Below are positions 1 through 36,117 of a stretch of 36,117 nt of DNA, piece after piece. Each line of letters opens with the position of its first letter. The stretch's first letter is position 1. The notes beneath the pieces were generated by a model. It worked only from the letters and a program-made list of their open reading frames with translations, searched no databases and had not been told where the DNA came from. This stretch comes from Octopus bimaculoides (lineage: Eukaryota): positions 83,262,749-83,298,865 of the forward strand of contig NC_068986.1 of assembly GCF_001194135.2 (NCBI RefSeq). The letters are read 5' to 3'. A program made the position numbers and the translations under genes.

Positions 1-1198
1 GGAAGAAAGAGGAGGAAACAAAAAAAGAGGGAAAAAATAGTCCCAGTAGAGCTCTCGCAAATTTAGTATTCAGCATGCTGCAGTTTACCTGGAAGAGTTA
101 TTCAATGAGCAGCTCGTCTTCCGTACGTATAGTTTTCATTTTTCTCTAAATAGCAATATCTATTTAAAGATTTTTTTTTTATTTTCATAAATCATTATTA
201 CCTTTATATGTTTTTTCAAATAATTTTTCATCTCAAAATCATGTTTTTCTCGTTGTTAGCAGATTTACTGACAATGTTATTCGAATTATCGCTAAGGACA
301 AAAAAGTCATGTCATTTATTTTCGACGTTAGTCCATTGAAATAGATAACTCACCTAAATAGTGATCGATTTCTCTATCATTCTAATTTTATTTATTATTT
401 TTTAGCTTCTTTCCATAACACATATAATATTTAATGAGTATATATGCCAATACTCAACATGCAATAGATCATATTTTACTGATTTGTAATCATTACCGAC
501 AAACACACGCACATGTCTTTATCTGCATACGTGCAATTGAGATTATTTGATCAATTATTATCGACATATGTTGCTTTTGTGGATGGAGTATATTGCCAGT
601 TGTAGCAACAAAGATTTTTAAAATTAAGAAAAATAAGAACTATCATTTCTGTTTGGTTCTCTTTATGAAAATATTGATAACTAAATAGGCATAGTTCATG
701 GGTTACTTGTGTTAACTTGCGACTGATTAAACATGAATAGAATAACCTTGCTGTTGCGTAGGTCATTTTACCATAATATTGAGGAATATCGAATTGTTTT
801 CTTTTCCTTTAGCATGACACCATTTATTAATATAAATTATGCAGCTAATATTACATTAACGTTTTTCGGACAAATGAAAGGACATGACACGTGCTAATCC
901 CGTTACCAATTATTCAGTTTATTACTAGCCGGTATTCTAGATCAGTGTCTACTATTTGAGGTCCACTAGTTTAAGCGCCCATATAACCCCTTATAACATT
1001 TTATTTTTTTGGAATTTTCAGAAAATGTCGGCGAATTTGTGTTCTACACCCGGAAATTCATACTATTATGCAAAAAAAAATTAAAGATTTTTGTGTATGG
1101 TTTAAGGGCTATTTAGATGCTATTTTTAGTGCATCTCACGACCACCTGGTACCTTCTTTTCTTTGTCACTGGTGTATTGATGTTTTTCAATATCTTTC

Positions 1199-1258
1199 GG
1201 TGGAGATGGAGTATATGTAATCTGGAAAGGTTCAGATTACATATAGTCCATCTCTACC
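1199..1258. mobile_element. 60-bp palindromic mini-MITE, Merlin-like
   Basis: 26-bp terminal inverted repeats (GGTGGAGATGGAGTATATGTAATCTG / CAGATTACATATAGTCCATCTCTACC, 2 mismatches) around an 8-nt spacer. Exact 8-bp direct repeat TATCTTTC at 1191-1198 and 1259-1266. GG...CC termini. Confidence 0.8.
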
Positions 1259-1318
1259 TATCTTTCTCCCTCTAAACATTTAATGGTCCATTGCTGGGAT
1301 TTAACAAAAAAAACCTCA

Positions 1319-1414
1319 GATTTTAAAGAACATTAAAAAATTTTTAAAAATTTCATGATCGTATGAGATTTTAAAGAACATTAAAAAATTTTTAAAAATT
1401 TCATGATCGTATGA
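1319..1414. repeat. Exact 48-bp tandem duplication
   Basis: GATTTTAAAGAACATTAAAAAATTTTTAAAAATTTCATGATCGTATGA at 1319-1366 and 1367-1414. Confidence 0.95.
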
Positions 1415-1500
1415 ACAAGTTAAATAACCTCTAAATCATACACAAACAAATGTTTTTGGTTTTTGCATAATCGTATGACTTCCCATGTGTCGAACACAAA

Positions 1501-1563
1501 TTTGAAACTTAGAAAAACGCCAAAAGAATTTCTGTTTCTTTTGGCATTTTTCTAAGTTTCAAA
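1501..1563. repeat. 28-bp-arm hairpin palindrome
   Basis: TTTGAAACTTAGAAAAACGCCAAAAGAA (1501-1528) and TTCTTTTGGCATTTTTCTAAGTTTCAAA (1536-1563), one mismatch, 7-nt loop. No TSD seen. Confidence 0.85.
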
Positions 1564-1623
1564 ACAATGAGGGAAGCATTAAAAAAATGTTTTTCTCAAA
1601 ACCATCACTTTCAAACATCTGTC

Positions 1624-1987
1624 GGTACTCACGAAGAAGAGTGGACCCGCGCTAGTCATTAAGAAAAGTGAAAATAGATGTTTTAGTATGTTCTGAAAAC
1701 ATTCATCTCCGGTTTTCCCATATTTTCTTCTCCACAGAAACTCATCTAGATGGGATTCAATCATATTTGTACTCCCATCATACTCTTAAATCTGGGTTTA
1801 TATAATTCAACACTTTCCTTTTAGAAATGAATATGTAGCATCAAAACTCTGAATGTATGACAAAATATCATAAAACATTATAAATAACAATAAATCGAAT
1901 TATACCCAAATGAATAACATTTTATTTCAAAATTGTTTTATTTTCATGTTTTTAATGGCTAACGTGGGTCCACTCTTCATGAGTAAC
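1624..1987 (-). mobile_element. Merlin (IS1016/ISXO2-like) internal-deletion derivative carrying the transposase C-terminus
   Basis: TIRs GGTACTCACGAAGAAGAGTGGACCCGCGCTAGTCATTAA and (reverse complement) GTTACTCATGAAGAGTGGACCCACGTTAGCCATTAA. 8-bp TSD CATCTGTC at 1616-1623 and 1988-1995. The minus strand encodes ...KPRFKSMMGVQ / (frameshift) IESHLDEFLWRRKYG...FQNILKHL, resembling the ISXO2/Merlin C-terminal 'YLDEFxWR' motif. Confidence 0.8.
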
Positions 1988-2247
1988 CATCTGTCTACCC
2001 ATCGTGCGTTCAAAAAACTCTCTTGCCCTTTCTGCATTTCCTGCATGCAAAATAAGATTTTTTTGTGAGGTGAGGTGAGGGGAGTTATCACTAATTTTTC
2101 TGGTAATCTTTGCCGCCTCGTAACTGCTTTCATTATGTTTGGCGGGCCGTTCTTCTTTTTTTTTTTTTTTATATATAAGACCCTCTGCACTACAAGACTA
2201 ATGTTTGGTTGGGGAAGGCATGACCACTTTTGTGCATTAAAATAACA

Positions 2248-2358
2248 GGCAATCCTTCGGTATTGGTAGACCATGTCATTCACTCTTTTTTTTACTTAGC
2301 CTCTTTATGCCAGAAGGGGACATGGGTGAATATCGTCTACTAATACCGAAGGATTGCC
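2248..2358. mobile_element. 111-bp MITE, Merlin-like
   Basis: TIRs GGCAATCCTTCGGTATTGGTAGAC and GTCTACTAATACCGAAGGATTGCC, extending imperfectly to ~37 bp. Exact 8-bp TSD AAATAACA at 2240-2247 and 2359-2366. Confidence 0.85.
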
Positions 2359-2546
2359 AAATAACAATTTCTAAACATCGCCCATAAACAGAACAATATG
2401 TATACTTAAAAACATTTGAAGAGAACCATATTAAGGAATAAGAACCGTGATAAGGTATGTTCTTACTACAAAAGTTGTTGACTACTGTGTGAGGGATATT
2501 GTGGCGGAATGGGATTTACTGGACGTGGTGCACCATATTATCGTTC

Positions 2547-3710
2547 ACTAGCTGTATAGCCCGGCGCTGCCCGGGATTAAGCTAGGATTATTAAGTGATC
2601 AAGTGCTTTATTTCAAACCAAAATAAGTAACATCCACATCAGATTTGACCGAAATCCGTTGAAATTGGTTTGGCTGAAAATGGTTTGCTGGCAATTTGAT
2701 TGGGAAATCCCATAAGGAATCAGTTTATTGGTTATTTCCACTCATTGACTGTTTTTTTAAATGTTGCATTAGAGATCTGCATAGGAGAAGGTTGATCTGA
2801 AGGTTTGCATTGGGGATCTGGATTGGAGTAACTTAGGAAAACTTACCAACAGCCTTAACCCAAAAATAAGGGACCTGTCCCTTCTAGGTTAACTCTAACC
2901 CTAAANNNNNNNNNNNNNNNNNNNNNNNNNNNNNNNNNNNNNNNNNNNNNNNNNNNNNNNNNNNNNNNNNNNNNNNNNNNNNNNNNNNNNNNNNNNNNNN
3001 NNNNNNNNNNNNNNNNNNNNNNNNNNNNNNNNNNNNNNNNNNNNNNNNNNNNNNNNNNNNNNNNNNNNNNNNNNNNNNNNNNNNNNNNNNNNNNNNNNNN
3101 NNNNNNNNNNNNNNNNNNNNNNNNNNNNNNNNNNNNAATAAATAAATGATTTAAAATAAATATATTTTAATTATTGTGTGAGAAAGGTTATATAATCTCA
3201 TTATAGAATATAGTGTCTTTCAAAAACATCTTATATTTTAAACTATATCTCATGTTTAAGAAGAAAAAAATGCATTTTACATTTTCACTTTTTCGTTCTT
3301 TTTTTCCTTTGTTAGACAATGGCAAACAAACTCTTGGTTAGAGAAATTTTTTTTCCTTAGCCGCTTTGTGTCTCCCTTTCCCACATTTTGTTGCCATTTT
3401 TTTGTTAGACTCTAGCAAACACTCTGTATCTCCCCTTGTCACAAACACACTATTTCTTTCTCTCTCTCTCTCTCCTTCACGTGCGTACGCACAGATTTGA
3501 CTTCACCATGTCAACAAATTTCAAAATTGGTAAAAGTTTATCGATTTTTACAGCTATACACAGGTGCTTCTGAGAGAAAAAGTTGACGAAAACGCAGGTA
3601 GGGTCATGAACAATGTCCTCCTAAAATTGGGGCGACATGCGTGTTAATTTGTGGACGTGCATAAATTATATTCACGTACACACACACATCTCGGCTTTTA
3701 AATATATTAT
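2547..3710 (+). mobile_element. Possible non-autonomous Helitron/Helentron-like element (spans a gap)
   Basis: Starts ACTAGCTGTATAGCCCGGCGCTGCCCGGG, resembling 5' ends of invertebrate non-autonomous rolling-circle elements. Contains CT/CA microsatellites and ends ...ACACACACATCTCGGCTTTTAAATATAT. Pattern recognition only. Confidence 0.4.
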
Positions 3711-3939
3711 CGTTCATTATCTCCATTATCTCTTTTGCTGACAGATTTGTGAAACAAATGATTTCAAATCCATTGCAGTAATTTTGGATCTGTGGTCAAA
3801 ACATAGTGATGGGTTGGTAGAAATTGTATTTTGTTATGATCCTTGATGTTCTAAAGTTAGCTTTGCTTTACATTCTTAGCTGAAGCTTTATTCTTTTACT
3901 TCAGTTCACTTAACTTTTGGGAATTGGTAGTAGATCTGA

Positions 3940-4950
3940 AAAAGTTATTCATGATAGCGTAGTGCCTTAGCCGTATTCAAACATCACAATTTGGATTTCT
4001 CTTACTCCAGCTGCTGTAGCAAACTCATTGAGTTTCTTGAGGACATCTCCTGATGGTAGCTCATGTGTGCATGTATCTTGACTTTGCTAAAACCTTCAAT
4101 TCTGTGCCACGCAAATGACTCCTATCAAAACTTTGTGCAACAGGTGTGAAAGATAATCTCTATAACTGGTTGAAGCCCTTCGTTTTTGGTCGAAAAGCGG
4201 TAGTCAGGGTTCTAGGACGTATGAGATAACATCTGAGGTACCACAGAGATCCATTCTTGAGCCCATTGTTTGATGCATATATTAATGACATGGACACCAA
4301 CTTGAATGTTACAATATTGAAATATGCAGATGACACCATGTCGTACCTTGAGATAAATAGAACAGATCCTATATGCTATAGATTTTTCCAGCAATTAGAC
4401 CTGGACATAATGCAGTAATGGATTACTGACTAGAAACTCAAGCTAGCTGTGGACAAGTGTGTTGTCATGCATTTTGAGAGGAAAAACTCAGCCTTTTTCG
4501 AGCGAGATTGTTGCCAGTGCCCCTGGACTGGCTCTTGTGCGGGTGGCACATAAAATACACCATTTTGAGTGTGGCCATTGCCAGTACCGCCTGACTGGCC
4601 TTCGTGCGGGTGACACGTAAAAGCACCAACTACACTCTCTGAGTGGTTGGCGTTAGGAAGGGCATCCAGCTGTAGAAACTCTGCCAAATCAGATTGGAGC
4701 CTGGTGTAGCCGTCTGGTTTCACCAGTCCTCAGTCAAATCGTCCAACCCATGCTAGCATGGAAAGCAGACGTTAAACTATCATGATGATGATGATTTACA
4801 TAGTTCCTCAGCAACACCAATCATAAGAAGTCTGTTAGTAAATGTGACCTGGGTATTATTGTCAACAGTGATCTGCGTTGGACAAACCACATCTCTAAAG
4901 TTGTCAAGAAGGCCTAGGGTGTCTTAGCATCATTCAGTAAGGCCTTTGTC
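3940..4950 (+). mobile_element. Decayed CR1/L2-clade LINE reverse transcriptase fragment, interrupted by an RTE 3'-end insertion
   Basis: Broken frames give VYLDFAKTFNSVPRK, EVPQRSIL..., YINDMDTNLNVTILKYADDT, VDKCVVMHF and, after 4795, KCDLGIIVNSDLRWTNHISKVVKKA. These are CR1-type RT motifs with stops and frameshifts. Confidence 0.8.
4495..4795 (+). mobile_element. RTE-LINE 3'-end fragment (or RTE-tailed SINE) with (GAT)n tail
   Basis: Reverse complement of the elements at 13189-13492 and 17203-17457. Ends ...AACCCATGCTAGCATGGAAAGCAGACGTTAAAC...GATGATGATGAT. Sits inside the CR1 fragment. Confidence 0.85.
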
Positions 4951-5049
4951 ATTCATGTACTGTTTGATTCCAATTCTTCTAAACCTGTTTGGGCTATTTG
5001 TTCAAAAGACTGGGAGATTATTACCTCATTTTGGAATCAAGTAGATGTT

Positions 5050-5148
5050 AGCAACAGAAAGGGCATCTGGTTATAGAAAACCCTGTCCCAGCATGTTCTC
5101 ATCTGACCCATGCAAGCATAGAAAAATAGATGTTTAAACAATGATGAC
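5050..5148 (+). mobile_element. Decayed RTE 3' tail fragment
   Basis: GAAAGGGCATCTGG...GACCCATGCAAGCATAGAAAAATAGATGTTTAAACAATGATGAC resembles the tails at 4650-4795 and 32860-32967. Confidence 0.6.
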
Positions 5149-5311
5149 ATGTTCAATTTGTGTTGGTGTTTGTCTTGTCCCTATATGTTTTAATAATTGA
5201 CATTATTTAAAAAATAATTCTCTTTGTTTTTTGTCCTGTAATTTAGCAATAATTGCAATACCTCGTAATTTTCTTCAGTCTGGATGCTGAAAAGTTACTC
5301 TTAAAGGTGGC

Positions 5312-5420
5312 GAGCTGGCAGACTTGTTTATATGCCAAACAAAATGCTTGGTTGTATTTCGTCTGTCTTCTATGTTCTGAGTTCAAATTCTTTTGAGGTT
5401 GACTTTGCCTTTCATCTGTG
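5312..5420 (+). mobile_element. SINE fragment (AAGGTGGCGAGCTGGCAGA...TTCTGAGTTCAAAT family)
   Basis: A-box-like GGCGAGCTGG and B-box-like GAGTTCAAATTC. Related decayed pieces at ~5760-5890 and 24205-24395. Confidence 0.6.
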
Positions 5421-5514
5421 GTTGATGCCAAAATTTGAAATCAATATTTAGAAATTGATGGCAAATGAAGTTAATTAAAAATGCTTTTCTTTTTTTATCA
5501 TTTTCTAAACACAG

Positions 5515-5652
5515 GTGCAAGCACAAATATGGTGCTTAAGAAGTTCATTGATGAAGTGACTATTGGTGTCAGTATGATTGACTAAAACTCTGGAAGGCAG
5601 TACTACAGCATATACCAATGATAGAAACCACTGAAAGTATAACTTATAATAG
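5515..5652 (+). other. Candidate 5' UTR exon of the PXYLP1-like gene
   Basis: Long pyrimidine tract ending ACAG at 5514 and donor AG|GTATGT at 5653. All three frames contain stops. Linkage to the downstream gene is unproven. Confidence 0.3.
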
Positions 5653-6384
5653 GTATGTTAGCCATATTTTTAGAAATAAGTTTATTTTATTTTGTATTGG
5701 AGGGCCTTGGATTAGCAGAGTTTTTAAAGCATTGGATAAAGTACATAGAAATATTTACTTTACATTTTGGGTTTAAATCAATCATGCCTAAGTGAACTTT
5801 ACCTTTCTTGCTCAGTATAAAGTACCAGTCAAGTGTATCAACTACCCCTTCTCCTCAAATAGTGACCTTGCACAAATGTTAGAAATCAATATCATTCTCA
5901 AGTTGGTTACTGATGTGCCTTTAATGTTTATATTTTGAATTCAAGCTATTGAAGTTTCTATGTAGCCTTTTGAACTACTGGAAATAGCAGCCAAATTTTC
6001 TTCCACTCACATCCTATTATCTTATAAAGGAAGGACTTTCTGAATAATGTAGTGTTGAGAAAAAAACTTAATAACCAGCTGCATGTTGAGACTAAACAAA
6101 GCTATTCAGAATTTTAAATAAATAGCATTGAAAAATTACTTTGATTCAAGGTGGTTTGTAAACATTTACTGTCAATATCACTAGATGTTTACAAGCTTAC
6201 TAGATTTTGTAGTTGACACATCTATAATTCAAGGAATTATGGGGCTATATGCAATGGTTCTGGATTCTTTGTGCTTGGTAAACTTCCAGAAGTAGTATAC
6301 TCTCATGTATTTGTTAGTTTTCTGCCGAGTATGTTATTCATATTTTCACCATTAGCTGATTTTAGAATTTTTAATTGAATGAAT

Positions 6385-6675
6385 TGACCCTAGGACTTAT
6401 TCTTTGTAAGCCTGGTACTTATTCTATCAGTCACTTTTGCTGAACTGCTAAGTTACGGGGACGTAAGCACACCAACACCAGTTATCAAGCGGTGATGGAA
6501 GGACAAACAAAGACATACACACATATGATGGGCTTCTTTCAGTTTCCGTCTACCAAATCCACTCACAAGGCTTTGGTTGGCTTGAGGCTATAGTAGACAC
6601 TTGCCCAAGGTGCTACACAGTAGGACTGAACCTGGGACCATTTGGTTGGGAAGCAAGCTTCTTACCACACAATCA
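6385..6675 (-). mobile_element. tRNA-derived SINE (CORE-like, octopus-type)
   Basis: Reverse complement of the SINE family at 11069-11440 and 12278-12600 (CTTGGGCAAGTGTC...GTGAGTGGATTTGGTAGACGGAAACTGAAAGAAGCC). Confidence 0.85.
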
Positions 6676-7023
6676 CTCCCAGGCATGACTGTGAAGCTTG
6701 CTTTACAACCACATGGTTTCATGTTCAATTCCACTGCAGGTCAACCAATGTCTTGTGAGTGAATTTGATAGATGGAAATTGTGTGGAAGCCTGTAGTGTG
6801 TGTCCCTGTCCAGTTTTCTTCAGGGTAACTAAGCAGTTACATGATGCTGGAGGTCATAGATTTCTCTTGGGTCTTGGTGGACATGAACTGCTTTCTCCTC
6901 ATCATGAAAGAATCTACCATCACACCACTTTGAGCTGCTTGGCAATGGCTTTCATTAACCACTGGGGTTGTCGTTGATGATGTCCTCAGCTGTGCTGACA
7001 ACATATGACCGTGGACTGCCCCT

Positions 7024-7130
7024 CTAGAGATCTCTAGCTCTTTCCTGATCCTGAACATAAAGGACTTGACTCTTTCCCATCTAGAGATCTCCAGCTCTTT
7101 CCTGACCCTGAGCATAAAGGACTTGACTAT
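7024..7130. repeat. 57-bp tandem duplication
   Basis: CTAGAGATCTCTAGCTCTTTCCTGATCCTGAACATAAAGGACTTGACTCT at 7024 and CTAGAGATCTCCAGCTCTTTCCTGACCCTGAGCATAAAGGACTTGACTAT at 7081. Four differences over 50 nt. Confidence 0.9.
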
Positions 7131-8904
7131 GTTCAAGGAGCTGGTAATCTTCAGTTTGTTGTGGTTGGTTTGCCTTTTCCTTTCCTATGTTAGATTGGAA
7201 TCTGCCATGTTGATGTTGATAAATCTGAAAGAGGAGAAAGTTAAAAAAAATTGGTACATACCAACTAACATGTTAATTTATTTTCCATTTTTAGCTTGCT
7301 AAAGTTTTTTACAAATAACCCACACACTATAATCTTTTCTTTTGTTCTTTTGAACTCTACCATTTTGAAGCTATTTTTTGTTTCCAATTCTTTTTGTATG
7401 CAATAATCATTAAAGAGAGTTCATTAAATTCACAGTAACTAGGACACACAGTACATATAATTTAAATTATAAGTGTAAAGTAATCTAAAAAAATATCGCG
7501 TAACAAAATATAATTAATTAAAATATTGTTTCTGTTAACTGTTATATTTGTCTATCAAATACATATGCAGCCTTTTTTTTAAAAACATATATAGATTCAT
7601 ATTTATACATATTTGTTTTGAATATGCATTCCTTTATATATTCTTTTTATTAATAACAATAATCTGTTCTCTTTCATTTCAAGTATTTAATTTAAACAAA
7701 AGTCTAGGTTAACATGTAATTTTCCTATAACATTGTTATTGACAAGTTAAGTTAGTTTTTTGACCTGAACTTGTGAATTGACACATATTTTGACAAACAT
7801 TTCTGCCAGTAAAGTTCACCTAAATGTATGCAATACATAGTGTTGAAAGAACAATAATATTTAGTTTAGTTACCTCTATTCAAATTTATTGGTGTTTCAG
7901 TTTTTTGTTTTTTTTTGTATCTCTTCATTTTGTTGGTATGTTTGAAATAAATACCATTAATAATGTGGCGCTGTCAGTCAACGATTCAACTTTTGTTTTA
8001 ATTTGTATGAAGAAGTACACTGGACTCTTGCAATTTTTACTCTTTTCAAACACACACACACACAAATACTGTCATTGCTACAAATGTCAAAATGTTAAGT
8101 AAGTTTGGAGATAATTGTTCCTGAGTTAGTGTGGTTGAAGCAGCAGTCAAAAAGTTGGCAGCTGGTCATTGTGTTACAGTCACCAATCATTCATTAGCTT
8201 GGTGTTGTTAGCTGCTGCTCTGCTACTGACTCCTGTATCTGGTCTGATAATACCTGCACTTCACATACTAAATGCTAGGCTCTCTCTCAATGCTTTCTGT
8301 GTTGCATTCTGTAGCTCCCTGTCACATAGTCATGGTGTGTCAAATTTATGCTGATTGATAGGCTCAGGACATGCACCAAAAGATGAAATCATCACTGGAG
8401 CCTATTCCATGTGAGGTTGTGATTGTTTAAATTTTATTGATCATGTGGGCTATATTTCAGTGAATCATGACATCAGGTGATAGCTGAATATTTCTGCTAC
8501 AACTTTAATGAAGGGAAGACTGGTGTAATGTGTTCCAGACAGAAGTTATTTCATTTAATAAAATGTTTTTAGCTGTTATTCATATTTTTATTATCTTCAT
8601 ACTGGCTTGGGTTGGCTAGATCTGCAATAAATTTTGTTAATGCAGCTTAATCTTACATCATTTATTCTTAGAACTGACTTAACAACTATTATTTGAGGTA
8701 TTGCTTTTTATAACTTAACAGAAGCAGGGCAGCACTTTTTTTTTTACAAGGGTCTTTGAATAATCCTCAGGTGCTTGTAACTGCACTCCTCTAAATTTAG
8801 TGGTTTTGAAAACTTCAGATGTTTTTTTTACAAAATTTCACATTCTAGTGGTTGGTCTCTCTGATGGTTGCCAAGTTATGATCTGATACGATATATAATA
8901 ATCA

Positions 8905-9030
8905 TGATTTAATGTCCAGCTTCCATACTGGCATGGGTTAGATGGTTTGACAGGATCCAGTCAGTCAGAAGACTGTGTCAAGTTCCAGTATTTGCTTCTC
9001 ATAATTTCTATGGCTAGATGCCCTTCCTAG
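8905..9030 (-). mobile_element. Decayed RTE 3' tail fragment
   Basis: TTTAATGTCCAGCTTCCATACTGGCATGGGTT...GGCTAGATGCCCTTCCTA matches the RTE tail family in reverse orientation. Confidence 0.6.
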
Positions 9031-9185
9031 AGTCATGCATTGGTGTAGCTGTGTTTGCTTTTCAATCATATGGTTTTGGGTTTGGTCCTACTATGCAGCA
9101 CTTTAAGCAAGTCTCCTGCTATAACTCTGGGCAAACAAAAGCCTAGTAAATGGGTTTGCATAATGAAAACTGAAAGAAGTTTGTC

Positions 9186-9186
9186 A

Positions 9187-9223
<37 letters not shown>

Positions 9224-9225
9224 TT
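9186..9225. repeat. (TA)n/(TG)n microsatellite
   Basis: Direct reading. Similar tracts at 12600-12711, 12812-12830, 16172-16208, 22826-22940 and 29650-29706. Confidence 0.9.
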
Positions 9226-9234
9226 GTTTGCATT

Positions 9235-10315
9235 TACGCTTCCCTGATGAGTTAGAGTTGGATCAGAGCTGTCGGAGGAGTTAGCAGTGAAAGTTGGTGC
9301 ACACCAGGGATCTGTGTTGTCACCGTTGTTGTTGGCAATAGTGATTGACGTGGTGATGGAAAGTGCTAGAGAAGGATTGATAATGGAGATATTGTTTGCA
9401 GATGATCTCATTCTGATGAGTGAGATGATGGAGGGATTGAGGGAGAAGTTTTGGAAATGGAAGATGTTTGAAAGCAAGGGTTTGAAGGTAAACCTTGGGA
9501 AGACAAAGGTGATGGTGAGCAGGGTAGAAGGAGAAGTGTTAGTAAGGTAGATCCATGTGGTGTGTGTGGGAGGAAGGTAATGGCAACTGCAGTGTTGTGT
9601 GGAAAATGTGGGAAATGGATTCATGGTAGATTTAGGAAAATGAAGGTGACCCTAAGACTGGCAAGAGTTTTTATTTGTGGAAGATGTGAGAAAGGAGCTG
9701 GAGGGCTGGTGGAACCAGTGAGAGGGTTTTGTTATTTGGGAGATAGGGTGGATGTGAAGCAGTTGTGACAGCAAGAGTGAGACTTGGCTGGGTGAAGTTA
9801 AGAGAATGTGGAGCGTTATTATATGGGAAAAGGTTCGCTTTGAAGATGAAAGGAAAGGTTTATTGGAGCTGCATGAGATCTGCACTGCTGTATGGAAGTG
9901 AGACCTGGTGTCTGAGGGGAAGCAAAATGGCAATTTTGAGAAGGACCAAGAGAGCAATGTGTGGTGTGAAACTATTGGATAAAAGGAGGACTGAGGACTT
10001 AATGGGGATGATGGAGTTGGAGGAATCGGTGGAACAGCTGGCAAGGGCAAATGGAGTGCGGTGGTATGGACATGTGTTGAGGGGGGATGAGAATCATGCT
10101 CTGAGGAGAGCGCTTGAGTTTAAGGTGAATAGATCATGAAAGCGAGGTTGACCAAAGAAAACATGGAGGAGGACATTGGAAAGATTGGCTTGAGGAGAAA
10201 GGACACCCAAAACCGGATGAGATAGTGTGAGAGCAGTTGCTGTAAGAGTGAGGTAGGTCTGGCCACCCCCATTAACGGGGACAAACCCAGATTTAAAATA
10301 TTGGACATTGGTCAA
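9235..10315 (+). mobile_element. 5'-truncated RTE-clade LINE (RT C-terminal half and 3' end), frameshifted
   Basis: ORF pieces VKVGAHQGSVLSPLL, EILFADDLIL, GLKVNLGKTKVM, FCYLGD, ARVRLGWVKLRE, YGSETW, VRWYGHVLR are RTE/BovB-type RT and downstream motifs. Confidence 0.9.
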
Positions 10316-10668
10316 TTTTAGTCAAAGCTATGACTTTAAATCTGTCCAGAGTTACTTCTTTGGTTTTTTCCCATTGATAACAGTTAAAGAGCTAGAAACA
10401 CAGCATCTGGAAATCTGAAAGGCAGCAGCACTGGACAGATATGATGTTTTTACATCTTTTTACTAAAAGAGAATTTTTTCTCCAAGAAAATGGCAGTGAG
10501 TTTGCCTTTAGGTTACTGAAAATACTTCTAAAGTTAACCTTTTTTTAAATTTTTTTGACAGTTTTCAATGTTATTAGGAATAGTTTAATTGAACTTTTTT
10601 TTTTCCTCTATAAATTTCAGAATAAATGCATTCTGCTGTCGATACCATTGTTTTGGAAATGTTTAAGT

Positions 10669-10720
10669 ATGTTTTCTATGGTACATATTGTTTGCATCCT
10701 TGTTTGTATAATACTGATAC
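10669..10720 (+). CDS. PXYLP1: PXYLP1-like gene, first coding exon (signal anchor MFSMVHIVCILVCIILI; exon 10621-10720)
   Basis: Acceptor TTTCAG at 10620 after a long T tract and donor C|GTAAGT at 10721 (phase 1). The hydrophobic stretch continues in frame into the next exon (QLSICY), as expected for a type II Golgi protein. Confidence 0.65.
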
Positions 10721-11068
10721 GTAAGTATATTTTTGTAGTAGTTTTTTTTGTAAAATTTTTTTCTAATTTAAAAAATCTTGTTTATGAAAATGGTGAGGAA
10801 ACATGGACTGAAAGATTTTAGGAATTAAAATGAATAGTTTCAATCCTAACTTAACAATATTTATAATGTACTTTTAATCTTAGCTTCCATTTATATTTTC
10901 TTTGTTTATTTGTAGAGACTTGTATGCTTGGATGGAATTTTATAAACTATTTAAATATTGAATGAATGAGAATTTTCTAGACATTGACATTGAAAGCACA
11001 AATAACATGTAAGCTTAACTGTGTGTGGATATCAATAATAGCATGGCACTTGGTTTTGAGGTTTTTCC

Positions 11069-11440
11069 TGTGTGGTAAGTAGCTTGCTTACCAACCACAT
11101 GGTCCCAGGTTCAGTCCCACTGTGTGGCACCTTGGGCAAGTGTCATCTACTATAGCCTTGGGCCGACCAAAGCCTTGTGAGTGGATTTGGTAGACGGAAA
11201 CTGAAAGAAGCCTGTCATATAAATGTATATATATATATGTTTGTATGTCTGTGTTTGTCCTCCAACATCGCTTGACAACCGATGCTGGTGTGTTTATGTC
11301 CCCGTAACTTAGCGGTTCGGCAAAAGAGACCGATAGAATAAGTACTAAGCTTATAAGGAAAAAGTCCTGGGGTCGATTTGCTCGACTAAAGGTGGTGCTC
11401 CAGCATGGCCACAGTCAAAAGACTGAAACGAGTAAAAGAG
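11069..11440 (+). mobile_element. tRNA-derived SINE (CORE-like, octopus-type) in intron
   Basis: TGTGTGGTAAGTAGCTTGCTTACCAACCACATGGTCCCAGGTTCAGTCCCAC (B-box-like GGTTCAGTCC), then CTTGGGCAAGTG, an internal TA/TG microsatellite and the 3' GACTGAAACGAGTAAAAGA. Three copies in the window. Confidence 0.85.
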
Positions 11441-11797
11441 ATATAAATGACTTTTTAGCTTTTGTATCATTTACACAATGAAAGTATCTGAATTAGGCTA
11501 CTAAGCCATTTAAACCAAAAGTCTCCAAGTAAAATCTTTGTTAGGTTAAGAATTTTTAGTCTTACATGATATACAAAATTAGTAATTATATGTTCCAAAA
11601 CAAGTCTATTATAAAGTATTTTTCTACATAACAAAAATCAATAACTTTCTCAAAGTGAGGCACATGTTTGTGCATTTTTGTTTGTGACAGATGGGAGAGT
11701 GAAGAGGCAGTAAAGATAGTTTTTCACTGTTCATATAAAATGTAAATTTTCAGTTAATTGTTTTCACATATGGAACCTTGTGTTAATTATATTTCAG

Positions 11798-12019
11798 AAC
11801 TTTCAATTTGTTATAAATTAGTTTTAAAATCTTCAAGTGAAAAACTGCCAACAGATCAGTTCCAAAATTTTCAAGTAAAATACCATCAAAAGAGAAGTTT
11901 GTCAGTTATAAAGTCGTCATCATCTGAGAAACAAACACCATATAGAACACTCCTTCAGCATCCAAGAGTGATTAAAGCATGTGAAGGGTTTCGTGCAGCA
12001 AGATCTCAAAAATACAAAG
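11798..12019 (+). CDS. PXYLP1: PXYLP1-like gene, second coding exon (lumenal stem region)
   Basis: Acceptor ATTTCAG at 11797, an open frame (LSICYKLVLK...HPRVIKACEGFRAARSQKYK-G) and donor AAG|GCAAGT at 12020. Phase 1 at both ends matches both neighbours. The Cys ~14 residues before the junction Gly parallels PXYLP1 'YCN...EG'. Confidence 0.7.
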
Positions 12020-12196
12020 GCAAGTTTTATTTTCTCTAAAATTTCTGTTTATCAAAATGAAGTCAAACTATGTATGGCACTACTCATTTGCATAATGGTT
12101 GGAATTTCATGGTTTGATATAATTACTAGGGTAACATGTACATATATTTATGTGTATGTAAGTATCATTGTCATCATTGATTCCATTATTGCTCAA

Positions 12197-12263
12197 TAAA
12201 CTTGAAACCACAAATTTTACGATCACAAGTCAGCTGCCTTAACCACTGGGCCATTGTGCCTCC
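12197..12263 (-). mobile_element. tRNA-like SINE head fragment
   Basis: Reverse complement GGAGGCACAATGGCCCAGTGGTTAAGGCAGCTGACTTGTGATCG...GTGGTTTCAAG has an A-box (TGGCCCAGTGG) and a degenerate B-box but no complete cloverleaf. Confidence 0.55.
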
Positions 12264-12277
12264 ACACACATACATAT

Positions 12278-12600
12278 TGTGTGGTAAGTAACTTGCTTGC
12301 CAACCACATGGTTCCAGGTTCAGTCCTACTGCATGGCACCTTGGGCAAGTGTCTTCTACTATAGCCTTAGGCCAACCAAAGCTTTGTGAATGGATTTGGT
12401 AGACGGAAACTGAAAGAAGCCCGTCATATATATATGTTTGTGTGTCTGTGTTTGTTGGTGTGTTTACATCTCCATAATTTAGCAAAAGAGAACGATAGAA
12501 TAAGTACTAGGCTTACAAAGAATAAGTCTTGGGGTCGATTTGTTTGATTAAAGGTGGTACTCCAGCATGGCCGCAGTCAAGTGACTGAAACAAATAAAAG
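12278..12600 (+). mobile_element. tRNA-derived SINE (CORE-like, octopus-type) in intron
   Basis: Same family as 11069-11440. Confidence 0.85.
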
Positions 12601-12842
12601 AATATATATACATATATACACATACATATGTACATACATATATATATACATGTATATATATACGCACATATATATATATATACATGTATCTATATATGCA
12701 TATATATATATNNNNNNNNNNNNNNNNNNNNNNNNNNNNNNNNNNNNNNNNNNNNNNNNNNNNNNNNNNNNNNNNNNNNNNNNNNNNNNNNNNNNNNNNN
12801 NNNNNNNNNNNTATACATACATATGTATATGATATAATGAGA

Positions 12843-13100
12843 ACGCATGGCATAGTGGTTAGGGTGTTGCACTCACAATTGCAAGATTGGTTACAATTCC
12901 TAGGCCAGGTGGTGCGTTATGTTCTTCAAGAAAATACTTCCTCTTACATTGCTCTCCAATCACTTTGACACCAGACATGTGGTATGCTGTGTACCTGTTC
13001 AGGCAATGTTGCTTTGATGGAGGGAGTGAGCTAGTATATAACACATACATTTGATCACTATAGACAAGCTGAACCCTCATGTCTTTGATGGGAGAGTTCA
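12843..13100 (+). mobile_element. Second tRNA-headed SINE family, decayed
   Basis: Starts GCATGGCATAGTGGTTAGGGTGTTGCACTCACAAT (A-box-like TGGCATAGTGG). The 3' limit is approximate. Confidence 0.45.
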
Positions 13101-13188
13101 TTTTACAAACATACATACAAACAAATGTAAGAAGTGCTTTCACATGAAGCACCAGGTCCTGAGCCACTGATGTAGCTTCATGATGATG

Positions 13189-13492
13189 ATCATCATCATC
13201 GTTTAACGTCCGCTTTCCATGCTAGCATGGGTTGGACGATTTGACTGAGGACTGGTGAAACCGGATGGCAACACCAGGCTCCAGTCTGATTTGGCAGTTT
13301 CTACAGCTGGATGCCCTTCCTAACGCCAACCACTCAGAGAGTGTAGTGGGTGCTTTTTCGTGTCACCCGCACGAAAACGGCCACGCTCGAAATGGTGTCT
13401 TTTATGTGCCACCCGCACAAGCCAGTCCAGGGGCACTGGCAACGATCTCGCTCGAAAATCCTACAGGAGCCAGTCAGGCGGTACTGGCAACG
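13189..13492 (-). mobile_element. RTE-LINE 3' end with (CAT)n tail on + strand, runs into gap
   Basis: Near-identical to 17203-17457 and the reverse complement of 4495-4795. Confidence 0.85.
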
Positions 13493-14268
13493 NNNNNNNN
13501 NNNNNNNNNNNNNNNNNNNNNNNNNNNNNNNNNNNNNNNNNNNNNNNNNNNNNNNNNNNNNNNNNNNNNNNNNNNNNNNNNNNNNNNNNNNNNNNNNNNN
13601 NNNNNNNNNNNNNNNNNNNNNNNNNNNNNNNNNNNNNNNNNNNNNNNNNNNNNNNNNNNNNNNNNNNNNNNNNNNNNNNNNNNNNNNNNNNNNNNNNNNN
13701 NNNNNNNNNNNNNNNNNNNNNNNNNNNNNNNNNNNNNNNNNNNNNNNNNNNNNNNNNNNNNNNNNNNNNNNNNNNNNNNNNNNNNNNNNNNNNNNNNNNN
13801 NNNNNNNNNNNNNNNNNNNNNNNNNNNNNNNNNNNNNNNNNNNNNNNNNNNNNNNNNNNNNNNNNNNNNNNNNNNNNNNNNNNNNNNNNNNNNNNNNNNN
13901 NNNNNNNNNNNNNNNNNNNNNNNNNNNNNNNNNNNNNNNNNNNNNNNNNNNNNNNNNNNNNNNNNNNNNNNNNNNNNNNNNNNNNNNNNNNNNNNNNNNN
14001 NNNNNNNNNNNNNNNNNNNNNNNNNNNNNNNNNNNNNNNNNNNNNNNNNNNNNNNNNNNNNNNNNNNNNNNNNNNNNNNNNNNNNNNNNNNNNNNNNNNN
14101 NNNNNNNNNNNNNNNNNNNNNNNNNNNNNNNNNNNNNNNNNNNNTATATATGAACAGTAAATTGTTTTTCAAAACTTATATAAATTTTAATTTATTGTGA
14201 AATTGAATGAAACTATGCCATTCATATTTATCTTTTCAACGTTTGATTTATTTTTCATTCAAATATAG

Positions 14269-15449
14269 GTAATTTCAACAGGCTTTTTTCTGGCTACAAA
14301 CTTGTTCAAGTTCATACTTTCTTAAGTTCTGGACAAACTCTACCAGAACAAATACCTGCACTCAGATCACCAATGATTACCTGTAAGATAACAAGTCTCT
14401 TGTCAGATAATCCTAAAGTAAGGTTATTTGAAGAGAGTGTTTCTTTACACCAGAAGCTTCAAAAAAGACCCAGTAGTTTAAAAATATTCCCACCAACATC
14501 TAGAAAACATGTTTGCTTTTTAGGGGACCTTACACCTTATGGAATCCTTCAGCAAATTGAGCATGGTGAATTTTTGAGAGAAGTTTATAGTCATAGGCTG
14601 AAAAATACAGCTCTTGAAAAGTTGTTTACTATACAGACCATTCCAGAAAAACTTCAGTACCAAAATTCTCTTGCTTTTGCAGTTGGCTTTCTTACACAGA
14701 AACAATTTAGTCGTATACATGTTGGTAAATCTCTTCCAGATTTTGCTTCTAGGTCCATGAATAAACATCTTAATTGTCCTAAATTAAATATGTTTTCTTC
14801 ACAAGTAGAAAATGCTATAAATTCTGGTCAGTTTATTTTTAAAGAAGCACATCCATCCACCAAACGTTTAGTTAGCCTTTTTAATTTTACAGATATTATT
14901 AAATCTTCTTCATTGGAAATTCTTCAAACTACGTTATCTTACTTGTGCAATAAAATCTCTCCTGTTTGTCGTAAGGATAAGCCTTGCATAAGAATTACAT
15001 CCAAGGGGTTAACAGAAACTGTCAGAATGACTGACAACTACTTCAAAAATCTCATTGTAAACCCTTTGTTTACTGAAATTTCAAAGTTGTCCACATTTCC
15101 AGCTTTTCAGGGAATTATGGAAAGTATCGACAATAGCAAAATATTTTTCCATACATATTCCTCCAAGCTTTCTTTTCTATTGTATTTGCTTCGAACTCTG
15201 GGGCTCACAATTACTGAAAGGCCTCTGTCAGTGAGTCATTTCATTTTTGAAGTTTATGCTAATAGTGAAGGCTCAAAATTTTTCCGTATCCTTTTTAATG
15301 GTGAAGATTTAACAAATCAAGTGCTCTCTTGTAAGAATACTGCAGCTTCATTTTCAAATCTCTGTCCGTTAAGCATTTTAAATAATTTTATTACTCATGG
15401 GATATTTAAACAATTTAAAAGTCAAACCTACACAGAAGCATGTCAGTAG
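14269..15449 (+). CDS. PXYLP1: PXYLP1/ACPL2-like histidine acid phosphatase domain, terminal exon; catalytic motifs absent
   Basis: Acceptor ATAG at 14268 and a 1.18-kb open frame. From recall of human PXYLP1: GYKLVQVHTFLSSGQTLP vs FKLVSVHVFIRHGDRYP; CFLGDLTPYGILQQIEHGEFLREVY vs CEMGELTQTGVVQHLQNGQLLRDIY; NSLAFAVGFL vs SGLALLYGFL; YSSKLSFLLYLLRTLGL vs YSAHDVTLSPVLSALGL; FRILFNGEDLT vs VRILYNGVDVT; LCPLS vs MCPLE; YTEACQ* vs YYDACH. Spliced product ~484 aa vs ~480 aa in human. Confidence 0.9.
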
Positions 15450-16171
15450 AATCTTNNNNNNNNNNNNNNNNNNNNNNNNNNNNNNNNNNNNNNNNNNNNN
15501 NNNNNNNNNNNNNNNNNNNNNNNNNNNNNNNNNNNNNNNNNNNNNNNNNNNNNNNNNNNNNNNNNNNNNNNNNNNNNNNNNNNNNNNNNNNNNNNNNNNN
15601 NNNNNNNNNNNNNNNNNNNNNNNNNNNNNNNNNNNNNNNNNNNNNNNNNNNNNNNNNNNNNNNNNNNNNNNNNNNNNNNNNNNNNNNNNNNNNNNNNNNN
15701 NNNNNNNNNNNNNNNNNNNNNNNNNNNNNNNNNNNNNNNNNNNNNNNNNNNNNNNNNNNNNNNNNNNNNNNNNNNNNNNNNNNNNNNNNNNNNNNNNNNN
15801 NNNNNNNNNNNNNNNNNNNNNNNNNNNNNNNNNNNNNNNNNNNNNNNNNNNNNNNNNNNNNNNNNNNNNNNNNNNNNNNNNNNNNNNNNNNNNNNNNNNN
15901 NNNNNNNNNNNNNNNNNNNNNNNNNNNNNNNNNNNNNNNNNNNNNNNNNNNNNNNNNNNNNNNNNNNNNNNNNNNNNNNNNNNNNNNNNNNNNNNNNNNN
16001 NNNNNNNNNNNNNNNNNNNNNNNNNNNNNNNNNNNNNNNNNNNNNNNNNNNNNNNNNNNNNNNNNNNNNNNNNNNNNNNNNNNNNNNNNNNNNNNNNNNN
16101 NNNNNNNNNNNNNNNNNNNNNNNNNNNNNNNNNNNNNNNNNNNNNNNNNNNNNNNNNNNNNNNNNNNNNNN

Positions 16172-16213
<42 letters not shown>

Positions 16214-17202
16214 TCATGCTTTGTTTTAACTAGTTTTATTCAGATTATTTAATCTTTTGATGAAAAAAAAAGTAATGAAATTAAAAATAGTAAGATGTTA
16301 AAGTGCAGGTAAACAGATGTAATATGTATGAATTTAGTTAAGGTAAGTAATAAAACTGGAATAAGTGTGTGTAGGTCTAGTGGTTGTAAAACAATATATT
16401 TAGGATAATAGAATTCTAACACATTTGATTCTTTGTTCAGTTATTCATTACATTGTTTCTAATTTTCAGAGTCCCATATAATTAGCAATTAGTCCCTAGC
16501 CACTAAGCTGACTTCTCAAATCGAGTTTTCATTTCAAATTGTAATCATTTTTGTGTCATTTGTACTGCTCTAGAAAAAAAGCATATATGTCAGTCTCATT
16601 TTCTTTGTATCTTTTCAATCCGAGATCTTGTGCCTATGACAGAAATATTCACAAAATATGAAAAATTTTAGATTCATCGTTGTTGCCAAAATCATTCTTT
16701 TACATCTGCTTTCCATATTACCATGGTTTTGACAAGTTCTCATAGTCTGAGTTACCGAGTCGGTACTTATTCAATTATTGTCCTTTTAGGTTGGAAGACC
16801 AAATTCTTACTTGTACATTCCACTTTTGGCATGGTTTCTTTGACTGGATGCCCTTAGCACTAACTTCAGTGTGTACTGGGTGCATTCTATTGTAACACAA
16901 ACATTAAAGAAGTCCATGTCCTTGTCCAGATTAAAGGCCTTCTCAACCCTATGTTGCTTTTGTTTATTTGTCAACTATTACTATTTGTATTCTATCCTTC
17001 ATGTGGACTAACATTACACATCCAAAATACGGCCATTTCTTTCTAGTCTTTGCACTTTGTTCATAAGCAGCATACTATCTACCTGTCACTCTGAGAAAGA
17101 AATTTTCTGTTATCAATAGAAATTGAAATTTTTCTACCTGTTGTTACTATGGTGACTGTGCTTTTAGAGTGCATACTCTAAAAGCCACTGCAAATTATGT
17201 CA

Positions 17203-18655
17203 CATCATCATCATCATCATCATCGTTTAACGTCCGCTTTCCATGCTAGCATGGGTTGGACGATTTGACTGAGGACTGGTGAAACCGGATGGCAACACCA
17301 GGCTCCAGTCTGATTTGGCAGAGTTTCTACAGCTGGATGCCCTTCCTAACGCCAACCACTCAGAGAGTGTAGTGGGTGCTTTTACGTGTCACCCGCACGA
17401 AAACGGCCACGCTCGAAATGGTGTCTTTTATGTGCCACCCGCACAAGCCAGTCCAGGNNNNNNNNNNNNNNNNNNNNNNNNNNNNNNNNNNNNNNNNNNN
17501 NNNNNNNNNNNNNNNNNNNNNNNNNNNNNNNNNNNNNNNNNNNNNNNNNNNNNNNNNNNNNNNNNNNNNNNNNNNNNNNNNNNNNNNNNNNNNNNNNNNN
17601 NNNNNNNNNNNNNNNNNNNNNNNNNNNNNNNNNNNNNNNNNNNNNNNNNNNNNNNNNNNNNNNNNNNNNNNNNNNNNNNNNNNNNNNNNNNNNNNNNNNN
17701 NNNNNNNNNNNNNNNNNNNNNNNNNNNNNNNNNNNNNNNNNNNNNNNNNNNNNNNNNNNNNNNNNNNNNNNNNNNNNNNNNNNNNNNNNNNNNNNNNNNN
17801 NNNNNNNNNNNNNNNNNNNNNNNNNNNNNNNNNNNNNNNNNNNNNNNNNNNNNNNNNNNNNNNNNNNNNNNNNNNNNNNNNNNNNNNNNNNNNNNNNNNN
17901 NNNNNNNNNNNNNNNNNNNNNNNNNNNNNNNNNNNNNNNNNNNNNNNNNNNNNNNNNNNNNNNNNNNNNNNNNNNNNNNNNNNNNNNNNNNNNNNNNNNN
18001 NNNNNNNNNNNNNNNNNNNNNNNNNNNNNNNNNNNNNNNNNNNNNNNNNNNNNNNNNNNNNNNNNNNNNNNNNNNNNNNNNNNNNNNNNNNNNNNNNNNN
18101 NNNNNNNNNNNNNNNNNNNNNNNNNNNNNNNNNNNNNNNNNNNNNNNNNNNNNNNNNNNNNNNNNNNNNNNNNNNNNNNNNNNNNNNNNNNNNNNNNNNN
18201 NNNNNNNNNNNNNNNNNNNNNNNNNNNNNNNNNNNNNNNNNNNNNNNNNNNNNNNNNNNNNNNNNNNNNNNNNNNNNNNNNNNNNNNNNNNNNNNNNNNN
18301 NNNNNNNNNNNNNNNNNNNNNNNNNNNNNNNNNNNNNNNNNNNNNNNNNNNNNNNNNNNNNNNNNTCTCTGTACATGGCTCGCACAGCTCTCACTAGCCA
18401 TTCTTCTATCCCAAGTTTCCTCATTGACCACCAGATAAGGGATCGGGGGACCCTGTCAAAGGCTTTCTCCATGTCAACGAAAGCCAGGTACAGAGGTTTA
18501 TCCTTGGCTAGGTATTTCTCTTGCAACTGTCTCACTAGAAATAAGGCATCAGTAGTGCTTTTACCTGGCACGAACCCAAACTGCATCTCATCTAAATTGA
18601 TTCGCTCCCTAATTAGTTGGGCTATGACCCTCTCTGTAACTTTCATAACCTGATA
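17203..18655 (-). mobile_element. 5'-truncated RTE LINE (RT fragment 18366-18655; 3' end 17203-17457; middle in gap)
   Basis: Minus strand KVTERVIAQLIRERINLDEMQFGFVPGKSTTDALFLVRQLQEKY...AFVDMEKAFDRVPR, uninterrupted. The RTE tail lies on the same strand across the gap. Joining across the gap is an inference. Confidence 0.8.
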
Positions 18656-19787
18656 ACAAAAGCTTTCAACTGCTTCTAGGGAAATGTTCAGGTATAATTA
18701 ATTTTACTTGTGCCCTTAGTGCTTACTGTACACGTATATCTTGCACAAATGAAATGTACTTTCTGTTAGCCTATCTATGATCCCACTATGCCTCTTGTAT
18801 GTCCATAGCTTACACTGGATGCGTTAAGGAATTTCTATCTACTTGTTTTCTGCATATTGAGCTTAGATAATTTTCTGATGGTAGCATGATCCCATCTTTT
18901 ATTTTTGCTTACTTTACTGCAAGGGCTTCTGATTATTTTAGTTATATTTAGAGACTTTTCTTTGAAGCTCTAAAGTGCTAATATTTAATTACCATTCCTA
19001 ATTAATAGCATTCTAGTTCCAAAAGAAAACATACAGTAATGTTTACACTTATGGTAAATGTTAAAAATATAGTTTACTTTATGTGACTTAGATATCCTAT
19101 TATTAAATTTATTTGAAAATTATAGTTTTTTTTCTTTACATCAGGGTGTTCTGCTTTTCTAAAATATTTTCATGATTAATTATGTTACATATTCATTTGT
19201 CTGTCTGTCATCTAATTTGGGATTGTATATAAAATAAAATCACATACAGAGTGTATTAGCATATATATGTCATTTGTAAACACAAATGCATACACAGGTT
19301 TGTGTTTAAATTTATGTTTATTATATGCAGTTATGACAGTTTAATTTATACATACACATAACTCGCATACAAGTGAGTTAAATACATTGGATGATTGTTA
19401 TTTATGCTTCTTTTATACAATTAAGAAATAATAAAATAAATGTTGGTGTGTAAAAATCTATCACTGAATGTGTTCATCCGTGCAGGATTGGAAAAATCTT
19501 TGATATTTTGGCAGTAACAAGTTGGGCAAAATACCTTGTATTTAGATCTCATGTTGATTAAAATACTGTTAAATTTTAGTGAGCTTTGTCAGTAAAATCA
19601 CAGCAGCAATTGAATAACCATACCACCTCCCTATAAATTTGGCCACTTATTGAAGTATGGATCCTCAGCTTTTCAACTTTTTCAGTAATCCTTTTAATTA
19701 AATCACTTTTGCATTTAGTGTTTTGAACAGATTTATAATCTACAAAAAAAAAAACTAATTTCTTTCATTTTTGAATACACATTACTT

Positions 19788-20386
19788 GGATCTTTTTTAA
19801 AACGGGGGCCACATTTTTCATTGACGAAACACTTTGAAACTTGGAACACTGGTAGAATGTGTCATATAAAACATCTTTTTCTCTTAGTCTTCTTAAAAAA
19901 AAAAGAAATCCCTAAGTTATTCCATGTTAAAGTTGTCGTATTTCTGTAATTTCAACCAACCACTGACGTCCATTCAGCCGATATACATTAAGTGCCGACT
20001 ACATAAACAAACGATTCTGAAACAATTCTATCGGTGATAGGGTTAGGGTTAAGGTAAAACAGCAAATTTAAAAAGAAAAGAGCAAATAAAACGAAGAGAA
20101 AAAAAAGAAAATGAAAAAAGCAAATTTAAAATGAAAAAAGCAAATAAAACGAAGCTATGGCTTAATCAGCCAAAGGAGTAAATGTAAACAACTGAATACT
20201 TGTCAGTGATTGGTTGAAATTATCGAAATAAGACAATTTTTTACATGAAATAAATTCGAATACAAAAATATTTTTCTGTTCTATAACACAAAATAGATAA
20301 GTATACGAAGTTTGAAAGTCTTTCGGTACCAAAAACACTACGTAAAACATTAATGAAAAATGTGGCCCCCGTTTTAAAAAAGATCC
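19788..20386. mobile_element. 599-bp MITE, Merlin-like
   Basis: 35-bp perfect TIR GGATCTTTTTTAAAACGGGGGCCACATTTTTCATT, with further imperfect inner similarity. Exact 8-bp TSD CATTACTT at 19780-19787 and 20387-20394. Confidence 0.9.
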
Positions 20387-21000
20387 CATTACTTTCATTA
20401 TTTGGGAATCTAATACAGCTGTGTTACAAAATTTTAATCTTTATCCATGTAATTAAAAGCATTGGATTGAGATTAATTTTTATGAACAAACTTTTATCTC
20501 GCTTTAAAAATTAAAATTGGGGATGGGGAGATTCTAAACCTGATATTCAAAACAAAATCTGGAGAAAACAAGGTCCTATAAAAAAAGTTAGACTGGGGTT
20601 AAACATTTCCAACATAACTGTATGTGGCTAAATTTGTAGTTCGTGTCAACAAAGAAATAATAATTATTATTGTCATTGATGAAAGTGAAATGGAAGTATT
20701 AGACAAAATACTTGTTGGCACTTGGTTTCTTTTCTTTTTTTTTTTTTGTCTCTAGGTGTAATAAAATATGTTCAGTCAATATAAATTGATAGCACAAATC
20801 TAAATTAGTAGCTTTGTGTTGGTACAGCTGTGGATTCCTAATGAACACTATCTCTACATCTGTTGACAGAAACTTGCAATAAAAACATAGTTTTGCTGCT
20901 ATGCTGAATAAAGCATTAGTTAGCTCAATTTTCATGTTACTGAGTTGTTTAAAGATTTCTCCTTTTCTGTTCAGATGTTTAGTCAGTATCTCTTGATACA

Positions 21001-21028
21001 GCTGACCACAGCCAGTGAGCTGAGCAGC
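21001..21028 (+). promoter_or_regulatory. IRE-like stem-loop, copy 1
   Basis: GCTG-ACC-ACAGC-[CAGTGA]-GCTGA-GCAGC. C six nt before the loop, 4-bp upper stem plus an A-A mismatch. Confidence 0.45.
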
Positions 21029-21307
21029 ATCTGTGATACTTTATAATATATCATTGTAATAATCTTTTTTATACAAATTATGAAAAACAATTTTTGTGCA
21101 TGTTATGCTGGATTTTTTCTTTTTTAGATTCAAACAGGCACAAAAACATTAACATCACACATTCATATTTCATTACATTTTCATATATTTATTGTTTTAT
21201 TTTTTTTTTATAACAATGTATTATTTTTATATGTTATTTTTTATTTTATAATTTTTCCCCCTTTTAATTAAAGAGGGATTAGATGCCCCCTTATATACTA
21301 ATGGCTA

Positions 21308-21340
21308 TCCTTGTGTCAACCAGTGTTTTGTTGAACAGGA
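21308..21340 (+). promoter_or_regulatory. IRE-like stem-loop, copy 2
   Basis: TCC-T-TGT-G-TCAAC-[CAGTGTTTT]-GTTGA-ACA-GGA. Confidence 0.4.
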
Positions 21341-22891
21341 AACATCAAGAATTTTATTGCATTGATACTCTTATTTTCTCTGCTATAAACAATATTTTCA
21401 GGTAAGTTTAGAGGATAATTTTGAGAACAATACTGAGAAGATTGACTTGTTTTTGTTTATTTGTTATTAAGATTTTTTTTACTGAAAAATTTATACTCTA
21501 GATCAGTAGAATCTCATTAAAAAAAACAATTAAAATTGAAGAATCTCAATTCCTTTTACACAAAAAGAATATAAATCTGATGTTTTCTGTAGCAAAAAAT
21601 TTGTTTTATTACTTCCAGGATTGCTTGGTATTGACTGGAAGTAATTAACTGTATTAATCACAATTTGAAATATAGCAAAAATTAACCTAAAATAACATTA
21701 AAATAATACCTACAATAGCAGCAGCTTTAGTAAGTCTTCAATGCATTTTTTTCTTTAACTTACAATCAGCAACTAATTTTAAAAGTTTTTAAAGTAGACA
21801 ATTTGTTTTTGCTAAGGGAAAAGTGTTACAGGAGAATGTTTAACATAATAAATACTAATACAAAAGGACCTATGTATGTAATATAAGGGGTTGAAAGATT
21901 TTGTTCAACTGAGATTGAGCAAATTGTAGATATCCCTGCCCTTCTTGAGGTGTTTAAGATCTAAGAACAGGCAATGGAAATATCTTTAGTGTGGTCGGCT
22001 GATAGCAAGTTTTGGACAATATAAATAATGGAGATTAGAGAGGATCTGGTCTCTTGTGAACACAATTAGCTATGTTTTTATTTGTAAGCCACAAATATTT
22101 TATTTGCCTCATTCAAATTATTACATATCGTGTTCTATTAGAAGAAAAGAAAGTACATGAATATAATTGGCAACTTAGTGTTTGGTTATATTATAAATAA
22201 AGTATTCAAAAAATTAGTTACTTGAATTCAAATATCTAAAAAAAATTTTCTCTTGGTTTTAGTTGCAGCTATACTACATGTTGATATCTATTAGGTGATG
22301 GTTGGATGCACAACAATCCATCCTATGTAATGTTTATTAAGTACAGACTACCATCACCAAATGAATACCTCAATGGACACTGAGTAATTCCATTTACAGT
22401 TATAAACTTAGTTTAAGAGTGAAGTGAAATTTATCTCAAATTCCCACTGTAAATCCAGCAGATCATTAATATGTTAATGAACCCGAGCTGACTATAATGA
22501 AAGTAAAGGAATTAACAGATATTATTAGCAATAAAGCACAATCAAATTCGAAGACCTAATCTTCAATGATGTGATGAATAAAAGAAGAAAGGGAAAAAAA
22601 AATACTGCTAATTATTTAGTTCTCCGACTGTTTTCAATGTTGTGTTTGTGTGTGTGATACCTCTTTACAGTTAGATTTACTGAACTGGCAAGACTTCAGC
22701 ATTTTTCAGTAGATGATGTCTACAGATTTGATCAGGTCTGAAAAATTAGATAGCTTTTTCTTAATAATTTGTCTAATTTAGTTTCCTCATAAAAAATGCT
22801 GGTTATTTCAGTTATGAATGCTGCATACATACACATACACACATGTATATATACACACACACAGACAGACAGACACACACANNNNNNNNNN

Positions 22892-22945
<54 letters not shown>

Positions 22946-23820
22946 CACACATAATATTCATCCATCACAACATTACTGTAAGTAATGTAAAATCTATGGG
23001 TATTCATTTAGAGACATAATAATAGCTTTAAACTTTTTATTTAGACAAAAAGAATCATGCAACTCTGTTTGACATTTAATTATAACTAAGGAAAAAAAAC
23101 CTATGAAGGTCTGAAAGATAATTGTTGCTTGGTAAAAAAAAAATGAAATTAAAGATGTATGTGACTTGTTTTAATGTGAAGAATAATAAACTTTGCAAGA
23201 GAATGTAGGTAACTAATCTGTTTGTATAACATTGTCATTTGTATTTCTTTCACTGAGATTCAAATTCACCTAGTTAGATTCCCTGAATAATGAATATTGT
23301 ATATAAAAGCTACTTATTGTTGGTTCTTTTATAATGGTGGTTTCAACTACTTGATCCACTCTTATGGGTGCTCAGTTCTCTCTTCAATTCTCATCTTCAC
23401 CAACTCACCTTTAGGAGTATGTCCCAAATTTATTGTAATTACAGCATCATAGATTCACTTATCTATATGAATGTTTCTGTTTTAATTTAAAAGGTCATCT
23501 CCTGTTTTTCAGATCTGATCTACCTTTTGGTAAATGTAACGAGTTTGGTGGTGGTGGATTTCTGTTGGGGGAGGTGGGTTTTCACTTGACTTGTAACACA
23601 TTACAGTTCCAGTACTGTGAACTTCTAAATATCTTCAGATAAGAGTTTGTCACTATCTGTTTAACCACTGCGTGGCTCTTTTCAGTTTTCTAAATATCCT
23701 TGCAACATAAAATCTTGTACTGTTACTTATGCACTACTGCTGCTGCTATTATTCATTATTGATGTTATTTCTTCATAAGATCTCTATTAATAGAAATGAC
23801 CAGTTGCCATCTAGGGAAGG

Positions 23821-23857
23821 GGGTTCTGTCCTCAGCCAGTGATGTTGAGCAGAACTC
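23821..23857 (+). promoter_or_regulatory. IRE-like stem-loop, copy 3
   Basis: GGGTTCTGT-CC-TCAGC-[CAGTGAT]-GTTGA-GCAGAACTC. 9-bp lower stem, CC bulge, 5-bp upper stem. Confidence 0.5.
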
Positions 23858-24204
23858 ACTAGCTGTCTATTTTTTATATGCTGGCTTTCCCCAAGGAATT
23901 TTATTTTTTTGTATATATTTCTAAATCTAATGTGATATTATTATCAGTGTTATTTTCAATAACCTACAGTGTTGAAATGTTTGCTAATATGGTAAAGAAA
24001 TGTATTTAAAAGAAAAAAATGTAACATCTGCTAAAAGAATATTTACTAAAATATATAAAAGTGGCTCATGAGCTAATATTTCGTAAAATCTGTGTGTTTG
24101 GCCTGTCTGCTAGTAGGTTTATCATTGTTCATTTGATAGCATAGTTTTTGCTTCAAGCCTTACTCCATTTTATTATGTTTTGTTTCGTCTACTTTCATTA
24201 TTAT

Positions 24205-24395
24205 TAGTGGTGGATTGGCAGAATGCTTAATGTCAGAAAAGTGCTTTGCAATATATGCTATACATTCTGAGTTCAAATTCCACTGATGTCAACTTAACTC
24301 TTTCAGAGTTGATAAAATATAGTACTAGTCATATTCTGCAATTGATGGTATTCACTATGCCTGCTCTTGAAATTGCTGGTTTATACCTCAATTAG
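24205..24395 (+). mobile_element. Decayed SINE (same family as 5312-5420)
   Basis: GGTGGATTGGCAGAATGCTTA...ACATTCTGAGTTCAAATTCC...GTTGATAAAATATAGTACTAG...ATTAGAAATC. Confidence 0.5.
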
Positions 24396-24816
24396 AAATC
24401 TTTTTTTTTTTTAATTTATTTATATTCATCCACTGATATATGAATATTTATTCATAAATAGATGTATGCATAATTTTTGGGAATGATGAATCTTGAAGCA
24501 GATAAAGCTATGAATAATAGTGTGCAAATATCTGGTTAAAAAAATAGAATTGGATGGGGAAAAAAAATGTCAAAGGCTGTCTGTAGGATTTGATCCCACA
24601 TCTGTAAGCATGACTGGAATTCAACCATTGACAAAAGCAATCCTTTGAATTTCTTGATCCATTTTAGAAATTTAGCAATGAGAATTGTTTGTAGTTGACA
24701 TCAAAAGAATTTAGAACCTTCGAGAATGTGAAACATGTTTATTTATAAATAGTTACAAGTGTAGTTATTCATAGATAGGGATATGTATGTATATAGGTAT
24801 GTGTATTATCTCTCTC

Positions 24817-26047
24817 ATATATATGTCAAACACACATATACAAGGTGTGTGTTGTTAGTTTGTCGGGTGGCTGCATATAATCTCAATGCCCTTGGTGTTA
24901 AAACACCCGATAGCGAGTCATAGCCAAGTGAGACAACTCACAGCGACAAACATTGATGTTTCATCATTATTGTGACTTGTTAATGCCATGTACCAAGCAA
25001 GAGATCTGCAGTGAGCTGTCTATGACTATATGCTAAATGGTTCAAGAACCATCTGCTGGCATGTCCCAACATGTCATGCCATAAAAAAAATTAGAGTATG
25101 AATTAGAAGTAGCTTCAAGTACATAAACAAAGTTGAACACACACACAGGTGTGTGTGTTAGTTTGTTGGGCAGCTGCGTTTTTTAAATATAAGAATATAA
25201 TCTCAGTACCCTTGGTGTAAAAATACCTGAAAGCAAGTCAACCAAGTGAGACAACTCTCATCAGATCCCCTTTTTTTTTCACAGCGAAAGACATCGATGT
25301 TTTGCCATTGTTGTGATTTGTCAATGCCATGTACTGAGCAAGAGGTCTGCTGTGAGCTAACTGGCTATGATTATATGCTAAGTGTTGGGACATGCCAGCA
25401 GATGGTTCTTAAAAATCATTTAGCATATAGTCATAGCTGGTTAGACAGCTCACAGCAGACCTCTTGATGAGTACACAGCTTTAACAAGTCACAACAATGA
25501 TGAAACTTTGCTGTCTGTCACTGCGAAAAGAGAAAAAAAAAGGATCTGATGTGAGATGTTTCACTTGGCTATGGCCTACTTTCAGGTGATTTTACACCAA
25601 GGGCGTTGAGATTATATTCCTTACACTTCAAAAAATGCCGCCCAACAAACTAACAACACTCGAACCTTGTGTATATGTTTGACTTTATATACCTTGAGCT
25701 GCTTCTAATTCATATTTTAATTTATTTGGGACATGCCAGCAGATGGTTCTTAAACCATTTAGCATACAGTCATAGACAGCTCACAGCAGACGTGTTGCTT
25801 GATACATGACAATGACTAAACATCAATATCTGTCGCTGTGGAAAAAAGGGATCTGTTGAGAGTTGTTTCACTTGGCTATGGCCTGCTTTCGGGTATTTTT
25901 GCACCAAGGGCATTGAGATTATATTCTCTTATGCCTTAAAAAAAAAAAAAAATGCAGCTGCCCAACAAACTAACAACACACACACACACCTCATGTATGT
26001 GTGTTCGACTTTGTTTATATACTTCAAGCTGCTCGTAATTCATATTT
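24817..26047. repeat. Palindromic tetramer of a ~300-bp unit (two forward copies then two reverse copies)
   Basis: Units at ~24817-25071 (+), ~25088-25381 (+), ~25383-25723 (-) and ~25725-26047 (-). Shared blocks include TGTTAGTTTGTTGGGCAGC, ATATAATCTCAATGCCCTTGGTG, AGCCAAGTGAGACAAC and AACCATCTGCTGGCATGTCCCAA, or their reverse complements. Confidence 0.9.
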
Positions 26048-26671
26048 GCTCATAATTCATAAAGCTGTAAATTAGTTGAATTCTAGTGTAATTCAAAATA
26101 TGTGAAATAATAATTTGTTATCACATTTTAAAAACATCTAGTCCTAATAGGGAATGGTAATTTTAAAATTTCTTGCATAAAACAATAACCTTGAGATATT
26201 ATATACTTACAATATAGAAATCTACTCTGACATTTGTTACTAAGCTTATGTAAACCTGATGCTTGTAATTAAAATTACTGTTTAAAGATTTTTCATGAAT
26301 TTTATGTAACTTTTTTGTGTTGAACTTATTTTTCCAGTTTACCTCTAGGTAAAAATGTTTATAAAATGTTCATTGACTTCTGAATTTTTACTAATTACAC
26401 CGTTTTCATTTTGATTTTGAAATTTTTCTTTTCTGTTGAGATAACTTAGAAATGTACACATTCTTTTTTTTTTTTTTTTTTTTTTTTGTGTAATTTTATA
26501 TAGATTCTTTGTGTTTTTGGTTTTTTTCTTGTCTTTTAGATTCAAAACAACTTTAGCATATTTGATGCAATGTGTTTTAATTTCATTTCTAATTGCTAAA
26601 ATTTTTACATGTTAATATTTTTTAAATTTCACTTTTGAAATTATTTTCCTGGATAAATTCCTGTTTTATTA

Positions 26672-26710
26672 TGGCATCAGTGCGTCAACCAGTGAGTTGA
26701 GCAGATGACA
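26672..26710 (+). promoter_or_regulatory. IRE-like stem-loop, copy 4
   Basis: TGGCATC-AG-TGC-G-TCAAC-[CAGTGA]-GTTGA-GCA-GATGACA. Perfect 5-bp upper stem, canonical 6-nt loop, but the single bulge is G rather than C. Confidence 0.5.
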
Positions 26711-27976
26711 ATTTTTCTGTTATCTTGGTAACATCGTATTATCCAGTGACCAACTCTATTTAGTTTTCATTCATCACCAACTTAACCATAATTTCTAATT
26801 TCTCCTTGAAATGTTTTTTAATGATTGATCTAAACATTGTGAGGAAAATGTATTATTTTTATTTATTTATTTTTGAAGCCTTAATTTATTTTGTCATAAT
26901 GTTCTTTGATGCTCCCCTTTTATTTAGATGCTATAGAGTTTTTACTTTTATGTAAATCTTATTTTTTCAAAGCACCATAAACTAACTGGATTGTATAGAC
27001 ATCACTTGGTGGTTTAGTCACCAAGTAACCAACTCTAGACAGATCAGGATGGCAACTCAATACAAGCTTATGTTAGTCTATTTGGCAAATACTAGACAAC
27101 TCCAAGGATAATTAGGTTTTATTAGGCAACACTATACAAGCCAAAGTAGTGATGAATTGCTATAGAGTTGTACAATACCATATGAGTGGGTGAGAGATTT
27201 ATCATATTAAAAAAGTCATTGAAGTTAATTTCTTAGAGATGCCATCCACATGAAAAGCAATAGTTAATTTAGTGTTAGATATGTATAATGTATCATGCGT
27301 TAAAATCCTAATTGGAAATATTTATGCGGTGGTGGTTTTGCATCATGCGCAACTGGAATATTGTTACATTTATGTAACAATAAGTAAGCTGTGAAATCTA
27401 TGCTCTGTTTTGGAAGTCTAATAAGGATTAATATATGACTAGAGCTGTTTGTGTTACGCAACAAATATAGTCAATTTTGGCCAACACCAGAAACAACTTC
27501 AAACTTTTATGAAGGCGGTTACAAGCCATAGCTGCTTGTCAGGCACTCCATTTGATTTAACCCAGTTCATCTCTGTATAAATATTCCTTTAAAAAAATTG
27601 TATCTTATCTTAGTTTAAAGTATTCTATACATAAATTAAATACCAGCAGCTTATATAGTGTTAAATAGCAAGAATAATACAATGAACCTGATAGAGAAAA
27701 TGAATATCTATTTAGTGTATTATTGATTATAAATACAAACTTATTTATGTCATACATATTAAGGTTTTATAATTTATTAGGAATGCAAAATGAAAAAAAA
27801 TTAGTTGGGGGAATGGTATGCATAAGACAATTTAATTTTGTATATTCTTGAATTTAATTAAATAAACTCATTTAATGTGGTTTGAAAGTTTCTGCAATCC
27901 AGTATGGTTATTGAAAAATTTTAAAGAATATTTAAGTTACTGTTGGTCATTGGATACATAAACGCCATTGTAAACG

Positions 27977-28013
27977 GGTTTCTGTCCTCAGCCAGGGAAG
28001 TTGAACAGAGCTC
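27977..28013 (+). promoter_or_regulatory. IRE-like stem-loop, copy 5
   Basis: GGTTTCTGT-CC-TCAGC-[CAGGGAA]-GTTGA-ACAGAGCTC. Clear paralog of copy 3. Confidence 0.45.
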
Positions 28014-28487
28014 ATTATTTGATCTGATTTTATTCAGAATAAATTATAACAAAAAGAGATATACAGAAAGACCCATATATTTTGATACAGAATTTTATCC
28101 CAAATTGTTATGTATTTATTTTCATCCCAATTTTGTCTTTACTTTAAAAATAAAGTGATAAGAAAAAAAAAATTTGTTTTGTTTTAAGTATTTGGAATCC
28201 AAGAGATGTAACCCAAATCTATTTTCAAAGATAATTTCTGTCATCATGCATTCATTTTAACATTCACTTTATTTTGCTTGCATGGGTCTAATAGAATTCC
28301 TTGTGGCAGATTTTTCTCTGGCCAGAGGGTCTTCCAGCCCCACAGCTCTCATCTGCTTCCAAGCATGGTAGATATATATATGGCCAGATCTGTTTCTACG
28401 GAAGATTGGAAATGATGCTATTTGTATGCCTGACTCATTTACAACTACTGCATGATGTGAAGACAAGGTGATACATACACACACATA

Positions 28488-29067
28488 CGAAGTCTGATCA
28501 ATAAGTATCCAGACTGTTGCCATAGTAATGCAGATGAAGCACAGCAGAGTGAAGCTGCTTGGCAAAAATTGATCTTGCACTCTGCTGTGCATGCACACTC
28601 AGCTTTAACATTCTCACTTCACTGTTTACAGCAATGCTTGGAAGGAAAGTGTATAGCATGTGATTGTTGCATTAACCATGACAGAATCTGCATCAAATTT
28701 TGCCAAAAGCTTGGAGATACTAACTCAGAGGCCTATGCAAAGTTGCAGAAAGTGTATGGAGAGGAGTGTATGAGCCTGAAAAATGTGGATATTGACAAGC
28801 ATTCTGGGATACCTGCAACCAGCAGAACTGAGAAAAACATTGCAGATGTGCAAGCAGCTATAAGGAGAAATTTTCAAATCACCATGCATGAATTATCTGA
28901 GTATGTGTAGATTAGTTACGGTTCAGTTCTGTACATTATCACTGGAGATTTGGGTATGAGACGTATGTCTGGCAAGCTTATGCCAAAACTGCTATTAGCT
29001 GACCAAAAAGACAATCGGGTTTCAGTTGCACAAGATCTCCTGGATTGTGTTGAGAATGATGAAAACT
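28488..29067 (+). mobile_element. Mariner (Tc1/mariner) 5' remnant with N-terminal transposase
   Basis: TA|CGAAGTCTGATCAATAAGT TIR-like start. Translation RICIKFCQKLGDTNSEAYAKLQKVYGEECMS...SGIPATSRTEKNI...ITMHELSEYV*ISYGSV...DLGMRRMSGKLMPKLL..DQKDNRV matches the mariner DNA-binding domain and WVP-linker region. Confidence 0.85.
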
Positions 29068-29160
29068 CTGTGTAGACTTCAGAGCAGGTATCACCAAGAT
29101 TTTGGCAAAGTTTGATGCAAATCCCATTCCTATTACGTATGATAGTTTCAAATTTCCTCA
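29068..29160 (-). mobile_element. Inverted second copy of the mariner N-terminal coding segment
   Basis: Minus strand NGICIKLCQNLGDTCSEVYT mirrors RICIKFCQKLGDTNSEAYA at ~28685-28745. Confidence 0.75.
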
Positions 29161-29384
29161 TGGCTCCTTTGTATACTTTGTATATAGCAGTAGTAGACTT
29201 TGTATACAGCAGTAGTAGCGGTAGTCATGGAACATCATTGAAGAGCAAGTTATAGAACACCACTGAAAGGACTAAGATAATAGGGAAGGCCAACTCATGG
29301 TATGATAGCCACAAATACCAGAGTGTCATGTTCGTAGGGCATTAAAAAGTTGTGGTCCCTTGAACCTCAAGCTTTTACAATATT

Positions 29385-29640
29385 GGGTTTATATTGTCAA
29401 CGGAGAAGATAGTACCTTTCGTACTGTGCAGTGCCATCCAGTTCGGGGATTGTTGTAGCTTTCGATTCCGAAATTTGGAGTTAGACCCACCATTATTTGC
29501 CATATGTATAGCACTGCAGATCTCTCACATCTCCTTTCCAGGGAGTAGAGTCCCAGTTCCTTTAACTTCTCCCAGTAGCCCATATATTTTACTGACTCTA
29601 TCTTTGTGTAGTGTTGCTAGATTGCCTCTAGTTTTACTCT
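29385..29640 (-). mobile_element. CR1/L2-clade LINE C-terminal fragment
   Basis: MGYWEKLKELGLYSLERRCERSAVLYIWQIMVGL matches the post-RT 'Y.ERL..L.L.SLE.RR.R' motif of CR1-group LINEs. Confidence 0.75.
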
Positions 29641-29705
29641 CTCTGATGACCACACACACACATGTATATATATGCACACATATATACATACACACACACA
29701 CACAC

Positions 29706-32700
29706 AGATATATGCTCCTCAACCGGGGCTACCGGATGGGCTGAAAGACCAATTCTATGACACCCTCTTGCAAACTACCTCGTTGATGAGTCACAGGGAC
29801 CTTCTCTTTGTGGCTGGTGACTTCAATGTTCATGTCGGACGTCGTGCTGGAGGCTATGGCTTCGGTTCCCGCAACGAGGAGGGAACCAGACTGCTGGAGT
29901 TCTGTGATGCAACCGATCTTATGGTTTGCAATACCAACTTCAGGAAACCTGCCTGTCATCTAGTCACCTACCGATCCGGCAGACACTCTAGGCAAATCGA
30001 CTACATCCTCGCCAGAAATAGGGAAAGAGGGCGGCTTATAAATGCCAAAACCTTCTCTGGCGAAGAATGTACCCCTCAACACAGATTAGTAGTAAGCGAC
30101 TTCAGGATCAAGGCAAAATGGGTGCCCAGAAGTAGACCAGCTTGGAAGAGAAGGGTGTGGAAGCTTAAAGACCCTGCAAATGGACGAAGATTTAGAGACA
30201 TGTTACTCAAAGCATTTGACGAAATAGAAGGGGATATAGCATCATATAACGTGGAAGACAATTGGAGATTTCTGCGGGACAACCTGCTGAGAGCCACCAA
30301 CCAGATCTGTGGCTGGTGTAAAGTCCCCTCTCGACCCAGAGTAATGTGGTGGTGGAACAAGGAGGTAGACAGGGCTATTAGACAAAAGAAACAGGCTTGG
30401 AAGGACTGGCAGAACGGTGGTAGCAGGGAATTGTACCAATCTGCCAGAAAGGAAGCTAGGCGACAGGTTTATTTAGCCAGAGGGGAAGCAGATAAAAGAT
30501 TTGCCAATGTCCTGCGCCGTGAGGACCAAAGACATGAGATATTTCGTGTTGCAAGACAGTGTAGGAGAGAGAATAGTGATGTCGTAGGAGAGAAATGTGT
30601 TCACATGGATGATGGTACGCTTGCACTAAATGAGGCTGCAAACAAAGAGGTCTGGAGATGCCACTACAATAGATTGCTCAATAAAGAGAATGAATAGGAG
30701 AAAGAGAGTCTGCCATATGTTGACCCAACAGAGGGACTAGCTATCCGAGGTGACAGTACCATGGTAGATAAAGCAATTAAGAGTATGAAGACAGGGAAAG
30801 CCCCCGGCCCATCAGGAATCACTGCAGAGATGCTCAAAATATCTGGCAGTGTCAGCTATAGCCTAGCCACCCATATTACGAACCAGGTGATACACGAAGG
30901 AGTCATACCCAATGACTGGTGTAGCAGCATCATAGTCAACTGCTACAAAGGTAAAGGTGACGCTTTAGATACAAATAATTACAGAGGCATCAAGCTGTTA
31001 GATCAGGTTATGAGTTACGGAGAGGGTCATAGCCCAACTANNNNNNNNNNNNNNNNNNNNNNNNNNNNNNNNNNNNNNNNNNNNNNNNNNNNNNNNNNNN
31101 NNNNNNNNNNNNNNNNNNNNNNNNNNNNNNNNNNNNNNNNNNNNNNNNNNNNNNNNNNNNNNNNNNNNNNNNNNNNNNNNNNNNNNNNNNNNNNNNNNNN
31201 NNNNNNNNNNNNNNNNNNNNNNNNNNNNNNNNNNNNNNNNNNNNNNNNNNNNNNNNNNNNNNNNNNNNNNNNNNNNNNNNNNNNNNNNNNNNNNNNNNNN
31301 NNNNNNNNNNNNNNNNNNNNNNNNNNNNNNNNNNNNNNNNNNNNNNNNNNNNNNNNNNNNNNNNNNNNNNNNNNNNNNNNNNNNNNNNNNNNCTCTATGC
31401 TGATGACCTTGCACTAATTGCGGAGTCACTATCAGAACTAGAGGAGAAGTTTCAGGTGTGGAAGCAAGGACTAGAATCGAAGGACCTTAGAGTCAACTTA
31501 GCTAAAACCAAAATCCTGATAAGTAGGAAGGTAGAAAAAACACAAACCCCTTCAGGTAGATGGCCCTGCTCAGTATGTAGAAAAGGTGTAGGTAGTAACT
31601 CTATAAGATGTACCAAGTGCAAGCTATGGACACATAAGAGGTGCAGCAATATCAAAGGCAGGTTAACTAGGAAGTTAGCTTTTGTATGTGGCAGATGTTC
31701 AGGTGCAATAAACACTGTAAGCAAACAGGAAACAACTGTCTCATTCCAGGGAGAAAAACTAGAGGTAGTTGATAGCTTCTGCTATTTGGGTGACCAAGTT
31801 AGTAGTGGGGGTGGGTGCACTGAAAGTGTAGCTGCTAGAATAATAATAGCCTGGGCAAAGTTTAGAGAGCTCTTACCTCTGCTGGCGACAAAGGGACTCT
31901 CACTCAGGGTAAAAGGCAGACTGTATGATGCAGGTGTACTAACAGCCATGCTACATGGCAGTGAAACATGGGCTGTGACTGCTGAGGACATGTGTAAGCT
32001 CGCAAGGAATGAAGCCAGTATGCTCCGATGGATGAGTAATGTCAGTGTGCATATACCACTGAGTGTAAATGATTTAAGAGAAAACTGGTTATAAGAGGCA
32101 TTAGTTGTAGTGTGCAAGAGAGAAGACTGTTGGTATCATCATAGAATTTGTAGAGATAAGGTTAGCTATATAAAGAAGTACTGATTTCTAATTGTGGAGG
32201 TAATCTTTTGAATGGGGTAGACCCCAGGAAGACATGGGACAAAGTGGTGAAAAATGAACTTCACAGAGGAGATGACAAGGGACTGAAGCAGGCAATTTGC
32301 TGTGCTTGAGAAGACATGTCAAGCTAAGTAAAATCATGGCCATTCATACATACAGACATGTCCTTTTTGGCCATACTTCCACCTCCCCTGGCACACACAC
32401 ATAATTTGGTCCTCCGGCAAAACACCTCCACCACCCACTAGGCCCCCACTCTCCCTCACACGCCTCTACATATCCACATATATCCCCTTCCCAACCACTC
32501 CAATTCCTCTCATCATCACTTGCTATCTCTATCTCCCTTCACACTCTTATGGAATATCTCCTCTATTCCCTCTATACTACTTATATCCCCCTCCACTGTT
32601 CCCTGTGAGCAGGCCCTCTCTCCTACTCTGACTTGTCTCTATCTAACTCTCTCCTTCCTTGTCCAACTGGGGTAGCCAAGTATCTCCTCTGTAGTAAGAT

Positions 32701-32967
32701 GGCTACCCCTGTCCCTCCATCATACTCCAACCTCTCACCTGGCACATGGCCACTTCTCTTGGTTCCTCTCCCTCTCTCTCTTAGCTGATTAGTCCTTGTC
32801 TTGCAAGCTACTTGGCCACCATACGAATGCTAATGTCAGTGGTTGGCATAAGGAAACCATACCGAAAGAGACAATTGGAGCCTGGCCTAGCCCTCTGGTT
32901 TGTCAGCACTTGTCAAACAGTTTAACCCATGCCAACATGGAAAATAGATGTTAAGTGATGATGATGA
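29706..32967 (+). mobile_element. Long 5'-truncated RTE LINE: APE endonuclease, RT, pyrimidine-rich 3' UTR and (TGA)n tail; inactivated
   Basis: IYAPQ...AGDFNVHVG...IDYIL...QHRLVV (APE); GKAPGPSGI, NNYRGIKLL, YADDLAL, FCYLGD, HGSETW (RT). In-frame TAG at 30695-30697, a frameshift near 31012 and a gap at 31041-31392. Tail ...AACCCATGCCAACATGGAAAATAGATGTTAAGTGATGATGATGA. Confidence 0.95.
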
Positions 32968-34799
32968 CACACACTCAAGATAAAGTACTCAACACACAGA
33001 GCTCTCTCTGTTTCTCTCCCTGCTTAGTTTTATAGTAGTGAGCAGTGCCTACTTTTGGCATAGTCATTTACAGCTGAGTGGAATTGACCATTTGAGAGTT
33101 AAGCGTCTTGACCAGTCGTAGAATGTAGTGATGATGGAGTGATATGAACTATTGTTCCAGATGGTAATCCAACATCTCTAAACTAGGCCAGTCACTTTTT
33201 TTTCCTTTTTATGGAAAAGATAAAAAAAGAATGTTATATTTGGGGATGGTCATATTTTGCCAATTAAACACATGCACTATATATTTGGTCTTCACTTCAG
33301 CTTTATTATTATTATAGTTTCTTTGTCAAAGTTCTTTTGTCACAGATTCTGTGACCCAAGACAAATACATAAACATAATAAAAAGAAATGTTTTATAAAA
33401 ACCTAATATTCTTTTGCTGTCTGTTTAACAAAATGTCATAAAGTATGACCAGCACAAATATTCAAATTTGACAGGTGAAGTAGGTGTCTGTCTGAAATTA
33501 CATATCAATTGATTGCTCTCATTTTTTTCTTTTTAAAAAATATTGACATAAAGAAGATTCTTAAATTTCACAGTTTACTTTGATTTACAGCTGGATAAGG
33601 ACCATTCCAGTGTTCATCTGTAATAAAAAAAAAAAACACAAACCATTAAAAAAAGAAATTTTGACTACTAGGCTTACTATCAATTTGTATTTTATGTCTA
33701 CTTCTATAATACTCTGCTACACTAAAGCTACTAGCTCCTATCTAAACTCACCTCAACATAATTTTCCTCCACTTGTCATTTTATTTTATCATATATTCCC
33801 TATCGTACAAAAATTTTTACTCCAATCTTCTTAACCTTTGCCTTCTCAGTTCACAGTTAAAATATATGTAGTTATGTGCAGACTCTACCTTTTAAATTAA
33901 AACATATACGTTCCATTCTTCTGTCATTCACTTTTCTTACCTGGGTATCAGCAACAAAATCTCCCTTTTCGACTTCCTATATTGCTCCTTGAACTTCAAC
34001 AACTCTTCGATCACATCTCTTCCTGCAGCAAAAATATCTATCTCACTTCACCCCTCTCTGAAATCATCATCCTGCTGTTCTTAGCTCTCCCATAACTACA
34101 CTGACATGATGCCAGAAGAGAATTTGAATATTTCAACCCTTAACCATCTGTATCAACTAGTCTCATTCCTACATGTATCTCTGACTAACACACACTCCAA
34201 ACAACCACTTTCACTTCTCCAAATCTAGTTTTTATCAAGCAAATCACTCTGCATCTATCACATTGTCCAACAATTGGCTCATGTATATTCACCAAATATC
34301 TATGTACTACATGATATCTACTTCCTAGACCTTATACTACTTCAAGCCAGCTGAATGGAACTTTGTCAGTTCTATGCTATTCCCTGGCAGCACATGTGCT
34401 TCATCCCTAACCTATCAAAAACATCTAAGTAGGTAAGTGAAATAATCCTCTTAAGCATGTCTTTCCACATCCCATGCAACCAAAACTCATAGCTTTAAAT
34501 CCCCCAAGTGGTTCAGTTATAACTTCACTATAGTAGTTTAGATAAAGATTATAGCCTACAGTACTTAAGGAAAATCTATAACACAGGGTGGTTTTTACTC
34601 AGTATTGCAACTCCTGCAAGACCAGATGTGAAATGTCAAGGATAACTCTGTGTTTCACAGCCTGCTAATTATCTTGCCTTCCAAACTGCAGCTAATCTTT
34701 CGGTTCCTTATCAAAAGTTTCTACCAGTCTGCCAAATGATGCGTCTTCTGCCCAATTTTTCTTTCAAAACATTTACACTTTGTTGTACATGCACACTGA

Positions 34800-35420
34800 C
34801 ATTGATAGTGTGGCTCTTTCAAATATACCCAATAAACACAATGCCTTTTGCATCTCAAAAAACTGAGGCCATCACCTTCCCTGCAAATGAAACAACCTTA
34901 GCCTTCTTTGGAGCAGGTGAGGAGGGTGTTTGTGTTACATGGATTGTCTCTTTGTCTCTGACTTAAACTGATGAACCCAACACTCATCCTGGATTAGGAA
35001 ACATGCAAGGAAACCAGCTGAATCTGCCTCAAATGATGCCAGTGATGTGATCAGCCTTGTGTACTTTTGATCAGTTATCAGAAGATGTGGCACCTACTGA
35101 GCAGAAACCTTCATCATGCCAAGATCATTGTGTAGAATATTCTCAACTCTCTCATGGGACATGCTAATAGCATTGGCTATTTGATTTATAGTCAATCACC
35201 TATCATTCATCATCATGTGGTGAACATAATCAATGTTTTCTCTGCTGATGGCTGTTGCAGGATGTCCAGACCTAGGGATCATCAAGACTCATCCTTCCCT
35301 TCCCAAATTCAGCTGCCCACTTTTGCATTGTTGATAAAGCTAGAGCATCATCCCCTAATGTAGCATCCATGTCAGTATGAATGTCCTCATGCTACCTTTA
35401 AGGATCTTCTTGGACATTTG
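34800..35420 (-). mobile_element. Decayed mariner transposase
   Basis: Minus strand gives STMQKWAAEFGKGRMSLDD, RSGHPATAISRENIDYVHHMMMNDR*LTINQIA, ILHNDLGMMKVSAQ*VPHLL, QDECWVHQFKSETKRQSM and GKVMASVF*DAKGIVFI. These are diagnostic mariner motifs with stops. Confidence 0.85.
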
Positions 35421-36061
35421 AGGAAATCTATTTCCTGTACATTCTTAATATTTATTATACCTGCACATCTGCCACACACACAGAGACTACTTTCTCTGTT
35501 AACCTCCCTATGGTTCCACTGCACCTCTTATGTGTTCATGGCTTGCACTGGGTATACCAAATGGAATTTCTACCTACACTAGGACTATTCACATTGGATC
35601 TCCACCACTCTGTCTGAAAAGTGTTCACCGCTATCAAAATACTAACTAGTCAAGTAGCTTTTGCTCAGTTGCATAATGAGGTCAAAGTGATAGTCACCTT
35701 GGTGTTTAAAATGTTTCAGATGATAATCTTTTGAAGTGCATGTTCATAATATAATACAGACACAATAGAGATTGATGTCAAATTTACTTGACAAACAACT
35801 GCATATCTGTTGCTTGAAAAGTATATAATTATGCATGCTCACACTATACTAATTCTCAAGTAAAACTGACACAGGACATGATTAAACTCCAAATAGAATG
35901 CTGGCATGGTAAAAAATGTTACAAATACCCCCCCCCTCCTCACACACATATTGACATGATAAAATGCTCCAAGCTGATGTTCTAAAGGTCAAAAGTCAAC
36001 AGAAAATGTTAAAACAATGAAGGATATGAGGATGGAAGGCAGAATTAGAGAAACTGAGATG

Positions 36062-36117
36062 TATATTAAGGGCCTCTCACTCAGAGTAAAAGGCAGACTG
36101 TATGACGCATGTGTACG
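36062..36117 (+). mobile_element. RTE LINE fragment at window edge
   Basis: KGLSLRVKGRLYDACV, near-identical to 31889-31935. Confidence 0.8.

Follow-up and report, generated by a model that had tools for sequence, protein, structure and literature searches.

What is a phosphatase gene that has kept the frame of its enzyme and none of the residues with which that enzyme binds and attacks phosphate? This question is raised by a stretch of 36,117 nucleotides from Octopus bimaculoides (contig NC_068986.1; here called the window), in which tblastn with the 2-phosphoxylose phosphatase 1 (PXYLP1) of the octopod Argonauta gave a match of E = 3e-26 over 417 aa. PXYLP1 takes the 2-O-phosphate off xylose in the glycosaminoglycan (GAG) linker and associates with B3GAT3 (PMC12118331). 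An earlier note, made from the letters of the window, had proposed that the octopus retains a catalytically dead Golgi protein which might be a scaffold, a regulator or a competitor in linker synthesis.

The gene has three coding exons on the forward strand, which join into 1455 nt (484 codons plus the stop) free of internal stops (Table 1). The full-length model of about 484 aa put forward in the earlier note is therefore borne out, and its splice sites are now exact (coding segments 10669-10720, 11798-12019 and 14269-15449). The first segment begins at the ATG at 10669, provides residues 1-17 and one further base, opens the N-terminal hydrophobic anchor MVHIVCILVCIILIQLSIC and ends at the donor AC/GTAAGT. 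Two other ATGs are found upstream, at 10623 and 10656, both out of frame. Coding exon 2 encodes the end of the anchor, a stem that is weakly conserved and the conserved motif LLxHPxV..C, and the last coding exon the entire histidine-acid-phosphatase-like domain. Both introns of the coding region are in phase 1, and dead and active (Argonauta) genes share the Gly codon that the last one interrupts. This last intron holds two assembly gaps (12712-12811 and 13493-14144) as well as one repeat copy; in the 2388-nt X11 transcript contig, CAAAAATACAA(AG) runs directly into 14269. A third gap follows shortly after the stop codon. The 3' UTR goes past 15455 into this gap and in the X11 contig has a length of 567 nt or more; together with the first 5' exon it is the sole incomplete part of the gene in the window. 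That exon is partial as the X11 contig extends 52 nt upstream of the window start. Behind position 124 the contig reads on into 5517 onward, and the 2-nt overlap 'GT' places the end of the first 5' exon at 122 and its donor at 123-124. The second 5' exon has the acceptor cacAG/G at 5513-5514 and the donor GTATGT at 5653.

Table 1. Features of the PXYLP1-like gene, in positions of the window (a slash marks the splice site)
Feature	Position	Strand	Evidence or remark
5' exon 1, non-coding, incomplete	1..122	+	X11 contig positions 53-176 and X7 contig positions 1-80 on 1-124
5' exon 2, non-coding	5515..5652	+	X11 (2388-nt) and X7 (2295-nt) transcript contigs
Coding exon 1	10621..10720	+	2 contigs and 7 raw RNA reads join 10720 to 11798 (GT..AG)
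Coding exon 2	11798..12019	+	residues 18-92; GC donor AAG/GCAAGT
Last intron, phase 1, GC-AG	12020..14268	+	X11 contig joins 12019 to 14269
Last coding exon	14269..15449	+	residues 92-484; stop TAG 15447-15449
Degenerate nucleophile motif SSGQTLP for RHGxRxP	14325..14345	+	R111S, H112S, D114Q, R115T
KLQYQN for (S)RTYQS	14649..14666	+	substrate-binding Arg replaced by L220, Thr by Q221
KL (K391, L392) for the HD pair	15165..15170	+	H and D each 1.00 conserved in the active clade

The reality of this coding sequence is well secured. At a G+C content of about 27% stops make up about 8% of random codons, and the chance of an open exon of 392 codons is about 1e-15. The orthologous O. vulgaris locus, which is free of N, again has these three coding exons and the GC donor, without any additional exon. 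The RNA-seq check that had been suggested found the junctions spliced and the gene expressed, in transcript contigs as in raw reads, with a low expression of about 0.25-1.4 reads per kb per million reads sampled (raw-read runs). The reads and contigs of exon 3 showed no base difference from the assembly (read depth only 1-5x), which means that the dead motifs do not stem from assembly errors. Nor can A-to-I editing, as already pointed out in the earlier note, make Arg-His from AGT TCT, and at this low depth no A>G differences were seen. Two gaps within the span of the gene and one just past its stop could suggest that an exon was lost in a gap, that the model is chimeric or that the motifs contain sequencing errors, but every junction is spanned by transcript contigs, the reads equal the assembly, and the same protein, motifs included, is obtained from the gapless O. 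vulgaris locus and from independent transcripts of other species, so that for the coding sequence an artefact is rejected as next to impossible.

The positions of the three altered motifs agree with those first read from the sequence, and the aligned columns confirm a full-length PXYLP1 paralogue in which the nucleophile His and both Args of its motif are missing, as are the SRT Arg and the HD pair. Among 110 active PXYLP1 representatives, the nucleophile motif is conserved at 0.98 (R), 1.00 (H) and 0.99 (R), and the SRT site at 1.00 (R) and 0.96 (T). In the clade to which the octopus protein belongs (the dead clade, described below) the SRT site is variable, and RHGxRxP is found at the aligned columns in 0 of 30 members. 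In active PXYLP1, 46 columns reach a conservation of 85% or more; those for Cys, Gly and the core are retained in the dead clade, which has lost R111, H112, D114, R115, T216, R220, T221, D311, H391, D392, T394 and F445. Catalysis is thus predicted to be absent, all the canonical residues having been lost. With its positively charged pocket gone, the protein is unlikely to bind a phosphate group, and, as all phosphate-binding residues are lost, a competitor for the phosphorylated linker is the least likely version of the earlier interpretation. Moreover, the former pocket positions vary inside the dead clade, which speaks against conservation of a pocket for a ligand and offers no positive hint of where an interface might lie.

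The retention of the fold, also claimed in the earlier note, holds as a prediction. An AlphaFold model of the last coding exon reached a pLDDT of 90.9 and a pTM of 0.91, from an input alignment made up mostly of active PXYLP1 sequences. Its top 50 Foldseek matches in the PDB were all histidine acid phosphatases, phytases or MINPP (probability 1.00), the best being ACP6, bacterial histidine acid phosphatases and prostatic acid phosphatase. Searches of the PDB found no solved structure of PXYLP1; the dead-clade profile matched the ACP6 sequence there with E = 5.6e-14. In the suggested HMMER comparison with His_Phos_2 (PF00328), the octopus protein scored 14.5 bits (E = 0.023), which falls below the 23.6-bit gathering cut-off. 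Of the 30 dead-clade members 17 matched PF00328 at E < 0.01, and all active PXYLP1 hits carry it. From its model and the structural matches, the protein is predicted to keep the fold of branch 2 of the histidine phosphatase superfamily, with an alpha/beta core and a helical cap. At its N-terminus hydropathy peaks at residues 4-22 (KD 2.78), and a strong hydrophobic segment is present there in all cephalopod orthologues.

A profile search returned 364 homologues, among which the dead clade comprises about 30 cluster representatives against 112 others, 109 of these with intact catalytic motifs. In a neighbour-joining (NJ) tree, built without an outgroup and with the motif columns taken out, the two sets were split in 100/100 bootstrap replicates; the dead clade appears as sister to or separate from PXYLP1, and the octopus protein does not group with bona fide PXYLP1. 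All dead-clade members with names are molluscs: Octopus, Batillaria, Littorina, Aplysia, Haliotis, Patella, Lottia, Mya (two copies), Mercenaria, Mactra, Potamilus, Ylistrum and Solemya. The same dead motifs are carried by the orthologue in O. vulgaris (90% identity, beginning with MFSMVH as in O. bimaculoides) and by three other cephalopod sequences (about 45%), two of which are spliced transcript contigs. The taxa with dead copies also have active PXYLP1, which among cephalopods is shown in the octopod Argonauta and the cuttlefish Acanthosepion; the coexisting active paralogue for which the earlier note had asked is thus found in cephalopods. Its view of a dead copy retained in octopus was correct as far as it went and too narrow in scope, since the clade spans bivalves, gastropods and cephalopods. 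A literature search pairing PXYLP1 with pseudoenzyme terms found no paper on this dead family, which has apparently been undescribed so far. Databases label its proteins '2-phosphoxylose phosphatase 1(-like)', that is, as an enzyme; by this pipeline name enzyme function is over-predicted when mollusc genomes are annotated or their metabolism is reconstructed.

Evolution has been quicker in the dead than in the active copies, with identities between octopods and other cephalopods of 45% and 81%, respectively. The dead copies are under purifying selection: dN/dS is 0.51 for the octopus pair (bootstrap CI 0.29-0.86), a fairly relaxed value, and 0.14-0.32 for the other cephalopod pairs, all CIs being below 1. 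The earlier note would have seen a pseudogene in a dN/dS near 1 combined with missing expression; dN/dS is below 1 and spliced transcripts are present. Stops, frameshifts, intron loss and neutral evolution are likewise not observed, the introns standing at the parental positions. It could still be argued from the octopus-pair value, the low expression and the loss in cephalopods of two otherwise conserved cysteines (C251 and C259) that the octopod gene is a transcribed relic which has lost its function and is drifting towards a pseudogene. This is very unlikely, as both octopuses and the other cephalopod sequences have an unbroken reading frame, the clade has lasted across three mollusc classes, and dN/dS reaches 1 or more in only 0.8% of bootstrap replicates. 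In addition, exon 3 is 95.6% identical to that of O. vulgaris, against about 88-91% for most flanking non-coding blocks, and the joint loss of C251 and C259 would fit a dispensable disulphide pair. The intact reading frame, the dead clade in three classes, the dN/dS below 1, the predicted fold and the kept intron positions identify the gene as a conserved pseudophosphatase paralogue, older than the split of cephalopods, gastropods and bivalves, and not a pseudogene. The octopus locus itself is very probably a selected pseudoenzyme derived from PXYLP1.

As to its history and task, we lean slightly towards an ancient, non-catalytic and selected PXYLP1 duplicate with a binding role in the Golgi lumen near the linker step, largely by analogy. 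PXYLP1 would have been duplicated at the DNA level, its introns kept in place, before cephalopods, gastropods and bivalves diverged. One duplicate has since lost all six residues that bind or attack phosphate; it retains the N-terminal anchor and stem, the predicted fold and most of the cysteine framework, and has remained under moderate purifying selection beside the working enzyme. It may sit in the Golgi lumen like PXYLP1 and act by binding instead of catalysis. The leading candidate partners would be active PXYLP1, histidine acid phosphatases being commonly dimers, or glucuronyltransferase-I (B3GAT3). FAM20A, a vertebrate pseudokinase and paralogue of the xylose kinase FAM20B, is the partner and activator of FAM20C, and either partnership could tune the rate of xylose 2-phosphate removal from the GAG linker as FAM20A tunes FAM20C. 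Oligomers of XYLP (PXYLP1) with B3GAT3 are described as raising its activity more than 16-fold (review PMC12118331). The specific role as a regulator of the GAG linker is a tentative suggestion and on balance improbable. More doubtful still would be an ancient regulatory subunit common to molluscs, which pairs with active PXYLP1 and/or GlcAT-I and sets the lifetime of xylose 2-phosphate and, through it, the number and type of GAG chains.

The alternative that has to be taken most seriously, although we consider it less probable than not by some way, is that the protein acquired a new function unrelated to linker dephosphorylation, as a binding module or an enzyme with relocated catalysis in some secretory or extracellular task specific to molluscs. 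This would suit the complete loss of phosphate-binding residues and an old pocket that differs among members, as well as the conservation of K245, K283, K236, F238, F359 and F394 in the dead clade only. A clade kept since before the classes diverged, rapidly evolving, with extra copies in Mya and, judging by the named members, confined to one phylum also points this way. However, there is no conserved alternative nucleophile, the clade-typical His of AFLHG is missing in octopus (AFAVG), nothing ties the protein to another pathway, and the PXYLP1 layout of anchor, stem and domain has been kept.

PXYLP1 copies kept for so long without the catalytic residues mark the parts that are needed beyond hydrolysis, for instance for complex formation, localisation or glycan recognition. 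As a natural set of dead PXYLP1 proteins they open a regulatory layer of GAG biosynthesis to tests in molluscs. If a regulatory subunit were indeed present, it would act as a pseudoenzyme switch in the manner of FAM20A, placed on the opposite, phosphatase, side of the same cycle of phosphorylation. It would also be, to our knowledge, the first pseudoenzyme with a histidine-acid-phosphatase fold to have a function.

Compared with known systems, the octopus protein is by far closest to PXYLP1 (also XYLP, formerly ACPL2), with 23-24% identity over about 420 aa and a pairwise E of about 1e-30. The two have in common their length, type II anchor, stem, single phosphatase-like domain and C-terminal Y..AC, the intron positions and phases of a three-coding-exon layout and the predicted fold, and 10 cysteines of the octopus model stand at columns whose conservation is 85% or higher in both clades. 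Unlike PXYLP1, the octopus protein has no RHGxR, SRT arginine or HD, belongs to a separate clade, evolves faster and scores below the PF00328 gathering threshold. Its model also resembles ACP6, prostatic and bacterial histidine acid phosphatases (4JOB, 1ND5, 3IT0, 5CDH; TM 0.54-0.70, probability 1.00), which give the best sequence-profile matches in the PDB as well, although identity is 12-15% and those enzymes are active with RHG and HD and lack the Cys-rich cap and membrane anchor of PXYLP1. Like FAM20A, it is a paralogue kept by selection, predicted to be catalytically dead and putatively in the secretory pathway, for which FAM20A offers a model of complex-based control of a live enzyme; the fold and enzyme class differ, the clade is so far molluscan, and the partnership of FAM20A is experimental whereas that of the mollusc protein is a suggestion. 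Classical pseudophosphatases such as STYX, MK-STYX, the inactive myotubularins and PTPRU D2 are likewise phosphatase homologues with mutated catalytic motifs, which act by binding, and the reviews found centre on proteins from the family of protein tyrosine phosphatases (PMC8269279, PMC10211241). Those proteins have cysteine-based PTP or DUSP folds, are cytosolic and often still bind phospho-ligands, whereas the octopus protein has a predicted histidine-acid-phosphatase fold, is putatively lumenal and has lost the phosphate-binding arginines, and the catalogue of pseudophosphatases thereby gains a putatively lumenal case with the histidine-phosphatase fold.

The locus encodes a selected and expressed paralogue of PXYLP1 (2-phosphoxylose phosphatase 1) which is devoid of the canonical catalytic machinery, and this octopus gene belongs to a clade spanning three mollusc classes. 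The earlier note had described a stop-free model of about 484 residues, and this holds, as the three coding exons sum to 1455 nt, equivalent to 484 residues, with no internal stop. The positions which it gave for two degenerate motifs are also exact (SSGQTLP at 14325-14345 and KL at 15165-15170), and KLQYQN lies at 14649-14666. The junction 10720>11798 (GT..AG) is covered by seven raw RNA reads and two contigs. Contigs spanning the coding junctions extend upstream into non-coding exons, and therefore the gene has at least five exons and begins before the start of the window. Beyond 15455 the transcript contigs go on for 567 nt or more. Splicing of the last intron is GC-AG, with the donor at 12020-12021, and GC is also present in Octopus vulgaris (12045-12046 of the orthologous locus L001). 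Upstream ATGs at 10623 and 10656 in the first coding exon open another frame which overlaps the main start codon and, once spliced, meets an early stop in the next exon; they may represent a regulatory uORF.

Features of the gene and of the mobile elements in the window
Feature	Position	Strand	Remarks
Non-coding 5' exon	<1-122	+	Reached by contigs spanning the coding junctions
Non-coding 5' exon	5515-5652	+	Reached by contigs spanning the coding junctions
Coding exon 1	10669-10720	+	Donor AC/GTAAGT; three-frame translation and splice-site placement; end confirmed by RNA
Coding exon 2	11798-12019	+	GC donor AAG/GCAAGT
Coding exon 3	14269-15449	+	Ends in stop TAG
Assembly gap	12712-12811		Flagged; last intron
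Assembly gap	13493-14144		Flagged; last intron
LINE-type fragment	9765-10139	+	Gap-interrupted
LINE-type fragment	17360-18646	-	Gap-interrupted
LINE-type fragment	29672-32094	+	Gap-interrupted
Short interspersed repeat	4522-4792
Short interspersed repeat	6375-6679
Short interspersed repeat	11068-11447
Short interspersed repeat	12278-12604
Repeat with ORF LQLDALPNANHSESVVGAF	13189-13492		Adjoins an assembly gap
Repeat with ORF LQLDALPNANHSESVVGAF	17210-17457		Adjoins a different assembly gap

Assembly error, raised in the earlier note as a way in which RHG and HD might have gone missing, is contradicted by the RNA and by the second octopus. A 2388-nt transcript contig from RNA run X11 joins the end of exon 2 straight to 14269 across the gaps, and the O. 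vulgaris locus, which contains no N, has the three coding exons and the GC donor as in the window and no extra exon. RNA reads and contigs report no base difference from the assembly in exon 3, with a raw-read depth of just 1-5x at which RNA editing is beyond assessment. The conversion of AGT TCT into Arg-His by A-to-I editing is in any case impossible, as had been argued.

The window is AT-rich with many repeats and many gaps. One short interspersed repeat occurs in introns and upstream of the gene, and its RNA contig depth of 1e5-6e5, over thousands of contigs, identifies a very high-copy and heavily transcribed element; no Rfam family reached the gathering score in the window, this repeat included. 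The LINE-type retrotransposon fragments at 29672-32094, 17360-18646 and 9765-10139 comprise an endonuclease/reverse transcriptase ORF (Exo_endo_phos_2, weak), RVT_1 and a PHD-finger-like ORF. The gaps beside the LQLDALPNANHSESVVGAF repeat are probably places where copies of that element were collapsed or left unresolved.

The single octopus protein scores only marginally against Pfam His_Phos_2, the family against which a search had been proposed, with 14.5 bits and thus under the cut-off of 23.6; it had no match in a sequence search of the PDB. A profile of the dead clade, searched against PDB sequences, matched histidine acid phosphatases (E = 5.6e-14). A word-indexed search gave only the O. 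vulgaris orthologue at 90% identity, named '2-phosphoxylose phosphatase 1' in UniRef, and three sequences at about 45%, two of them derived from spliced transcript contigs, all four sharing the dead motifs; repeated with the 30-member clade alignment it returned four proteins. The three sequences form the sister group of Octopus (100/100 support), so they probably come from non-octopod cephalopods. When 1.84 billion cluster representatives were searched with a profile, 364 homologues were recovered. RHG(D)R, (S)RT.QS and (S)GHD occupy the aligned catalytic columns in 110 of the 153 sequences examined, and about 34 have none of the three motifs. Loss was scored by aligned columns, PROSITE-style patterns being unreliable (pattern 2 found only 16 of 61 active PXYLP1). 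In a neighbour-joining tree of 376 columns, motif columns excluded, 30 dead sequences were split from 112 others in 100/100 bootstraps. Outside the mollusc dead clade the homologues P0104, P0130, P0144, P0146 and P0114 have a degenerate HD and/or RHG (HE, GLD, GQV etc.), and the nesting of three such degenerate sequences in the active clade suggests that catalysis was lost independently in other lineages. In addition, the 876-aa homologue P0014 carries two tandem PXYLP1-like domains in one polypeptide, the first with RHGE and AHD and the second with RHGK and NHD.

All named members of the dead clade are molluscs (best 150 of 364 matches, many members having no name; taxon names were taken from cluster look-ups). 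They comprise the cephalopod Octopus, the gastropods Batillaria, Littorina, Aplysia, Haliotis, Patella and Lottia, and the bivalves Mya (two copies), Mercenaria, Mactra, Potamilus, Ylistrum and Solemya, and the topology of the subtree roughly follows class-level taxonomy. Canonical PXYLP1 is also found in Patella, Haliotis, Littorina, Aplysia, Lottia, Mya, Mercenaria and Ylistrum. The question of an active paralogue in cephalopods is answered by Acanthosepion (Sepia) pharaonis, whose PXYLP1 belongs to the cluster of P0023, and, among octopods, by Argonauta hians (P0183, 81% identity), in which RHGDR, SRTYQS and SGHD are intact.

The active gene of Argonauta and the dead gene of the octopus each have three coding exons separated by two phase-1 introns, of which the last falls within a Gly codon. 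From this codon to the RHG position downstream, the distance is 16 codons in the active gene and 19 in the dead one. The active gene of Patella is laid out in the same way. This common organisation points to an origin of the dead copy by DNA-level duplication rather than by retroposition. As dead copies occur in bivalves, gastropods and cephalopods, the duplication predates the divergence of these classes, which the fossil record places in the Cambrian or earlier. In Patella caerulea the locus tags of the active (SNE40_014752) and dead (SNE40_014755) genes are three apart, and in Haliotis asinina and Littorina saxatilis the pairs lie on the same chromosome-size contigs. These same-chromosome pairs in three gastropods hint at an ancestral tandem duplication. 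Tandem linkage was not accepted as an established fact, since in neither Patella nor Argonauta does the dead gene lie within 10 kb of its active counterpart.

A decayed pseudogene is at odds with the codon alignments (Nei-Gojobori, with bootstrap) and with the spliced RNA. Between the window species and O. vulgaris dS was 0.086, dN 0.044 and omega 0.51 (CI 0.29-0.86; 0.8% of replicates at or above 1). Omega was 0.14-0.32 in three other cephalopod pairs and 0.25, with dS saturated, between Octopus and another cephalopod. Identity between the two octopuses is 95.6% over exon 3 compared with about 88-91% in most surrounding non-coding blocks; the non-coding blocks of the window are about 88-93% identical to the O. 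vulgaris chromosome locus, which assigns the window to another Octopus species. Dead copies change faster than active ones in matched taxon pairs (45 vs 81%, 32 vs 44%, 27 vs 36%, 24 vs 34% and 24 vs 39% identity), except for Mercenaria-Mya, where both identities are equal. The constraint is therefore real and weaker than on the enzyme.

Active representatives have 46 columns conserved to at least 85%. Of these the cysteines, the glycines and core motifs such as ASR..FE.Y, NG.D.T and the C-terminal C persist in the dead clade, which has lost R111, H112, D114, R115, T216, R220, T221, D311, H391, D392, T394 and F445 (octopus numbering). The lost positions are mostly variable within the clade, with the exception of Pro at 112 (0.73) and Phe at 394 (0.82), and K236, F238, K245, K283, F359 and F394 are conserved only in dead copies. 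C251 and C259 (window about 14745-14771), otherwise conserved in both clades, are A and L in all cephalopod dead copies, and their joint loss is probably that of one disulphide. Retention of the fold, as earlier proposed, is favoured by modelling: AlphaFold2 on the exon 3 domain gave pLDDT 90.9 and pTM 0.91 with a 103-sequence alignment (pLDDT 34 with five cephalopod sequences alone). In the model the degenerate motifs occupy the family RHG and HD sites, one directly following strand 1 and the other lying between a strand and a helix. The first Foldseek matches in the PDB were ACP6 (4JOB), histidine acid phosphatases of Francisella and Legionella, and prostatic acid phosphatase (TM 0.54-0.70, probability 1.00); no PXYLP1 structure was among the PDB matches of Foldseek or the clade profile. 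All cephalopod orthologues and active PXYLP1 have a strong 19-residue N-terminal hydrophobic segment, followed by a poorly conserved stem, which would correspond to the usual type II Golgi layout. The protein is probably lumenal in the Golgi, and it would act by binding.

Pseudoenzymes are a well-known kind of protein. The proteins of the clade are labelled 'PXYLP1(-like)', 'PXYP1-like' or hypothetical in databases, and our literature search found no paper tying PXYLP1/ACPL2 or histidine acid phosphatase to pseudoenzymes, none on the accessions of clade members and none relevant on the SRA runs. The dead clade looks like a new, undescribed pseudoenzyme family, of moderate interest for its age, its breadth and its bearing on a step in proteoglycan synthesis that has received little study. 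A serious rival to a role in that step is that the dead copy functions outside glycosaminoglycan synthesis, a reading which we regard as possible and somewhat doubtful. Competition for the phosphorylated substrate, one of the roles first proposed, is unlikely, as the dead copy no longer has the cationic pocket. Dimers are common among histidine acid phosphatases. Moreover, PXYLP1 forms oligomers with B3GAT3 in which activity rises more than 16-fold (PMC12118331). For these reasons a dead partner subunit would be the most economical model: it would pair with PXYLP1 or B3GAT3 and tune the dephosphorylation of the linker, by analogy with FAM20A and FAM20C, where a dead subunit tunes its active partner.

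Follow-up and report, generated by a model that had tools for sequence, protein, structure and literature searches.

Five copies of a short bipartite motif lie downstream of a PXYLP1-like gene in Octopus bimaculoides, on the sense strand of that gene, and are retained with almost no change in other cephalopods. Very probably they constitute a functional RNA control element that has not been described before, and are not true iron-responsive elements (IREs) or transposon debris. We judge it about an even call that they form a cis-acting, coleoid-conserved array of IRE-shaped RNA stem-loops on the sense strand of PXYLP1-like transcripts, read by a putative RNA-binding protein. A sequence-only reading of this DNA had proposed a selected, IRE-like hairpin array in a + strand RNA, and our results support it in part: selection, the sense strand and, in the DNA sampled, the distinction from a high-copy transposable element stand, while IRE identity and the compensatory base-pair series do not.

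Five copies of one motif on one strand

The window, a 36,117-nucleotide stretch of O. bimaculoides DNA, holds five matches to the consensus CARCCAGKG-N1-4-GYTGARCAG at 21009, 21317, 23833, 26686 and 27989, all on the + strand, and each corresponds to a hairpin that had been described from the letters alone (Table 1). A fuzzy scan allowing up to three substitutions found no extra copies with ≤3 mismatches in this 36-kb window or in the O. vulgaris locus. On both strands of the window CARCCAGKG is observed 5 times (0.79 expected), and GYTGARCAG is likewise observed 5 times in the window (0.98 expected); for either half-motif, 0 of 100 shuffles reached 5. A 3′ half follows every 5′ half after 1–4 nt on the + strand, and no half-motif occurs on the − strand of the window. 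These half-motif counts (5 vs about 1 expected), the constant pairing of the halves and their + strand placement are not chance.

In the predicted folds, the copies have in common a 5-bp upper stem that pairs (U/A)CARC with GYUGA, a 5′-side bulge of 1–3 nt and a short lower stem in which the invariant 3′ CAG takes part. The loop starts with CAG(U/G)G in every copy and continues with 1–4 free bases. At one upper-stem position copy 1 has a G-C pair, copies 2 and 4 share A-U and copies 3 and 5 share G-U, and two subtypes alternate along the window in the order B A B A B, both as previously described. Similarity from copy to copy covers ~25 nt and is extended between copies 3 and 5 (57 nt, 84%).

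Table 1. Coordinates of the stem-loop copies, conserved islands and gene features in the window. Hyphens in the sequences separate the segments of the predicted folds.
Feature	Positions	Strand	Sequence or description
Main coding exon, PXYLP1-like	14268..15449	+	stop codon 15447-15449
Internal donor in main coding exon	14417..14423	+	AAA/GTAAGG; used by short isoform
Conserved island with copies 1 and 2	20946..21352	+	72% identity, Octopus vs Argonauta
Alternative terminal coding exon	20975..21046	+	MFSQYLLIQLTTASELSSICDTL then stop; annotated; preceded by acceptor ttttctgttcag
Copy 1, subtype B	21001..21028	+	GCUG-ACC-ACAGC-CAGUGA-GCUGA-G-CAGC; hexaloop, C bulge, A·A mismatch at upper-stem base (n09-n24)
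Copy 2, subtype A	21308..21340	+	UCCU-U-GU-G-UCAAC-CAGUGUUUU-GUUGA-AC-AGGA; loop 9 nt, G bulge
Assembly gap	22882..22891	.	in (CA)n/(GACA)n-(TA)n microsatellite, between copies 2 and 3
Conserved island with copy 3	23740..23916	+	79% identity to Argonauta
Copy 3, subtype B	23821..23857	+	GGGUUCUG-UC-CUCAGC-CAGUGAU-GUUGAG-CAGAACUC; loop 7 nt, G·U pair in upper stem
Conserved island with copy 4	26624..26774	+	82% identity to Argonauta
Copy 4, subtype A	26675..26707	+	CAUC-AG-UGC-G-UCAAC-CAGUGA-GUUGA-GCA-GAUG; hexaloop, G bulge, perfect 5-bp stem
Conserved island with copy 5 and AATAAA	27927..28169	+	86% identity to Argonauta
Copy 5, subtype B	27976..28013	+	GGGUU-U-CUGU-CC-UCAGC-CAGGGAA-GUUGA-ACAG-AGCUC; CAGGG loop, 7 nt
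AATAAA signal	28149..28154	+	conserved in O. vulgaris and Argonauta

Transcript evidence

Octopus transcript support concerns copy 1, which lies within the annotated terminal exon of O. vulgaris isoform CAI9724620.1. This exon encodes the last 23 aa of the isoform (P0022), its TAA is the exact end of the O. vulgaris gene range, and the annotation was built from Iso-Seq and RNA-seq through PASA (PMC10700109). Argonauta keeps the acceptor of the exon but not its reading frame (GTG in place of ATG, 1-nt indel); the sequence of copy 1 itself is the same in O. vulgaris, O. sinensis and Argonauta. The internal donor of the main coding exon is conserved in Octopus species, and a distant ortholog (L088), with 43% protein identity to Octopus, has AAAGTGCGT. 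This ortholog is a spliced mRNA contig with an exact match to the motif at L088:3583, within its 3′UTR. Together, the copy 1 exon and the L088 3′UTR support the placement of the copies on the sense strand of PXYLP1 transcripts, in line with the + strand RNA downstream of this gene that had been proposed.

A conserved acceptor (20975) and the conserved AATAAA (28149) bracket the array, and interspecies conservation ends just past the latter. Judging from the sequence, the AATAAA is a probable mRNA 3′ end signal, and 20975 to just past 28149 is probably one large, mostly non-coding 3′-terminal exon.

Conservation among cephalopods

All five copies are retained in O. vulgaris and Argonauta hians, again downstream of the PXYLP1-like gene and with order, strand and subtype unchanged; O. 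sinensis has copies 1–3, and its locus sequence stops before copies 4–5. Between O. bimaculoides and O. vulgaris the core shows 0 differences in 100 nt against ~10 expected (P ~0.002), and the copy-bearing blocks rank 1, 2, 6 and 10 among 489 by perfectly conserved length, with the copy 3 block second. In O. vulgaris copy 4 a deletion of 2 nt leaves a G·G mismatch in place of the AG bulge, and both helices are retained. Against Argonauta the core differs at 3 of 100 nt, all of them free loop bases or the R position: changes in copy 3 are confined to the last loop base and the R position, copy 5 has one loop change, the core of copy 4 is unchanged, and a 57-nt block around copy 2 is 100% identical. 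In the downstream region only 1041 of 12726 nt (~8%) can be aligned to Argonauta, and what aligns outside the motif islands is one 63-nt block.

The protein exon is 67% identical between Octopus and Argonauta, and conservation of the stem-loop array may exceed that of the upstream protein; the array may also be coleoid-specific. A genome contig related to the distant ortholog (L094) has two copies downstream of the CDS, among them one at L094:18474 and the ortholog of copy 1 at L094:19519 (CTGACCACAGCCAGTGTGCTGAGCAGC...TGTGATAC). In a covariance-model scan, as the sequence-only reading had suggested, all copies score 43–57 bits with model R1, apart from one O. vulgaris copy-4 hit at 30 bits, and noise stays at ≤11.6 bits. 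Syntenic, near-invariant copies that also recur in a distant cephalopod-like lineage indicate purifying selection and support the earlier suggestion that the motif is selected.

How far the fold is supported

The arms are complementary in 13 of 13 instances, with pairing in 95% of upper-stem cells. Orthologs keep the G·U pairs, which on the opposite strand would be C·A. The loop varies in length solely towards its 3′ end, covariation (UA, CG, GC) is seen at the pair next to CUG/CAG, and the lower stems of copies 2 and 4 are made from different sequences.

Several results count against the stem-loop array. Single-copy folds are thermodynamically unremarkable (z-scores −0.25 to −2.2), and no unusual fold stability was found for whole conserved islands. 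The RNAalifold consensus retained only 4 bp (−2.75 kcal/mol), none of them compensatory, and the covariation score was marginally above shuffles, being matched by 24 of 500. In Argonauta copy 4, the 3-bp lower stem is broken by two uncompensated changes. Covariation support for the hairpin is modest. The G-C, A-U and G-U series had been taken as compensatory evidence, but single steps from G-U suffice to produce it and it is not statistically significant. Because the upper-stem sequence is nearly invariant, it neither proves nor disproves pairing; a linear or DNA motif recognised by its sequence would account for such invariance equally well.

From these observations we infer a fold in vivo, a protein reader and a regulatory outcome. 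The invariant loop edge and the stem would be recognised together by a putative sequence-specific RNA-binding protein, and several such proteins along the exon could set mRNA fate through stability, translation or localisation. It is distinctly unlikely, in our estimate, that IRP1 or a new hairpin-binding protein has a multivalent target in the PXYLP1 transcript, or in its 7-kb non-coding terminal exon, which would then serve as RNA scaffold or decoy. Should IRP1 prove to be the reader, the octopus array would give the first case outside vertebrates of a multi-IRE 3′UTR like that of the transferrin receptor, and it would link iron status to proteoglycan synthesis.

Comparison with IREs and other hairpins

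Similar to IREs (Rfam RF00037/RF02253), the octopus copies are bulged stem-loops in which a loop beginning CAGUG caps a 5-bp upper stem. Vertebrate transferrin receptor 1 mRNA carries five IREs in its 3′UTR over ~0.7 kb, and the octopus array likewise has multiple sense-strand copies in a 3′ non-coding region. However, the octopus array extends over ~7 kb, and its host gene, PXYLP1, has no known iron link; a literature search found no PXYLP1–iron connection. Whereas the IRE loop is a strict hexaloop, octopus loops have 6–9 nt: CAGUGA, which agrees with CAGWGH at n14–n19, is present in copies 1 and 4 alone, while the loop spans 9 nt in copy 2, 7 nt in copies 3 and 5 and 8 nt in an extra distant-lineage copy. 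One octopus loop is CAGGG, and two of five copies have a G bulge. At position 8, C is possible in copies 1, 3 and 5, although in copy 3 the candidate is paired in the minimum-free-energy fold, and G is found in copies 2, 4 and L094:18474. The five-pair upper stem with at most one mismatch is present throughout, as UCARC/GYUGA in copies 2–5 and with the A·A in copy 1, and unlike in IREs the stem sequence itself is conserved, (U/A)CARC/GYUGA with 3′ RCAG. A sense-strand UTR location is likewise found, in the L088 3′UTR and for copy 1 in the O. vulgaris terminal exon.

Rfam IRE_I and IRE_II gave no match at gathering score, none at E≤10 on 20500–28500, and none at E≤10 on the shorter segments 26665–26720 and 23810–23870 (56–61 nt; copies 4 and 3). 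We also applied the SIREs core rules with our own script, written from PMC2896125 and limited to canonical loop motifs; they specify an n07–n25 pair, C8, a paired upper stem and a canonical loop, with one mismatch or one 3′ bulge allowed, and SIREs itself includes one G8 motif (PMC2896125). Under these relaxed rules copy 1, with a CAGUGA/U hexaloop and the one mismatch allowed, passes in all three of Octopus, Argonauta and the distant lineage. The remaining four copies fail, copy 4 solely through its G at n8; copies 2, 3 and 5 and the extra distant-lineage copy have no permitted 3′-bulge solution. With no Rfam match, a single passing copy, loops of 6–9 nt and a G or C bulge, we reject canonical IRE identity for the copies as a family.

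No Rfam family matches at the copies and no tRNAs were found there, and we reject a miRNA precursor, snoRNA or tRNA; hairpins of 11–14 bp are also too short for a miRNA precursor. The Smaug/Vts1 recognition element is a stem-loop with a CNGG(N0-3) loop. It resembles the octopus copies in its short stem, in the specificity given by 5′ loop bases, in its variable 3′ loop length and in having several copies per 3′UTR, but CNGG fits copy 5 (CAGGGAA) alone, and copies 1–4, with U at loop position 4 (CAGU), lead us to reject this identity as well. Roquin CDE and histone stem-loops are short 3′UTR hairpins with dedicated protein readers. The octopus copies are alike in being short hairpins conserved above the surrounding UTR, with a putative dedicated reader, but have another loop and stem consensus and no Rfam match.

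Alternative explanations

It is possible that the copies are genuine lineage-variant IREs, through which cephalopod IRP1 would stabilise or repress PXYLP1 mRNA by iron status, in the manner of vertebrate transferrin receptor mRNA, but we consider this unlikely. All copies have the CAGUG loop start (CAGGG in copy 5), the 5-bp stem and a 5′ bulge, copy 1 satisfies SIREs core rules in three lineages, copy 4 misses by G8 alone, and crustacean ferritin IREs have a G bulge. Yet the Rfam models are silent at E≤10 in windows of both 8 kb and 56–61 nt, the copies span 7 kb and are not clustered within <1 kb, the literature search gave no iron link, and the 7–9 nt loops occur in copies 2, 3 and 5 and the distant-lineage extra copy. 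These loop deviations are preserved over the whole Octopus–Argonauta distance and, being conserved, suggest an RNA reader that tolerates features IRPs are not known to accept. Also unlikely, in our view, is that the motif acts in DNA, as a transcription-factor or zinc-finger site in five conserved non-coding enhancers or insulators, with the hairpin incidental. The sequence of the arms and loop edge has indeed been kept over a very long time while compensatory changes are almost absent, the islands (150–400 bp) have the usual size of conserved non-coding elements, and the hairpins are thermodynamically weak. However, at least 13 instances all lie on the gene's sense strand, the spacing between halves varies by 1–4 bp, which a double-stranded DNA site rarely tolerates, and the complementary halves contain G·U pairs workable solely in + strand RNA. 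The motif is also present in a mature mRNA contig (L088), and a splice acceptor and a poly(A) signal, both conserved, bound the conservation.

Two further readings carry less weight. The copies could be bipartite miRNA or piRNA targets, with GYUGARCAG as seed match, CARCCAGKG as supplementary pairing and a variable central bulge. Two conserved blocks with a 1–4 nt spacer do have this appearance, and by reasoning alone U and G could read the R/Y positions via wobble; but the seed would have to contain one or two G·U wobbles, no single partner suits the variable K and U/A positions, and the self-complementarity of the blocks is left as coincidence. We consider this very unlikely. Least credible, to the point of being highly improbable, is that the copies have no function and are left over from an old interspersed repeat (SINE/LINE tail, MITE or Helitron hairpin) or from tandem duplication at this locus in the distant past. 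The similarity is short and sharp-edged, the B A B A B order suggests duplication of a B+A unit, and transposable elements are abundant in the window. Against this stand synteny, order and near-invariance in Octopus, Argonauta and the distant lineage, with saturated flanks, and the absence of a decay series of weaker copies. In addition, 0 copies were found on either strand of ~68 kb of unrelated Octopus DNA or of the rest of the loci, which, with strict synteny in four lineages, largely refutes an interspersed repeat and counts against a high-copy transposable element in the DNA sampled. A duplication origin of the copies is likely; it leaves their retention unexplained.

Repeats and the assembly gap

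The surrounding DNA had been called non-repetitive. Instead, the region contains microsatellites, a 1.2-kb foldback repeat (24825–26050) and a MITE-like insertion (19783–20391), all away from the copies (0 of 5 overlapped). The gap at 22882–22891 is also in the chromosome-level O. bimaculoides assembly; it touches no copy and affects no reading frame. O. vulgaris, whose sequence has no gap here, aligns collinearly on both sides, with anchors 166 nt apart compared to 240 nt in the window.

Five copies of a short motif

Five stem-loop candidates of the form CARCCAGKG-N1–4-GYTGARCAG lie where a sequence-only reading had placed them, in the alternating order of subtypes it had described (B A B A B), and 14 of the motif's positions are invariant. 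In the 36-kb window of Octopus bimaculoides, CARCCAGKG is seen five times against 0.79 expected and GYTGARCAG five times against 0.98. The earlier worry that shuffled sequence might reach this density can be set aside, as none of 100 dinucleotide-preserving shuffles gave five of either half-motif. A 3′ half follows every 5′ half by 1–4 nt, on the + strand in 5/5 cases. We found no other copy on either strand elsewhere in the 36 kb, and allowing up to three substitutions added no weaker ones. Copies resemble one another over only some 25 nt, except that copies 3 and 5 are 84% identical across 57 nt. Between copies 2 and 3, a (CA)n/(TA)n microsatellite contains an assembly gap that the chromosome-level O. 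bimaculoides assembly has too. The gap has no bearing on the elements, and O. vulgaris is ungapped and collinear across it.

A covariance model of the copies, suggested by the same reading, was built from 13 instances and scores every copy at 43–57 bits (one O. vulgaris copy-4 match, 30 bits), with noise at or below 11.6 bits, and has no match in 68 kb of unrelated Octopus loci. A pattern scan of metagenomes gave 0 matches for subtype B; the 81 single matches for subtype A have unrelated flanks and are what chance would give. The copies are syntenic, no series of decaying copies accompanies them and the 68-kb background sample has none; for the DNA sampled, this speaks against a high-copy transposable element and excludes a dispersed transposon relic.

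Against Rfam, the window and short pieces of it gave only miRNA-like matches, on the foldback repeat and microsatellites, and a tRNA scan found no tRNA. The proposed comparison with snoRNA models likewise gave no Rfam match; C/D or H/ACA snoRNAs, k-turns and miRNA precursors were rejected on this ground and because their boxes or lengths do not fit. By-eye comparison showed mismatches at key positions for CTCF or NRSE-like DNA motifs, Helitron or hAT ends, recursive splice sites and IRE1/XBP1-type loops.

Table. Features of the window discussed in the text.
Feature	Position	Strand	Remarks
Copy 1	21001-21028	+	subtype B; identical block in O. bimaculoides and O. vulgaris 132 nt
Copy 2	21308-21340	+	subtype A; identical block 87 nt
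Copy 3	23821-23857	+	subtype B; identical block 113 nt
Copy 4	26675-26707	+	subtype A; identical block 56 nt
Copy 5	27976-28013	+	subtype B; identical block 79 nt
Main coding exon	14268-15449		includes ORF 14373-15449
Internal donor AAA/GTAAGG	14417/14418	+	in main coding exon; spliced to 20975 in O. vulgaris short isoform
Splice acceptor ttttctgttcag	immediately 5′ of 20975	+
Annotated terminal exon	20975-21046		encodes MFSQYLLIQLTTASELSSICDTL
AATAAA	28149
Conserved 63-nt block	19438-19500		AAATGTTGGTGT...TATCACTGAATGTGTTCA...GTGCAG
Conserved short block	21157-21195		CACACATTCATATTTCATTACATTTTCATATATTTATTG
Insertion of ~610 bp	19783-20391		inverted repeats 19783-19822, 20352-20391
Foldback repeat	24825-26050
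Repeat encoding ...LQLDALPNANHSESVVGAFTCHPHE...	4430-4723	-
Repeat encoding ...LQLDALPNANHSESVVGAFTCHPHE...	13265-13490	+
Repeat encoding ...LQLDALPNANHSESVVGAFTCHPHE...	17203-17457	+
Repeat encoding ...LQLDALPNANHSESVVGAFTCHPHE...	11068-11447
Repeat encoding ...LQLDALPNANHSESVVGAFTCHPHE...	12278-12542
LINE-like retrotransposon	29394-32123	+	endonuclease/exonuclease/phosphatase ORF 29672-30697
Reverse-transcriptase fragment	9287-10139	+
Reverse-transcriptase fragment	17360-18646	-
Region with inverted fragments	28569-29161		28686-28744 / 29064-29122
Assembly gap between copies 2 and 3	22882-22891
Other assembly gaps	2906-3136, 12712-12811, 13493-14144, 15456-16171, 17458-18365, 31041-31392

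Conservation within octopods

Conservation in orthologous regions, which the sequence-only reading had left to be checked, is borne out: all five copies are syntenic in O. vulgaris (L001) and Argonauta hians (L093), and copies 1–3 are present in the O. sinensis locus (L002), which stops short of copies 4 and 5. Across 18648-28400 the substitution rate between O. bimaculoides and O. vulgaris is 6.2% (about 10% when any difference is counted), against zero differences in the 100 core nt (resampling P ~0.002). Of the region's 489 perfectly identical blocks, the two longest are among those that surround the copies.

In Argonauta, the main protein exon is just 67% identical to that of Octopus. All five copies lie downstream of the stop codon in the order, strand and subtype seen in Octopus, and copy 2 sits in a stretch of 57 nt that shows no difference. 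The three differences in 100 core nt all fall at free 3′ loop bases or at the variable purine. From the Octopus stop codon to 28175, 1041 of 12726 nt can be aligned with Argonauta, made up of the copy-bearing islands and one 63-nt block. This block is 84% identical to L093:15580-15642 and has no motif copy; the conserved acceptor follows 1.5 kb downstream. A second short block, between copies 1 and 2, is also conserved with Argonauta.

Host gene and terminal exon

The main coding exon belongs to a 2-phosphoxylose phosphatase 1-like gene, and the protein encoded by its ORF is 93% identical to O. vulgaris P0001. A second annotated O. vulgaris product, CAI9724620.1 (P0022, 159 aa), ends in 23 residues that are encoded by the exon at 20975, and the last position of the O. 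vulgaris gene range is the TAA of this exon; copy 1 therefore lies within an annotated terminal exon. PASA contributed the alternative forms in this annotation, working from Iso-Seq and RNA-seq data (PMC10700109), and such an isoform is indirect evidence of + strand transcription and splicing at the locus. In the short isoform's protein, the histidine-phosphatase domain would be largely missing.

The donor GTAAGG is found in all three Octopus species, with GTGCGT in the distant ortholog, and the acceptor is kept in Argonauta. AATAAA is kept in O. vulgaris and Argonauta, and between-species similarity ends just beyond it. The islands have no conserved donors, GTAAGT at 21403 being specific to O. 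bimaculoides, which speaks against internal exons. Coding conservation was also rejected: paralogs and orthologs differ by frame-shifting indels (1–3 nt between copies), and in Argonauta the copy-1 exon has lost its ATG and frame with its nucleotide sequence still nearly identical. We propose that one terminal exon, about 7.2 kb long and for the most part non-coding, bears all five stem-loops; it would be used by the truncating isoform and probably also as the 3′UTR of the full-length mRNA. A gene of the proteoglycan pathway would then have a large non-coding terminal exon as well as an alternative isoform that truncates its protein. The gap at 15456 begins 7 nt past the stop codon, which leaves the proximal 3′UTR of the gene unread in O. 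bimaculoides.

A distant lineage

Among 1.84 billion representatives, P0025 comes closest to the Octopus protein (43% identity), followed by bivalve and gastropod PXYLP1 proteins at 25–30%; the source of P0025 is therefore likely to be another cephalopod, probably a decapodiform. P0025 is represented by Logan contigs only, and as these carry the whole CDS uninterrupted we take them to be spliced mRNA. The longest, L088, has CAGCCAGTGGTAGTTGAGCAG in the sense orientation, 1.7 kb beyond the stop; the others end 5′ of the motif position. In L094, a genome contig from a related species, this copy recurs at 18474, and a second at 19519 (CTGACCACAGCCAGTGTGCTGAGCAGC...TGTGATAC) is plainly the ortholog of Octopus copy 1. 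There is no alignment between Octopus and this lineage beyond the core of about 30 nt. At least two copies (L094 covered up to 21032) thus persist where the PXYLP1 protein is only 43% identical, and what makes the element notable is that it is better conserved than the enzyme of its host gene. At the outgroup PXYLP1-like locus (L099), the covariance model found no copy within 10 kb downstream.

A piece of the L088 mRNA of about 120 nt spans 5.4 kb in L094, which suggests a 3′UTR intron in the distant lineage, although the two sequences come from different species. Independent mRNA contigs (L090–L092) end or diverge at a common 3′UTR point, L088 ~2238-2265, close to this 5.4-kb jump, as alternative splicing of a 3′UTR intron could produce.

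Structure and likely function

Every instance has complementary arms, (U/A)CARC and GYUGA (95% of cells paired), length varies in the 3′ part of the loop only, and the pair flanking the invariant CUG/CAG is U-A, C-G or G-C. The lower stems of copies 2 and 4 are built from differing sequences, and in O. vulgaris copy 4 a 2-nt deletion turns the bulge into a 1x1 mismatch with both helices retained. Sense-strand RNA stem-loops are the best reading of these patterns. The rival given most weight is a DNA-level binding motif in conserved non-coding elements. Against it, G·U pairs are kept in orthologs where the opposite strand would have C·A. On its side, the upper stem hardly varies and so provides no covariation, and the compensatory pair series once proposed does not hold up, since the steps G-U, A-U and G-C need single changes only. 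RNAalifold retains 4 bp at -2.75 kcal/mol, the covariation score is marginally above shuffles (24/500 reach it), Argonauta copy 4 has two uncompensated lower-stem changes, and fold energies are ordinary. Recognition must be largely sequence-specific.

A true IRP-responsive array comes second in weight. Rfam IRE models, proposed as a check by the sequence-only reading, matched no copy at the gathering score, nor at E≤10 on 8 kb or on 56–61-nt stretches around the two best copies. Under the SIREs core rules (PMC2896125, applied with our own script) only copy 1 passes, in three lineages; it has C8, one A·A mismatch and a hexaloop that reads CAGUGA or CAGUGU. In copy 4 the sole obstacle is G at n8, and copies 2, 3, 5 and the extra distant copy fail through loops of 7–9 nt. 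These deviations are conserved, so the reader of the elements accepts non-canonical features. Of the suggested variant IRP target, the IRE-like shape survives, together with copy 1's agreement with the core rules; family-level IRE identity does not. The copies are IRE-shaped but fall outside the IRE family in its present definition, although an IRP may bind copies 1 and 4. Small-RNA target sites carry less weight, and non-functional relics the least.

Most likely, a hairpin-specific RNA-binding protein would bind the stem-loops multivalently and control mRNA stability, translation or localisation. The element would be a 3′UTR protein-binding stem-loop of IRE-like shape, in an apparently undescribed variant: Rfam has no comparable element, and the literature searched on octopus IREs, PXYLP1 and iron, and cephalopod conserved non-coding elements gave no earlier description of the motif. 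To our knowledge, very few cephalopod cis-regulatory RNA elements are known. Being short and defined, with natural variants in loop length and bulge identity, the element is usable directly as bait for its binding protein; it also lets one ask whether cephalopod IRP1 accepts non-canonical IREs.

Repeats in the window

The insertion upstream of copy 1 has 40-nt inverted repeats (95% complementary), is absent from the O. vulgaris ortholog (0% aligned, 19788-20388) and looks like a lineage-specific MITE or DNA-transposon insertion. The foldback repeat consists of several direct and inverted copies of a ~320–340-nt unit, with arms of up to 91 nt (89% complementary); its hairpins give spurious sub-threshold miRNA-family matches (MIR827, 25341-25465, 42 bits where the gathering score is 65). 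The LQLDALPNANHSESVVGAFTCHPHE-encoding repeat (~170–300 nt), probably a SINE, is present on both strands, in several copies in the window and in many in the O. vulgaris and Argonauta loci. The LINE-like element also has reverse-transcriptase ORFs and is interrupted by the gap at 31041; its relatives are annotated as 'craniofacial development protein 2-like' in Octopus genomes. The inverted fragments near 29 kb (78% complementary) encode ...KFCQKLGDT..., a peptide that resembles the N-terminal helix-turn-helix of mariner-type transposases.
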